Program-made: the position numbers and the translations under genes
Source of the DNA: Cyanophora paradoxa CCMP329
Taxonomy: Eukaryota; Plantae; Glaucophyta
Length of the DNA: 64,000 nucleotides
NCBI GenBank assembly: GCA_004431415.1
Contig: QPMI01000534.1
Location: forward strand, 235,099-299,098
Direction: 5' to 3'
The notes under the pieces: model-generated
The model's database searches: none
The model's input: the letters and a program-made list of their open reading frames with translations, nothing else
What the model was told of the DNA's origin: nothing
In this document: positions 1 to 64,000 of the stretch, one piece after another
Layout of the letters: each line of letters opens with the position of its first letter
Numbering within the stretch: the first letter of the stretch is position 1

Positions 1-2815
1 GCCGCAGCGAAGGCCAAGGCCCGCGCCGAGGCGGCGGCCGCGGCGAGCGACAAGGAGGCCAGCCCCGCAAACGGCGACGGCCCGACGCACCGGGCGGGCC
101 ACAGGACCTTCCGAGAGGCTGGAGCGCTTGCCCTCACGGCCCGCAAAGTGTCGCACTTCATCTGGCCCGAGAGCGGGTCGTGCGCACACTCCAAACCTCG
201 ATCGCTCATTCAGCGCGACCGACGTCGACGCGCTTGTACGTGCAGGTTGGGCCCGGCCGTCCTGCAAGACCCAGCCAAACCCCCCTTCCACGCCACCTGG
301 TCCGCCGCCCGCTGCTTTCACTCTCTCGTGCCCGAAGCTCTAGCTTTCTTACATTCGTGCAGGAGCGACTACTATGTCGTGTGTTTCTCTCTATCTCTTA
401 TCCTCGTTTCTCGTGGAGGCGCGCCGAACTCCTGCGCCCTCAGGTTATTGCGATGGCGAGCCTCTTCCTCGTGCAGCCCTCCGTCGCCGAGCGGGTGCGC
501 CCCGCCCCGTTGTTCTCCTGGATCGGAGCAACCGTCGCTCGATTATTCTCTTCCATTGTTCCCTTCAATCAGAGCAGCCGCTGAGCCGCTGACATGCACG
601 ACAGTCGCTCGACCTCTTCCGCTGCAAGTCGCTGGGCGGCGGCGGCCCCGGCGACGTCGCCCCGCGCTCCTTCGTCCGCGGCTCGATGAACATCGACTGC
701 TACTCTCCCGAACACGTCCAGTGGCTGGTGGGCGTCAGCTTGCCGGGTTCGATCAAGTTCTCGTTCGAGTTCCATTCTGTCGCTTACGAGGGCGAATTCG
801 AAGGCACCCTCCTCATTGTCGTGCTGGTGCCCGCTTTGTGGATCCGAATCCTGTGGCGCGGGCGCGGCGAGGGGCGCGAGGAGCCCCAGTACGTGCTCCG
901 GTCGGTCGACGTCCCCGGCCCGACCCTTCGGTGCGGCCGGCTCTAACGGCGCCCCATGGCCAGGTACTCGTGGCTCTACGACGGGTACCGCGACGGCGTC
1001 TACTGGTGGGAGATCGTCCAAGTGTACCGCAAGGTGCGGCGCTCGTGACGCGCGCTTCCGCGCCCCGAACGAACCTGATCGAGAGCGTCTCCCGTGGCCA
1101 GCTCTTCCTCGTGACGATCAACGTGTTCATGGCTGAGCAGCCACAGGCCCTAGGCCTCATCTCCCTCGCCTTCTTCATCCTCAGTGCGCGAAATTTAAAC
1201 CCGCTCGAAATCCTGCGGGCGAAACAGCTGACCACGAGCGAACCGCCGCCAGACGCCTGCGTCGACCTCTTCGTCCTACCGTTCAAAGACCGCCTCATAA
1301 ACGCTCTAAACTTCTTCTCCCTCGGTCCGCTGCTCGTGACGTTTGCCTTGGTTGGAAGCTGAACTAATCTTTCGCCGCTCAGGCGTCAACCTCTTCACCG
1401 GTCCGCCCCGCCCCCGTCGATCCCGCCCCTCCTCCTAACGCGCCGTCCCCAGTCTACTGTGGCCTAGGCTTCATCTCCAACACGATGAACAACGAGGCCG
1501 TGCGCCCTTCGCAATTAAATCCTCCCTCCAGACTGTCGTCCTAAAATTACAATAACATCCTTTGCAATTACATCCATTTTCCTAATTGTAACTGTCGTCT
1601 TACATCCCCGCCCGATTCTCCCTTTACAAGTACATCGCCCCTCCTAACTGTCTCACTCGACATCCTCGCCCGACTGGCCCCAAACTGTCGTCTTACGAAA
1701 ACAATAACATCCTTTGCAATCCACAATCCCAACTACAATTACATCTCCCCTCCGAACCGTCGTCTTACATCTTCGGAAGATGCTCGCGACGACGGTCGCC
1801 GTCTCGGTGGCCAACGTCTCTTTCTTCGTCTTCGCGGGCGTCGTCCTCTTCCGCGCCGTCTTCCTTCTCGTCTTCAAGACCCTCGTCCCCAAGGTGCGCA
1901 CGGGGCCCTGCACGATTGCGATTGCGCGCGGTTCGACGGACAGGGTCCAATTGCAACGGGAGCAGATCCCGTTCCTTCGCAAGCGGCTGCGGAAGCAGAG
2001 CGTCTACAAGCTGCTGCGGTACACGAGCCAGGCGCAGGGCCACATCAGCTCGGTCCTATCGCAGGTCCAGCACTCCAATAGGGTGCGCCCCTTCACACAG
2101 CACAACCTAGATTCCTCGGCTCAGTAGAACTCTCCTCAACCGAGCGCAGTCGGGGGCGGACGCGGGTCGGGCGCCGCCGGAGAAGCCGGCCGACGGCGAT
2201 GCGGCGCCGCGGCGGGGCGGCCTGGCGAAGAAGACAGCCTCGAAGGGGTCGAGAGCGCGGGTCGCCCTGCCCGGCGACGAAGGCTACGAGGAGGCCGGCC
2301 CCTCGTGGAGCGTGGACGTGCCTGCGCCGGATCCGGCGAGCGGGCCGGCCCCCGCCGGCGCCGCGAACCGCGTCGGGAGCTGGACGTCGACGGAGGCCGG
2401 GGAGGGCGACGTGTACGGGTCGTCGAGCTCGGCCGGCAGCGCGATCGTCCGCGCGCTCGCCCCCTCGGACCCGGAGGCCGTCACGTCGATCTGGGCCGCC
2501 CCCCTCGCGACGACGGAGGCGCAAGCCCTCAACCACGAACCAGTCGGCGCTGTGGAGCCCGAAGCCGAAGCCGAAGCCGAAGCCGAAGCCGTCGTCTCGG
2601 AGGCGCCGGACGCGAAGCCGGCGCCGACGGCCCGATCGGACGCTGGCGAGTGGGCGCCCGACCTCGCGACGCGCGTCTTCGCCCTCCACGAGAGCCTTCC
2701 CCTCGAGGCGGCGCCGGATCCGGAGGCCCCGCCTGCGCCTGCGCCTGCGCCGCCTCCGTTGGCCCCCGCGCATCGGCATTCTCTGGATGCAGTCATTCCG
2801 AGGGAGGACGCCTAG
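1..2815 (+). CDS. 3' part of multi-exon multi-pass membrane protein (protist TRP-like TM-domain family), 5' end outside window
   Basis: Spliced exons read LFRCK...MNIDCYSPEHVQWLVGVSLPG, YSWLYDGYRDGVYWWEIVQVYRK, LFLVTINVF, VLPFKDRLINALNFFSL and further TM helices, then an acidic/Pro-rich tail ending at TAG 2815. The Y..Y....WWE....RK and PF....N.L...SL motifs are typical of this family. Confidence 0.75.
1510..1775. repeat. Degenerate intronic tandem repeat (~155-bp dimer)
   Basis: ACTGTCGTCyTA...ACAATAACATCCTTTGCAAT at ~1532 and ~1685; sub-repeat GTCGTCTTACATC at ~1594 and ~1759. Confidence 0.7.
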
Positions 2816-3568
2816 TGCATGTTATAATCAGTCCTCTTTATTATTGCAAGGGTTGCTTGCTTCCCATCCCTTAGTATTGCTTCCCGCCGAGTTGTGCGAA
2901 TTATTGATGGGCCACCTGGCAACAAGACTTTTCTTTCATGTAACGGGCGAAAATTAATGTCGCGCACTTTCGCTGCTGCAGCTGGGTCGCCGGAAAATGC
3001 GCCCGCGCGCGCGCTCGAGAGGACTTTTCTGAAGATTCTAAGAGTCCTGCATACGAAAGCGAAATCCTGGCGCTCGCGTCTGGGATGCCCGCGTCTGCAG
3101 CTGCAGCCCGCTGAAGCAGAGGAACGGCGTATGCGTAGAAACTTGGCGACGCTGCTTTGGGCAGTTGCAGCAGATCTAGAAGGCTAGGATCTCCAGGCCG
3201 TCGACTGAATTTTGTGATTTCGCGCTCCTGCAGCTGCAGCTGGCTGGCCGGGCTGTGATCTCGAACAAATTCTCTCAAGTTGCTCAGGGACCTTCATGGT
3301 TCAATCATTGAAATGGTTAGATATTTTCGGTCTGTACCGTAGTACCTAGATCTAGATCTAGAGATGACCTTGCACATCCAAAGCTGTACTCTGTGGCCCG
3401 TGATATATATTTTTGAAGATCTGATATGATCATGGAACTGATCATGAGAAGCGATTGGAACTCGTATGCAATATTAATTGCGAGGGGCCCGGAGGGGCCG
3501 GACCTTCGAGAATATATAACGGCTGGTGGCGTATACGCCACTCAAGACTAAATATAAAACGTCCAGTT

Positions 3569-6500
3569 TCAACGGGGGCCCCGCAGCTGAGGCACGCGCG
3601 CGCCACCCTCGCGATCGCCCGTCCAGGCGACCCTGCGCACGCACACAGGCACGCGAAAAGCGTTAGCAATGCTCCGTTCGGATTCGTCAAATCGTGGGCG
3701 GAAATTATATTAGATTGGGCGCACGAGGGGCTTGGAGTGCGCCTGTTCGAATTCGGCGAAGGTTCCCGCTTGAGCGCTGCCGCCGCCTTGGGGCTCGGGC
3801 ACCGCTGCTGCCTGCGCACGCACGCCCGAGAAGCGTCAGTCGCATTGCTCTGAATTGGAGGCGCAGCGCACGCGCGCGCTGCAGCTGCGGGGACCGCGCG
3901 CATGCGCACATCGTCCCGTGGTCTCGGGGCGACAGTGAGGCGTGCGCGTGTGTCCCGAGGCCAGGCCCCGCGAGGGACGGGACCCTCGCCGCGAGCCGCC
4001 AGGCGCTGTCGGCCTCGTCGTACACTTCGACGCAGTCGGCTTCGGCGGCGCCGGCGCCAGCGGCCCCGGCCCCGAGCTCGGGCTCGGGCTCCTCCAGGGT
4101 CACTTCCACGCGCGGGGATTTCACTTGCATTGGGGCGCGGGCCCACTGGTCGCGCAGCTGCAGGCGGGACCCAGCTTGCGCGGGGCGCTCCGGGTCCCCT
4201 GCCAGAGCGCCGAGAGGTTGCTGGGGTCGTCTGCAGCGGCCGCGGAGAAACGCGTTGGCGACGCAAGCTTAAGTGCCTCACGCACGCGAATATACAGCAC
4301 GCACCGTTCTGATTCCGATATCGGCACCTGGCCGGGGTAGCTCGGCTCCTCTAGCTCAGGCCTAGGCGGGGACGCAGGTGCACGGGGCGAGACAGAGAAG
4401 GCCGTTCGCGTCGACCTCGGGCGCGCCGGGCTTGCAAGGGGTGGCAGCTCGATTGTCGGCTTCTGGTCCTTTCCACGAGCCGATTTCGCGGTGGGCGCCG
4501 AAAACGTCAGCGCTGACGTGGGCACTGCAGCTGGCAGCATTGGCGTGGGCAGCGGCGCCGCGGTCGAGCCCGGATCCAGCCCGGGAAGCTTGCCCCGACC
4601 CGTGGCCGGTCTCGCAGTCGGCTCCGACGGAGGCGGCGCAGCCGCATGCGCAGCGGGCGCCGGCGGCGCCGATGCCAACGGGGCTGCCTGCAGCTGCTTG
4701 TGCGCGTCAGCGTCGACGGACTCGGCCGCGCCCTTCGAGTCGCCGGCGCCGGCAGGTCCGGGCTCGCGATCGAGGGAAACTTCGACGCGCGGCGACGGCG
4801 AGGCGGACGACACGGGGTGGGCCCAGCGAAGGCTTTGTTTCCCCTGAGCTCGATCCGAGTCGATTGGGGGCGAGACGGGGAGAGGCAGCTGCAGGGTCGC
4901 GTGCAAAGCCGCCGCCGGCCGTGTCCGCTTTGCGCCGACGCCGAGGACGCTGTTGGGGGCCTCGGCCTCGCCTTCGCCGGGGAGCGCGTGAGGCTCGGCA
5001 ATGGAGCCCTTCCGGCGGCGGGCGGCCCTCCTTCGGCGGACGACGACGGCGACGATGACGGCGGCAACCAGCGCTGCTCCGCCGCCCGCCGCGCCGGCGA
5101 CTACCACGATCGGGAGACCGCCGGATCCCGACTCTGGTGCCTGCGTGGGATTCGACCCGGCGCCTGCATCCGCTGCGGGCGGCGCGGGCGCCGCCGTCGC
5201 TGCCGGCTTGACGGCGAGCTGGACGACGGGGGCGCCGCCCTCGGCGAGGCTCTGCGCGACGACGGGCGCCGCCAGAGCCGTTTCGATGCGCTTCAGCTCC
5301 GCCGCCGTCGACGCGGCGCCGGCCGACTGCACCTCCGCCGAGGCGCGAGCGACGAAGTCCGCCAGCACGCGGTCGCCACCCGCGGCGGCCGCGAGGCGGC
5401 GGGCGCGGGAGGCGGCGGCGACGCAGCGGATGCTTGTGAAGCGGACTTGGCCGGATTCGAGGCCGAGCGCCTCGGTCAGCGTCTGCGCCATCCTTTTCGC
5501 CATCGATCCCTGCGCAGAGAAACGCTCAGTGATGTTCTCTCTGGCGTAAGCAGTATCATAATATATTGGTCTGGAATCGGAAGCTTATATATGTAAATAG
5601 AGTTATAAGAGGGTGGGGATTGACGCACTGAGATGCTAGTGCAAGGCAGGTCGAAAGTAATCGTGAAGGCGACAGCGCTCGGAGGTGCATCGGCCTTCGC
5701 GCCAGAATTCGTGTTGGAGCTGCCTTTGCCGTTGGAGTTGGAGTTGGAGTTGGCGTTCGAATTCGAGTTTGTGTTCGAGTTCGAGTTGCCATTCGAGCTA
5801 GGCGTCGAGCTGGACTCGGCCTCTGGCTCGACGAGGTCCGCCAGCTCGGTGTCCGAGAAGAGCAGCGCCAGGCTGATCTCAACCGCCGCCGACGTCGAGT
5901 TGCCTGTTGCCAAAATGAGGACTTAGTTAGCCATCGCTTGGAAGCTTTGGGTATGGGTTGCACACCGGAAAGAGATAGCGATGCAGTGCGGGCGATAATA
6001 CTCTCGACGAGGAAAGAATTCGACAGGCCGACCCAGCCCTGTCGCACCGCCACACCGTACGTTGCGCCGGGCCGCAGACCCGTCGCGTTGTGGGCGGGGC
6101 CGGCGAGGCCGCCCCACGCGAGCCGTGCGCCGCCACCCGACGTGACGGCGACCTCGAAGCGCGACTCGGCCCAGCCGGCCCCGAAGACGAGCGCCAGCGC
6201 CTCGGAGCCCGACGCGGGGCGCGCGCCCGTGAACGCTCCCGCGCTGAACGTGAACGACTCTGCGCGCGCCAAATGGGTTCTCTGATCAGCGGGAGCGAAA
6301 CCACGAAACACATTTTCGCGCACCCCAAACGACGTAAAGCCAATCGGCCCCGACTTTGCTGGCGCGGACCTCGTATGACGTGTCGATGGTCCGCGCTTCC
6401 GTCACTGCGCAATCGAAAAGGTCGGCGTTTGTAAAGTAGGAGCCAAGCGCAACCAGGCGCCACTCACGCGGGAACTCCATAACAGTGGACGGAAGGACCC

Positions 6501-9500
6501 CTGCCTTGGGATCGCGCCCAACGCCTCCGCCAAACGACTCGGCGACCACGTGGACGGTGTAGAGAACGCCAGCGTTGATGCCGGTAGCGTCCGAGAGGGT
6601 CAGGCGGAACGTGGGCGAGCCGTACGTCCAGAGCGGCTTTGACAGCCATTGCGCAGCGGCGGCTGCAGGGGAGGACGCGCCGCCCGTCGTGAAGAGCCCA
6701 ACGACGAACGCCGGACAGCGGCTCGGAGGCTCGGCAACAACGGGGCTCCACGTAAATTCGACCTCATCGATCCCGACGAGGCGCGCTTGGAGGGAGGCTG
6801 GCAAGGCTCCGCATTCTGCCGCGCACGTCGGGATCGGCGCGCACAAAAACAAATGAAAGCGAACGATATTTACATACCGAGCTCGAGGATCGCAGGAGAA
6901 GGCGTGGCCGTCGGAGGCGGAGCCTGCACGACGACGGGAGGCGGGGCGGACGGAGAGGGTGTTGGAGACAGAGAGGCGGTGGGTGCCGGGCTCGGGCTCG
7001 CTGAAGGCGACGGGCTCGGGCTCGGGCTCGCTGTCGGCGACGGGGACGGGCTTGGGCTCGCCGATGGCGACGGGCTCGGGCTCGGGCTCGCCGTCGGCGA
7101 CGGGGACGGGCTTGGGCTCGCCGATGGCGACAGGCTCGGGCTCGGGCTCGCCTTTGCCGATGGCGATGGGCTCGGGCTCGGGCTCGCCGTTGCTGACGGC
7201 GACGGGGACGGGCTCGTCGATGGCGACGGGCTCGGGCTCGCTGTCGGCGACGGGCTCGGGCTCGGGATCGCTGCAGCTGTCGGCGAAGGGGACGGGCTTG
7301 GGGTCGCCGATGGTGACGGCGATGGGCTCGGGATCAACGATGGAGACGGGGACGGGCTTGGGCTCGCCGTTGCCAACGGCGACGGGGACGGGCTCGGGCT
7401 CGCAACCGCTGACGGCGACGGGAGCGGGCTCGGGCTCGCTGTTTCTGATGGCGACGGGCTAGGGCTTGCCGATGGCGACGGGCTAGGGCTCGGGCTCGCC
7501 ACCGCTGACGGCGACGGCGACGGGGTCGGGCTCGTCGCCTCTGACAGCGACGGGGACGGGCTCGGGCTCGCCGCCTCTGACGGCAACGGCGACGGGCTCG
7601 GGCTCGCCGCCTCTGACGGCGACGGGGACGGGCTCGGGCTCGCTGTTGCCGACGGCGACGGGCTCGGGCTCGCCGATGGCGACGGGCTGGGGCTCGGGCT
7701 CGCCGCCTCTAGATCTGACGGCGACGGGGACGGGCTTGGGCTCGCCGTTGCCAACGGCGACGGGGACGGGCTCGGGCTCGCAACCGCTGACGGCGACGGG
7801 AGCGGGCTCGGGCTCGCTGTTTCTGATGGCGACGGGCAAGGGCTTGCCGATGGCGACGGGCTAGGGCTCAGGCTCGCCGCCTCTGACGGCGACGGCGACG
7901 GGCTCGGGCTCGTCACCTCTGACGGCGACGGGGACGGGCTCGGGCTCGCCGCCTCTGACGGCGACGGGGACGGGCTCGGGCTCGCCGCCTCTGACGGCGA
8001 CGGCGACGGGCTCGGGCTCGCCGCCTCTGACGGCAACGGCGACGGGCTCGGGCTCGCTGTCGCTGAGAGCAACAGGGTCGGGCTCGGGCTCGCCGCCTCT
8101 GACGGCGACGGGGACGGGCTCGGGCTCGCCGCCTCTGACGGCGACGGGGACGGGCTCGGGCTCGCCGCCTCTGACGGCAACGGCGACGGGCTCGGGCTCG
8201 CTGTCGCTGAGAGCAACGGGGGCGGGCTCGGGCTCGCCGCCTCTGATGGCGACGGGGACGGGCTCGGGCTCGCCGCCTCTGACGGCGACGGGGACGGGCT
8301 CGGGCTCGCCGCCTCTGACGGCAACGGCGACGGGCTCGGGCTCGCTGTCGGTGAGAGCAACGGGGGCGGGCTCGGGCTCGCCGCCTCTGATGGCGACGGG
8401 GACGGGCTCGGGCTCGCCGCCTCTGACGGCGACGGGGGCTCGGACGAAGGAGAAGGGCTCGCTGTCGCTGATAGCGATGCCGATGGAATCGGGCTCGGGC
8501 TTGGGCTCGCCGACGGCGACGGGGACGGGGACGGCGCGCTGGAGAGAGACGGCGAGGGGCTCGCAGTCGCTGACGGCGATGGCGCCGGGCTCGCGCTCGC
8601 AGTCGGCGAGGCCGACGGCGACGCCGTCGGCGAAGGAGAGATCGCCAGCAGTGGAGCCGTTTCTGCCTCTGCATCAAATAAGGGTCAGACAAGCGCGTGA
8701 CGTTGCCAGCGCGTGCGCCTCTGCAGCGCGGCAGCGGTGGTCGCACCGTAAAAGCCCAATTCTTGGTACAGCGCCACCGGCCCCACGAACGCCCGCACCG
8801 CCCCGCCGCTCGCGTTCGCCCCCGCCGCCGGCCAGAACGTGATCCCGACGCCCCCGACGCCCGCCACGCCGGAGGGCGCACCCCCGGGCCCCGCCGCCAG
8901 CTGCGCCGTCCCGTTCACGCCGCTCACCAGCACCGACGCCAGCGCCACTCCGACCGCCCGCCCCATCGACCGCGGGTACAACGCTGCACAACAATGCGTC
9001 AGTGCACCGCGCGCGCGCGCTCAGATGCAGGAGGGGGGCGGGCGCACTGCAGCGGACCGGCCCGCCGGCCGCCTGCAGCCGCGACCCGCAGTCGAGCTGC
9101 GACGTCGCGTCCGGAGTACCTGCCGGCGGCCGAGCCCCCGATCAGACACCCGCACAACCCGCGAGGCGCGGGCGGCCGATTGCACCGACGATGTCGACGT
9201 CGAGCGGGCGGCCCACGACGCGCCCCGTCGCCGTTCGGTACGCGCGCAGCTGGGCCCGGCCGAGCACGCCCGTCACCGGCACCGAGAACGCGAATGAAGA
9301 TGCGCTCGCCCCCGACAGGAACACCGTTCGGCTCGTCTCCCCGCTCGTCAACTGCACCGTGAACCTGCGCGCCCGTCGCGATCGATTGGCCGCGACGCGC
9401 GGCCCGGGAAGCGCGGGGCGGCTCAGCGGCTCACGCGGCGGCCTCGACGGCGAGGGCGGCGTTGCGGCGCCGCGGGCTGAAGGTGCAGTCGAGGGCGCCG

Positions 9501-9817
9501 TCGGCGGGTGCCCAGGCCCGTGCGCATTCCAACAGCGACGAGCCGTCCGCCTGCGCCGCCGACGGGCCGAGCTCCAGCGCGAGAGAGGTCCAAAGCGTGC
9601 ACGAGTAAAGGTCCTTCGGATCGGACGCCTGCGCCAACATTGGTCACCCCAGAGGTTGACATATTCAAAGCTTGCAAGAGCCTTTGCGCACGTTTGCACA
9701 CGGGTGAAGCGGCGGGGCCGGCGTCGGCGACGGCGAAGGGGTGTACGACGGCGAGGGGCTCGCGGAGGGGGAAGGCGCTCGCGACGGGGTGACGGAGGGC
9801 GAGGGGCTCGGGCTCGC

Positions 9818-9854
<37 letters not shown>

Positions 9855-11455
9855 CGCATGCTTGGCGAAGGGGACGGCGACGGCGACGGGCTTGCAGACG
9901 GACTCGCCGACGGTGACGGCCGCAGGCTCGCTGATGGCGAAGGGGACGGGCTCGGGCTCGCCGATGGCGAAGGGCTCGGGCTCGGGCTCGCCGACGGGCT
10001 CGGGCTCGGGCTCAGGCTAGCCGAGGGCGACGGCGATCGCGATGGGCTCGGGCTTGCCGACGGCGATGGCGATGGCGACGGGGACGGGGACGGCGTGCTG
10101 GAGGGCGACGGCGAGGGGCTCGCTGTCGCTGACGGCGATGGAAACGGGCTTGCGCTCGCGCTCGCAGTCGGCGAGGGCGATGGTGACGGCGACGGCGACG
10201 CTGTCGGTGAAAGAGCGATCGCCAGCAGCGGAGCCGCTTCGACCTCTACATCAACCCAAGCGTCAGAACAGCGCGTGACGTTGCCTACGCATGATGGAAA
10301 TGGTATGCAGCGCGGCGGCGGCGATCGCACCGTAAAAGCCCAATTCTTGGTACAGCGCCACCGGCCCCACGAACGCCCGCACCGCCCCGCCGCTCGCGTT
10401 CGCCCCCGCCGCCGGCCAGAACGTGATCCCGACGCCTCCGACGCCCGCCACGCCCGAGGGCGCGCCCCCGGGCCCCGCCGCCAGCTGCGCCGTCCCGTTC
10501 ACGCCTCTCACCAGCACCGACGCCAGCGCCACTCCGACCGCCCGCCCCCTCGACCGCGGGTACAACGCTGCACAACAATGCGTCAGTGCACCGCGCGCGC
10601 GCGCTCAGATGCAGGAGGGGGGCGGGCGCACTGCAGCGGACCGGCCCGCCCACCGCCTGCAGCCGCACCCCGCAGTCGAGCTGCGACGTCGCGTCCGGAG
10701 TACCTGCCGGCGGCCGAGCCCCCGATCAGACACGCGCACGCCCCGCGCGGCCCAGGCGGGCTCCATGCCAGTCGCACCGACGATGTCAACGTCGAGCGGG
10801 CGGCCCACGACGCGACCCGTCGCCGTTCGGTACGCGCGCAGCTGCGCCCGGCCGAGCACGCCCGCCACCGGCACCGAGAACGCGAACGACGACGCGCTCG
10901 CCCCCGACAGGAACACCGTCCGGCTCGCCTCGCCGCTCGTCAGCTGCACCGCGAACCTGCGCGCCCGTTTGTCGCCCGCGAGGCGCGGCCCGGGAAGCGT
11001 GGGGCGGCCAGCGCTCACGCAGCGGCCTCGACGGCGAGGGCGGCGTTGCGGCGCCGCGGGCTGAAGGTGCAGTCGAGGGCGCCGTCGGCGGGGGCCCAGG
11101 CCCGCAAGCATTCTAACAGCGATGTGTCGTCCGCCTGCGCCGCCGACGGGCCGAGCTCCAGCGCGAGGGAGCCCCACAGAGCGCCCGAGTAGGCATCGCT
11201 TCCCGTAGTGGCTGTCTGCAGGACTCTCCGAGCGCCGCCCGTCGCCTCGGCGCGCGCGTGCGCTTCGTAGTCAGCGCTTCCATATGCACTGCCAGCGCCA
11301 TCAAGCACGACTTCCGCTGTGCGAGAGGGGTCACAAAAGTCATCGCGAACGTTTAACACGCCTATAGCTAGGATCGGCGCACCGTTGACGCATCTGCCGC
11401 ACATCAGCATGAACATGACGGTGAGGCAAATCGCCAGGCGCGCCATATGCATCAT
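3569..11455 (-). CDS. Large modular type-I cell-surface glycoprotein/receptor, copy A (2 double-Ig-like modules, Ser-Pro stalks, FN3-like x2, SEA-like, TM, cytoplasmic tail)
   Basis: Signal peptide MMHMARLAICLTVMFMLMCGRCVN at 11455; repeated exons [25 protein letters not shown] and [10 protein letters not shown]...CTLYPRS; (SP)n tracts at ~6900-8630 and ~9710-10210; FN3-like VEFTWSP...[13 protein letters not shown]; RARRL motif; TM GLPIVVVAGAAGGGAALVAAVIVAVVV followed by RRRR. The 3' end is approximate. Confidence 0.75.
6960..8630 (-). repeat. Coding tandem repeat encoding ([12 protein letters not shown])n-like stalk
   Basis: ~36-bp unit GGGCTCGGGCTCGCCGCCTCTGACGGCGACGGGGAC repeated with variants. 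Confidence 0.9.
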
Positions 11456-13299
11456 CCAGCGCACTGCGCATGCACAGCTCCAACGCGGCCGCGGCCGCTC
11501 GACTCGCGCGGCAATTGCAAGTCGCGCCAGATGCATCGGATGGCCGCGGCGGCCGGCAGTTGCGCAGCTCCTTCTGAGTCAGGGAAGCATGCGCATCAGG
11601 CTACACTAGTATAGCTAGCTTAACTAGTACTAGTAACGTTGCTGCTGCCGCAGTGCTATCTATAAACTATTTAGCTAGCAGATTGCAGTCTAGGTACCGG
11701 TATGTACGTATACGTAGCAGCCGCTGCAGCTGAGCACTGATCATGATTCATGAAGTGCGCGCTCAGTGAGAACAGTGAGCAGTGAGCATGCGCATGCGCG
11801 GGCCACGTGCACGCGGCACTGCGGCAGTGCTAGAAGATCGGCCGCAGCCCGCAGCTGCAGCCTGGCAGGCCCGCAGCTGCAGAATGCCAGAATCCGATGA
11901 TCGGCGCATGCGCAGATCGGCCGCCGCCGCGCCGGCCCGCCGGGCTGCTCCTCATGCTCGCGATCGGATATCGCGATACCCCGGTCACGTGGTTTTCTAT
12001 TCATGCAGATTTTGCAAGCTGGCTCAGATTTATGAATCGGGGGTAGGATCAATTATTAATATTGTAAATTACACTGTAAATTGGCTGAGAATTTGGCTCT
12101 TTGTCTTAATTGTCTTTCTTCGTGCTCTTGATCCCCTTCAAGGACCCCTTGTCACCCTTGATTGCTTGTGCAACTAGCTATAGTTGTGCAGCTCAAGCTA
12201 ACGTATAACGCTTGTTATATGTCGTCTTCTATTTATGTGTTTATTAATAAGTAGTTGTGATTTTGTCGTCTTTCCGAAGTTCGAATTCGAGAGGGGGGGG
12301 GGGGGGGGGGGGGGCCGTGAGGCCCCCGGCGCGCGGCCCCCGCGGTTCGCTATTGATCAGTCGGCCGGGCCCGTGCCGCACGGTGCCGGGGCCGCGGCCC
12401 GCGGCCCGCGGGCCCCCGCGCCGCTCGAGGCCCAGGGACAATTGGGGGGCTGATTTTGTAATATTCAAATCATTGAATGATGAATAATAGGCTATTATTA
12501 GCTACGGGCATCGACAGGCTTCGAATTCCCGGCCCGTCGGCGGGGGTTAACGTCCCGAAGCCTTTTTGAAGTTCGCCCTGCCTGTCGGAATATTAATACT
12601 GGCACTATCATGATCAAATTACTGTCAAATTCGGCCGCGCCTGGCACCGGGCCGGGCCGGCCGACGGGACTCGCGAATACTAATCGCCGAGAGATCGCTG
12701 AGAGATCTAGAGAGAGAGAGAGAGAGAGTCAAGTCGCGAATCTACTCGTAGATCTCGCAAATTGCGATCGATATCAGCCCTAGGCCTCGGGCCTCGGGCC
12801 TTCATACTTATATATAATTAGGCCCTCCGAGCTCGTGCCAGAGGTCAGGTCATGACGTCAGGGCGGCCTTACCCCCCCGCCCCCCCCTTCCCCTCCCCAA
12901 GGCTTATAATTACGCTTTCCTTTGTAATCTGGCCCGGGCCGGCCCCCGGGCCGGCCTCTACATCGCGGCCCATGAGCCTAGGGCCCAGGCTCCGAGGCTC
13001 CCGCCAGCGGGCGAGTAGCCTATAGCACACTGATTCTTGAAAAGCTGGCGCCAGCTAACTCAGAGAAAACTAGAATATATAAAAGCTACTAAGTGACCGC
13101 AGATTGACCGCAGGTGCTACGTATACTATGTATAAGCCTTGAGGCTGGATGTGATCATGACTGGATAGGGCTGGATGATACGTGGTACGACCCACGTGCA
13201 CGTGCACGCCAAAGGATGCTCCGATGCTCCGAGGCTCTGAACTAAAATAGATCTAGACCTATAGCTAACTACAATGTTAAAGACTTCGCAAGCTGTAGG

Positions 13300-16200
13300 C
13301 TACGGCTTCTTGACGGGGACCTCCCAGGCGAGGCGCGACTCGAGGCCGAAGCCGTACGAGCAGCCGAGCATCACGCTGTACGTCCGCACCGTCGTCCCCG
13401 ACGGCCCCACGAAGCTGCCGGAGAGGGTCGAAAAAGATACGGTCGAAGAGTGCTTAATTTTAGTAAACAGTGCACCTGGGGTCGACGTAGGGGCTGAGCT
13501 GGACGGCGGCGAGGTCCGAGGCGCACGTCTGGTTCCACAGCGCGTAGGGCGAGCCGGAGAGAACAACCTGTCCTTCGGCGCTCGCCAGCGCGTCGCCGGT
13601 CTGCCTCACTTCCAGGCGGCACAGTTTGGCGTGGTCCGGGCACGAATCCGCGAACGTGTACCTGCTCGCAAGATTCGAATTCGGGGCGCAGGAACGCGAT
13701 AAAATGACAGGACAAACCGCAAAGAAACGGGGACGAGCGCGGGCCGCCCGCCGACGACGCCGGTGAGGGTCGAGGGCGTCGCCGTCGCCCCGCTCGCGTA
13801 CGCGTGCTGCGGGGCCGTCGACCGCCGCACCGCCAGCTTGACCTCGCACGATGCTCCGTTGGGCCGGGAGGAGGAGTAGAGCCGGATCGTGTACGTGTTC
13901 CCGACGGCGAGCTGCGATCATCGGATCGCGTGTGAGCGGTCGGGCAATGTCATCCACAGCGATTTCCAACGAATGGAACTGCGCACCGGCGTGCCCGGCG
14001 CGATGCTCTGCGTGAGGGTGGTGGAGATGGGCCGCATGCACGACGAGTCGAACGTAACCTGCGCCAACGTTCCATGTCATGATCAAAGCAGCGGGTCTCA
14101 TAGAGTGAACGCCTGCTATCGCACCTGGGACTTCAGATCGGGGGCGTCAGCGGTGCACTGGTTGGGCGCCACTGTGATGTCCTGGCTCATGGGCGGGCAG
14201 ATCTGCTCGGCCGCTCTGCATAATCAGTCCAAATCTAAAGACATTGGATGTGTTTCTAGATTGGTGCATACCGCCTGGGCGAGCGGGCCGTCCTGATCGA
14301 CGACTGTGAGGGCGAAGGTGCAGTTGCCGCGCGGGCCCTTGCCCGAGTTGTTCGTGATGCTGAACTGGACCTGCGTCGTCCCTGTGCCAGAGGTCGGAAG
14401 GCCTGCGACGGACCAGGCGTTGTTGGTCGGCCAATCCGGAATAGCCGGAAGCAGAGGTGTGCCCGCGGCGGGGCTCTGCGTGAGGGCTATACATGGCGCG
14501 CGTGAGCTTGCAATATATGTCAAATTAAGGCGCAAAAACTCGCGCACTGATGTTGGTGCCCCAGTCGGCGAAGAGAAAACGGCGCAGGTCGGGCACAAGG
14601 GCACCACAGACGCGGTTTCCGTTGTACGTAACCGGCTCGAGGCGCGAGACGGTCATGGGTCCCGGGCACTGGACGCTGTAGTACGTCGTCGGCGCCGCGT
14701 AGGGGAAGCACTGCTCGCCGGAGCCGGAGCCGGAGCCGGAGCCGGGGGTGGTCGAGCCTCCTGGATTTGGGTTCGGGGTCGGGGCGGCGGGGGACGTCCC
14801 GTTGCATTCGGGGTCGCGGACGGAGAGCGTGAAGTTGCCCGTCTGGCTGCTGATGATGGTGCCCTCGACGACGACGTAGTAGTGGGTGGAGAGTGGCAGC
14901 GAGTAGTACTCGGTCAACGTTAGTTCGCAGCCGGCAGCTGCGGGCGGGGGAGATCGCGCGACGTCCAACATGAGAATTTCGCCGATGCAATTAGGCGTCA
15001 GTAAACACGGACATTGCTTTATGACTGAAGCGGTTGCTGTGCCTGGGCAGCCGATGTACAGGTAGAGTGTGGGAACGAAATCGAGATCCGGGGAGCAGAC
15101 CGAAATCCTCGCGTCCCGCCTGAGAAGTATTTCAGTGTCCCAGTGTATAGGTTGACGGCCGCAAAGCACGATTGTGTTAGGATGCACCTGCTAGCTTGTA
15201 GATCCGTCAAACGATATATAGCCTGCCTTCCAGCGCCGCCGACCGCCAAAGGCCAGTCGCGAAGAGAGGACCTGACCGAGCCGCAGTAGGCGAGCTGAGT
15301 GAAGCGCATATTGGCAGGGCAAGCAGCAGCTGTATGAGCCGAGGAGCATGAGATCTTAAGACTGAAAGAAACATTGAGAACTGCTCACGTGTACGCGAGC
15401 CCGGAGATGACATGTATGACGAGCAGAAGCTGTCCTTGCCGTAGAACTCCAGCGTGATTGGATTTCTTGAAAAAAGGGTCTCGGTCGGCGGCCAGGCCAG
15501 TGGGCCGACGGGCATCAGCCTACTATCGCTTCTCGGCACTATGTAACGGAAAATTGTGACGATGTAATACGCCCCTGCAAGCAGCCCGCGAGTGCCGGAC
15601 ACCACCAGGCTGTCACTGCCAGCTTATCGCAGCACGAGTCAATGCACTGTAGCTAGTTATATATACATATATATAATTCTGCATGCGCACTCGTCGAGAT
15701 TATACGGGCCCTTGAAGAAGTTGGGCAATCGTCAATTAGAAGATGCGCAGTGGTATAGCGATCTTCAGGTTTGAATGTTGTTCCGACGTAGTATAAGCCA
15801 TAGCCACTTGTTTGTAAGATCATTCTGCCACGTTAGTAGGCATTAGATAATTATATAAGCTCCAGAGCCACGTGCACAATAAACACTCGTGCGGACCCTC
15901 CGGATGACGTGATAGTCGGCAGAATTACTCGCGAGACGACGCTCCGGTAGTGCACGAAGTAGTAGTTATTGCCATCGTAATCATAAGATTGGGGAATGAC
16001 ATCCTTGTACACCGACTCCAGAGACTTTCCGATCGCGACGGCTAGGTTGTTCTGTGGCGTTGAGATGATGACGGCCTGCCCGCAAGGGGTCAGCTCCAGG
16101 GCGCTGCACGACTGTCCGGAGCCGGTAGTGAGTTCGGCCCCCGGCGGTGTGGCGCAGGAGTCGTCTGTTGTGTCCAAGCGAAATTCGCGAGAAAAAGCTC

Positions 16201-18467
16201 TGTAATCAGCTGCAGAGTAGCGCCAGCCCTGCTCAACACAATTCAGTTTTCTCTTAAGCTTTGCAATGCGGCATGACCGCGCCGAACCTGGACCAGGACA
16301 TAGTACGTGCCGGACTTGAGCGTGAATGGAGAGTCTGCAGAGAGGCAGGCACGCGGTCGAACTTTGGAAACCACGAGGCAGCGATAAGAACGCACGAATA
16401 TAAACCCGCTGCAGTCCGCTTGAAGCCGATTCCGATGAGCTGATGCGTTGGTAGGAAGGCATGCTGGGCGAGCCGATGTAAAGGTACATCTCCGGACGAC
16501 TAAACTCGGAATAGTTCCCCACAGAAATCCGAAAGTTGATTCTGCAAACGCGGTATGCGTTAATTGTTTGACCTATAACTGCTCGACTCGCGATACGCAC
16601 CTATCCTGTTCGACTCGCAGCCGAGCGACGAATACACCAGTTATTTGCTGGGGTGTGCTGTAGAGGTACGGGACACCAGCTGCTGCCGCCTCGACGCTCC
16701 AGTCCCCCACCACTCTATACCATCTGGTGAGAACCCGATACAAGTCCTTTGGCTTGTTCGCGAGGGTCTCGCGTAGGGAGGAGCAGCCGGAAACCGTTGC
16801 CTGCACGAGGCTCGCGTTGTATGCCGGCGAACCGACCGTGGAAGCGAAGCCTGCCCGAAAGATTCAATGATTCGAAGCGCCCAGCGAGCTTATCCGCGGA
16901 CCAGGAAGAACGAGGTTTTTCACGCTAAGGAGAAGATCCGGGCTTCCGGTCCTGAGGCTTGTGGCCACCAAGGCACCCGAGAGCGCTCCTGTCTTTACTG
17001 CTGACTCGACAGTCTGCGCTCGGGATCGCTGCAGCTTCTCATGTTACGGAGATTGAGAGCGCGCTCACCGCCACGGTCGCGGACGGAAACGCCTGCCGGT
17101 AGAGAGCAATCACACCCGCAGCGAGGGCGGCGGAGAAGGACGTCCCGTGCACGACCGTTCGGTCAGCAGTGAAGCCCTCTGGATAAATGCTGTGGTCGGT
17201 GATAACAAAATACGCTTTCGAGCCCGTCTCGAATGAGCCCGTGTCGATCTCATACGGCTTCATGGCCGCGAGGATGTTCTGCCCCGGGGCGAAGAGGGTG
17301 ACGCAGGAGCCCCAGTTGGAGAAGCCGGCGCGGTAGTCGTCCTGGTCGCTCGCCCCAACGTTGATCACGTTCGGGGTGTTGCCTGTAAAATAAAAGGGAT
17401 GAGTTGAATTCCGGAGCCGTTGAATCGATTCTGGATTTCGCGCACCAGGTAGGGCAGTACAGCTGGGGATTTGAATCGCGCATGACATTAGTTTTCTTGC
17501 GAGACATTAGCGAGACTGAAGGTCCGCACCTGTCGCTCGCATCGTTTCCTGCAGCCTACGTAGTCTTTGAGCAACTGCGTTCGAAAAATGCACGAACTTG
17601 TGCGCACCGTAACCACAACAGCCCCCACGTTTCGAAGGCTGCGTGCAAAGAGCGTCTGTGAGAGAGCAAGCGAGCGAGAAAGCTTTAAGAAATTCTCCAA
17701 GATCAAAGCTGACCGAGTGACGGCATCGTTGTAGGCCGGGTCATAAGTAAGCAAGTTGCCTACGGACAGAGAAGCGGAGACGACGCCGAGGAGGACGACC
17801 GCCTTGCGGCCCGTGCGGCTGTTCATGCTCGCGATCGCCGCGTCCATGCCTGCGGACGAGGATTCACAAACGCTGTAACACGCCAGCAGAAGTATATGTA
17901 CGCACCAGCAATAACACTGCTGCTTGAAGTCATTGCGAAGCAGTTGCTCGTGGGATTGCTTCGATCCTGGTGCGCGAACACTGCGCGATGCAAGGTGAGA
18001 AAGTGCTCGCGAAGCCGAATAAATGACTGGATGGGCGCCAGCACCTTTGAGTGCGAGAATCGTTGCCCCTGGAGCTGCTCCCAGAGTGCTCCCAGCGGCG
18101 ACCTGGCGACATGTATGTATAGTTGCGTCAGCGCTCGCGGCCGCGACGTTCGGCGTTGAAACCAAGATCTTGAAAACGCACGGAAGCGACGGCGGTGCCG
18201 TGAAACTGCGGCGAGCACTCGGCGGCCCAGTACTCGCTGCTGGAGGAATACATGGACGAGTCGACGTCGAAGAGGCGGACCTGCGCGGGCGAGACGCGAT
18301 ATCGCGATCAAACAAGCTGACGCGCAAATCTGTGGTGCGACAAGGAGGGGGGAGGGGGGTCGAGGCGGGGAGGGATGGGGTGGTGGGGGTGGGGGTGGTG
18401 GGGGTGGGGGGGGGGGGGCGGGGGGGGGGGGGGGGGGCATTGAGCTGGAAGGGAGTGCTGGAAGCCG

Positions 18468-18504
<37 letters not shown>

Positions 18505-19945
18505 AGAAGGAAGAAGGGGGGAGGGGGGAGGAGAGGAGGGACGGATCCCGCGACGGAAGGGGGATCCAGCCAGCAAGACATCGACGCACCACGCGGGAGC
18601 CGAACTCGGGGTGGTTCGCGAAAATGCCCGTGTCAAGCACGTAGATGTCCACGTTGGCGCCGTCCACCGTGCCCCGCTGGTACTTTCCGTCCAGCGGCTT
18701 CGAGCCGTCCAGCCTGCGCTCGCCTCAGGTTTTGACGATCCAGGCGGGAGACTTCTACTCAAGCCGCGCTCACCGGTCGAGGTGCCACGCGGAGAGGTTT
18801 GCGGCCCACGGGGACGGCTCGATGCGAGTGCCGGTGCTGAAGTCGGGGAGAGGCGTCCCAGTGCCAGCCGGGAAAAAGAGCTCGGAGGTAGATTGGGCTC
18901 CTGATTGCGCAGGTAGCAACACCTAGTGGGAAAGTCGCGAGGAGTGTTAATTGTCATTGCTAGTGACATATGCGAACTAACGCAAAAGGCGCAGTTAAAT
19001 TAAAGGCTTCCAACTTCGGACGGACGGACCCTGTCCGGGACGACGAAGCTGACGTCCTCGTGCGCCGCCAGCTCCGCCCGCACTTCCGGTGTCAGCCTGC
19101 GCCGCGTTAGATATCGATGACGGAGGACGGCAGGGAGCCCGAGGCGCGGACCTGGCGGAGAAGCCGCGGAGGGCGTGCGAGAAGGAGCGCGTGACCTCGA
19201 CGTGGCCCTCCTCCGCCCCGTGCTTGGCCCGCGCCGCCGCCCGCGCGTGCGCCTTCACCCGCTCCACGTGCTCCTCCGTCGCGTGGCCCCGGAGCCCCTG
19301 CGCGCGCATCTAAGCGGGAGGAGAGCAAAGCATAAGAACTCCGATCCGAAGCGGACCACGATGTAGTGGTGCTCGATGGCGGCGCCGTGCCGCTCGGCGG
19401 CGGCGGCGGCCTCCGGGCTCGTCTCCCGCAGGTGCGTCATCGACATCGCCGCTGCGCCGACGACACGCGGCGCTGCGCAAGCAAGATCGGACGTCGACCT
19501 GGGATTTCGAGCGGCCGAAAGGGGAGCGAGGGGCGCACAAGCACCGCCTTCTGCCTGCTCCGGCCCGCGGCGGGCGCCTGTGCCCCTTTCATCCAGCATG
19601 TGCCCCTGCCGCTGTACCTGCTCCTTGAGGTTCGCCAGCTCCGCCCTAAGCGCGGCGATGTCTGCGCGCGCGGGGTGCCATGCGATCGATGGTTATAAGC
19701 GGCGAAGCGCACGGGAGAGGCCTAGCTATAGGCCCAGGGCGCATCCGCGAGGAATTCTGGATTTCGATCGCGGTCTACTCGAGCGAGGCGGCGCGCGCAC
19801 CCGACGCTGCGGAGTCTTCGCCTCCCTGCCGATGCTTCGTTTCGCGCTTCGTTTCCCCAGCCGCATGGGCTGCCGCCACGATCGAGAGCAGCTGGACCGC
19901 CACGAGCGCAAGGGCAACCACGCGAAGACGGCCGCTGCGGGCCAT
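13300..19945 (-). CDS. Secreted subtilisin-like serine protease (S8, proteinase K-like) with I9 prodomain and C-terminal PPC-like and HYR-like domains; many exons
   Basis: Signal MARSGRLRVVALALVAVQLLSIVAAAHA; I9-like HYIVV...FSHALRGFSARL; catalytic VDIYVLDTGI (~18640), FHGTAVAS (~18195), AAGND (~17545), VVHGTSFSAALAAG (~17140); FSNWGSCVTLFAPG; YYVVVEG...GNFTLSV; LTQSPAAGT...GNCTFALTVVDQDGP; last exon ends VKKP* at 13300. Confidence 0.85.
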
Positions 19946-20180
19946 GCTTATCGCTGCGGGCATGGGCCGCGCGTGTTCCATGTCGCTGCAGCCTGCAGCT
20001 GGTGCTGCTCCTGCCCGCTGCTGCTCAGCACTGCGGCAGCAGCTCAGGCGGGGGGAGTCAGGCCCTGAGGCTACTACTACTAGTACTACCGGCACGGTAG
20101 TATAGCCTAGACTGCTGCCTAGTAGACTAGGCTGTTACAGTGTTACTAAGTTAGCGCTCACCGTGGCACACCGTCCCTAG

Positions 20181-20675
20181 TAGAGCTGTGCTCGCTGGGG
20201 GGGGCCGGGCCCAGCGGCCGCTGAAGCCCGGCGAGCGGCGCCCGTCGCTGGCCCGTCGCTGAGGTGGGGGTACCGCCAAAACCTGTAGAAAAACTGCTGA
20301 AAACCGACCGAAAACCTATCTGTTCCGTTTAGTTTATTTCGTACAAGCTTTTAAGATGCGCGCGTACGCAAATGCAGATTTAATGCTTAGTTCCGCGAGC
20401 CATCTGTCAATTTCTGCGAGATAGAGGCCAGCTGCAGGCTGCTTTTGGGCGAAGCGGAGCGCCTGGATGCTCGAAAACAGTCGAAATTTAGCAAGATTGA
20501 TCGGCTACGCCGACCTACGTCGACCTTCAGATGAGAAAAAAGCGGGATGGAGCTTTTTCTGGCGCCTGTCAGCCATAAAAAACGCTGAGCGAGGAGGTGT
20601 CGCTGGCGGAAAACGCCAAGCGTAGCGGCCGCTGGAACCTCGCGAGCGAAGCGACCACCAGCGACCACAGCCCTA
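20181..20675. mobile_element. Non-autonomous hAT-type MITE (495 bp)
   Basis: Imperfect TIRs TAGAGCTGTGCTCGCTGG / CCAGCGACCACAGCCCTA; perfect 8-bp TSD GTCCCTAG at 20173-20180 and 20676-20683. Confidence 0.85.
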
Positions 20676-20771
20676 GTCCCTAGTACTCCCTACAGCCTAC
20701 AGGCTGCAGGCTGCAGCGCTAGCTATCATAGTGACATAGTATAGAAATAGCCTATAGCCTATACTATACTA

Positions 20772-21019
20772 CCGTAATGCACTTTATTAATGCGCGCACT
20801 TAATTAATGCGGCACCAAATTAATGCGTTTTCCGTTGGCAAAACGCATTAATTTGGTACCGCATTATTATCGAAACGCTAAGAAACTGCTGTATATGTAC
20901 CCCCAACCGCAGCCAAAAGGCTTCAAAACGCATTAATTTGGTGCCGCATTAATAGCCATTATAGGGGTCCGGGTCCAAAATCGCATTAATATCTGGCGCA
21001 TTAATTAAGTGCATTACGG
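20772..21019. mobile_element. Tc1/mariner-pogo-type MITE (248 bp)
   Basis: TIR CCGTAATGCACTTTATTAATGCGC vs GCGCATTAATTAAGTGCATTACGG (1 mismatch); TA on both sides; internal ATTAATGCG/CGCATTAAT repeats. Confidence 0.85.
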
Positions 21020-23316
21020 TATATGATAGCGGCACTCAGTGACTGCCGCTGCAGTGCCGCATCATCGCGGCATGCGCAGTGCTGCGGCACTGCGGCAGTG
21101 CAGCCTCACTGTGCAGTGCAGTGCCAGACACTGCCAGTGCAGCCTGCCAGGCTTGCAAGTTGCGACTCAACTTGCGAGTCTTGCGAGTCAGTTGCGACTC
21201 AAAAAAGTTGCGAGCCTCGGATGATCTGCCTACGCTACGAGTTATGGCTCTATGGCGCGATTTCCGCCATACAAACCTTTTTCCGAGTCAAGTTGATTGA
21301 CTCAACTCGGCAGAGCTCTCGACCAATGGCCGCCCGGTGCCCGGTTTCGAGTCAAATTAGTGTTGCCAGGTGCCCGCGTTTTCCCCGTACTAATTCGACT
21401 TGAAAATGCCAGTGTTTTCTGATTGGGCACGTGCCGGTATATTTCGCATGCTATATAAAAGCTGCTGTTGGCAGTTACTAGACGGCGGTTACTAGGACTA
21501 TACCAGGTAGCTACTAGAACCATACCAGGTACTAATTTACATAAGGGCAGGATCTGCCAGTTTCGCGCCCATGGCCAGTCCAGTCTGATCTGCCAGTTTC
21601 GCCCCAGGCTAGCGCTAGTCGGATGACTCGGATCCAGTCTGATCATGATCATGAGGCTCTAGATCTGAGCGCCGGCCGGCGCCGGCCCGCCGGGGCCGCC
21701 GGGCGCCTCGGCCCGCGCCGGCGGCCGCGGCCGCGGGCGCCGGCAGCCGCGCGCGGGCCGGCGCCTGCCAGCCAGTGCCAGCACTGCCAGGCAGCCCAGG
21801 CTGCACTGCCGCAGCAGTGCCGCTGCAGGCTGCAGCCTGCAGCTGAGTGCGCCTGAGTCTGAGAATGACTCAATCGCGGCTCGATCAATTATGTACGCCG
21901 CCATCTGATCTTCAGGGTAAATCAGAACACGTAGAGGAAATATGCAGATCGGGTGTAATTTAATGAATGTTGCGTTTTCGTTGTTTGAATGCGCAATTCA
22001 ACATTTGGTCCAGGCAGTTACAGAAACTACCCACTCGGTAATCTGGGTATACGTAGCTGCTGGCAGCCTGCACTGCGGCAGTGCAGCTGGCCCTGCGGCA
22101 CTGCAGTCACTGAGTGCGCATGCGAGGCTGGGGCCTAGCCGCCCAGTAGGCTTGCTGCCTCGAGCCTAGCCAGCTAACAAGCCGGCTAGGCTATATAGCT
22201 AGCGGACTTTGGCGGGCGGCTCAAGCCGGCTCGCAAGCCCGGCTAGCGCGGATCCGGATGGCGCTAGCCAGCTAGCCAGCTAGCCGCCAGCTGGCCGGAG
22301 GGGCAAGCCCCGTGGGCTAGACCAGGCCATTGGAGGGGGGGAGGAGCTTGAAAGGGGGGGGAAATCAGGCTAGCCTGGCAAGCCGGCTAGCGAAGGGTTA
22401 AAACGTTTTTGGCAGTCGAGGACTCGATTGCGAGGCATGCGCAAGCCTGCTTGCTAGCGGCTCGAGCGCTAGCCGATTTTCGGGCTGGCTAGGCTTGGCT
22501 CGATCGCGAGCCGGTCCCGGGGCCCGGGACTCGGGGGCCGGGAGTCCGGGACCGTCGAATCGTCGACCTCGGACTCGGGACTGTGGCGCCGGCCCCCAGT
22601 CCGACGGTCTGTGGGCCAGACTGTGGCCCTGACTCAGGCTGACTGTGGGCCGGGCCGCCCGGGCGGCCTGCAGCCTGCAGGCTGCAGCCTGCAGGCCGCT
22701 GCACTGAGTGCAGCTGCACTGCTGCAGCCTGCAGCTGCAGGCTGCAGCCTGCAGGCGGGGCCGCCGGCCCGCCGCGCCGGGCGCCGGGCCGCCGGCGCCG
22801 CCGGGCCGCCGGCTGCCAGCCTGCAGCCTGCCACACTGCAGCCACAGCGCCACTGTGCCACTAGCTATAGTACTGCGGCACTGGCAGCCGCACTGCCTGC
22901 CGCACTGCAGCCTGGCAGCGGCCAGGCAGCCGCAGTGCCAGCCTGGCAGCCAGTGGCAGGCTGCCGCGCGCCGTGGCCCGCGGGCCGCGGCGCAGTCGAC
23001 AGTGAGTGCTGAACTTCGGAATTCGAAGCAGCACCCAACGAGCTCCCCCGGGGCCCGGCCGGGCTGGTAGGCTGCGGCGGTACGGTAGCCTGATCAGTGA
23101 TCATCGGATCATAGAATGCTTCCGAAGTTCCGAAGTTCCCTGATCCGATGATCATGACTCAGTGAGGAGCTGCGCGACCGCCGGCCGCGGCCGACGCGGC
23201 TATCCGACGCACTGCGGCGGCATATGGCGCGACTCGCTGTGCGAGTCGAGCGGCCGCGGCCGCGCTGGCCATGGACTCGCGCCTGGAGTTGCGCAGCTGC
23301 AGCCCACTCTTGGCCG

Positions 23317-24981
23317 ATGATGGCGCGCCTGGTAATTGCAATTGGCCTGATAACTATAGTCGTGCTGATTTGCGGCGGATGCGTGAACGGTGCGCATGCT
23401 GTGCCACGCCTTGACCGCGCCGACCCTAGGCCTAGGCCTGTCACAGTGTTCTCGATGACTTTTGTGACCCCTCACGCACAGCGGAAGTCGTGCTCGATGG
23501 CACTGCAGCTGGCAGTGCATATGGGAGCGCTGACTACGAAGCGCATGCGCGCGCCGAGGCGACGGGCGGCGCTGGCGCCGCGCGGAGAGTTCTGCAGACA
23601 GCCACTACGGGAAGCGATGCCTACTCGGGCGCTCTGTGGGGTTCCCTCGCGCTGGAACTTGGCCCTTCGGCAGCGCAGGCGGACGACACATCGCTGTTAG
23701 AATGCTTGCGGGCCTGGGCCCCCGCCGACGGCGCCCTCGCCTGCACCTTCAGCCCGCGGCGCCGTAACGCCGCCCTCGCCGTCGAGGCCGCCGCGTGAGC
23801 CGCCCCGCGCTTTTCAGGTTGCACCCCGCGCCAAACCGATCGCGACGGGCGCGCAGGTTCGCGGTGCAGCTGACGAGCGGCGAGGCGAGCCGGACGGTGT
23901 TCCTGTCGGGGGCGAGCGCGTCGTCGTTCGCGTTCTCGGTGCCGGTGGCGGGCGTGCTCGGCCGGGCGCAGCTGCGCGCGTACCGAACGGCGACGGGTCG
24001 CGTCGTGGGCCGCCCACTCGACGTCGACATCGTCGGTGCGACTGGATCCGGATCGATCCCGCCCGGTCCTCGCGGGTTGTGCGGGTGTCTGATCGGGGGC
24101 TCGGCCGCCGGCAGGTACTCCGGACGCAACGTCGCAGCTCGACTGCGGGGTGCGGCTGCAGGCGGCCGGCGGGCCGGTCCGCTGCAGTGAGCCCGCCCCC
24201 CTCCTGCATCTGAGCGCGCGCGCGCGTTGCACTGACGTATTGTTGTGCAGCGTTGTACCCGCGGTCGATGGGGCGGGCGGTCGGAGTGGCGCTGGCGTCG
24301 GTGCTGGTGAGCGGAGTGAACGGGACGGCACAGCTGGCGGCGGGGGGCGCGTCCTCGGACGTGGCGGGCGTCGGGGGCATCGGGATCACGTTCTGGCTGG
24401 CGGCGGGGGCGAACGCGAGCGGCGGGGCGGTGCGGGCATTCGTGGGGCCAGTGGCGCTGTACCGCGAATTCGCCTTCTACGGTGCGTCCGCCGCCGCCAC
24501 CCTGCATACCATTTCCATCACGCGCTGGCAACGTTACGCTCTCTTCTGACACTTGGATTGATGCAGAGGCAGAAACGACTCCGCTGCTGGCGATCGCTCC
24601 TTCGCCGATGGCGTCGCCATCGCCCTCGCCGACTGCGAGCGCGAGCCCGTCGCCATCGCCGTCAGCGACAGCGAGCCCTTCGCCGTCGCCCTCCAGCACG
24701 CCGTCCCCGTCCCCGTCGCCATCACCGTCGGCAAGCCCGAGCCCATCGCCGTCGCCCTCGGCAAGCCCGAGCCCGAGCCCGAGCCCGTCGGCGAGCCCGA
24801 GCCCGAGCCCAAGCCCGTCGCCGTCGCCATCGCCATCGGCGACGGCAAGCTCGAGCCCGAGCCCGTCGGCGAGCCCGAGCCCGAGCCCGTCACCATCGCC
24901 ATCAGCGAGCCTGCGGCCGTCACCGTCTGCGAGTCCGTCGCCAAGCCCGTCGCCGTCGCCGTCCCCTTCGCCAAGCATGCG

Positions 24982-25012
<31 letters not shown>

Positions 25013-26465
25013 GCGAGCCCGAGTCCTTCTCCCTCGGTCACCCCGTCGCGAGCGCCTTCCCCCTCCGCGAGCCCCTCGCCGTCGTACACCCCTTCGCCGT
25101 CGCCGACGCCGGCCCCGCCGCTTCACCCGTGTGCGAACGTGCGCAAAGGCTCTTGCAAGCTTTGAATATGTCAACCTCTGGGGTGACCAATGTTGGCGCA
25201 GGCGTCCGATCCGAGGGACCTGTTCTCGTGCACGCTTTGGACCTCTCTCGCGCTGGAGCTCGGCCCGTCGGCGGCGCAGGCGGACGACACATCGCTTTTA
25301 GAATGCGCGCGGGCCTGGGCCCCCGCCGACGGCGCCCTCGTCTGCACCTTCAGCCCGCAGCGCCGCAACGCCGCCCTCGCCGTCGAGGCCGCCGCGTGAG
25401 CGCTGGCCGCCCCACGCTTCCCGGGCCGCGCCTCGCGGGCGACAAACGGGCGCGCAGGTTCGCGGTGCAGCTGACGAGCGGCGAGGCGAGCCGGACGGTG
25501 TTCCTGTCGGGGGCGAGCGCGTCTTCGTTCGCGTTCTCGATGCCGGTGGCGGGCGTGCTCGGCCGGGCCCAGCTGCGCGCGTACCGAACGGCGACGCGGC
25601 GCGTCGTGGGCCGCCCACTCGACGTCGACATCGTCGGTGCGACCGGATCCCGCCCGGGCCTCGCGGGTTGTGCGGGTGTCTGATCGGGGCCTCGGCCACC
25701 GGCAGGTACTCCGGACGCGACGTCGCAGCTCGACTGCGGGGTGCGGCTGCAGGCGGCCGGCGGGCCGATTCACTGCAGTGAGCCCGCCTCCGTCCCGCGT
25801 CTGAGCGCGCGCGCGCGTTGCACTGACGCATTGTTGTGCAGCGTTGTACCCGCGGTCGATGGGGCGGGCGGTCGGGGTGGCGCTGGCGTCGGTGCTGGTG
25901 AGCGGAGTGAACGGGACGGCACAGCTGGCGGCGGGGCCCGGGGGCGCGTCCTCGGACGTGGCGGGCGTCGGGGGCATCGGGATCACGTTCTGGCCGGCGG
26001 CGGGGGCGAACGCGAGCGGCGGGGCGGTGCGGGCGTTCGTGGGGCCGGTGGCGCTGTACCGCGAGTTCGCCTTCTACGGTGCGGCCTCCGCTGCCGCCCT
26101 GCGTTGTTTCGCGCCTTGAGACTAGAAATCGCAGGAATGTCAGCTGCATCAATTTCTGTGCCGGCAATCGTTCCGACGCCGTCGTCTTTGCCGTGGCCAT
26201 CGGCCCTAGCAAGCCCCACTCCGACCCCACTGAGCACGCCGCTGCCGTCGCCATCGGCGAGCCCACGGCCGAGCCCGAGCCCGAGCCCAAGCCCGTTGCC
26301 GTCGCCATCGCCATCGGCGACGGCAAGCCCGAGCCCGAGCCCGTCGGCGAGCCCGAGCCCAAGCCCGAGCCCGTCGCCATCGCCATCAGCGAGCCTGCGG
26401 CCGTCACCGTCGGCGAGTCCGTCTGCAAGCCCGTCGCCGTCGCCGTCCCCTTCGCCAAGCATGCG

Positions 26466-26496
<31 letters not shown>

Positions 26497-29400
26497 GCGA
26501 GCCCGAGTCCCTCGCCCTCCGCCGCCCCGTCGCGAGCGCCTTCCCCCTCCGCGAGCCCCTCGCCGTCGTACACCCCTTCGCCGTCGCCGACGCCGGCCCC
26601 GCCGCTTCACCCGTGTGCAAACGTGCGCAAAGGCTCTTTCCAAGCTTGATTAATATGTCAACCTCTGGGGTGACCAATGTTGGCGCAGGCGTCCGATCCG
26701 AGGGACCTGTTCTCGTGCACGCTTTGGACCTCTCTCGCGCTGGAGCTCGGCCCGTCGGCGGCGCAGGCGGACGGCTCCTCTGTGTTGGAATGCGAGCGGG
26801 CGTGGGCCCCTGCCGACGGCGCCCTCGCCTGCACCTTCAGCCCGCGGCGCCGCAACGCCGCCCTCGCCGTCGAGGCCGCCGCGTGAGCCGCTGAGCCGCC
26901 CCGCGCTTCCCGGGCCGCACCCCGTGTCCAACCGACGGGCGAGCAGGTTCGCGGTGCAGCTGACGAGCGGGGAGGCGAGCCGGACGGTGTTCCTGTCGGG
27001 GGCGAGCGCGTCGTCGTTTGCGTTCTCGGTGCCGGTGGCGGGCGTGCTCGGTCGGGCTCAGCTGCGCGCGTATCGCACAGCAACGGGGCGCGTCGTGGGC
27101 CGCCCGCTCGACGTCGACATCGTCGGTGCGACCGGATCCCGCCCGGGCCGCGCGAAGCGTGCGCGTGTCTGATCGGGGGCTCGGCCGCCGGCAGGTACTC
27201 CGGACGCGACGTCGCAGCTCGACTGCGGGGTGCGGCTGCAGGCGGCCGGCGGGCCGGTCCGCTGCAGTGAGCCCGCCCCCCTCCTCCATCTGAGCGCGCG
27301 CGAGCGTTGTGCTGACGAATTGTTGTGCAGCGTTGTACCCGCGGTCGATGGGGCGGGCGGTCGGAGCGGCGCTGGCGTCAGTGCTGGTGAGCGGCGTGAA
27401 CGGGACGGCGCAGCTGGCCGTGGCGGCGGGGCCCGGGGGCGCGCCCTCGGGCGTGGCGGGCTTCGGGGGCGTCGGGATCACGTTCTGGCCGGCGGCGGGG
27501 GCGAACGCGAGCGGCGGGGCGGTGCGGGCGTTCGTGGGGCCGGTGGCGCTGTACCGCGAGTTCGCCTTCTACGGTGCGCAGTTGGTTTGCATTCTGATTT
27601 GTTTGCGTGTTGTTAATCGCATGTGCTTAGCGCCAGTGTGGGGTCTTCCAATCATTAATCCTTTCGGCCCGGACCCATCTCCCTCGCGCATTCCATCGCC
27701 GTCGCCGAGCCCGCGGCCTTCGCCAACAGCGAGCCCGTCGCCCACAAGCACACCGTCGCCGAGGCCGAGCCCGTCGCCATCGCCGACAGCGAGCCCGAGC
27801 CCGTCGCCCACAGCCTCTCTGTCGCCAACGCCCTCGCCATCCGCCCCGCCGCCTCCCGTCGCCGTCCCACCGCCTCCAACCGCCACGCCTTCGCCTTCTC
27901 CCCTTGGTGCGCTTCCCGCTCATACCTGTGATCCCGATCGCGAATGCCGTTTCTGACATGCGCTGCAGTGTGTGGCACGCCTCCCTCGGCCGTCCAAGCG
28001 CGGCTCGTCGGGACCGACGCGGTTGAGCTGGCCTGGAGCCCCGCTCTGGCCGCACCAAACGCAGGCTGCCCGTCATTCGTCGTCGGGCTCTTCGCGACGG
28101 GCGGCGAGTCCTCCCCTGCAGCCGCCGCTGCGCTTTGGCTATCAAAGCCTCTCTGGACGTACGGCTCGCCCGCGTTCCGCCTGACCCTCTCGGACGCTAC
28201 CGGCATCAGCGCTGGCGTGCTCTACACCGTCCACGTGGTCACCGAGTCAGCATCCCTCGGCTTCGTGACCGGCTCGTCCGCCTCGGCCCTTCCGTCCACC
28301 GTCCTGGAGTTTCCGCGTGAGTAGCCCTCAGTGCGCTGGGTTCCCACTTTACAGATTCCGACGTTCATGCACAGTGACGGAGGCGTCGACGGTTCAAACG
28401 TCCTATGAGGTCCGCGCCGCCAGTGTCGGGACCGAGTGGGTCTACATCGTCTGGGGTGCGCGGAAATGTGTTTCGTGGTTTCGCCCCCGCTGATCAGAGA
28501 ACTCATTTGGCGCGGGCAGAGTCGTTCACGTTCAGCGCGGGGGCGTTCACGGGCGCGCGCCCCGCGTCGGGCTCCGAGGCGCTGGCGCTCGTCTTCGGGG
28601 CCGGCTGGGCCGAGCCGCGCTTCGAGGTCGCCGTCACGTCGGGGGACGGCGCACGGCTTGCGTGGGGCGGCCTCGCCGGCCCCGCCCACAACGCGACGGG
28701 TCTGCAACCCGGCGCGACGTACGGCGTGGCGGTGCGGCAGGGCTGGGTCGGCCTGTCGGACTCCTTCCTCGTCGACAGCGTCCTCGCACGCACCGCGTCC
28801 CCCCCAGCTGCCTCTTCAGGTACAAATCCGAAATGGGCTTCGAACATATAATTACAAGCTCACTGAGCGGGCCACAGCTGCAGGCAACTCGACGGCGGCG
28901 GCTGCGGAGGAATTCGTCGAGATCAGTCTGGCGCTGCTCTTCTCCGACACCGAGCTGGCAAACCTCGTCGAGCCGGAGGCGGAGGCGGAGGCGGGCTCCG
29001 GGGCGGACTCGGGTTCGACGGGCTCTGGCTCCGGCACGGGCTCCGGCTCTGCGTCGGGATCGAACGCGAATTCCACGTCCACGTCGCCGACGACGTCGAC
29101 GGGCGGCGGCGGCGGCACGTCCACCGGCACCACAGGCGGCGGCACCGCCGCCAGCGCCAGCACCACCGCCACGGTCGCCTTCTCGATCACATTCAACGTG
29201 CCCTGCTCCGACCTCACCGTGCGCCCGATCACCCTGTCGGATACCAATTCGCATATGCATAATTTTAAGTATAAGGTGGATGTTTATCGCTGATGGCGTT
29301 TCTCTGTGCAGGGAATGCTGGCGAAGCGAATGGTGCAGGCGTTGACTGAGGCGCTGGACCTGGAATCCGGCCAAGTCCGCTTCACCGGCATCCGTTGCGT

Positions 29401-31194
29401 CTCATCTTCCACCACGAGTACTGCCCGCGGCCGCCGCCTCGCGGCTGCCGCGACGTCGACCACCGGCGGCGACCGCGTGCTGGCGGACTTCGTCGCGCGC
29501 GCCTCGGCGGAGGTGCAGTCGGCCGGCGCCGCGTCGACGGCGGCGGAGCTGAAGCGCATCGAAACGGCTCTGGCGGCGCCCGTAGTCGCGCAGAGCCTCG
29601 CCGAGGGCGGCGCCCCCGTCGTCCAGCTCGCCGTCAAGCCGGCGGCGACCGCGGCGCCCGCGCTGAATCCCGCCTCGCCCTCCGCGTCGGATCCGCGAGC
29701 TCGTCGGGGGTACCGGCACGAGCAGAACGACCCGGTGCCGGCGCCGGCGCCGGCGCCGGCGCCCGGCGGGCCAGTCGCCGGGTCGCAGCCGGATCAGAAA
29801 TCCGAGTCGGGCTCGGGCGGCCTGCCCGTGGCGGCCGTCGGCGGCGCCGTGGGCGGCGCGGCGGCTCTGGCGGCGGCCGTCGCCGCCGCCGTCGTCCTCC
29901 GCCGCCGGAGGCGGCAGCAGCGCTCCGCCTCCGACCGCGGGCTCCGACGCGGCAGGCGCCCGTCCGCCGCCCATCGACATCGACGTCGACGGGGCGGCCC
30001 CGACGTCGATGCGCGATATCAACGTTCACGTCGACGCGGCCACGGGCGCGACTCGAGCTCGAAGCAGGCGCGGGCGCTCTCAGCATTCTGATGGAGGAGA
30101 CGCCCGCCCAGGTCGGGGCCCGCCTCCGCATGCAGCTGGCGCCCCCCGCGCCGGCGCCGGCGCAGCGTCGGCGTTGCCGTCGCCGCGCGTGGCGGTGGCG
30201 CTCGCGGCGGAGGACGCGGCGGAGTGCGTCGACCTCTACGAGGAGCCGCCGGCCCCGACGGCGAAGGTGGCGCGGGCGTCGGGGACGGGTCAGGGCAGCA
30301 GCAGCGGCCCGGGCGGCGCCGTCATCGCCGCTTCGTCGCCGCCTTCCGTCCCGAAGGCCGCCTCGACCTCCGCCTCCGCCTCAGCCTTCGCGGCGCCGCG
30401 CGTGCCCCCGCTGAAGATCGACCGCGTGGAGCTGGATCCATCGCCCGAGCCAGGAAACGCGAATTCCAAGTACGCAGTGTTTTCTGCGCCCCGCGCTCGA
30501 ATATATTTCGTTTGGCTGACGCGGCGCGACGCGCTGTGCAGGCGGCCGCAGCTGGCGGCGCTCAGCATTCTGGTGGACGAGAGCCCGGCCGAGGCGGGCG
30601 CCCGCCTGCGGAGGGCGGGCACGCCCTCCCCCCGCGTCGAGGGCCGCCCAGCCGACGACGCCGACGACGACGACTGCGTCGACGTGTACGATGACGCGAG
30701 GGCGCCGGCGCCGGCGCCGGCCGCCGCTGCGCCGGCCCCGGCCCCGGCCCCGGGCCGGGCCTCGAGGCTCCGGGTCAAAGTGCCGCCGGCGATCGCCGGC
30801 CTGGCGGTCCGAAGCGGCAGCGGCAGCGCCTCCCCATCGCCGCGGAGGCTCGAGGAGATGTGCGTCCACTCTAGATCTAGACTCCGTATATTTTGTTGGG
30901 CGGCCCCACTGATCCTCGCCGCCCCCGCCTGCGCGCAGTCGCGCCGGTCGGGATCGGGATCGGTCGGAGAGTCCGAAGGCGGCGGCGGAGCTCTGGCGGG
31001 ACCCGCACCCCAGTGGCCCCCCGTGCGCTCTGTGTTCTGGCACGGATCGCAGGGGTACCCAGTGCTGATCGGGAGTCGGCGTGCGCAGGGCCGGCAAAGG
31101 GGGGCAGGACGGCAGGCCCCCAATTCCCCGCGGCCAGCCGTCGCCGCCGGCCGCGGCCGCGGCCGTCACCGTCAACGTGAACCTCTCCTCGTGA
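23317..31194 (+). CDS. Large modular type-I cell-surface glycoprotein/receptor, copy B (3 double-Ig-like modules); inverted paralog of 3569-11455
   Basis: Signal [24 protein letters not shown]; modules at ~23600-24480, ~25200-26080 and ~26690-27570, each followed by (SP)n; FN3-like exons at 27970-28820; RGRRL; [34 protein letters not shown] at ~29820-29910. Apparent 1-bp indels at ~29910-30170 (sequencing error or decay). The 3' end is approximate. Confidence 0.75.
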
Positions 31195-33699
31195 GGAACC
31201 GCTATCTTAGCATCTTAGCATCGCGAGCCGCGTAGTATCTGTATGCAGCCCGATTTAGTGCTATGTAACCCGATTTAGTAGTCCGCGATTCTTGATCTCG
31301 GAATTCAGGCGTCTTGATGTTCGATATATAATGATTTGGTAATTAAGACTCACGCTCATACTTGCCAAGTGGGTGCGATCGCGCGCTTGCAATTAAAGAT
31401 CAACACTTAAAATCTTAGCCGGGCCGCGGCCGGGGCTTTCACTTTGAAACAGTGGGATCGGAACTTCGGAAGTGATCGAAAGCCCCGAAACCGCCGGGCC
31501 GTTGACCCCGCCAGCCAGAGCGAGGCAATTGCAACCTGGACCTCGAAACTTTCGAAGCCAGCCGCGCTTGGCCAATCGCGAGCTGGAGTCTGGACCGAAA
31601 ATTAAACAGAACGGGCACGCGTACGGGGGTCGACGTCCCGGCCTCATCAGTGCTGCCCCCGCTTGTATTACTGATCGATCATGAGTCAGTGAGATCTAGA
31701 TCTAGACAATCGGCATCGAGCTCAGGGCTCAGGTTGTTAGCATGAACACAAACATTTATCTTTAGTAATTTCGACGTCCGCATCATGATCATGAGGATCA
31801 TGCCATGATGACAAGACCGACGATCCAGATCATGATCATTCGAATTCAAGAGTCATTTGCACTTATCGTCAGTGTCGCTCTTTTACATGCGCTTGCCATT
31901 TTACATGCGCTTGCCATGCCATTTACATGTACTACGGTAAAGCTAAGGTCGCCGAGTCGCCGAGGTCGCCAGGGCACTCGTTGCAAAATAAAAATGCGTG
32001 CGCATGCTCCTTTACTAGGGGCCCGGCCGCGTTTGGCGCGCCGGGGGTGCAAGGGGGGTATCGGGATCTATAGCTAATGAAAGAGTAGTAGTGGCACGAA
32101 CATGCACGGGGCAGATGTAGATCGACCCCGGCCCAGCGCGCGCGGCAGGTTGAAGTAGTAAAGATAGACACAGATTATATATGATTGAAAAGAATAGAAA
32201 AGGGCTGATATGCAGACGCTGCGATCTAACCGAATAAAGAAAAGCCTGAATGAAAGCTTAAGGCCAGATTCAGCGCACTGTATATGAAAGATTGTTCTGG
32301 AGCGAAAAAACGCTGCGCATCATTTGTGTTCGCGCGGCCTACCCCTAACCCTGAACAGCTGGCTAAAAGATGATGGTGTTGTCTGCAGAGGGCTCGCCGT
32401 AAACATAGGCGATCCAGGCCTTCTGGAGGGGGTCGAGGCTGAAGTCGACCATGGGGGTGAGCGGCAGCCAGCGGCGGCGGTCCTGAAGAGAGCCGTCTTG
32501 CGAGAGCATGGTGAGGCGGCCCGCCGCTTCGAGCGCCCGCAGAGCCACGCGGCTGGCGCGCTGCTCGCTCCCGATGCGCATCTGGTAGACAAGGTCTTGA
32601 ATTTCGTGCAGCTATCCGTCCCATCTCGTCTGAAATTCGCCAAGGGAAGGTCTTTCGCTGAGCTACTGCTGAATAAGGGAACTGCCGGCTGTTGCAAACA
32701 CTGCTGAAGCTTAGACTGCAGTGTAGCCAGCGGCCGTAGCGGCCTCTGGCCCGGCAAGGCTCGGAGCGACGATAGCTGACAGAAGCTGGATCCGTAACGA
32801 CCGGAAAGCGGCGTGCAGCGGCGCGTACGGAGGCAGTGCCCAGGCCGGGTGGCAGGCGGCGGGGGCGCACGCACGTGCACGCGGGGTGCCGAATGAGCGG
32901 ACAAGCGCCACGTCGTGCGCAGCACACGAACTATAGCTAGTCTGCTGTCCGGGTGCCGATCGCAACAAGAGCGCCGATCGCGAGCGCCCGGCCCGGCCGG
33001 CGTGCTCGGCCGGCACACGCGGTTCTGCAATATAAGCTCGATATAAGCTCGATATAAGCGCAGCAAGAGAGTACGGTCTAGCTATATATAGATCTGGCCG
33101 GCCGGGCGTGCTCGGCTGCGATCAGCTGCAGCGGCGCACTGCGGCAGGCAGCAACTTGGCAACGCAAGCAGTTTCTAGGCGCGGCGGAAATCTAGAGGAG
33201 ACGTTGACAGGTAGAGAGAAGTGGTTCCATGCAGAACCGCGCAACGAAGAGCAAGGCGTACGTACGCGACGCACTGCGAGGAAGCCGAAATCTAGAGGAG
33301 ACAGCTAGGGAGAACTGGTTCCATGCAGAATCGCGCAAGGAATTCGAAGACCGGAGTTAGAGAGAAGTTAGTTTTCCCCTCGAAAACCACTTTGTCCCCT
33401 CGAATTCGACGCTCGAAAGTCGAGAGCTGACCGGTCCACCGAGCCAATCGGATCGCGAATAAAGCACCATTTTTTTCGGGTGTTGCATACTGGCCCTCGA
33501 AAACGGCCTCGTAGAAAAATTTTGGCTGAAGCGAGGGAACGGGAAGCAAGGGGGGAAGACCTTCGGTCTTCTTTCCCCCCTTGCAACATGCAAATGCCAT
33601 GATGATGACAACTGGAGCTCGACCACAAAGCTCACACAGAGCTGAACTGGGCTACTATAGCTAGCTACCAGGCTCGAAACTCCTAGGAGTTTAGGCAGG

Positions 33700-36600
33700 C
33701 AACAGGCCTAGGCCGCTGAGGGCCGCGCCGGGGCGCCGCGCGGCTTGCCGCAGTGCGCCGAGGCCCGCGCGCCGCGCGCGGGGAGACCGCGCCGCCCCCC
33801 GGCCTCGCCACCGCCCCCCCGCTCAGCCGATCTCGTGCCACAAGCTCGCAATCTCATACCAATGCATATGCATTCCACACACGTGTACCAGGCGTGGGCG
33901 GGGCCGGGTCCCTATATATGGCCATGCACAGGGCGGCGCGCCGCGGGGACCGCCCCGCTCCCCGACCCCGGCCCCGGCCCGCTCAGCCGACCTCGTGCCT
34001 GCGCATGGCGTAGTAGACGAGGTCGGCGCCCCCCGCGATCGCCGCAATGTCCGTCACCGCGTTGCACCGCAGGTCCCAGATCTCCCTGCGGGGGGAGAGC
34101 GCTCAGCGCCGGGGCTCCCGAGCCGCGGGCACACAGATCTCTTTGAGCTCCTAGCCTAGTAGCCTTGTAAACCGCCTCCCCCTCTTTATGCGGCCCTAGG
34201 CTCTCCGAACATACGCATAGGGCCCAGGGCCAGTCTTTAGCCTTTAGCCTCTCACTAAGCCGCCGCAGCCTTTAGCCTTCGCGGGGCCCGGGGCTTAGCG
34301 CACGCGATCTCGACGCCGAAGGTGGCCGTGGCGAACGAGAGGAGCTCCTCCAGCGTCCCCGGCACCGCCGTCCCTGCCCGCCCCAGCCCGAGCTAAATAT
34401 AGGAGCAAGGGAAGGGGGCCGGGCGGGCTCGAACCGGCGTTCTTGGAGCGGTCGTGGAGGCGGAGGTTGATGCGGCGGCCCCCGCCGGCCGGGGGGGAGG
34501 CGGCGACAGCGAGGGGAGGGGCCGCCGGGTGCGGGCGCGGGGAGCTGGAGGGGGAGGGGGACGAGGTGCCGGGGGAGGAGCCCGAGGGGGGTACGCATAC
34601 GCCCATGCTCATGCTGGCGGAGAGGTCCAGAAGGGGGGCGATGGGGCGGGGGCGGCCGGGGCCGAGGCGGCGGCGGCGGCGGCCCGGGCGAGCTCGCGAT
34701 CGCCGGGCCGGCGCGGGGGCCGGGGCCGGGGCGGGGCCCGGGGCCGGCAGGGGCCGCTTGCGGCTAGACGACGAGGCGGGGACAGCGGCGGGGCCGCCGC
34801 GGGAGCTCCCGCGGCGACCGCGGCGGCGGGTGCGGCGGCGGCCCCGGCGCTGCACGGCGGTCTGAGGTCGACCTTTTTCAAGGGAAAGAAGCCGGCGACG
34901 CACCTCTGGGCGGCCCCGCCCCCGCCCCCGCCCCCCGAGGTGGCGCGCACGCGGACCGTCATGCCCATGCCCTGCGGTAGGATAGAAACGAGGGATTTAG
35001 AGACGGGGGACACGCAAGCATTTAGAATTTAGAAACGGGGAAACGAGGGATTAGATTTAGGATTTGGAATTTAGAATGGAAACGCTTCGCGAACGGGAGC
35101 ACGCCTAGCTGGCGCCTCCGCCCCGCCCCGCTCCTAGCTGGGGACCTAGCTCCTCCCTCCCTCTATCCTCCCTCGGAGCTCGAGCGAGCGGGGGTACGAA
35201 GAAGGGAAGGAGGGCACCTTTGGGGTGGTGACCGTGACGACCCGGCTGGTGCCGGTGGCCCCGGCCCCGGCTCCGGCGGCGGCTCCGGCGGCGGCGCCGG
35301 AGGACGAGGAGGCGGAGCCGGCGGAGACGACGCGGGGCGAGGGGGGCGGCTTGATCTTGGGCGACGCGGAGGAGGCGGGGGCGGCGGCGGGGGCGGGTCG
35401 GGCGAGAGGAGGAGGAGGGGCGGGGGCGGGGCCGCCGCGCTCGGCGAGGGCGGCGCCGAGGCGAGGAGGGCGTCCACGGCGACCTCTGCGCCGGCAAGGC
35501 GAGGCGAGGCGGGGCGGCCTCAGAAGAAGACGAGGAAGAAGAAGAACGAGAGCGCCAAGGCACGACGCACGGCGGCCGGCGCGGGAGGCCTGGTGCAGGT
35601 GCTCGCCCCACGCCTGCCGGTCCCGTCAGCCCCCGCGCCGTCGGCCCCGCGTCGGGCCGCTCGCCCTGGCGGGGGCCCCGCGCACCGTCTCGCAGGCGGT
35701 GCGGAAGCGCGGCTGCAGCTTCAGGTTCTTCTCCTTGAACCGCTGCGCTCAGCCGCGTCAGATATAAGCTGCGATCGGCCGGCTCTCTCGCTTCGGCCCC
35801 GGACACGGCCCCGGACACGGCAGACCTGGTTCTTGAGGCGCTGGAAATGCTCCCCGAAGTGCAGCACCTGAGGCGGCGGGGCGGGGCGGGGCGGGGGCGG
35901 GGGCGAGGGGAAGGGGGCGCTCGCTCGTGAGGAAAGGCGCAGCGGACGGCGGCTCTCTCGATATGCTCCGGGGCCGACGACGAGATATAGTAGAACTAGG
36001 ATTCAAGAGCTGTCATGTCCTAGAAGCCGACGGACCTTGGAGGGGTGCAGCGAGTTGCGCCACGCCTCTGCGGCCCCGCGCTTGAGAGGGGGGGGGGGTG
36101 GGGGGGGGTGGGGGGTGAAGGGGGGAAGGGCGGGGCCGACCGTTGTAGTACTGGACGCAGACGTACCCCGCCCGGTACTCCTTGTCCTGCGCGGGCCGGG
36201 CGGGGCTGGTGAGATGCGCCCGCCCCCCCGGGGGGGGAAGAAGCGGGGGGTACCTTGGTGAAGGAGCCGGGGGCGAAGACGACGGCGGGCCACCACGGGA
36301 AGCCTGCGGGGCGGGCGCCAGGCGCGGGATTATTCGATGTGAGGCCGGCGCCCAAGCCGAGCCGAGGCGAGGCGAGACAAAGGGCCGGGGCGGGGCGGGG
36401 CGGGGCCGGGGCCGGGGCGGGGCGGGGCGGGGCGGGGGCGGGGGGGCGGACCCTCCTGCTTGGCCCAGACGATGGTGCCGGGGGGGAAGTTGCGCCGCGC
36501 CTCCTCCGCCTCCGAGGGCATCAGACGGGAGGGGAGGGGGGGGAGGAGGGAAGGCTGGGCGCCGGCCGCGGCGAGGCGAGGCTAGGCGCCCATGCGCGCT

Positions 36601-37341
36601 CTAAACAGAGCTAGGCTGGGCGCGGCGGCTCTAGATCTGTTTGGGAGCGGGCTCGGGTTCGAGTCCGGGCGGGGGCGGACCTCCTCGGGGGTGAGCTCGG
36701 GGAGCTTGGGCGGCACGGGGAACATCAGGTGCGCCCTGCGCGCCGTCGGCCGGCGTCGGAGGCGGGGCGAGGAGCGAAGGAGAGGGCGGGACGCGAGTTT
36801 AAGAGGGCGGGAGGAGAGTTTGAGCGCCCCACCGCGCCACGCGCGCCGCGCTCCCCACGCACCCCTTGCGGTGGGGCCGGCGGAAGCCGGCGGGGATGGG
36901 GCCCGACGCGGGAATGGGGACGCCCCCGGCTGCTGTGGCTGCTGCGGCGGCGGCGGCTGCGGCGGCGGAGGAGGAGGCGCCCGGGACGGAGGGGCGGCCC
37001 GGGGCGGCGGCGGGGGCGGCCGAGGAGAGGCGCGAGCTGGTGGCCCTGCCGGCCCCGAGGCCCGGTCAGAAGGAGGAAGGAGAGAGGAGGACGAAATCAA
37101 ACTACAGCTTCGATAAGGCACATGGGGCCGCCCGAGTAGGGGCGCGGGCAGCGGGACTAAAGCTCAGGCTCGGGCCTCATCCGGCCCAAATCCAGGGCCG
37201 CCCGGGGGCAAGCGGGCGGGCCGGCGGGCTGGCGGCGGGCGGGCGGGCGGGCGGGCGCGTGCGCACGAGGAGCGGTCGTCGTCGGAGACGTCGAAGTCGG
37301 AGAGCGACTCCGACGTCCCGTCCGGCGGCGACGAGGCCGAG

Positions 37342-37391
<50 letters not shown>

Positions 37392-37397
37392 TTCCAT
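33700..37397 (-). CDS. PWWP-domain protein with C-terminal KHA/DCX-like domain
   Basis: ATG 37397 (MEAAAA...). Spliced FPPGTIVWAKQEG|FPWWPAVV...YVCVQYYN (PWWP, ~36500-36140). Spliced RRINLRLHDRSKNAGTAVPGTLEELLSFATATFGVEIAEIWDLRCNAVTDIAAI (~34475-34030). Stop uncertain. Confidence 0.75.
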
Positions 37398-37829
37398 CGC
37401 GATCGGGCCCTGCTCGGGATCGTCGAAAAGGCGCGGGTGGCGGGGCGGGGCGGGGCGCAGAAGGGTGAAGGCACCTTGCCGGCGCGGGAGTGGGGCGCGG
37501 GGGGGTTGGCGGGCGTGGCGGGGCCGGGGCCCTCCCCCTCCGACTCCGACCCGCTCCGCTGGCCCCGCTGCCCCAGCGGCCAACGAATTAGGAAGGAAGC
37601 GGGGGGCGCGGCACCCAGGCCGCTATGAAGCTAAGCTCGCAGCGCCAGCAATGAGCGTCCAAAGCAGCCTATGCGCTGTGCCTCTAGGGCTGCTTTCTGC
37701 TCTAGAAGCTCATAGCCGGCCGCTATGGAGGAAAGCTCGCGCCGCCGCAGGAAAGCTATGAGCTTCTAGAGCAGAAAGCAGGGGCATGGGGCGGCCCATC
37801 TGGGCCCTAGCTCCTTGCCAGCAGGCCTC

Positions 37830-39983
37830 CTTCACGATCTAGACGACCCCGGGGTCCCGCGGGCGGCCGAGCCTTTGGCTCGCAGCGCCAGCCATGAGCC
37901 CGGCCCGGGCCGGCCGCACGCACGTTCAGAGCGAAGGCGAACATCTCCTCGGCGACGAGGGCGAGCGTCAGGCGCCGCCGCGCCGCCCGGAACGCGGACT
38001 TGACGCCCTCCTGCGCCCCCCGCGAGATCTGGTCCCCAAGGGTCAGGGCCAGGAGGAGGAGGAAGAGGGGGGCGCGGGGCGCGAGGCGGGGCGGCGTGCC
38101 TTGACGGTCCGCTCGAGGCGCACGACCTGGCGGGAGGAGGGCGGGGGTGAGCGAGGCGAGAAGGCGCAGCGCGGCCGAGCCGTCCCGCTGGCTCGCTCTG
38201 GCGCCCGCTCTAAGCCCGCTCTAACGAAGGCTTAGACTTGGAGGCCGAAGGCGTGGACGCCTGGGGCGGGCGGGGCGGGCCTGGAGGGCGGAGTCGGAGA
38301 GGCGGAGGGCGGCCTGCAGCGCCGTCGCCGCCTCGTCCGTCATGTCCGCCTGCTTCACCTGAGAAGGAGGGGGAGGTCAGGGCGGGGCAGAGAAGACGGC
38401 GGGGAGGAGGAAGCGAAGGGAGGCGGGGCGGGTCGGGGCGGGCCTGGAGGTTGCGGAGGAAGTGGGCGTGGCGGAAGACGGGCAGCAGGTAGTCGAAGCC
38501 CCGGTTCGAGTCCGTCCGCCGCCGCGCCCGCCCGCTGCGAAAGAGGAGGCGCGGCTTCAGAAGGCGAGCAAGGGTGGTGGGGAGGGAGGGGAAGGGGGGG
38601 GGGTACCTGGCGGCGGAGGGCTCCATGACGGTGAGGCCCCCGATCGAGAGCGTCTCCAGCTGCCTGCCGGGGGCGTGAGGGGGAAAGGAAGAGGAAGAGA
38701 AAAGGGTAAAAGGGTCTAGAGAGTGAGGGCCAAGGAGGAGGAGGGGGGGGAGGGGGGGGGGGGGTGAGGCGGGTGGGGGCGTGGAGGAGGAGGACTATGG
38801 CGCCGGACCGGGGTCGAAGGATGAGGGGTGGGGCGGGCCGCAGGGAGGGGGGGGGAGGGGGGGAGGGGGGGGAAGGGATGGGGCGGGGTACCTCCGCTCG
38901 AGGAGGTCCTCCAGCGACGCCACCGCCGGCGCCGGCACAGTGCACCCCTGGGAAGGGGGGAAGGAGTTGGGGGGGAGGGGGGAGGGGGTGGGGAGGGGAG
39001 GGGGGGCGGACGAGGAGGATGAGGGTCTGGATGGAGGGGTTCGCGAGGAAGGCCGCCAGCGAGGCCTGCGGGGGTACGTGGTTGAACGAAGGGGGCGGGG
39101 GGAGAAGGTGGGGGGGACGGACCTCCCCGACGTGACAACTGAAGAGCCTGGCGGGGCGGGGGGCGGTCGTCAGAGGAGGGGAAGGGGGGGGGGGGGCAGT
39201 CGGGGGGTACGCCGCACTCGAGGACGCGGAGGCGGGAGAGGTCGGTAACCCCCGCCGCCAGCGTCGCCCGCTCGAGCAAGAAGACGTGCTGGGGGGGAAT
39301 GGGAACGGGTCGGCGGGGAGGGGGAAGAAACGGACGGTGGTACCGACCTGGAGGGACAGGGCGCGGACGTGGTCGGCTGCGGCGCGAAGGCCAGCGGCGA
39401 TGTCTTTCTGCACGTCCTCCGGCGGCTCCATCGTCCGGCACTCGTCCTGAGGAGGAGGCGAGGCTCGGTCAAGCGGGGCGCGGCGGGGCGCGGCGGGGGG
39501 TGAGGAAAGCCGTGCCATGGCGATCAGGCGGATGTACTGCGGACCGACGGAACGCGTGAGGCGGGGCCGAACCGGGGCGCGGGCGGGCGGGCGCGGGGGC
39601 GGGGCGCGCGGCTTACCTGCGGGAGCGGCGGGTTGTTGGGCGGCGGGAGGAAGAAGTATCGAATCTGAAGCTTCGAGTTCGTGGCGAACGTGCACGGCGC
39701 TGCGGGCGGGCCTCAGCGCGGCCGCGCGGCGCCGCGCAGATGCGCTCCGGCGAGGGGGCGTGGCGGCGGGGAGAGGAGGCGACGGGGCCGACGCGGCCGG
39801 CGCAGGGGGAGGCCGAGGCCACTCACAGATGATCCCCCGGTTGACGTCGAGCGCGGGGAAGTCAAACCTGTCGGGCGGCGATCGGGGCCCGTCCGCGAGC
39901 AGAGCCGGCGACGAGGAGCGGTGAGCGCGACCGACGGTCACGCACCGCCACAACTCCTCGAGATCGCCCACCGGCGCCGCCAT
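37830..39983 (-). CDS. Multi-exon hypothetical protein, possibly RNI-like LRR
   Basis: ATG 39983 MAAPVGDLEELWRC; short exons between C-rich introns, e.g. LSRLRVLECG, NPSIQTLILL, QLETLSIGGL, HFLRNLQV. The 3' end is uncertain. Confidence 0.45.
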
Positions 39984-40265
39984 TCTCTCGCGCGGCCTCT
40001 CCTGCTGACTCGGTTGCCGTCGCTGCCCCGGACGCGCGGTCTCCGCCGTCCAGTGCGGTATTCGACTGCTCCGCGTCGAGTGGGCGCCCCGGCGGTCGTC
40101 GGATCGTCGGAAATCCGGCGCTGGTCGGACCCACCTATTGCAAGACCGGCGTTCGAATCCCGAAGACCCCAATCGGATGCTTATTTCGTTCTCGGCCGGG
40201 CGGTCGCGCGCGCCATAGCGTTCACGACTGCGGCACGGGATAGCGCTTCTGAATCTTTCGCCGCG

Positions 40266-43091
40266 ATGGCGAGCGGGGGCGGGGCGACCTCGCGGTACCA
40301 GCCGCCGCCGCCCCGCTTCATCCCCGGCAAGAAGACGGGGACGTGGATGCACCTGAACAAAGAGGCGAGCCACTCGGTCGTGCCGCCGCAGAAGGCGGAC
40401 CCCGAGGAACACGACGAGAGCCTGCCGCACGTTCTGCGCCACTACGGCAGGTACGGGACGATATGCCAGCACTTCGACGGGCACGGCATCGTCGAGGGCG
40501 TCTACAAGGCGATCCACAAGCAGGCGGCGTCCATCGGGCCCGCCGTGCGCCTCCCGCACACTATTATCTACCGGGGGAGCACGATGGCCAGCTGGTACTT
40601 CACGAGCGTGCAGGACGGTGCGTCGCCGGTGCCGCGAGGCCTTCTCTCGCGCCGCTAAGCCTTCGCCCCGCCCCGCCGCGCGGCGCGAAGGCCTCGTGAA
40701 GAAGAAGAGCCGGCGGCACCGCGTGCCGGAGCGGGTGCTGGAGGCCTTCATGAAGGCGGCGCAGCGGAACCGCGCCTCGGAGATCGTGGCGTCCTACTCC
40801 TACTTTCCCCCCGGCGGTGACGACGGTCCGCGCCGCGCGCCGCGCGCCGCCGCCGCGCCGCTTCGCGCGCCGCCGCCGGCGCGGCGGCCCCGCCCGCCCC
40901 GCCCCGCCCGTCCCGCCTCACTCGCACCCGCGCAGAGCCCTCCAAGATGGTCGTGGAGTACTTCGATGTGCGTCCGCTCTTTAGCTTTGAGCTCAGCTTC
41001 CCCCCAGTCCTCTTTAGCTTCTTAGCCCAGCGTGGCAGCTTCAGCTTTAGCTTAGCCTCTCGCCTTAGCTCAGCTTTCGCCGCAGGCGCGGGGCCTCGAG
41101 CAGTTCCTCTTCCACCGCAACACCGACAAGCACGGCGGCGTCCTGCAGGCCCGTGCCCCCCTCCAGGCTCCCCCGTGTACCCCTCTCCTCTCAGGCTCGA
41201 GCGCAGGCCTTCATAGAGCCTCCCGGCCCAGGAACGGTACGCCCCCCCCCCCCCCCCTCTCCTCCTCCTCTGACCGGGCCGCCCCCGCCCCCCCCCAGCG
41301 ACGATCCGGGCGCGGTGGACGCCGCACCTGCTGCAGCTGGAGTCCCGCGTCAACCTCAACAGCCTCGCCGACTCGGTGCGCGCCGCCCCCTGCCCGTTAA
41401 GCTTCTTCTCGGCCCTGGCCTTAGCCGGGGGCAGCGGGTGGGGCGGCAGGCGCGCGGGGCGACGTTCGACGGGCCCGAGAGCGCCTCCGAGCTCCGCGTC
41501 TTCCGCGGCGACGCCGGTGCGCCCCGCGGCCCCCCGCTAAGAGGCTGGGAGCGAGAGCGAGAGCGTCGAACGCCGCCTTGCCCCAGCACCGCCCCCGCCG
41601 CCCCTCTGAGAAGCCTCGCCCCGCCCCGCCCCTCTGAGCTCGAAGCCCCGCCGCACGCCGCCTCGCCCTAGTAGCGCCCCCGCCCGCCCCGCCTCTCTGA
41701 GAAGCCGCGCCCCGCCCGGCACGCAGCGCGGAACGCGATCACGCGGATCTGCGACGCCGTCGCGAGCGCCGTCGTCGCCACCCGCCCCAAGGCCATCGTC
41801 ACCAAGGTGGGAGGAGGAGAGGAGAGGAAGCCGGGGAGGGCGGCTCCGACCTGATCCGGGGCGGGGCGCAGATGACGCTGGACGTGAAGGTGGACGCCGC
41901 CGACCGCCTCTGGGTCCTCTCCGGCTCCGCCCTCCACATCGGCTACCTGGCCCGCCCCGCCCGCTGTTTAGAGGAGGGGGAGGAGCTAATCTTGTCGCGC
42001 AGGAGAAGCGTGTGCAGAGCGGGATGTACGTCGCCTGCGCGCAGTGCCTCCGCCTCACGGAGCGTCCCCGCTTCAAGGTGCCCTTTTCCGTCCCTCCTTC
42101 CTTCCTTCTGCTATTCTTAGCTTTTCTCTAGCCCGGGGCGTCGCTGCCGAGGACGATGACGATGTACGCGGTGGCGAGGCGGGGCCGCGAGGGCGGGGCG
42201 CCGCCGCCGGGCGGCTCGGGCGGCTCGGGCGGCTCCGGGGAGGAGAGCGGGGGGGCGGAGGAGGAGGGGGAGGAGAGCGCCCCCAGCGACGCGGACGAGG
42301 AGCCCGAGGCGGGGGCGGGGGCCGACGAGCCCCAGTCCCTCCCGCCCATCCTCCGGCCCTCCGCGACGCCCCCGACCCCTTCTTCGGCCGCCCCGCCGCC
42401 CCCGCTGGCGCAGCCGGCGCCGCCCTCGGGGGCCCCGCCGGGCCGCTCGCCCCGGCAGCGCGAACCCAAGAAGCAGCGGACGGGGGTAGAGGAGTCGGGC
42501 CAGGGGGAGTGGCCCCCGCCCCCCCGCGTCACGGCCGCCTCGGCGCTCCTGAGCCCGCGGCTGCCGCCCTTTGTCCCAGCGGGGCGCCGCCCGCGGCCCC
42601 TCGTGCACCGCGGCCGCCGCGAGGGCGCTGGCTTCGGCCTCGCCCCGTTCCCCTCCGGCTCCCAGACCGCCCGCAGCTACGCCCGGTACGAGCCCGAGGC
42701 GGCGGGGGACGAGGCCGAGGGGGGTACCGGCGCCCACGTGGAGGGGGGCGGGGCCCCCCCGCCCCGTTCCTTCGACCGCGCCCTCCGGAAGCTCGGGCTG
42801 AGCCAGGGCACGCTCTCGGACCCGGCGGCGCCCCCGGAGCCTGGGCGCCCCGCGCGGCGGCGCGTGCCCATGCGGACCGAGGTGGCCCCCGAGGAGCCGC
42901 ACACGCACACGGCCTGGGGCCCAGGAGGCGGAGGGGGAGGGGCCGACGAGAACCAGGCCCCCGGGGCGCCGGCCGGGGAGGGCAGGGGAGCGGGGCCGGC
43001 CACGGAGCGGAAGCTGGGCGCGCAGCAAATGTCGGACACGTCGGCCTTCCGCGACCTGGACCCGGGCCTCCTGCGGGGCCCGCAGCCGTAG
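40266..43091 (+). CDS. Conserved hypothetical protein, possibly ATP-grasp-like fold, with Pro-rich C-terminus
   Basis: Spliced VRLPHTIIY...WYFTSVQDG, VVEYFD, GVLQ|AFIEP, IRARWTPHLLQLESRVN, MTLDVKVDAADRLWVL; final long exon ends at TAG 43091. Confidence 0.6.
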
Positions 43092-43434
43092 CCCGCAGGA
43101 CGTCGACGCTCCCGCCCAGCTCGCTCCGTAGATTGACTTTTATGTATCTAGCTCGTTGATCATGACGATCGCCACTCCACTCTACGCATGTGCACATGGT
43201 TGCGCTTGAGCAGGGCTCGATGTGCACGTGCACGCGGGGCCCCAGGCCGAGCCGTAGCTGCAGCTGGCGCAGCGTGCCCACTCCAAAAACCCCTTCAGCC
43301 TTCTCTCCCTCTCCCCTTCCCCTTCCCCCCTCCCTCACGTCGTTCTCTTCGAAGCGCATTTGATCCTATCAATTCGAGCACATGGCCAGGGCCGGCCGCG
43401 GGCTCCTAACGTTAACACTAAGCGTACTCGTTTC

Positions 43435-44260
43435 TTAGAACTCGGGCGTCTTCTGCTTCTCGGGGACCTGCTCAGGGAGGATGGCGCCCTCGATGGGGCA
43501 CACCTCCAGGCAGATGCCTGCGCGCGCGCCGGGTTCGAAAGATTCGATCCGGATTTGATCGCGCGGGCGGCGCGGAGCGGCGCGGCGCACCGCAGTCGAT
43601 GCACGAGTCGAAGTCGATCCAGAACCACTCCTTGCCCTTCGCGTTCTGGCCCGGGCCCTCGTGGATGCAGTTCACTGCCGGCCCCGCGTGAGCCGCGCCG
43701 CCGCGGCGGTCGGACAGCGGGAGCGGGGGCGGGAGGCGCAGGCCGCACCGGGGCACGCCTCCATGCAAGTCGAGTCGCCTGCAGTGCGGGTGAGCATGCG
43801 GGCGCCACGCGGAGGCGGTAAGCGAGCGCAAGCGGCCGCACCCTCGCACACGTCGGTCACGATGGTGTCTGCGGGCCGGGCGCACGAGGCGAAAGTCAGG
43901 CCGCGGGAGCGCGGAGGGCTGGGCGTGGGATCGTTTCGCACAGGCCATCGAGGTCGGCGCTGGTGCCCAGGAGCGGGTCGGCTTGGCCGTGAACTGAATC
44001 TGCTTGCCAGCGAAGCTGGACCTGCGCGACAGGCGGTCGGCCGCTACGATACCGGGGCTCTCCAGCAAACTGGCGATCTAGCCACGGGGCTGCCGCGCAG
44101 GCGGCGGCCTAGCCAAGCGTGCGCGCGCGCGCTAAGATAATCCGCGTGCGCACCGAACGGCCGCGGGGGCGGCGGGGCGGGTGAGCTGTGGCCGGGCAAG
44201 CAACTCCCGGGGAGCTGCCCGCGTCGAGGGAGCGAGGAAGGAGACAGCGAACGCCGACAT
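43435..44260 (-). CDS. Plastid-targeted bacterial-type dicluster ferredoxin (cyanobacterial Fed8/Ssr3184-like), 6 exons
   Basis: Spliced product MSAFAVSFLAPSTRAAPRELLARPQLTRPAAPAAVRSSFAGKQIQFTAKPTRSWAPAPTSM-AYTIVTDVCEGDSTCMEACPVNCIHEGPGQNAKGKEWFWIDFDSCIDCGICLEVCPIEGAILPEQVPEKQKTPEF*; contains CxxCxxCxxxCP; all junctions GT-AG and in frame. Confidence 0.9.
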
Positions 44261-44340
44261 GTTTACAGTACCCAGTTCTGTTTTTTCCCCGAACGGCATC
44301 GAGCTCCTTCGCGCCCAGCGGCCCAAGGCGCGCAGTAGAC

Positions 44341-45955
44341 ATGGAGACCGTGATGCCGCAGAGCTTACAGGAGCTTGCGGCCGCGGTCCAGGCTCAGCCA
44401 GACGCACCGGACCCGCCCGCCCCAGACGCACCGGACCCGACGGCCGGCAGTTCCGAGCAAGGACTGGGCCCCGAGATCTTCAGCACGGCTAGGGCGCCGT
44501 CACCGATCCCCCCGTCGCCCGCCACGAACGCAAAGGTCGTCTACAGTGTTATGTCCCTGGCGCCCGAGCTCTGGGGCTTCCTCGCGAAGGGCTCGTCGCC
44601 GCGGTCGAAGGCTGCAAAGCCGGCGGAGGAGACCTTCGCCTCCATCGACTCCAGCAAGCGCCTCGCGGAGGCGCTGCGCCGCGCAAAGCTGCAGAAGTCG
44701 GCCGACATCCTCCGCGCCGACCGGAAGCGCAGTACCAGGTGCAACGCGCCCACGCGCGGTCCCGCATTGTAAGGCGATGCTCTCTGATGCCCGCGGCCGC
44801 GCAGCGCCATGAACGAGGGCGTGTCTCTCTCGGTCCGGCGGAGCGAGGCGGCGCGGGAGCGGGAGCGCGCTCGCCTGGAGCGCTCCTCGATCTCCTCGCC
44901 CCAATCCACCGCCCGCCGCAGCTCCCGCGCCCCGTCCGAGGCGCCCGCCCCTTCCCCCGCCCCGACACCCGCGCCCGCCCCGGCGCCCCCGCGCCCCTCC
45001 ACCGCCCCTTCAAAGAAGGCGACGCCCGCGCCCTCCGCTCCGACCCCGGCGCCGCAGCAGCAGCAGCCGCCGCCGCCGCCGCAGACGATGGCGGGGATGT
45101 ACCGCTCCCCGCCGATGGTGAGCCTCTCGCTGCGCGAGGCGGCGAGCCCGCCGGCCTCGCCCCCCGCCTCCGGCGCCCGCAGCCAGTCCCAGCGCTCGGC
45201 CGCCGCGGCCTCGCAGCGCTCCCAAGGCTCCTCCCGCCGCGCCCGGGCAGCCTGGCTCGAGAACCCGGTACCCCTCTTCGAGGCGGCGCGGCCCCTTAGC
45301 GCCGGCGCCGAGTTCCGGAGGCGCCGAGACCTGCTGGAGGTGGGCGCGCCCGCCCCGTCAGCCGCGTCCGCCCCGGCCCCGGCGCCCGTCCTCCTCGCCT
45401 CCGCCGACGGCGCGGTTGGCGCCCGGACCACCCGCCGCCGCGGCCGCAAGGCCAAGCGCCCCGCCGAGGCCGCCGCGCCCGCCTCCGACCGCCCGCGGGC
45501 GCACTCGGCCGGAGCGACGCCCAGGGCCCAGGCGCGCATGGTGCCCCCTCGGGCCGCGTCGGCTCCTTCTGGGCCGAGATCAAGGTACCCCCTCCCTCCC
45601 GTCCATACCCGGGCCCGGCTCATTATCTCCCCCTGCAGGCTCTTGTGAAGGAGGAGCGTGCGCGGCAGGCGGCGGCGGCGGCGGCGGCGGAGGCGCAGCG
45701 GGGCCCGAGCTCGGCCGTCTCGGGGCGGGGCCCGCAGGCTGGCCTCAGGCTCTCCTCGTCCCTGGCCGAGCCGAAGGTCCGGCGGGGGCCCATCCTCCCG
45801 CCCCCGCCGGCCCGCCCGCCGCCCCGCCCTCCGCCAAGCGCAAGGCCAAGAAGGCCGCCAAGGCCAGGAAGGCCGCGCCGGCCGCCGGGCCCTTGCTCCG
45901 CCCGAGCGCCTCGGCGCCCACCGTGCCCGTCGTCAAGCTCTCCCTCGCAGACCTG

Positions 45956-45989
<34 letters not shown>

Positions 45990-48945
45990 GCGGGCCGGCG
46001 CCCGTGCCGACGGCGACCCCGCCGGCGCGCCCCAAGCCGAGCGTCAAGCCGGCGGCGCCCTGGACGACTCCCCGCGAGCCGGCGCAGTCGCCCTCCCCGG
46101 GGCGCACCGCGCCCCTCTTCTCCGCCTCCGCCTCGACGCCCACGCTCCCGCCGGCGCCGGCGCCGCCGGCCGCCAGCCCGAGCGCGGGCGCGGGCGCCCT
46201 CTCTTCGGCACGCCGGCCCGCCCGCCGCCCGCCACGCCGGCATTCGCGGTCGACACGCCCTCGCTCCCCGCGCCGCCCCCGCCGGCGGCGGGGCGGGCCC
46301 TGGCCGCCGCCCTGACGCCCCTCCGGATCCCTTTGTCGGGGAGGAGGACCTCGTGACTAGCGAGGAGGACGACGAGGAGGACGGGGACGACTCGGAGCGG
46401 CCGGGGCCGCCGGCCCCGTCGCCCTCGGCGGGGCCCCGGCGCAGGGGCTCGCGCCGGCGCCCTCGGCCGCCCTCCGCGCCGCCGCCGCCTCGCTGAAGGA
46501 AGCCGCGGAGGAGCCGGAGGAGCCGGCCGCCGAGAACGAGGAGGAGGAGGAGGAGGAGGGGGGGGAGGCCAACGCTGCGGCCCGGGCCGGGGCCGGGGCG
46601 GGGTCCGAGGAGGAGGGGGAGGAAGGGGACGAGGTGGCGTCCATCCTCCGGGCCGTCCTCGGCCCCGCCGGCTCTGCCGTCCGCTTCGGCCCCGGCCCCG
46701 CCGCGAGGCAGGCGCCGGCGCCGGCCGACCGCGAGCGCGACTCCAGCCCCTGCCCGCCCCTGGTGAGCTAGCGTGCAGCGTGCCCCCGCCCCATCCCGCC
46801 CGTCCCGCCCCTGTGCAATCGTACCGACGCTGCACGTACCCCAGGAGTCCGTCGAGGAGCCCGAGCGCACGCCGGGGGCGATTGAGTTGGAGGGGGTACA
46901 GGGCGAGCCGCTCGAAGCCGCCCTGCGGCTGATGGCGGCGGCGCGCGCCGGCTCGCCGCAGCTGCTGCGGGCCTCCGCGGACATCCTGTACCCCCGGCCG
47001 CTCCCGTCCCTCCTGGGGCTGCTCCAGCTCGTGGATTACCTGGACGCGCCCCGCATCCTGCCGGCCGTGGCCAACGCGGTCGCCGCGCGCGTGGAGGGCC
47101 CCGCGGAGGCGGCGGCGGCGGCGCAGGCGCTGCCCGTGCACGTCCTGGCCGCCGTCTGCGAGGCGTGCCGGGCGCCCGAGTCGGGCCCCGACGCCCTCTT
47201 CCATCTCTGCCTCGCCAGCGCCCGCGAGGCAGCGGCGGCCGGCGACCCGCTCGCCGCCGTCACGGCCGCCTGCCCCGAGGCCCTCGAGCGCGCCTGGCAC
47301 CGGCACCTCGTGCGGAACGCCGCCGCCCGGCGCCAGGCGCGCGAGAAGGCCGAGGAGGGGGGGGACGACGCGCCCCTCTTTGCCCCCCTCGACGAGTGCG
47401 AGTACTGGCCCCAGGTGATCGAATCGGTCCCGCAAACGTACCCCCCTCCCGCCGCTAAAAATAGAGCAGGGCCTGGAGCGCCTGGACGAGGAGGCGTGGA
47501 TCGAATCTCTGGGGGAGGGCGCGGGGCTGCCGCCGCCGCCCGTACCCTCCTTCCTGGCGAACCTCGGCTCGCCCGTCGTACCCCCCGAGATCCCGGTCGT
47601 CATCTGCTCGCCCCCGCCGCAGAGCCCGCGCCCCTCGTCGTTCGAGCCGTCCATCGAGCCGCCCGACGTCCTCACCGCCCCGGGCGCCGCCCCCGCCTCG
47701 GGCTCGGGCTCGGGGCCGGGCTCGGGCTCCGCGACGCCCGGCGCGGCCCCAGTGCCGCTCTCCGCCTCGCCCCGCACCCCGCACCGGCCGGCCGCCCCGC
47801 GCCCTTTGCGATGATCCGATCCCTCTTCTCCTTCATCGCCGCGGGGCCCGATCCGGCCCCGTACCCCACCACCACCCCGAGGAGGGCGGGGCCCCGGGGG
47901 GCGGCCCCCGCTCGGGCCCCGGCGCCGGCCTGCCGGCCCCGCTCGCCGTCTTCGAGGCGCACGGCTGCGGCGCGCAGGCGGCCGACTTCCTCGCCGCCGC
48001 CCTCGCGCTGGGCCGCCTCGGGCCCGAGACCGAGCGCCTCGACCTGCGCGGCTGCGCCGCCCTGCCCGAGGCCGTGGTCCAGTCCGCCGTGCGCGCCTGC
48101 CCCGCCACACGCTACCTCGACCTCTCCGGCTGCACCAAGTGCGCCCCTCTCTGTCCTCGTCTGCCTCTGCCTCGCCTCTCCTGCCTTCTAATTATTTCCT
48201 CGACAGCGTCACGGACGCGACGCTGGCCGTGGTGGCGGCGACCCTCGACCGCCTCGAGACCCTCCAGGTCCCCTTTCTCTCTCTTACCTATCCGTGCACC
48301 CCTTCCATTTTTAACTCCGGCGGCGGCGCAGATCGCGGGGTGCCGGCAGGTGACCGACGCCGGCTTCGCCGGCTTCGCCGCGTCGCTCGCCCGCCGCCTC
48401 TCGGGCGCCTCGCTCTCCGCCGCCCTGCGGGCCGACCCCTCGGGCTCCACCCCGCTGCCCCCGGCCAAGCCCCCGCTCAAGTTCCTCAACCTCCAGGTCG
48501 GCTTCGATTCTTTCGGAGTCCGTACCCCGGGGCTCTCTTTTCTGAGGCGTACCCCCCTCCCCGCAGGGCTGCAGCGCGCTGGGCGACGGCACCCTCGCCG
48601 CCATCGGCGCCCACTTCGGCGAGCTCGAGGGTGCGGTACCCCCCCGAGTCTCCCCCCCCCTTCTCGCCTGACGCGGGGCAGACCTGTGCATCTACGGGTG
48701 CTACCGGACGACGGACAAGGGGGCGCTGGCCCTGGGGGGTACGTCCCTCCAGCGCCTGCGCCGCTTCAACCACTCGGGGGCGTACAAGCTCTCCCACGCC
48801 GCCATCCGCTTCATCCTCAACAGGTACGCCCGGGAGCCCTGTACCCCCCTTGGACCTTCTTCCCCCCTCACCTTTCGGGGGGTACAGCAACGAGCGCATC
48901 GTGCTGTACAACCGCCCGGAGCTCTTCCTCCTGCAGCCCATATGA
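44341..48945 (+). CDS. Low-complexity N-terminus + SKP1/BTB-like segment + cysteine-containing LRRs (may be two genes)
   Basis: ATG 44341; IELEGVQGEPLEAALRLM...LLQLVDYLDAPRILPAVANAVAARVEG (~46880-47100); LRRs RLDLRGCAAL, YLDLSGCT.VTD, IAGCRQVTD, LNLQGCSALGD, IYGCYRTTD; stop ~48945. Confidence 0.65.
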
Positions 48946-49206
48946 GGCGCCCCGAGCCGCACAGCGCTGGCTAGCTGATCGCTTTAGCTATAGATCTGGA
49001 ATTCGAATCGATGCATACGTCGAACGCAAAACGTGACCCCGCACCCACGTGCACTGGGAGGCCGAGAGCTCGAAACGAGGGTTTCTGCCATGTCCTCTGC
49101 CATATGCATGAAACTATTACTAGTGCCCTGCTCCTACCTAGGCCTACGCCTACCCCTGCAGTCTGCTAGTCAGTGTGGGCGTACGCTAAGCGATCGGCGA
49201 CCGCAG

Positions 49207-50325
49207 CTATTCGACCTTTTGATGGCCCCAGAACCCGTAGCTCGGCCCCGGCTCCGGCTGAAGCTCAGGCTCCGGCCCTGGCCCCGCCCCGCCGTCCTCG
49301 CCCGCCGCTGGGGCCCCCTCGAGGGCCCCCGCCCCCCGGTCGCCCTCGCCCGCAGGCGCCGGCGCCGGCGCCGGTTCCGCGAGGGCCTCCGGGGGCGCTG
49401 GAACAGGCGCCGGCCCCTGCCTCCTCCGCTCGAGGGCGCGGCCCAGGGCGGGTACCCCGAGGTAGACGGCCCAGCCCAGGACGACGACCCACGCCAGGGC
49501 CAGGATCGGGTCCTCCAGGCCTAGCGGCCCGGGGGGCCCCCTCTCGAAGGGCCCCCGCGGCGCCGCGACGGGTACTCCGTCCAGCGGATCGTGGCCCGAG
49601 ACGTTGCGAACGAAGTCCACGAGGGCGGGGAGCGTGCGGTCGCCCCAGAAGCGGCTTCGCTCGCCGGCGCGGACGGCCAGGATGGTGGGCAGGCCGTGCA
49701 CCGAGAAGCGGTTCGACGTCCTGCGCCGCGCGCGCGAGAGCGCTTCTCAGCGGCTTCGCTTGAGAGCGGCGCGTGCGCGGGCGGGGGCGGAGAACGGACG
49801 CTGGGGACTTGGAGGCGTGCACGGAGTAGAAGCGGATGTAGGGGAAGGACATCGCGAGGGCCTCGAAGACGGGCCACGTCTCGTAGCTGAAGTAGCACCG
49901 CTCGCTGTAGAACATGACGACCTGAGCGCGCGGCGCGGGTCGGTCAGCTGCGCATGCAGCCAGCGTCGGTGTGACCGGCAGGCGCGGCGCGGGCGCACCA
50001 GAGTGTCGCTGCGATTCGCCGAATCCATCGCTTTCACGAACTCCACGCCGGGCACGTCAGCTACGCGCCCGACGTGCACGGAAGGCAGCCCAGTCAGCGG
50101 ATCCAGCGCTCCCAGGTCTGCGCACGCGCGTGAGCAGCGTACAAGAGTTGCGCGCGGGGGAGGCAGCTGGCCTGCAGTCGGGCCCGCGCTCGGCGACGCG
50201 CTCGGCAAAGGCGATGCGTTCTCCGTGGCGTCGGAGCCCTCGCTTCCCGCGACCAGAGTCGCGCATAGGATGAGAATCAGTGCCGCCAGCGGGGCCAGGC
50301 GCCAGGGAGGGCCCCGCGAAGGCAT
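49207..50325 (-). CDS. Membrane-anchored thioredoxin-domain protein (TXNDC15 / plant APR-like type)
   Basis: Signal peptide LAPLAALILILCATLVAG; VMFYSERCYFS (CxxS) ...PVFEALAMSFPYIRF; HGLPTIL...RFWGDRTLPALVDFV; TM PILALAWVVVLGWAVYLGV. Confidence 0.8.
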
Positions 50326-50431
50326 CACCCGAATTGCGCGGTATCCCCCCAAGGGAGAAGTCACTCAGAAGTCACTCAGAAGTGGGTCAGCAGTGCTCGG
50401 AAGCTGCTCGAAAGCAACGCAGATCGAAGCG

Positions 50432-52350
50432 ATGCGGGCAGTGAAGAAGCTCATCACGTCCATGAAGATGAAGGAGGGCGGCGGGTTCATCGTGAGGCGG
50501 CCCGTCGGCTCGGGCGGGCTGTCGTCCGTCGATCCGCTCCTGATGCTCGGTGCGCGTTTGCGTTTACAACGTACACCTGTGCCTGACCGCTCCTGCAGAT
50601 CACATGGTTCGCCGGCCCGTTTGAGCCGTCCGGCGCCGCCTGCGCGCTCCGACGCATTCCGCCGCTTGCAGGGTCCGGTGGAATATGGACCTGGCGAAGC
50701 CGTTGGCGCCCCCGACCAGTGCGCAAGCGCCGCCCTCGCCGCGCCCGATGCGACGACGTAATATGACGTCGACACGAATCGGACTGCGACCCGCCCCCGC
50801 GCAGCCCGCACCGTGGCCAGGAGACTGTTACGTACATTCTGTGAGCATCCGCGAAGCCCGGCGCGCCCCCGCGTCCCGCCGGACTCGAAACCGACGCGAG
50901 GGCCCGCGCCGGGCGGCGGCGCGCGCGCGCGCAGAGAGGGCGAGCTGCAGCACAAGGACTCCGCCGGCCACACGGGCGTCCTGCAGAGCGGCGACGTGCA
51001 GTGGATGACCGCCGGCCGCGGCGTCGTCCACTCCGAGGTTCCTTCCTTTCGCCCCCTCTTCCTTTCTATGCTCCTAGAGCTCAAGCCGCGACAGATGCCC
51101 TCGGATCGAATCATACGCGAGGGCGGCCGCATCGAGGGCTTCCAGGTCCGCGCCGGATTCGAACCCGCGCTCCGGTCCCCGCCAAATTCGCCGAGCCGCC
51201 GCGCCGCAGCTCTGGGTCAACCTGCCCCGCGTGGACAAGATGATGCCCCCCCGCTACCAGGTGCACATCGACATCAGCCTCCGCCCCTTCTTCCTTCTTT
51301 TGAGCATGTACCCCTCATACAGGACATCCGGGCCTCGTCGATCCCCACGGCGACGTCTCCGGACGGGAAAGTGACGGTGCGGCCCCGTACCCCCCCCTCA
51401 CCCCCCCGCCCCCTTGACAGACACTTATCTCAACATCTCCTCAGGTTCGGGTCGTGGCGGGGGAGAGCATGGGCCATAAGGCTGTCATCGACACGCGTAC
51501 CCCCATCATGTGCGCTGCAGCTCCAGGGGCCGCGCCCCGTAATCGTACCCGTGCTCGTCGGTGACCCGTACCCCGCAGGTACCTCGACATTGCACTCGGT
51601 ACCCCCAAGCCCCCGCCCCCTGCCGCTCTGTTCCCCGCCGATCCGCTCGAATCCCCCCGCAGCGCCTGGGGCAGAATTCACGCAGCCGGTACCCCCCGAC
51701 TTCAACGCGTGTGCACCCCCCCTGCCCCAGGAATCCACCCGCGCGGATTCGAACCCGCGCAGCTTCGCGTACGTCTTCCGGGGGGCGGCCCTCTTCGGTC
51801 CGGCCGGCCAGGCGAGCGAGCCCCTACCCCCGCACCGGAAACTGTACCCCCACACCCACCCCTAATCGTGTACCCCCAGGAGCGGGAGGCGAAGGAGAGC
51901 GATGCCGTGGAGCTGGGGCCGGGCGACTCTCTCCGCATGCTCGGCGGCGACCAGGCGCGCGTACCCCCCTTCATCTTCCCGCCTTCCTCTCCTGAGCGTG
52001 TACCCCCCTTCCAGGGCGCACGGCTGCTGCTCATCGGGGGCCGGCCCATCAACGAGCCCGTCGTCTGGCATGGGCGCGTACCCCCCTTGAAGCAAGTGCC
52101 GCTCGCGTACCCCCTCCTAACGGACGCGCAGGCCCTTCGTGATGAACGCGCGGGAGGAGATCGAGCAGGCCATGCAGGTCACCGCGTACCCGCCTCTCCA
52201 CACGTGCCCCCCTTAAGACGCATCGTACCTCCCCTGCAGGACTACCGAGCTGGGCGGCTGGGGGCGATCGAGGGGGCGGAGGAGCGGTACCGGCAGACGG
52301 AGGCGGCTCGGGCGCGGGCCGCCGCCTCCGACAAGCTCTCTACTCACTAG
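50432..52350 (+). CDS. Pirin family protein (about 16 exons)
   Basis: [15 protein letters not shown]|[22 protein letters not shown]...[32 protein letters not shown]|PFVMN; stop TAG 52350. Confidence 0.92.
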
Positions 52351-52650
52351 CTAGCTGTAGCTCTAGCCGGCCAGGCCTACGTATACCGGTCCGGCAGGCC
52401 TAGGGGCCGGCCGCGTTCGAGTTCGCGAGCTCGCGGCGACTTGCGCCGAGTCGCGCGCGCGCCGGCGAGGCGAACGATCCCTCGAGCTCGCGCCCTCGTG
52501 CCACGGTGAACGCGACAGGCACCTTAAGCTTAAAGCTTGCCGGCGCCGCTCCGACTCAGGGCCGAGGCTCATGAACGTAGTATACGCCTCGGAGCCTAGT
52601 ATACGTAGCCTCGTACGCGTACAACGGTACTAGCTAATACCGTAGTACTA

Positions 52651-52888
52651 CTGTAGGAATGCTTAAATTGGCGCGTAGTCAAATTGCCGAATTCGACCAA
52701 AACCGGAATTGCCGTGGCGATAAATTAAATATTGCCGAAACTCTGGATTTCTTCTATGGCGCCATACAAAATCGGTCGTTTAGCCCTACCCCCTGAGAAT
52801 TGCCGTGGCTTAAAATTGCCAAATTCGGCCTCTCGGCAATATACGTATACGGCAATTTAAAACATCGGCTAAAAAAGCAATCCTACAG
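52651..52888. mobile_element. TA-flanked MITE (238 bp)
   Basis: TIR CTGTAGGAATGCTT / AAGCAATCCTACAG (1 mismatch); TA on both sides; internal ATTGCCG repeats. Confidence 0.75.
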
Positions 52889-52953
52889 TACTAGGCTATG
52901 CCATGATGATATGTACCGTACGCGTACTACGGTAGCCTAGGCCTCGGTAGCTA

Positions 52954-53212
52954 CCGTGTAAGACTTAAATACCGCGTCACAAATTAATTAGCGCGTTCCA
53001 AAAATTTGGGCCCGATTTGCGCTTTACTAATTAAAGTTACCGCGCTACCAAATTACCGCGCCGCGGGCCCGCGGCGTTCCATGATGAACTTCCATCGTCT
53101 TCGAAAATGTATTATTTGTTAGCAAAGGGGGTAATTCTGCGCTACCAAATTACTGCGTTCTAAAAATTTTGAGCGCAGTAATTTGGTAGCGCAGTAGTTA
53201 AGTCTAGGGCGG
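52954..53212. mobile_element. Probable degenerate MITE
   Basis: AGACTTAAATACCGCG (52961) inverted to CGCAGTAGTTAAGTCT (53190), 14/16 match; internal CTACCAAATTAC repeats; right TSD not clear. Confidence 0.5.
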
Positions 53213-55178
53213 GGGGAGTCCTGAACGAACATACAGTAGTTCGAACGAACCTGAACGAACAGCCATTTTGCTGAACTGAACGAACATGAACAAAGCGGCC
53301 GCTGTTCACTGAACAGGGGAAGATTACTCTAGCAAAGCGTACGAGTAATCTGCTTTCTTCTAGCGAAGGCCGAGCCGAACGCGAAAGCAGCTTGCACGAG
53401 CCGCGCGCCTGCGCATGCGCATGCTGCTTGCGATCGCGATCATCGGATCGCGATCGGACGCACGGCGTACCCAGATCTGCGAGCCAGGGCGCGGCGGTAC
53501 CCGCATATATATGCATCTGCGATACGGGCTCGCTGTACCCGGGCCACCGGCTCAGTCGTCGGGTACCCGTCGACTGCCCGATTTGCCGGGCGTGTTGCCG
53601 ACCCTCCCACCATCCCCTACATCACCGAAGCTTTACGTTCGATCGAAGCCCCGCCGAGCATTTACAAGCCCTCGGCCTAGGCCTTGCAATTGACCAGCTA
53701 CTTTTCATGGTCTTGGATCGAATTCGATGTCAGGTTTGCTGCGGCTGGCAGCTGCAGGCTGCCAGGCTGCCAGCTGCAGGCCTAGGCTGATCACCACGGG
53801 GTTTATTTCTTCCCCTGGTCTATTTTTCATGTACAGCAGTTTATCACTTCACAGGCTTAGCCTAGTAGGAAACGCGTTTCCTTAGGTTGCTCAGCATCAC
53901 TAGCTATAGTTTTCAACCTTAGTTCCTTTCATTCCGCCGTCCGAGATCTAGAGAGGTTGTTTTCCGGTTGTGACCTTCCCACACAGCGCTTCAAAAGAAT
54001 TTATTAGCGCCAAGTCGAAATTCATTTATTCCCCCCCCAAAAGGGGTACGCTAGAGTCTAAGCGCTAGCCTCAGCGTTAAGGCATGGCGACGGCGACCTC
54101 CACCCCATCACCTCTAGCTCTGGCAGCGAGCAGTATTGCCTAGCTAACATCGATTGGATGGGTCCTCGCCACCTGAGGCCGCCCGGATCGCCCGCCCGCC
54201 CAGGAATCGGCTTCTGAGCGGCCTGACGCCAGCGGCGCATCCGACGTATCCACCGACTAGCCGGCATGGCGAACGCTCTTTCCGATTAGGGCGAGATCGG
54301 CGCGCTGTAGCTAGAACGGCTGTCTCACGCACCACTTTTTGAACCTTGGTCACTGGGGGAGCGGGGACATGGAAATCCGGCAATGTACAGCGCTCTAGCT
54401 ATCGCTTTTGACGCGTTCGCACTCGGTCGAAGCGCGCTAGCTAGCCGGGATGGTTGTACGACTTCACGCCATAGTAGCCCGGATTCTCCCCCCCCCCTCG
54501 ACTTGGCGGAAAAATATTCTTTTGAAGCGCTGTGCCAGGGCCCGGAAGCTACGGCTTCACGCCTTCCGCGGGCCTAAGCGCAAGCTTTTGGCTGTTCATG
54601 CGGGGGTTTATCTGCTACGTATACGGCGGATCTTTATTTTCCAGTTGGCTCAAGAAGCTGTACCCCCCTCGAAATCGCTTACCCCCTGCGGGCGCGATAT
54701 GAGTACCCGGGCAGCAAATGCGTACCCCCCGGCACACGGGGAGTGAAGAGATATCCTCCCCAACCACGCCCACGAGGCAATGAGTGGTCTACCTTTTCGG
54801 GCCCTAGGCCTGGGCCCTCTCGGCGGCCCCTCCTTTGGCGCTGCGCGCCCTTGGGACGCGGCCCAATTGCAATGAGGTGCCCCGCACGGCCGCGGGGCTC
54901 TACTTGCTGCCGGCCGGACCACCGCGGGGCGGCCGGTTCTCTTCTTACCCCCTCATCCTTCGAATTCCTTGCGGCGGCCAGAGGCCGGCACGCTGCGGAC
55001 GCGTTTGGCTGCGGCCGTAAGCGTGGAAGAACAACTTGTCAGCAAGGGGGCCCCCGGGGCCCCGGTTTCGGGCGATTTTCGGCACCGAAATTGACACCGA
55101 ATTCGAAACCGTCGGAAACAGGCCTAGGCCTAGGTGATTTTGGGCACGGAAATTAAACCGTCGGAAACCTGTTCAAGG

Positions 55179-55366
55179 TAGAGATGGGGCTCGAGCCGGG
55201 CCGGCTCGAGCCGAGCCGAGCCGAGCCGGGGGGGCGGACCGGCTCGAGCCGGACTCGGTCGGCTCGAGCCCACGGCGAGCCAAGCCGCTCGAGGGCTACA
55301 GCGCGGCCGGCTCGAGCCGGGTCGAATTTTGTTAGGGGCGAGCCGGCGAGCCGGCGCGCCGGCTAG
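55179..55366 (+). repeat. hAT-like terminus with GAGCC/GGCTC subterminal repeat array (partner end not found)
   Basis: Begins TAGAGATGG, followed by many GGCTCGAGCC/GAGCCG copies in both orientations. Confidence 0.5.
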
Positions 55367-55828
55367 ATTATATTCCTAGTCCTGGAATATTCGCCAACGG
55401 CTCAATTTATATATACGTGGGCGTCGACCTGGAATCCGCGAACCGCCAGCTCTCGAGCTTTATGAATCCATTGTTAACCCTCGGAGGTTTGCGTGAGTCA
55501 CGCATCACGGAGATTTGAGTGTTATATTGCGATCTCGTACACCCGACACTAACAGGGGGGGCTAGCACTAACCCACGCGGGGCAGTAACAGTCAGCGTAC
55601 CCCTCGCGCGGACACCAACAAGCACAGCTGCTGACAGACTGCCTTACCCCTCTGGGGCCCCGCGGGGCTAACTCCACTGGGGTGCTAACTAAGTGCTGTA
55701 CCCCTCTCGGGCCAGCTTCTGATTCGGCCCAACATTTTCTGAGCCTAGGGCAAAGTGAGCTTAGCTTGAAGCAGCACGTCAAGTGCGGCAGCGCTAGCCC
55801 AGTAGTAGCCAGCGGCATCATTTGCAAT

Positions 55829-56436
55829 ATGTCTGGATCATTTGATTGGAATGCAGCTTTTATCTTCGCCCTTCTCCCAAACGGGGGCTACACGAGCTTT
55901 ACAGTAGACAAGCGACGGGCACCAGCGCTCTGGATGTACCAATGGCAAGTAGCCTCTGCGGATGGACAGAGCTGGCCGTACACAGTATTGCCAGACGGGA
56001 AGGTGGCCTACGCTCATCATTTTCTATTCGGGTACCCCCTCGGCCTGCCCAACGACGACTGCGCGTCGACAGCATCAGCGGGTGCAAGCTGGACCTGCGC
56101 AGGGAGAATCTACGGCTCATGGACTGCGGAGGTCGGCTTGGGGCGGTTCCTGTGGCAGGCGACAAGCTTCCAAGCAACAAAGGCAAGTGTCTGACAAAGA
56201 GGAGGAAGCGAGCCTACGAACAGAGCCAAGTCCAAGCAATGATTGACGAGCTGTCTGCAGAATCAAAGGAAAGCCGCTACTGGCGCGTCTCTTTTCGCCC
56301 AGGCCAACCGGCAGTGATAGAGTACGGCCTTGCCGCTCATGATGCGATAGCAAAGGCGCGCAAGATAGCTGAAGCAAAGGATGTGCACTCTGTAAGTCGC
56401 CCAGCTGCAGCTGTACATGTTGTGTCCACCTCATGA
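55829..56436 (+). pseudogene. Degenerate HNH_3-type endonuclease-like gene, frameshift near 56056
   Basis: FTVDKRRAPALWMYQW...YAHHFLFGYP in one frame, continuing in another frame as LRVDSISGCKLDLRRENLRL (cf. VDHINGxKLDNRRENLR). Confidence 0.65.
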
Positions 56437-56655
56437 AAAGTTCTAATAGAAGTTTCCAAGAGGTGGTCACATCCCGCAAGTCTGCAGAGCTCGAGCTCTT
56501 GCCTGTACCCCGGTCCTCTAGATGCCATGATATTGAGTACCCCTAGCAGGGCTGTGATCCCCCAACCCCTCCTGCCCGCCAGGCCGTCGGTTGTGCTGCA
56601 CTCGACTTTTTCTGAAGCACTCATGCATATCAACTGCGAAATCAAAACGAACATT

Positions 56656-59600
56656 ATGCACGTCAACTTGCTAGACGAGCTGCCCTTCGCCGAGGAGGCA
56701 GATCTAGATGCCGAGGAAGAGGATCTCTTTGCATGCTTCCCGTTCGTCTCGGTCTCCAAGGCCTGGTCGCCTGCGATGGGGGTGGTCTACGCTTTGAGCC
56801 TCGCCCCGGGCGTGAATCCTTGCCAGGTCGCGCCCGGCGAGTCGGCTTGCGATGCCGCGAAGGCTGTCGTGGGCAGGACGGGGGCGTCAGCTTCTCCGCG
56901 AGCTGGAGGATGGACAGAGCGCGCACTTCGTTCTGCAGGGCGCCGAGGCCTCCACCATCTTCTCTTGGCTCTTCGGCGGCCTCGCGCCTGGGTCGGAGCT
57001 CCGCCTCTGCATCGAGCCTGACGGGGGGTAAGCCTGCGCCGAGCTAAAGGGGCTCCCGCTGTAGGCTTGCCTGCAAACTTCTTGGAAGATCTGCCCGCGG
57101 ACTTCTTTGACGACTTGCCCGAAGAAGGGACGGAGGCGGCGGGCCAGCGGAGAGGGACCGATGGAGGGACAGAGGAACAAGGCGCCGGTGAGAGGGGTAC
57201 AGAGCAGGCCGCTGGGTACAGGTCGCTGGAGACCAAGCCGCGGGCGAGATCCTCAAGCGGGCCCTCGCTCTCCTGCGGGGCAGCATGTCGGTTCGGGGCG
57301 AGCTGGAGAGGGCGGGGACGCGCTCGGGGTGCACCTGCGCCTGGAGTCGTCGAGGGTGCTGCAGGCGAGGACGGAGCCCGACGGGTCGCTGGCCTTCGAG
57401 CTCGAGGTGGAGGCGCGTCCGAACTCCCGCCTGGAGGTCCAGATCTGGAACTTCAGCCTGCAGGCGAGGCTCTCAGATGGAGGCGGCGGCGCCAAGACGA
57501 AATCCTACGCAACGGACCTTCGGCGCGGCGTCTCCCTTGACACCGCCCTCCCGTCCCTCCTCCTCGCCCTGCGATCCGTCGGCCATGCTCCATTTGCGGC
57601 GAGGGAGGTGGACGAGCGGTACCTGAGCCGCGAGCTGCTGGAATCGACCTTTGGCGAACTGAAGCCCGATCCCGGGGCGCCCCGCCGGATCGACGTGATC
57701 TGCAGCGGGCTCAACACCGGCAAGACGAAGGCGCTGATTGAAGCCTACGTCCGCCCGGCGCTCGAGTTGAAGCGCAAAATCCTCGTGCTCACCTGCCGTC
57801 GGGCCTTCTCTCGCGACCTCAAGCGCCGCCTCGACGAAGCCTCCCTCCCCTCGGTCGCCGTGCTCTACTCGGACGTCTGGCGCCCCAAGGACCCCGAGAG
57901 CGCTCACGGGACGTGGGGCTTCCGCGATCCGAGGATACAGGTCGTCATCTGCACGATCGATTCGGCTCACAAGGTGCAGGACGACTGGCAGGGGCTCGAG
58001 GACCTGGGCGAGGGCGGCGGCGGGCGCCTCCTGGTCGTGCTCGACGAGCTCTCCTCCCTCACGCGACACTTCACCTTGAGCTCGACCTTGGAGCCCGTGG
58101 CCGGTGGGCTGGGGGCGCGGAGCCTCCCCCGCAACCTGCGTTGCGCCCGTCTCTGGCGGGGAATCGAGGGCGCACAGGAAATCGTCGCGCTGGACGGCTA
58201 CGTGAGGCCCACGGACCTCGCTTTCCTTGGCAAGTCGGCGGCAGCAACGGGGGCTCGGCTCGCCCTCCTATTCAACCATCGGCGGACCTGCGACTGGCGG
58301 ATGCGCCTGTCAGACAGCCCCACCGCCGTCGAGCGTGACCTGATGTCAAGGTGCCGCCCCGGCGGCCTGCGCGCCATGATCATCGTCGAGACAGCAGGCC
58401 GGGCGCAGGCATTGGCAAGCGCACTTAGGAAGCAGGCCGCCGAGATCTTGGAGCGAGATCCAGCCTGCGCCCCCGGGCCCTTCACAATTGGAATTGTCAT
58501 AGGGCAGGCTAGAGATAAACAGTTCGATTACAGTGACGACGGCAGGGTCCACGTGAAGAAGCTCGATCTGGCCGAGGAGGGCGGCTACAAGACCTGCGAC
58601 GCGGTCATTGCGACGTCGGCCTTGGGGGCGGGCGTAGACTTCTCGGATGCGCACTTCGACAAGATCTACGGAATCTTCGACGCCAAGATGCCCCTACTGG
58701 AGGCCGACGACATCGTACAGCTGCTGTTTCGAGTGAGGCGGCTGCGGGGCCAGGGCGAAGGGACAGGGGTAAAGGGAAGCGAGCACCTGCTGCTGTCCGT
58801 TCGGCGGTGCAGCGTGACGCCCGTTCGCGCCTCTGATGCTGCACGGCACTGGCGCGAGTCAGGCGACACCCCCAACGGCCCCGGCCTCCCCACCGAGGCG
58901 CCGGCAGTGGAGACGTACCTGGATCTGAAAGCCGAGCACAACGGAGACAGGCGCGCCTCCATGCCCTCCAGGCACCTGAGCGTTGCCGCCCGGCTCCGCC
59001 AGCTCTCCATCCGTCCTTCTGAGAACCTGTGGACGACCGCAGATCAGGGCAAGCCCTCGGCGAGGAAAGAGCAAGAGCGACGGAAAATGGAGATCGACTG
59101 GGTGCACAAGGCTGCACCGATGGACGTGCCGCAGATCCTGGCCCTTGCCGAGTCCTGGGATGGCTCACTGGAGAGCACAGCGTTCGAGACCGTCCTCTCG
59201 CTGGCGCGGCAGTCAATTGCGGATTTCATGGTGCTAGACCTGGCGACGCTCACTGCGGGGGACGTCGAGTGGATGTGGGAGTCACGCTACTCTCTTGGCC
59301 GCAAGGCGACGGCGAGCCTTGTGCTCCTGGACAGTCAGAGCATCGAAGAAATCGAGCCGCCGAGCGAGCGGCTTTACCTTTCGAAGCTCGTGGCCGTATT
59401 CAGGGCGATTGGCTGGACGGGCGAGGGTGACCGAGCAAAGGACGTCCTATGGGTCGATAAGCTGTGTCGGGGCTTGGCGTCGGAGCAAGGCCGAGCGGCT
59501 TACCGCGAGCTGCAGAGTCTGGACCCGAAGTGCCCGCCCTTCGATCCCGCTAGGTACAAGTCAGAAAGGGCCGTCGCAATGCAGGCCCGCCGAGTGGCAA

Positions 59601-59875
59601 GGTACCTGTTCGAGACGTGCAGGGGTGTCAGGAAGGTCTCAAGCGTGCGTGATGGAGGAGCGATGCAGAACAGAAAGCGCAAGTACCTAGCATGCGAGGG
59701 GGATCCGATGAGCGATGTGCTGGGCAGACAGGCGGGCTCAGCGGCGCAAACGTCAGTCCTTCACTATGCAGACGCGTACCGGGTTTTCGTGAAGTGCTAC
59801 GATCTCATACGCCTGCGCTCGGAGGTGGCACTTGCTGGCACAGTTAGAACGAGCGCAATGGAGGTAGGCAAGTGA
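56656..59875 (+). CDS. Herpesvirus UL9-like origin-binding SF2 helicase
   Basis: CSGLNTGKT, VLTCRRAFSRDL, VICTIDSAHKV, VVLDELSSL, IVALDG, ATSALGAGVDFSDAHFDKIYGIF and IVQLLFRVRRL correspond to UL9-family motifs I-VI in an uninterrupted ORF from ~57320. The N-terminal part needs one intron (~57028-57064) plus frameshifts at G-runs, so the start is uncertain. Confidence 0.85.
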
Positions 59876-60024
59876 TTAGTGTTCGAGAAACGGTCCAATG
59901 TGTACATCTGACAATTAAGACAAGTGAGAACATCTGAACATCTAAACATTTGCTCTGCGAGTGTGCTGCATTCTGTTACATCTGCACCGTAAGTTACAAG
60001 GCGATACAACGAAATTTGCTTGAC

Positions 60025-63000
60025 CTAGGCCGTCGGGATCTTGGCGCCAAAAGCCCGCCAAACGCGCCCTGTGCTCCCACCCCGCTTCGACCAGACAACG
60101 CCCGCTGCCTCGTAGGCGCCCTTGATCGTCGTGACGCTGGAGTTGAGCACGTACTTCTTTGCAGCGGCGTCGATATCTGCAGCCTTGAAGTAGTTGAGCG
60201 CGCGCAGGTACTGCTTGAAGTGCTCCTGGAGAGCGGGCTGATCTGCCGTGTCACTCGGCTGCCCCGTGGCGATGGTGCCGATCCACTGCAAGCAATTGCA
60301 GAACGTTAGAATGTGAACACAAAATGAGCAAAGGCCGAGAGCGGCACCTTACTCCAGCAGTACTCAATCGATTTGACGGTGCTGTTGCGCTCAGTCGCCT
60401 GCTGCTGTGTGCTGAGGATCTCGCTGCGACGAAGTGCAATATCGGGGCAGTAGAATTGGGAGGCCGACGACAAGGGATCGTAAAGCTTCTGGAGGCCGCC
60501 GCCGTCGATGAAAGAGAGGAGGACGCGACGAGAAATGATCATCTTGGCAAGCGCTACGCCAAGGTTGTAGGGCTGCAGGCAGCTCTCCTTGAAGTTAGAC
60601 TCGGCTTCGACCTGCGGCCAAGCGATCATGATTGAGACCAGCCAGATCGGAAGATCGGAATCACCGGCTTGTTGAAGGGAAGGTACAGAAGTCGGCGGCT
60701 CATGTCGCCCCCGCAGTCCTTGTAGAGGTGCTGAGCAGCGAAAACGTGAGCTCAAAGCCGAGCTTAAAGCCGAGCTCAAAGCCGAGCAAGACACACCTGA
60801 GAGAGGCCCGTGGGGTTGCCAGCCGTCCAGACAACAGCCCGCAGGCAGGCCTTGAGCGGGGGCTTGTTCTTTGCCTCGATGCTGACTGGATCGTGCCCGC
60901 TAATCGTCTTGATCTTCGACTGCAGCGACTGGCAGGGCAAGAGGATGTGAGCTCAAGAATAATAATTGACTCTGGCAAACGGACCTTGAGCTGCGTGGAG
61001 TTGCCAACTTCGTGAATGAAGAGGGCAGAGACAGGCTCGTGGCAGTCGTAGATGCAAGAAAGCATGAACTGCGGCGAGGAGTCCTTCGATGGGGTCTCGC
61101 AGGTGATGAGCTTCTCGACGACCGCCTGCAGTGTGCTCTTGCCGGTGTTGCCGAGCCCCTCGAGGTGCACAATCTTCGAAGGCGCAAAACGTTAGAGAGC
61201 TGAATGGGAGGTCGAATAGAGAGGAAGTTGAATAGAGAGCGGAATAGAGCGCAGCAAGTCAGCGCACCGCGTCCTGCCTGGGATCACTGGCGATGCCGAT
61301 GCCACACACGCCGTAGAAGAAAGTGTCATTGATCCCTTGATCTCGGCAGATCTTGTCCAGCGGGCAGAGCATGGCCATCAAGCTGTTGTAGTCGTACTGA
61401 CAGCCAGTTGCGTCCGCCAAGCAGTTGGGAAAGTAACTGCACGGGCCGCGCGCCCCTCAGAGAGTTAGAGATAAAGGGAGAGAGCAGCCAGCTCACCGAT
61501 AGCCATAGGAGAACGACTCGGAGTTCTCCCACGAGGCCGGAATCTCCATGACAGAGGGAGGGTTCGCGCCGTTGTAGCGGTAGAGCACTCCGGGATCGCG
61601 GATGTTCACTGCGACGTCGTCGAAGCTGACAATGAGATCGGTGGTCTTGACCTGCTTAACCCAAGCGGGGTCATGCAGGATGGAGGCGACGATCTTGTCG
61701 AGCAGCTCGGCGCGGCTGGAAGCAAACACGTCTGACTTGCTGCGGCTGGATGACATGATGCGGGGCCGCTTGGGCTCGTGCTCGCGTGCGTCTTCATCCT
61801 CCTTGATGGCGAATGCAATCCGGTCGAGAATACGGTTGGCGTACGCTCGGACTGTTGCGTGGCCCTTGAGGCCGTTGAAGGGCGTGTAGCTGTACGTCGG
61901 GCGCCGATCGGATGTGAAAGCAAGTTGCTGGGCGAAAGGAGGGAGCTCGCAGTCAGATGGTATCAAGGAGAATCGGTGGATTGCAATGAGACCTAGAGCT
62001 CACCAAAAGCTCGCCCCGGCGGGGATCGAATGCCATGAACTCGTCGTCCAACTGCTGACGCACCGCTGCCAGGACGCCAGTCTTGATGGACCACTCGGCA
62101 AGAAGGGCATCCGTGGCCTCCGGTGAAAGCGGCTCAACGGGCGGGGCCTCTGCGATGTTTGAGATTGCACCCTAGGAGAAGGAAACGAAAATCAGTCGTA
62201 GTCTTGAGAGGCGGGCGCAAGTCTAGAGAGGCCGCTTTAGAAAACTGGGGCGAGAGAAGGCGGAGCAGACCTGGGATGAGGCGCCCAGCAAGACTGCGGG
62301 GTCGAAGCACGCAGCCCAGTCCATCAGTGCATGCTCACAGGCCTCCTTCGGGCAGACATCTTCGATGCGATACTTCGAAGACACCCCGTTGGGCTTGGCG
62401 GCGAGGAGGAGAGTGAAGCGCTTCGGCTGGCGGTAGCTGAATGCCACGTTGATGATGACTTCGTATGAACGCTCGTTCTCATCTGCGGCACAGGTGCCAG
62501 TGAGATTGAGAGCAAGTTCATGCAAGGGATAATCTAGATAGAGACGAGAAAGACAAAGCTGCGCGCATACCAAGTACATCCATGGTCGTCTTGAACTTGA
62601 GCATCGAGATGCCAACGGTCGCCTGGGGGCGGCGGACACACTGGCCCCTAGTGGACTCGATGGCATGCAAGCGGACGGGCCCAGAGGCGAAGTCGCAGGT
62701 GCTGTTCGGACGCGAGAGGTGCATCGTGAGGACCTTCTCCGTCAGGGCGACCGCCTGCTTCAGGCCGTTCACGGCGTACAAGGGCTCCCAAGCCTGCGCA
62801 CGGGCCAGAAGTGAGCCGCCGGCGCATGAATGAAAAGAAGGGAAAAGGGAGAGAAAGAGGGGAAAGCGAGCGCGCAGTCTGAAAGTGCGCACGGGCTCGT
62901 CTGAATCCGGCTCATTCGCTGCAGGGGCCGCGGGCTTCCCTGGCAGCGAGGGCTCCGAGGGCGACGGGGACGAGATCACGGCGGGCGACGAGGTCGGGCG

Positions 63001-63200
63001 CAGCGGCGTCGAGCTCGGGCCTTCAGCGTCGTTGAGCTGCCTTCGAGATGGAGTGAGCGTCGCCGAGCCCGGCGTTCTGCTGCACGGATCCGGGCCCCGT
63101 GAGCAGCGGGCGCTGGGCGGGATTGCGGCATGGGTGCGCACTTCGACTCGGCAGTAGCGGAGGCGGGAGAGACGCGAACGAATGCACTGCGAGCGTGCTG
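60025..63200 (-). CDS. D5-like superfamily 3 helicase, about 11 exons
   Basis: Spliced D5_N-like LIVSFDDVAVNI; Walker A HLEGLGNTGKST; Walker B LFIHEV; B' KIKTISGHDPVSIEAKNKPP; motif C VWTAGN; Arg finger MSRRLLYLPF; wHTH-like C-terminus GRVWRAF; stop TAG 60025. Start codon uncertain. Confidence 0.85.
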
Positions 63201-63814
63201 CTCCATGCAATCGGCCTCACTGCGCACATGGCAGGTGAGCATGGAGCTGGCACTCGGGCTGTGGTTGCGAGAAAACGAGGCAAATCCCGCGCCCCGGCGG
63301 ACCAGCGACTCGCGTGCACCTTCTTAGTCGATAGAGACGCAAAGCGGATGGCGCGCTCGCAGCCTGGATCGTCCGGGCTCACCGCCGACCTGCGCCCCGC
63401 CGAATTCAAAATCCCGCGACAAGGGTGAGCGGGCGCCGCGCAGGTCGGCTTCAAATGCTTCTAGGATGAGGCTCTGAGGTCGCAGGATCGGCGTGCACCT
63501 CTGTGAGGCGGAGAGAAGCGAAGGTCGGTGCGCGACTTGCCCTCGAACCTTGCGGCGGGCGGCGGGCGACCCTGCGGCGGCACAGTGCGATCGCCGGTCA
63601 AGAGAGCTTTCCGTAGCAACTTTCCGGGCTTCGGGAGCCCACCGTGGCGCGAAATGGCGGTCCGCGGTCCGGAGCACCCCAAGGACGGCGGCGGCGCGAC
63701 CGGCGAGGATGCCGACGAGCTCAGAGCTACCTGCTCTATCGCCTGCTGTGCCGGAGCGACGGCGGGCTCGCTAGTTCAAGAGCAGCTCGAAGCTAAGGGG
63801 GAAGACTGTGGAGG

Positions 63815-64000
63815 GGGGTACGTGTTATGTCCAAATGTCCAAGTGTCCAAGTGTCCAAGTGTCCAAGGCCTAGGCCTAGGCCTACGATGAGCTAGCGCTA
63901 GCTATAGCGGGGTACATGTTATGTCCAAATGTCCAAATGTCCAAATGTCCAAATGTCCAAGGCCTAGGCCTATAGCTACGATGAGCTAGCGCTATAGCTA
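63815..64000. repeat. 94-bp tandem repeat, each unit with five RTGTCCAA 8-mers plus palindromes
   Basis: Units start GGGGTAC at 63815 and 63909; (A/G)TGTCCAA x5, then AGGCCTAGGCCT and TAGCGCTA; array truncated by the window end. Confidence 0.9.

Follow-up and report, generated by a model that had tools for sequence, protein, structure and literature searches.

What kind of genetic unit places two helicases of viral type side by side in the nuclear genome of an alga? The question is raised by one end of a 64,000-nucleotide stretch of the Cyanophora paradoxa CCMP329 genome (contig QPMI01000534.1, hereafter the window), for which an initiator, a replicative helicase and an origin had been predicted from the sequence alone, as the module of an integrated virus or of an undescribed self-replicating transposon. 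The stretch analysed here extends from 55408 to 64000 and contains the left 8.6 kb of the element, the window ending at 64000 (Table 1). The host is an alga in culture for which a long-read genome exists.

Table 1. Features of the element within the window.
Feature	Position	Strand	Basis
Left end and conserved subterminal stretch	55408–55582	.	contigs leaving the window, depth
HNH-like ORF of 202 aa (with read-through), predicted to lack nuclease activity	55829–56436	+	pairwise match to a phage DTL protein
Spliced RNA antisense to the HNH-like gene and to the SF2 gene (5' part)	56128–57459	-	spliced joints
UL9/CyRepA1-like SF2 helicase, about 1085 aa	56623–59875	+	profile matches, motifs, copies, EukProt model g17489
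Spacer between the convergent helicase stops, 149 bp	59876–60024	.	sequence
D5/P4-like SF3 helicase, about 790 aa	60025–63643	-	spliced joints, profile matches, motifs
Two 94-bp units, 91% identity	63812–63994	.	cut by the window end

The observations support a mobile, multicopy element of C. paradoxa rather than a host locus, and helicases that are single-copy, unlinked and host-like are contradicted on each point. Gene models of the SF2 helicase occur on 26 named contigs, five of them in the close lineage (83–95% identity) and at least 21 further ones in three more distant lineages (41–53% identity). A tree of the SF2 proteins (14 rows) resolves the four lineages with support of 98–100, and branch lengths within each of the three distant ones are near zero. 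At all four SF3 loci found, an SF2 model lies at gene number ±1 (pairs g17489/90, g23512/11, g21178/79 and g23478/77). Word-limited searches (lengths 252–2000 and 432–1378) found no D5-like partner gene on the 21 distant contigs, nor was one found on tig21462, one of the five close-lineage contigs. A short unit is suggested by three of the 21 distant-lineage contigs, on each of which a pair of overlapping SF2 models is separated by no more than two gene numbers.

Comparison of the flanks leads to the same conclusion. Contigs of DNA run X3 and of run X15 exit the window at 55410 and 55408, respectively, into two other flanks, and three different flanks thereby converge on one left end at 55408–55410, with the junction TATATA/CGTG at about 55410–55416. 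DNA contig depth, a crude measure that gives no copy number and that in run X1 may come from the source of the window itself, is 14–15 on the flank beside a host pirin gene vs. 55–210 over 55609–64000. The subterminal stretch is common to the element and a higher-copy relative, which covers 55465–55582 at about 88% identity and a depth of 619 (X1). In neither family is depth doubled at the left end in the two DNA runs: a lineage-A contig over 55419–55561 stands at 47.7 vs. 61–63 inside (X1) and at 603 vs. 561–628 (X3), and the relative at 619 vs. 669. The contig depth at the left end thus argues indirectly against terminal inverted repeats (TIRs) of 100 bp or more, and this end appears to be free of a long terminal repeat. 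The left flank is rich in small repeats, among them a TIR element with an empty site. No gene for a capsid protein, packaging ATPase, integrase, tyrosine recombinase or transposase is visible within 55408–64000, a search of Rfam with 52000–64000 gave no match, and folding of the left end, array and spacer revealed no strong structure (z -2.0 to +2.0).

No intron was seen in the SF2 gene. As it stands in the window its open frame covers 57065–59875 (+), with the true start upstream, near 56623, and five 1-bp breaks in the ORF; those at 56879, 56895, 57022 and 57213 are filled in DNA contigs, and the fifth (near 57316) was located from copies P0002 and P0012. The read-through agrees with copies P0002, P0012 and P0003, and motifs I, Ia, II, III, V, and VI are intact. 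A UL9-like helicase had been proposed, and the protein does have SF2 motifs of the UL9 type and matches Pfam Herpes_ori_bp above the cutoff of 20 (E 7.3e-5, 21.5 bits, just 58 residues; P0001 and P0034 pass) as well as HSV-1 UL9 chains (E 0.008). The best-scoring named family, however, is the cyanobacterial plasmid protein CyRepA1 (NCBIfam NF042913; E 6.3e-15, 55.1 bits, residues 144–495 of P0001), at a score that does not reach the family cutoff of 200. CyRepA1 (Slr7037 of pSYSA) is of similar length and shares 39% over 69 aa at motifs V–VI, where a bulky residue stands instead of the motif VI glycine; the DUF3854 primase carried by CyRepA1 of Nostoc has no match in P0012, P0002, or P0001 at E<=1. 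HSV-1 UL9 can be aligned over motifs I and Ia, whereas the UL9 C-terminal origin-binding domain has no counterpart detectable by sequence similarity beyond the helicase (model pLDDT 45). The likeness to CyRepA1 and UL9 is restricted to the helicase core, and the N-terminal ~390 and C-terminal ~350 residues resemble no known family. Foldseek placed NCLDV origin-binding helicases (E 2e-7, TM about 0.2) and HSV-1 UL9 at the top for this low-confidence model. Unlike the SF2 protein, NCLDV helicases of the R8/pF1055L type carry an AEP primase, and no herpesvirus or NCLDV gene neighbours are in view beside the helicases. The foreign N-termini that models P0027 and P0006 carry gave no useful match.

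The second helicase is D5-like, as the original prediction held: Walker A, Walker B, B', C and the arginine finger are all found, and the protein matches DUF5906 (E 1.3e-5, 26.2 bits, just short of the 27.6 cutoff), TIGR01613 (E 1.1e-9, below cutoff), and the phage primase-helicase 7OLA (E 9e-4). It has this motif set in common with D5/P4-type primase-helicases but differs from them in its 12 introns and in that an AEP primase domain was not detected outside the helicase in Pfam, PHROG, NCBIfam, or PDB. Foldseek matches of its single-sequence fold were set aside (pLDDT 39). All 12 introns are GT-AG; ten were seen as joints or pieces in contigs of RNA-type runs (a status judged from spliced joints), and the other two (62483–62570 and 62794–62892) are predicted, in agreement with EukProt model g17490. 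The start of the gene is uncertain, the EukProt model beginning at 63206. The ten introns between joined coding exons average 75 bp, and a mean of 86 bp is given for the host in a passage of PMC6704402. The introns are spliceosomal and host-like in length, and the element is transcribed, at least over this gene.

Left of the helicases, a dead HNH gene had been described, and this holds in part. Read through with X, the ORF is 27% identical over 78 aa to a protein of phage DTL (pairwise E 7e-7), which was chosen from a match at E 7 and has a confirmed HNH_3 domain. Neither half of the ORF is matched by the HNH models of Pfam or PHROGs, so that the HNH identity has only moderate support. The catalytic VDHIN..DDNR of phage DTL reads VDSIS..LDLR (His to Ser, Asn to Ser, Asn to Leu), and the protein is predicted to be nuclease-dead through loss of these residues. 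The frameshift of the window, on the other hand, is absent from all five runs, each of which has an extra G behind 56060; the gene would thus be dead by substitution and not by frameshift. Its C-terminal part may resemble AP2-type domains. On the opposite strand, antisense introns at 56864–56926, 57018–57070, and 57273–57334 (ends CT..AC or CT..GC) were seen in two, three and three of the three RNA-type runs, respectively, and their joints are absent from DNA runs X1 and X3. The spliced RNA in translation holds no protein-like ORF, and a fourth, minus-strand protein gene was therefore ruled out.

The helicase genes lie tail to tail with about 150 bp between their stops, as predicted, and the spacer holds the motif ACATYT five times and, on the minus strand, TGTAA twice. 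The 8-bp array upstream of the D5-like gene is likewise real: its longest perfect period-8 run is 40 nt, vs. no more than 20 in each of 1000 shuffles. Each 94-bp unit contains five copies of the 8-mer RTGTCCAA together with CTAG palindromes. From the 5'-most joint seen spliced in the SF3 gene, the array lies some 170 bp upstream. A diverged DNA contig spans 63276–63938, so the array is present in other copies. Depth at the array is 137 vs. about 620–670 for the distant lineages, which share the left end but not the array. The term iteron is a label for the array, and its role as an origin is putative.

Relatives appear to be confined to Cyanophora. A HMMER search of 1.84 billion representative proteins returned five matches, all from this genus, with no significant relative outside it and no viral one at E<1e-3. 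In IMG/VR neither the SF2 alignment nor the SF3 protein nor the array pattern retrieved a match, and pattern-based scans of metagenomes and GTDB, which detect close relatives only, were likewise empty. With tblastn the SF2 protein had no match in phages and 17 weak ones in plasmids, 16 of which are cyanobacterial; the SF3 protein had one weak plasmid match and no relative outside Cyanophora in word-based searches. Exact look-ups of six guessed ORFs retrieved no record, and the names of the five close-lineage contigs had no match among the supplementary-table entries listed in two other papers.

The reading favoured here, to which we give about an even chance, is a dispersed multicopy element that likely relies on self-encoded helicases and the host polymerase for its copying in the nucleus and probably lacks a capsid. 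By analogy with CyRepA1 on cyanobacterial plasmids, the SF2 protein, common to all four lineages, would act as the Rep, and its most likely target would be the conserved stretch at the left end, not the 8-bp array; the Rep activity is inferred from a likeness confined to the helicase core. CyRepA1 is described as an essential plasmid Rep in the available text of PMC9978351, which also reports that the rep gene of pSYSA is preceded by an antisense RNA, a likeness to the element; the element, unlike those plasmids, is integrated in the nuclear genome and has an SF3 helicase as partner. The SF3 protein would serve as the fork helicase in the lineage of the window, and priming would be left to the host, because a primase domain was detected in neither helicase. 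Copies may re-enter the genome at TA-rich sites, probably through a circular form because a long terminal repeat appears to be absent, with a recombinase that lies to the right of the stretch in view or is provided in trans, and the dead HNH protein and antisense RNA may act as regulators. The absence of PF02399 from all 156 glaucophyte loci of polinton-like virus (PLV) type (PMC12220804 Table S6), even though P0001 and P0034 both score above the cutoff of that Pfam family, counts for an element without capsid. Against it count the SF3 partner not found on the distant contigs and on one close one, the missed CyRepA1 and TIGR01613 cutoffs, and the lack of a right end and of any mobilising enzyme within 55408–64000.

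The main rival, which we consider somewhat unlikely, sees here the left arm of an endogenous polinton-like or mid-size DNA virus, with virion and integrase genes beyond 64000 and the helicases as a replication module independent of PolB. Cyanophora is rich in such loci, with 366 capsid-gene hits (PMC10120064 Table S1), and the GC of the element is below that of host genes. HNH_3, D5-type and Herpes_ori_bp genes are all known from PLV-type loci: HNH_3 and D5_N each occur in 40 of the 156 glaucophyte ones, and among 34 streptophyte ones 15 have PF02399, 11 D5_N, and 22 a tyrosine recombinase (PMC12220804 Table S6; group totals, not co-occurrence). These counts, too, weigh against the capsidless reading. 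Polinton-like/MELD viruses are also multicopy nuclear insertions with varied helicases and HNH genes, sometimes with Herpes_ori_bp in place of pPolB; the element differs in having no capsid, ATPase or integrase gene in 8.6 kb, no indication of long TIRs, and an intron-rich gene. The viral arm is further opposed by the undoubled depth of the left end, the lack of PF02399 in glaucophyte loci, the SF2 models two gene numbers apart on three distant-lineage contigs, and the 12 introns of the SF3 gene (10 seen spliced), whereas such viruses are treated as intronless (PMC10120064). Mriyaviruses (Yaraviridae, Gamadviridae) are also nuclear and polymerase-less, with a UL9-related SF2 helicase or an SF3 helicase with degenerate N-terminus, but as far as the accessible part of PMC11253617 describes them they never combine the two. 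Membership of the Mriyaviricetes was rejected, as SF2 and SF3 are adjacent at four loci; neither the HUH endonuclease nor the capsid, universal in that group, is seen in the 8.6 kb in view.

That the genes belong to a duplicated piece of an inserted giant virus or mirusvirus and acquired their introns in the nucleus is improbable. Intron-rich mirusviruses exist, and the best Foldseek matches of the low-confidence SF2 model might point the same way; giant-virus insertions in C. paradoxa are reported in an excerpt of PMC12344493. Such a fragment is at odds with a sharp common end, with four lineages of near-identical copies, and with the empty searches for viral and metagenomic relatives. Still less probable is an ordinary DNA transposon that carries the helicase genes as passengers and has its transposase or Rep elsewhere, although the left flank is crowded with small repeats and no mobilising enzyme was seen in 55408–64000: the SF2 gene has been kept with motifs intact in four lineages down to 41% identity, and this conservation and its travel with the same left end fit a core gene better than cargo. 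Helitrons combine a HUH Rep with a Pif1-like SF1 helicase in one protein and have 5'-TC and CTRR-3' ends; they were ruled out by the SF2 and SF3 helicases and the left junction. Dispersal of domesticated host genes by segmental duplication, which would suit the host-like introns, the expression and a GC3 of 0.79–0.80 in both helicase genes, is highly improbable, since unlike flanks meet at a single junction, the copies sit on at least 26 contigs, and other eukaryotes yielded no homolog.

The classes of eukaryotic DNA transposons are defined by the mobilising enzyme, and a family whose one detected common gene is a UL9/CyRepA1-type helicase would fall outside all of them. We tentatively, and with more doubt than confidence, propose a new class: an integrated capsidless replicon built on a CyRepA1/UL9-like Rep, possibly derived from a cyanobacterial plasmid and present as four lineages without long terminal repeats in one genome, one of which gained an intron-rich D5-like helicase, a dead HNH gene and antisense RNA control. 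Capsid-anchored surveys that use prokaryotic gene callers would overlook an element of this kind, and even as the arm of a polinton-like virus it would be unusual for bearing introns. As a capsidless replicon, the family would connect the origin-binding proteins of herpesviruses and giant viruses, the Reps of cyanobacterial plasmids and the mobile DNA of the nucleus.

The two helicase genes at the right of the window belong to a unit that occurs in several copies and whose left end is defined; the helicases are linked and have intact motifs, and the SF3 gene is spliced. Evidence on the other copies comes from the names of gene models and from contigs of public sequencing runs aligned to the window; contig depth is a crude guide rather than a copy number, and one DNA run, X1, may be the window's own source. 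Models of the SF2 helicase occur on five contigs in the close lineage, which includes the window, and at 41–53% identity on 21 further named contigs (a count that omits unnamed duplicate accessions). A tree of 14 chosen sequences, rooted at the midpoint purely for display and leaving out models that were shorter or redundant, comprises four lineages, with near-identical copies inside each of the three distant ones. SF3 helicase models were found on four contigs, all with an SF2 model at the adjacent gene number. Word-based searches over a limited range of lengths gave no SF3 model on the fifth close contig or on the 21 distant contigs, three of which carry two overlapping SF2 models two gene numbers apart. 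The protein search returned Cyanophora in five of five matches and no significant SF2 relative outside the genus, and pattern scans outside Cyanophora gave nothing significant. The distant lineages (P0004–P0028, P0034, P0036) apparently outnumber that of the window, and RNA-type runs cover their stretches at high depth (104–825 at the 57829–58031 joint). Two of their models, P0027 and P0006, have foreign N-termini (100–135 aa) that match no family and may be pieces of a neighbouring element gene.

Features of the window, with coordinates
Feature	Position	Strand	Remarks
Inverted duplication of Ser/Pro-repeat gene	5000–11300 and 23500–29700		large; internal repeats of 1.5–1.6 kb, 84–99% identity
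Host pirin gene	~50760–52350		nearest recognisable host gene left of element
Small repeats with inverted arms	52646–53196		very high-copy; contig depth ~2000 vs 14 in flank
Small element	53982–54534		37-nt inverted ends (89%); DNA contig skipping 53978–54535 looks like its empty site
Dispersed palindrome-rich repeat	55180–55380		separate from element; fold z −2.6
HNH-like ORF	55829–56436	+	
SF2 helicase gene	56623–59875	+	corrected frame starts at 56623
SF3 helicase gene	60025–63643	−	
8-bp array	63812–63994		

The long plus-strand SF2 ORF is 100% identical to the EukProt model tig00021037_g17489, labelled Cyanophora paradoxa. Both DNA runs fill four 1-bp gaps near its 5′ end, and a fifth break was positioned from other copies; the corrected, stop-free frame encodes 1085 aa, 87–96% identical to three other copies (P0002, P0012, and P0003). 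Its designation as UL9-like holds: Pfam Herpes_ori_bp matches barely over the cutoff across 58 residues (29.7 bits over 130 residues in the distant copy P0034), and HSV-1 UL9 is the top PDB sequence match (E 0.006–0.008). Among named families, CyRepA1 scores highest (E 6.3e-15; 55 bits against a cutoff of 200), and 16 of 17 weak matches in a plasmid search are cyanobacterial. Herpes_ori_bp and CyRepA1 clusters rank first in the ESM Atlas (0.97–0.98), and the low-confidence predicted structure (pLDDT 45) has NCLDV origin-binding helicases and UL9 as its first matches. Motifs I, Ia, II, III, V, and VI are all intact, and the N-terminal 390 and C-terminal 350 aa matched no known domain.

The minus-strand gene likewise encodes a D5-like SF3 helicase, as predicted, matching DUF5906, TIGR01613, four PHROG families and 7OLA, all confined to the helicase region, where the complete SF3 motif set can be recognised. 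Sequence searches detected no primase domain, an absence left unproven by an unusable predicted fold. Contigs of RNA type, from up to three study codes, show ten of its 12 GT-AG introns either as joints or as split pieces; none of the joints listed occurs in DNA run X1, and the joined exons equal EukProt model g17490 except at the model's uncertain start. Intron-rich mirusviruses are known. Several RNA pieces match the window with zero mismatches, which shows transcription of the copy in the window or of one identical to it.

The original prediction also included a dead HNH gene, which stands in part. Since an extra base at 56060 is found in all five runs compared, even in contigs elsewhere identical to the window, an error in the assembly most likely accounts for the frameshift. 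The read-through protein (202 aa, with X at the break) shares 27% identity over 78 aa with a phage HNH_3 protein and has substitutions at the catalytic His and two Asn. The HNH assignment is of moderate strength, because this partner was picked from a match at E 7 and profile searches with either half of the ORF gave no match; the C-terminal part of the protein may resemble AP2-type domains. Across 55400–64000 the window lacks single bases at many places where all the contigs compared have them, which splits real ORFs, and other apparent pseudogenes of the same assembly may be artefacts of this kind.

The 8-bp array consists of two 94-bp units with five 8-mers each, far beyond chance, and recurs in a diverged copy; its depth (137) fits a short array restricted to the window's lineage. 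Its position, ~170 bp upstream of the SF3 transcript's most 5′ joint, makes it equally plausible as a promoter and as an origin. An antisense RNA with three minus-strand introns covers the 5′ part of the SF2 gene and, once spliced, showed no protein-like ORF on translation. PMC9978351 describes asRNA1 upstream of CyRepA1 on pSYSA, a possible parallel that is only a lead, and PMC6704402 describes overlapping transcripts as common in the Cyanophora paradoxa genome.

Small repeats follow the host pirin gene before the element. The terminus of the palindrome-rich repeat, a GC hairpin plus CTAG|T, is like a Helitron 3′ end. From 55408–55410 rightwards the sequence is common to the window, a contig of DNA run X3 and one of run X15, leftwards all differ, and TATATA precedes CGTG in all three. 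A relative of ~88% identity spans 55465–55582 at depth 619 in X1, near the 669 of distant SF2 stretches and far over the 14–15 by the host gene, and we infer that the left end is common to the distant lineages too. Long identical terminal repeats are argued against because left-end depth is not double that of the interior in either family or DNA run. Across 55150–57400 in X3, element contigs (561–628) are ~9–25 times deeper than adjacent small-repeat contigs (25–66); the ratio exceeds that in X1, which might reflect GC bias, the copy number of the strain or the presence of free copies.

A mechanism that has about an even chance of being right is one in which the SF2 protein would act as Rep and the SF3 protein, in one lineage only, as fork helicase, polymerase and priming would come from the host, and a recombinase not yet seen would insert copies at TA-rich sites. 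The main rival, that the element is an arm of a polinton-like virus, is unlikely. In its favour, PMC10120064 gives 366 capsid hits in the Cyanophora paradoxa genome. Table S6 of PMC12220804 lists PF02399 for 15 of the 34 loci from streptophytes and for none of the 156 from glaucophytes, two counts that hinge on that table's own annotation threshold. Literature on Cyanophora mobile DNA and viruses, UL9-like and CyRepA1 helicases and capsidless helicase elements, with most subscription papers and Repbase outside its scope, held no description of the element, nor did the accessible parts of PMC11253617, PMC8502044, PMC13483431, PMC9978351, PMC6704402, PMC12344493, PMC12220804, and PMC10120064. 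That the element forms a new class is doubtful, and pending its right end it is provisionally placed among virus- or plasmid-derived elements; the family of helicase-encoding mobile DNA to which it belongs is real and apparently undescribed.

Follow-up and report, generated by a model that had tools for sequence, protein, structure and literature searches.

Primase-helicases of the D5/P4 family (poxvirus D5, phage P4 alpha, TIGR01613, and 7ola) have an SF3 helicase core with a full set of motifs. Subtelomeric Y′ elements of yeast are multi-copy, helicase-only and intron-bearing and can amplify, a likeness to the helicase pair described below, although they encode one SF2 helicase, of another family. 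In glaucophytes and cryptophytes, PLVs occur in multiple chromosomal copies and encode SF3 helicases and HNH proteins (PMC12220804), and a large PLV survey assumed that such elements have no introns (PMC10120064). Adinto-like sequences have been reported in the glaucophyte Cyanophora paradoxa (PMC8502044). The mriyaviruses are described as predicted nuclear replicons without a DNA polymerase, having an SF3 helicase with an inactivated or replaced primase, or a UL9-related SF2 helicase; according to that description no mriyavirus combines the two helicases, and all have an HUH endonuclease (10.1101/2024.02.29.582850). CyRepA proteins of plasmids are reported to contain a DEXDc helicase domain (PMC10079941). 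Spliceosomal introns have been described in elements that are not domesticated, namely mirusviruses (PMC12768974) and a punuivirus GEVE (PMC13692296).

Here we analyzed a window of 64,000 nucleotides of the C. paradoxa genome, in which a D5-like gene faces an SF2 helicase open reading frame (ORF). The D5-like protein shares with the D5/P4 family the full-motif core, a similar length and a similar core position; it differs in giving no profile match to a primase, PriCT or D5_N domain and in being encoded with 11 spliceosomal introns. The likeness to PLVs extends to the same host class. However, the visible part of the element has no capsid, ATPase, rve or tyrosine recombinase, its D5-like helicase gene is intron-rich, and its UL9-like partner is of a kind counted in 0 of 156 glaucophyte PLVs in the tables of that survey (PMC12220804). 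In contrast to mriyaviruses, the two helicases are neighbours both at this locus and on two further contigs, and HUH endonuclease and major capsid protein gave no match in the visible ORFs, that is, left of the window's right end. The D5-like gene has 3.5 introns per kb, whereas the genome-wide means given for mirusviruses and punuiviruses reach up to 0.65 per kb, with 2.5 per intron-bearing gene in the punuivirus (PMC12768974, PMC13692296); none of their hallmark genes was seen in the visible part. We identified no telomere repeat at the locus. In its presumed way of working, the element is like the modules with which nuclear DNA viruses and plasmids replicate, and we assign it to no family. 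The features are listed in Table 1.

Table 1. Positions of the features in the window.
Feature	Position	Strand	Basis
Non-coding high-copy repeats, from host pirin gene to element	52335..55400		Depth of about 130-fold and of 7-17-fold
Approximate left edge of the sequence common to copies	55408		Loose contig ends before 55408, X17, X18
Small ORF, split in the window; two RNA runs have one more G at 56060	55829..56436	+	By-eye resemblance
UL9/CyRepA1-like SF2 helicase ORF, no plus-strand introns	56656..59875	+	Profile and Atlas matches
Spliced antisense RNA over the SF2 ORF	56864..58216	-	Introns 56864-56926, 57018-57070 (GC-AG), 57273-57334, 58136-58216
D5-like 3′ UTR introns 59779-59720, 59686-59550	59550..59779	-	Joints in X15, X16, X17
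D5-like SF3 helicase gene, 12 coding exons, 788 aa	60025..63206	-	Splicing, RNA joints, identity to P0013
D5-like exons 1-3	63206-63142, 63079-62893, 62793-62571	-	
D5-like exons 4-6	62482-62271, 62171-62004, 61927-61497	-	
D5-like exons 7-9	61436-61268, 61173-60985, 60928-60797	-	
D5-like exons 10-12	60730-60665, 60611-60348, 60285-60025	-	
SF3 ATPase core, aa ~485-612, over three exons	60665..61173	-	Profile and structure-database matches
N-terminal region, aa ~84-227, at the primase place of D5 proteins	62271..62793	-	Low-confidence helix / beta-meander / helix prediction
D5-like 5′ UTR, two spliced introns 63642-63572, 63319-63220	63220..63642	-	RNA joints
94-bp tandem repeat, 1.9 copies in the window	63815..63994		Repeat analysis

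Splicing of the D5-like gene

The D5-like gene is real, spliced and expressed. A three-frame reading of the minus strand with GT-AG pairs gave 11 introns of 53-99 nt in the coding sequence and a product of 788 aa with zero internal stops, which agrees with the first-pass annotation of about ten GT-AG introns, whose traced junctions restore the frame. The translation is identical to the annotated C. paradoxa model P0013 (tig00021037_g17490.t1), of which P0004 is a 787-aa NAGNAG isoform. Branch points of the CTCAC/CTRAY type were found in 10 of the 11 introns, 20-32 nt from the 3′ end. Keeping any one of the introns would produce a premature stop, except for intron 2, which is 99 nt long and in frame.

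Four of six RNA-type runs listed, from three studies, were compared over positions 54500-64000. That these runs are RNA is our presumption, supported by the intron joints; none of them is recorded as RNA. In their contigs, introns 4-11 (8 of 11) were joined directly, seven of them in all four runs and intron 6 in three of four; the joint of intron 3 came from contiguous record coordinates in run X15. Introns 1 and 2 had no joint among the best 15 of 35 joints in these contigs. The acceptor of intron 8 was placed by RNA at 60929, 9 nt from the first-modelled 60920. Introns 2, 3 and 5 were crossed gap-free by DNA contigs. Therefore, the joints in the RNA contigs represent splicing. Splicing extends into both UTRs; the 5′ UTR has no in-frame ATG upstream of its second intron, and the 3′ UTR introns lie antisense to the end of the SF2 ORF. 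The GC3 of the gene is 0.79.

An introner origin of these introns was rejected, since no intron matches another. Introns 7-10 are unlikely to have arisen from coding sequence by intronisation, as the core aligns across them to phage primases without long gaps. The intron density had been called host-like, and the comparison with the host agrees: 11 introns stand against a reported mean of 9.2 per host gene, with a mean length of 86 bp (PMC6704402).

The helicase core and the N-terminus

All the SF3 motifs of the D5-like protein are intact: Walker A, Walker B with its glutamate, B′, C and the Arg finger. The motif names follow common usage for SF3 helicases. Exon 8 holds both Walker A (aa 491-498 region) and Walker B, and exon 9 both B′ and C. 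One intron of the core immediately precedes the Walker A strand, another separates Walker B from B′, and the Arg-finger exon has an intron at either end. Introns had been placed between Walker A and B, between B′ and C and at the Arg finger; only the last of these positions was recovered.

In profile searches the core matched TIGR01613 at E 1e-9, PHROG primases at E 5e-6 and DUF5906 at E 1.3e-5; the last score (26.2 bits) was below the cut-off of 27.6, which paralogues pass at 29. It also matched PDB 7ola at E 9e-4 and P0025 at 96.6% in hhalign. Detectable homology is limited to aa ~454-620, in which only about 150 residues align. A search of 1.84 billion representatives returned four proteins at E<=0.001: a pair of closely related paralogues from Cyanophora, an unnamed fragment of 122 aa that was 93% identical to the N-terminus, and one phage-type PriCT_2/D5_N/SF3 protein (E 1e-5). 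At this threshold neither an orthologue outside C. paradoxa, as far as other glaucophytes are covered, nor a PLV or NCLDV protein was found among the representatives. Phage proteins gave 22 weak primase matches, with E from 2e-4 to 4e-2 in the best 15 of the 22, and the plasmid search gave no match. In viral and metagenome contigs, a scan that needs exact short motifs confirmed no relative for D5, the SF2 alignment or P0025. On these similarities, we assign the protein to the D5/P4-family SF3 helicases. The donor of the gene cannot be named because the outside matches are phage and plasmid primase-helicases only. Thus, a D5 helicase with an intact core, as annotated, is upheld by DUF5906, TIGR01613 and 7ola, while the label "viral-type" cannot be narrowed.

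The first 83 residues form a low-complexity Ser/Pro tract. The region that follows gave no match to primase profiles (AEP, PriCT) at E<=1, in line with the earlier remark that AEP motifs were not visible there. By eye only, a possible degenerate motif-II-like stretch was noticed near His127, without flanking acidic motifs. Predicted folds were poor, with a pLDDT of 30 for the full-length protein and 44 for aa 83-225. With the low-confidence N-terminal model, Foldseek retrieved nothing at E<=0.001 in PDB or BFVD, and the best hit of the VIA fold search (Z 5.1) lay among unrelated beta-sheets. The Pur-alpha/Whirly rows were weak and non-significant. AEP folds were absent from the fold-search lists, but with so poor a model their absence does not exclude an AEP. 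Atlas gave no usable match for aa 84-240. A common fold of the N-termini of the two helicases was rejected, as hhalign gave just 0.6%. Neither D5_N nor a winged-helix domain had a Pfam match, and D5_N-like and winged-helix parts were suggested by eye only; our own HMMs of these parts, built from 12 phage-type references, did no better than shuffles (53/300 and 33/300 shuffles reached the real score). It is likely, judging from the sequence, that the primase of this protein was lost or replaced. A novel domain may stand in its place, as the first-pass annotation suggested.

The partner helicase and antisense RNA

The SF2 ORF matched Herpes_ori_bp (PF02399) at E 6e-5 (21.7 bits, above the cut-off of 20) and CyRepA1 at E 6e-15, yet below the family cut-off (55 of 200 bits). 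It matched herpesvirus origin-binding proteins in PDB at E 0.011, its Atlas neighbours fell in PF02399 clusters at 0.96-0.97, and the plasmid search gave one weak CyRepA1 match (E 9e-3). By family, this partner is UL9/CyRepA1-like and of a putative origin-initiator type. Its SF2 helicase domain matches both the CyRepA1 plasmid proteins and herpesvirus UL9; unlike CyRepA1, it has no DUF3854 primase domain and is nuclear and chromosomal in a eukaryote. The window copy shifts frame near its 5′ end. As the shifts are located in G runs and an extra G at 57213 is present in three RNA runs, they are probably assembly errors.

Six spliced joints were listed over the SF2 ORF, and all of them were minus-strand introns (five GT-AG and one GC-AG). 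Two of the six are the 3′ UTR introns of the D5-like gene, in one 2706-nt contig (X15). The only spliced RNA observed over this ORF was antisense; the contigs carry no strand information. A protein encoded by the spliced antisense RNA was rejected, as the longest Met-ORF was 150 aa after these six joints were applied. Overlapping UTRs are reported to be frequent in the C. paradoxa genome (PMC6704402). Regulation of the SF2 ORF by antisense RNA is therefore only a possibility.

Surroundings of the helicase pair

To the left, the host genes end with a pirin gene, which is followed by 3 kb of high-copy non-coding repeats. These repeats may or may not belong to the element. The GC content of the element genes is 0.56-0.66, versus 0.74 for the host genes in the window. 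The small ORF beside the SF2 ORF presumably resembles HNH-AP2 proteins, judged by eye, and its catalytic positions appear substituted; HNH_3 and AP2 profiles gave no match for its two frame pieces. On the other side of the pair, each unit of the 94-bp array contains five 8-bp TGTCCAAR repeats and short palindromes, which makes the array a candidate origin or terminal array. Its single-strand fold was not above shuffles (z -0.43).

Among the ORFs scanned from 53 to 64 kb, up to the right end of the window, we found no capsid, packaging ATPase or integrase/recombinase (rve, tyrosine). No transposase, HUH nuclease or polymerase was found in the visible 8.6 kb of the element, which runs off the window. 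Neither a target-site duplication nor an empty site was seen, the left edge had no inverted partner within the window, and an Rfam search of 52-64 kb gave no match.

Copies and read depth

Four contigs carry D5-like gene models, and near-identical SF2 models likewise occupy four. Three contigs have both, as pairs with consecutive gene numbers (g17489/g17490, g23511/g23512 and g21178/g21179); there is one further D5 copy (g23477) and one further SF2 copy (g21566). The contigs with copies are tig00021037, 21763, 21762, 21428 and 21462. The D5-like protein copies are 91-92% identical. As the genome of C. paradoxa has been argued to be haploid (PMC6704402), they are not alleles. Among the annotated paralogues, some, such as P0006 and P0009, are short or shifted. 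A sister SF2 family of about 50% identity adds at least nine gene models; for this family no D5-like counterpart was found among the 1.84 billion representatives at E<=0.001.

Read depth was compared in 4 of 14 DNA-type runs over positions 50000-64000 and normalised to single-copy flank contigs. Of the 30 bins, 23 were used; the seven left out overlapped contig ends, a high-copy repeat or the sister family. Normalised depth over D5 was 4-8 in X2, X3 and X5 and 11-15 in X1, as summed contig depth, which is no copy number. In X1 the depth climbs rightward: it is 7 at the left, reaches 14 where D5 starts and ends at 36 in the final bin, for which the other three runs give 10-13. For six bins in the flanking repeats, the four runs agree to within about 20%. 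With the same caution about contig depth, these values suggest 5-7 copies, and about twice that in one of the four DNA runs. The excess in X1 hints at a copy gain in one culture, starting at the right end, but it may be technical.

Signs of selection

Between the D5-like protein and its paralogue P0014, 2 of 128 residues differ in the SF3 core and 60 of 575 elsewhere (Fisher P = 4e-4). The low divergence of the core could result from gene conversion instead of constraint. In the SF2 ORF, 15 of the 26 best-supported variants listed were synonymous, against 25-30% expected (P = 0.0005-0.004), and omega was about 0.3 for the variants listed downstream of the frame changes. The nine exonic variants listed for the D5-like gene comprised two synonymous and seven non-synonymous ones, five of them in the Ser/Pro tract. 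They look neutral, although they are few and the best-supported among a longer list.

Discussion

The object of interest at this locus is the repeated two-helicase block rather than the D5-like gene alone. We give a probability of about one half to the reading that the pair is the replication module of a mobile element in nuclear DNA that descends from a virus or plasmid and copies itself with host polymerases. The first-pass annotation had offered two explanations for the introns, domestication or an element transcribed and spliced by the host; the latter fits best. The D5-like gene is likely to be part of such a self-copying element, transcribed by the host, and not a tamed single host gene, because a block with an intron-free second helicase is repeated at several places in the genome.

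It is possible, but in our view doubtful, that the block is instead the left end of a larger endogenous virus (a PLV, a mriyavirus-like virus or a giant-virus insert). Capsid, ATPase and integrase genes would then lie beyond the window, and D5 would be a latency-phase replication gene spliced by the host. Depth is still high at the window's end, and GEVEs have been reported in C. paradoxa (PMC12344493). The 800 bases to the right of the D5 start, however, consist of UTR and tandem array, without a dense viral gene cluster. Glaucophyte PLVs encode D5_N in 40 of 156 cases and HNH_3 in 40 of 156, but Herpes_ori_bp in 0 of 156, according to Table S6 of that survey (PMC12220804). UL9-like helicases are known in mimivirus, ASFV and some mriyaviruses, although the same source states the mutual exclusion of SF2 and SF3 helicases in the last group (10.1101/2024.02.29.582850). 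Spliceosomal introns are described for punuivirus latency genes (PMC13692296) and mirusvirus genes (PMC12768974), whereas PLV-type inserts are described as intronless (PMC10120064). Against such a viral insert there also stands the lack of any PLV or NCLDV protein at E<=0.001 among the 1.84 billion representatives.

The introns had also been read as a sign of domestication, and a host gene family, passively duplicated, with helicases that serve the host, for example in the maintenance of repeats or chromosome ends, has to be weighed. Intron density and length are host-like and the UTRs are spliced; the gene is expressed in runs of three studies, its catalytic core is conserved and its GC3 is 0.79. 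However, active nuclear viruses are described as carrying spliceosomal introns (PMC12768974, PMC13692296), so there is no step from introns to domestication. The gene is multi-copy, with at least four D5 models in one haploid genome, it is in a fixed pairing with a second helicase, and no orthologue outside the species was found. This second helicase is intronless, lies under antisense RNA and comes from an expanded family, and the block, with its GC of 0.56-0.66 versus 0.74 for host genes, is set among high-copy repeats. Depth moreover varies between runs of the same species. We thus consider this explanation unlikely and do not retain domestication as a conclusion from intron density. Still less probable, to a degree that we would call slight, is a decaying relic whose transcription and splicing are mere noise. 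The spliceosome also removes cryptic introns antisense to the SF2 ORF, some paralogues (P0006 and P0009) are short or shifted, and the listed D5 variants look neutral. But eleven introns restore one frame of 788 aa, and 10 of the 11 would truncate it if retained; the SF3 motifs are all intact, substitutions avoid the core, and the SF2 ORF has a synonymous excess.

If the helicase pair is the replication module of a mobile element, its working may be pictured as follows. The D5-like gene would be expressed through host Pol II and the spliceosome. By analogy with UL9 and CyRepA proteins, the SF2 protein would melt an origin after binding to it, and the 8-bp repeat array is a candidate for this origin. 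An SF3 hexamer of the D5-like protein would unwind the fork and, as the primase is apparently lost or replaced, DNA synthesis would fall to the primase and polymerases of the host. Recombination, repair or an integrase whose gene lies outside the window might put additional copies back into the genome. Antisense RNA reading through from D5 across the SF2 ORF may hold the initiator down.

More tentatively, and with rather little confidence, we suggest a new element class. It would be a nuclear replicon of about 9 kb or more, without capsid or transposase, that combines a UL9/CyRepA-like opener with a primase-less, intron-split D5 helicase. In living Cyanophora cultures it would amplify with an iteron-like array at its end as the starting point, and spliced antisense read-through would throttle its initiator. 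A literature search gave no description of this element, although supplements of the genome paper and further tables of the methylation paper may list the loci. One supplement of PMC12344493 does not name these contigs.

The D5-like gene breaks the shortcut by which an intron-rich viral gene is taken as domesticated. It also breaks the shortcut by which small endogenous viral elements are taken as intronless, and the gene finders used for those would miss it. With one heavily spliced gene and one intronless gene side by side, the element offers a natural experiment on intron gain. If it is autonomous, it replicates by a strategy that the recognised classes of transposons do not cover, and the two-fold gap in depth between cultures allows its activity to be tested directly in a laboratory alga. 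An element of the nucleus that amplifies itself could also seed a glaucophyte vector.

Transcripts and reading frames around the helicase genes

In and near the UL9/CyRepA1-like SF2 helicase ORF the reading frame changes by one base at several runs of G; at 56060 and 57213 the contigs from RNA have one G more. These changes are probably assembly errors that truncate the annotated SF2 model. RNA antisense to this protein-coding ORF had six canonical-looking introns removed, one of them GC-AG. Cryptic sites are readily used by the C. paradoxa spliceosome. In the facing D5 helicase gene, a NAGNAG tandem acceptor at intron 1 gives two annotated isoforms of 787 and 788 aa.

The HNH-like ORF was nearly without coverage in the RNA-type runs X15 and X16. 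In X17 and X18 its RNA contig depth was 208-357, far above that of the helicases; contig depth measures expression poorly.

Features of the window, by position
Feature	Position	Strand
Inverted duplication, arms	5182-11239; 23564-29663
Subtilase gene	~13300-19950	minus
Non-coding repeats	52335-53268
Short inverted repeat	53137-53194
HNH-like ORF	55829-56436	plus
One-base frame changes at G runs	56060; near 56880; 57213; near 57310
Antisense introns	56864-59779	minus
Short joint	57829-58031
D5 intron 1 acceptor	63080	minus

Repeats, duplications and related families

The inverted duplication is large, with arms 87-99% complementary; the duplicated gene carries tandem Ser-Pro repeats and a repeated module of ~1.5 kb. 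The subtilase gene is rich in introns (Peptidase_S8 match in one exon, E 7.5e-12); its GC content of ~0.57 is well under that of adjacent host genes, and palindrome-rich non-coding DNA flanks it. Directly after the end of the pirin gene lie non-coding repeats at ~130x single-copy depth, which enclose the short inverted repeat and are probably MITE-like.

A sister family of UL9-like SF2 helicases, at ~50% identity, comprises at least nine gene models (proteins P0010-P0012 and P0016-P0023). The short joint, at a depth of ~50-68x single-copy, may derive from this family, which may itself be a high-copy, helicase-only element family.

What the first reader, a model, noticed from the sequence alone, without database searches (positions are those of the whole stretch)
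63815..64000. Iteron-like array (5 x RTGTCCAA per 94-bp unit) near an origin-binding helicase gene
Hierarchical repeat: five 8-mers followed by palindromes (AGGCCTAGGCCT, TAGCGCTA), with the unit itself tandemly repeated. Short iterated sites plus palindromes are the architecture of viral and plasmid origins and of some TE termini. Inference: binding sites for the UL9-like or dead-HNH protein.
Basis: partly seen in the sequence, partly recalled or inferred. Interest (0 to 1): 0.7.

Follow-up and report, generated by a model that had tools for sequence, protein, structure and literature searches.

The report
Repeat array beside algal element's helicases
The repeat is real and sits directly beside two virus-like DNA helicase genes that occur together in about four copies in an alga's genome, and it likely marks where one of those helicases would bind to start copying the element, though a transposon end is not ruled out.

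Summary
Observation confirmed: two head-to-tail 94-bp units (second cut by the window end), each with five RTGTCCAA 8-mers, unique in the window. The host is the glaucophyte Cyanophora paradoxa. The array abuts the 5' end of a spliced D5/P4-type SF3 helicase gene that converges on a UL9/CyRepA1-like SF2 helicase gene; the pair recurs in about four copies, and a read contig joins sister copies to the same array. A degenerate, inverted echo of the 8-mer lies in the 149-bp gap between the two genes (suggestive only). This layout resembles phage P4 (ori upstream, crr downstream of alpha) more than herpes oriS: no inverted boxes, AT-rich spacer or RVKNL motif. The palindromes are ordinary for this genome. 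Against: the array also has other flanks in reads, transposon-like elements in the window carry similar subterminal arrays, no origin-binding domain is shown in the SF3 protein, and the DNA beyond base 64000 could not be read. Best reading: binding array, probably origin, of an undescribed integrated DNA element (0.45).

The parts
63815..63908 (+). 94-bp unit 1: GGGGTAC, RTGTT, five RTGTCCAA (63827-63866), then CTAG-rich palindromic stutter
63909..64000 (+). 94-bp unit 2, 91% like unit 1, five ATGTCCAA (63921-63960), cut by the window end
63806..63814 (.). Left limit of the stretch shared with a second flanking context seen in reads; on the minus strand 63821-63806 reads like a host intron end (GTACCCC...CAG)
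   Evidence: loose ends at 63806 and 63909; motif contexts
63643..63818 (-). Stretch covered by a contig of a probable RNA run; it stops at the array edge and breaks at a minus-strand GT (63642): likely an upstream exon of the SF3 helicase transcript
   Evidence: table 8 (X16 record 10); strand inferred from the splice site
60025..63206 (-). Intron-rich D5/P4-type SF3 helicase gene (gene model g17490, 787 aa, Walker A GLGNTGKST), spliced in a probable RNA run
59876..60024 (.). 149-bp gap between the two convergent helicase genes, 59% AT, with five YARATGT on the minus strand (59984, 59952, 59944, 59936, 59910): degenerate inverted echo of the array motif
56656..59875 (+). UL9/CyRepA1-like SF2 helicase gene (model g17489; open frame 57065-59875 in the window; sister models start at the ATG at 56656)
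55589..56436 (+). Two overlapping frames with an HNH-like motif by eye (recalled consensus, no library hit); read contigs show a one-base gap here, so the break may be an assembly error
52646..55400 (.). Nest of short high-copy repeats with terminal inverted repeats between the single-copy pirin gene and the helicase block; no RTGTCCAA array; left end of the element not defined

Best explanation
The array lies at the 5' side of a D5/P4-type helicase gene in a block of about four copies, and it is likely the high-affinity half of a two-part binding system, with a degenerate second half just downstream of the gene, on which the element's own helicase would load to start replication. Shown: the repeat, its linkage to the helicase pair in sister copies, the SF3 and SF2 helicase families, splicing of the SF3 gene. 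Suggested only: that the downstream motif cluster is related to the array. Inferred: that the block is a mobile or virus-derived element, that the SF3 protein (rather than the UL9-like one) reads the 8-mer through a C-terminal winged helix, and that binding starts replication, as alpha does at ori and crr in phage P4.
For: Linkage: a 675-nt contig with 20 substitutions spans 63276-63938, through the unit 1/unit 2 junction, in X1, X3 and X2; element depth is 3.8-3.9 times the window allele's in three runs. The two helicase genes have adjacent gene numbers on 3 of the 4 contigs that carry this subfamily of the UL9-like gene. The adjacent gene is of the P4/D5 primase-helicase kind (DUF5906; TIGR01613 E 1e-9, below cut-off; Atlas 0.96), a family whose Reps bind short iterons (PMC9371898, passages). 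The gap between the genes is the most array-like of 427 tiles under 4 of 8 definitions, 3 of 427 under 2 more, and holds 5 of the 10 YARATGT outside the array. P4 has the same 8-mer on both sides of alpha, with two 120-bp repeats of five sites each (record annotation). Array depth is only 2.1-4.9 times the element's.
Against: The gap cluster was first seen by eye; it is weak under 2 of 8 definitions (8 and 32 of 427), and 1 to 37 of 210 composition-matched 8-mer families fit the gap as well. No winged helix is shown in the SF3 protein: no Pox_D5 hit, no significant likeness to the P4 alpha C-terminus, model pLDDT 28; no primase domain was found. The array has no inverted sites or AT-rich tract in the window (AT 47-54%, longest A/T run 4). 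Reads show a second left flank at 63806 and another right flank at 63952. Elements with terminal inverted repeats in this window carry similar 8-9-mer arrays. The likeness of the 8-mer to the P4 iteron (6 of 8) is no evidence: 11% of all 8-mers do as well. No integrase, transposase, capsid or element end was found in the window.
Confidence: 0.45

Rival explanations
1. The array is the subterminal repeat of a DNA transposon end (of this element or of a separate one inserted at 63806), bound by a transposase and unrelated to replication initiation; the 94-bp unit is a local tandem duplication.
For: Short elements at 20770-21021 and 52646-52893 have terminal inverted repeats with 8-9-mer arrays (9 and 6 copies) and TA/CTAG-rich stutter beside them. 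A second left flank joins at exactly 63806 in 3 of 4 runs, and at the matching place of unit 2 in the fourth. In 2 of 13 unrelated metagenome loci (L004, L013) the same 8-mer forms inverted arm pairs.
Against: No inverted array or second end in the window; the stutter and the unit junction are shared by sister copies, so they are not host flank of single insertions; depth is far below the high-copy repeat at 52.6-53.2 kb in X2; a separate insertion would not explain the motif echo at 59.9 kb.
Confidence: 0.27
2. The array is a promoter/enhancer repeat or a slippage-built minisatellite at the 5' end (or in a first intron) of the SF3 helicase transcript, with no role in replication.
For: A contig of a probable RNA run stops at 63818, at the array edge; the 8-mer number varies between copies (5 or 6); runs of the same 8-mer arise in 13 unrelated metagenome loci; minus-strand 63821-63806 resembles host intron ends.
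Against: A contig end cannot show a transcription start; two-level repetition kept in several copies and the downstream echo argue for more than slippage.
Confidence: 0.15
3. The UL9-like SF2 helicase is the binder and the array is an oriS-type origin.
For: HSV-1 OBP is the top structural match and the alignment reaches its DNA-binding domain (model 394-947 to chain 105-808, Z 6.2, rmsd 8.2, 227 residues); the gap cluster also lies just downstream of this gene; its C-terminal part ends in a basic hairpin.
Against: Model pLDDT 37 and Z under 8; no RVKNL in 12 of 12 aligned proteins; oriS needs inverted boxes around an AT-rich spacer (PMC12543377, passages), absent from the array in the window.
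Confidence: 0.08
4. The unit is the start of an LTR (TGTTA...) behind a polypurine tract (GGAGGGGGGTAC), the 8-mers being U3 enhancer repeats of a retrotransposon fragment.
For: Both left contexts end in a purine run followed by TGTTATG, as at a 3' LTR (recalled pattern).
Against: GGGGTAC occurs 52 times in the window, mostly as an intron motif; no second LTR copy and no retroelement domain among the frames scanned.
Confidence: 0.05

Closest known systems
Satellite phage P4 replicon (alpha primase-helicase, ori and crr)
   Same: D5/P4-type SF3 helicase (profile match to alpha's helicase domain, E 8e-10 in a one-sequence search with a profile that includes a bacterial member); one 8-mer motif on both sides of the helicase gene; a twice-repeated unit with five 8-mers.
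   Different: In P4 the doubled unit is downstream, 62% AT, with spaced sites in both orientations; here it is upstream, about 50% AT, head to tail in one orientation. No primase or winged-helix domain shown here; the gene has spliceosomal introns and sits in a eukaryotic nucleus beside a second, UL9-like helicase.
SaPI/PICI Rep and ori (PMC9371898, passages read)
   Same: Same helicase kind (top PDB sequence match 7OLA; its identity as a SaPI Rep is recalled); short repeats immediately downstream of the helicase gene in an AT-richer gap.
   Different: SaPI origins have at least two iterons on each side of an AT-rich centre pointing in opposite directions; the gap here has five sites one way and at most one inverted, and the strong array is upstream.
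HSV-1 oriS with UL9 (PMC12543377, passages read)
   Same: A UL9-like SF2 helicase is encoded 3.9 kb away; 8-bp sites.
   Different: No inverted boxes, AT-rich spacer or RVKNL motif; similarity is remote (10% identity in the structural alignment).
Subterminal repeats of DNA transposons and MITEs (recalled; in-window examples)
   Same: Tandem 8-9-mers next to a G-run and TA/CTAG-rich palindromic stutter.
   Different: No terminal inverted repeat pair or target-site duplication seen; unit is doubled in tandem; low copy number.
Endogenous giant-virus elements and Polinton-like viruses (GEVEs reported in C. paradoxa, PMC12344493 section 9)
   Same: Virus-type helicase genes integrated in an algal genome in several copies.
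   Different: No capsid, polymerase, packaging ATPase or integrase in the part seen; no relatives in viral contigs; host single-copy gene within 3 kb on the left.

Membership tests
P4/SaPI-type helicase-iteron origin | Adjacent D5/P4-type SF3 helicase | tested here: met
   DUF5906 (29.1 bits over cut-off 27.6 in sister P0011, 26.2 in P0010); TIGR01613 E 1e-9, below cut-off; Atlas
P4/SaPI-type helicase-iteron origin | C-terminal winged-helix origin-binding domain | tested here: inconclusive
   No Pox_D5 hit, no significant alignment to alpha's C-terminus; helix-helix-helix-strand-strand order only in a pLDDT 28 model
P4/SaPI-type helicase-iteron origin | Primase domain or primase gene | tested here: inconclusive
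   None detected in P0010 or P0013; sequence beyond 64000 unseen
P4/SaPI-type helicase-iteron origin | Short iterons next to the helicase gene, same motif at more than one site | tested here: inconclusive
   Array upstream is clear; relation of the downstream cluster is suggestive
P4/SaPI-type helicase-iteron origin | Inverted iterons around an AT-rich centre | tested here: inconclusive
   Absent from the 186 bases seen, but the array is cut by the window end
P4/SaPI-type helicase-iteron origin | Specific binding and replication in cis | not testable with these tools
   needs binding and replication assays
Herpes oriS/UL9 | SF2 helicase with UL9-type C-terminal domain | tested here: inconclusive
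   PF02399 over 58 residues; HSV OBP top match at Z 6.2 from a poor model
Herpes oriS/UL9 | RVKNL recognition motif | tested here: not met
   absent in 12 of 12 proteins of alignment A1, several of them partial
Herpes oriS/UL9 | Two inverted boxes separated by an AT-rich spacer | tested here: not met
   all ten 8-mers in one orientation, longest A/T run 4 within the bases seen
DNA transposon or MITE subterminal repeat | Terminal inverted repeat with an inverted array at the other end | tested here: inconclusive
   none in the window; right side unseen
DNA transposon or MITE subterminal repeat | Same end found at different flanks | tested here: met
   second left flank at 63806, another right flank at 63952; only 26-35 letters each
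DNA transposon or MITE subterminal repeat | Target-site duplication and cognate transposase | not testable with these tools
   no genome held
High-copy or subtelomeric satellite | Long arrays, high copy number, no link to the helicase genes | tested here: not met
   linked in sister copies; depth 2.1-4.9 times the element's (rough, contig depth is not a copy number)
Polinton-like virus or GEVE | Capsid, packaging ATPase, polymerase or integrase genes | tested here: inconclusive
   none among frames scanned in the window; element continues beyond it

The most novel reading that the evidence does not exclude
Cyanophora paradoxa carries an undescribed, still transcribed family of integrated DNA elements that encode two initiator-type helicases of different ancestry (an intron-rich P4/D5-type SF3 and a UL9/CyRepA1-like SF2) and use a P4-like two-part iteron origin, a bacterial satellite-phage replication design working in a eukaryotic nucleus.
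Probability: 0.3. Interest if true: 0.75.

Novelty: new variant of a known kind. Interest (0 to 1): 0.5.

Why it matters
Sequence-defined origins read by an element's own helicase are well known in phages, plasmids and herpesviruses but are not a standard feature of elements integrated in algal nuclei. If this array is one, it gives a cultured alga, a spliced and apparently expressed helicase gene and a defined 8-mer for a direct binding test, and it points to a class of self-replicating elements that repeat annotation left as 'unknown' (11.5% of this genome, PMC6704402, passages). If it is a transposon end, it is ordinary, but the two-helicase element beside it remains undescribed in the searches made.

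Tried and rejected
No genome is held for the window, so the sequence beyond 64000 and a genome-wide count could not be had. Array patterns found nothing in viral contigs (0) or prokaryote genomes (0); the metagenome scan gave 13 loci, and the top 60 blastn and first 40 tblastx rows I viewed matched only the 8-mer run. No viral-contig relatives of either helicase. The plus-strand frame 63654-63887 that runs into the array has no homologue among 65 candidates and no Pfam hit; rejected as a gene, on weak evidence. No run is on record as RNA; X15 and X16 are guessed RNA, and exon joins in X16 support that guess. Loose ends at 62430, 62918, 63563 and 63884 were set aside: two of them share the same depth in three runs and may be one contig with short chance matches. 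The 15-of-17 match to the unit start at 56412 is reached by 1 of 40 shuffles with many query windows: not used. An HSV Box 3 8-mer at 59924 also occurs at 11766 and 16727: chance. Likeness to the P4 iteron sequence: chance. The SF3 structure model was unusable and was not searched. A brute-force exon assembly returned nothing; the EukProt model was used. No Rfam match in 52000-64000. Introner idea: three papers listed, none on point by title; not testable. Supplements: that of PMC6704402 could not be read and may annotate the neighbouring gene; the one file of PMC12344493 does not name these contigs. Literature searches that found no description of this element: (listings only); searches found no usable paper on subterminal repeats or P4 iterons, so P4 facts come from the GenBank record.

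Full report
Observation. The array is as described: ten RTGTCCAA 8-mers in two runs of five, inside two head-to-tail units of 94 bp, 91% alike, the second cut at base 64000. No other doublet exists in the window even with 3 mismatches (8 matches, 0.36 expected, 0 of 100 shuffles). The palindromes are real but common here: both named ones recur elsewhere, the window has 685 perfect palindromes of 8 nt or more, and the units fold like shuffles, although this spot has the densest TAG-type hexamers in the window.

Host and context. Homologues of the long plus-strand frame are all gene models of Cyanophora paradoxa (9 of 9 hits). That protein is a UL9/CyRepA1-like SF2 helicase: PF02399 just over cut-off on 58 residues, CyRepA1 E 2e-11 below cut-off, Atlas neighbours of the same kind, HSV-1 OBP as top structural match at Z 6.2 from a model of mean pLDDT 37. 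A 2706-nt contig of a probable RNA run covers six listed exon pieces with no differences and joins across introns, so the window's copy appears to be transcribed and spliced. Among 1.84 billion representatives it has only 4 hits, 3 from this organism and one bacterial PriCT-2 protein.

Copy number and linkage. The close UL9-like subfamily is on 4 contigs; on 3 of them the SF3 gene has the adjacent gene number, and a fourth SF3 copy lies on another contig. A second subfamily (41-47% identity) is named on 16 contigs, with no SF3 partner found. Read contigs agree: single-copy up to 52710, a nest of high-copy short repeats to about 55400, then a block at about four copies. A 675-nt contig with 20 substitutions, an extra 8-mer and a 4-base insertion runs from 63276 through the unit 1/unit 2 junction, so sister copies carry the array in the same place. 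The 14 DNA runs that hold most of the block are one species label and may be one strain: they are not independent. Depth over the array is 2.1-4.9 times that of the element in three runs (run X9 was left out of that sum because no contig of the window's allele was listed at the reference place), which fits a few more units or a few more loci, not a large satellite. Contig depth is a rough guide only.

Other flanks. Short contigs join the unit to a different left flank at 63806 (3 of 4 runs, and at the matching place of unit 2 in the fourth) and to a different right flank at 63952 (2 of 4 runs). Neither flank is in the window. They could be the far side of the same array, the other end of the element, the second subfamily, or a separate transposon; 26-35 letters cannot decide.

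A second motif cluster. The 149-bp gap where the two helicase genes converge holds five YARATGT on the minus strand, half of the ten outside the array. Using only the array's 8-mer and its rotations, the gap ranks first of 427 tiles under 4 of 8 definitions, within 3 of 427 under two, and 8 and 32 of 427 under the other two. Against 210 composition-matched 8-mer families, between 1 and 37 fit the gap as well, 7 to 21 under most definitions. I noticed the cluster by eye first, so this is suggestive, not proof.

Mechanism. P4-family and SaPI Reps are self-loading helicases that bind short iterons through a C-terminal winged helix; SaPI iterons lie right after the rep gene (PMC9371898, passages). 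In P4 the same 8-mer lies upstream of alpha (ori, six sites) and just downstream (crr, two 120-bp repeats of five sites). The window has the same parts in mirrored order: a doubled five-site unit upstream and a loose cluster downstream of a helicase of that kind. I therefore read the array as a likely binding site and origin half for the element's SF3 helicase (0.45). The steps not shown are the binding domain, a primase, an AT-rich melting region and any activity. The 6-of-8 likeness to the P4 iteron is chance level.

Rivals. A transposon subterminal array (0.27) has in-window precedent at 20770-21021 and 52646-52893 and fits the alternative flanks. A promoter repeat or slippage minisatellite (0.15) fits an RNA contig that stops at 63818 and the 5-or-6 variation. 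An oriS/UL9 origin (0.08) fails two defining features. An LTR start (0.05) rests on a motif that occurs 52 times in the window.

Novelty. GEVEs are reported in this alga (PMC12344493, section 9 read) and 11.5% of its genome is unclassified repeat (PMC6704402, passages), but five searches (listings only) showed no description of this two-helicase element or its repeat. Earlier scan notes describe similar helicase-iteron pairs in bacteria, phages and one fungal element; they are unchecked and were used as leads. Verdict: real feature, first reading partly supported, new variant of a known kind, interest 0.5, limited mainly by the unseen sequence beyond the window.

Noticed in passing
L004:5883-6074 and L004:11849-12032: In an unrelated 124-kb metagenome contig the same 8-mer forms palindromes (inverted runs around a 24-48 nt centre); two such palindromes are 98% complementary long inverted repeats around 5.85 kb of mostly unannotated genes, one with an F-box. 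Looks like a self-contained element or an invertible segment in a large DNA virus.
   Followed up: partly
window 55408-57400: Contigs of two probable RNA runs show a join at 57271-57334 with CT..AC ends, i.e. a minus-strand intron: a spliced transcript antisense to the HNH-like frames and the start of the UL9-like gene.
   Followed up: no
window 55589-57100: One-base differences in runs of G or C break the HNH-like and UL9-like frames in the window relative to read contigs and sister gene models; probably long-read assembly errors.
   Followed up: partly
window 20770-21021: A 252-bp element with 26-bp terminal inverted repeats and nine ATTAATGCG-type subterminal sites in both orientations.
   Followed up: partly
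window 52646-55400: Nested short repeats; read contigs skip 53308-55046 and 53979-54534 in other copies, and one joins 55032 back to 53316.
   Followed up: no
whole window: GTACCCC/GGGGTAC occurs 52 times, often at intron donors or shortly before acceptors, and tandem stutters of 6-bp palindromes are pervasive.
   Followed up: partly
EukProt models P0004-P0009, P0014-P0026: A second, more numerous subfamily of the UL9-like helicase (16 named contigs, 41-47% identity) with no SF3 partner found; its context is unknown.
   Followed up: no
window 6987-10200 and 24600-27900: Long Ser/Pro-rich coding repeats of period 6-72 in several copies, with weak TrAA12-like hits beside them.
   Followed up: no
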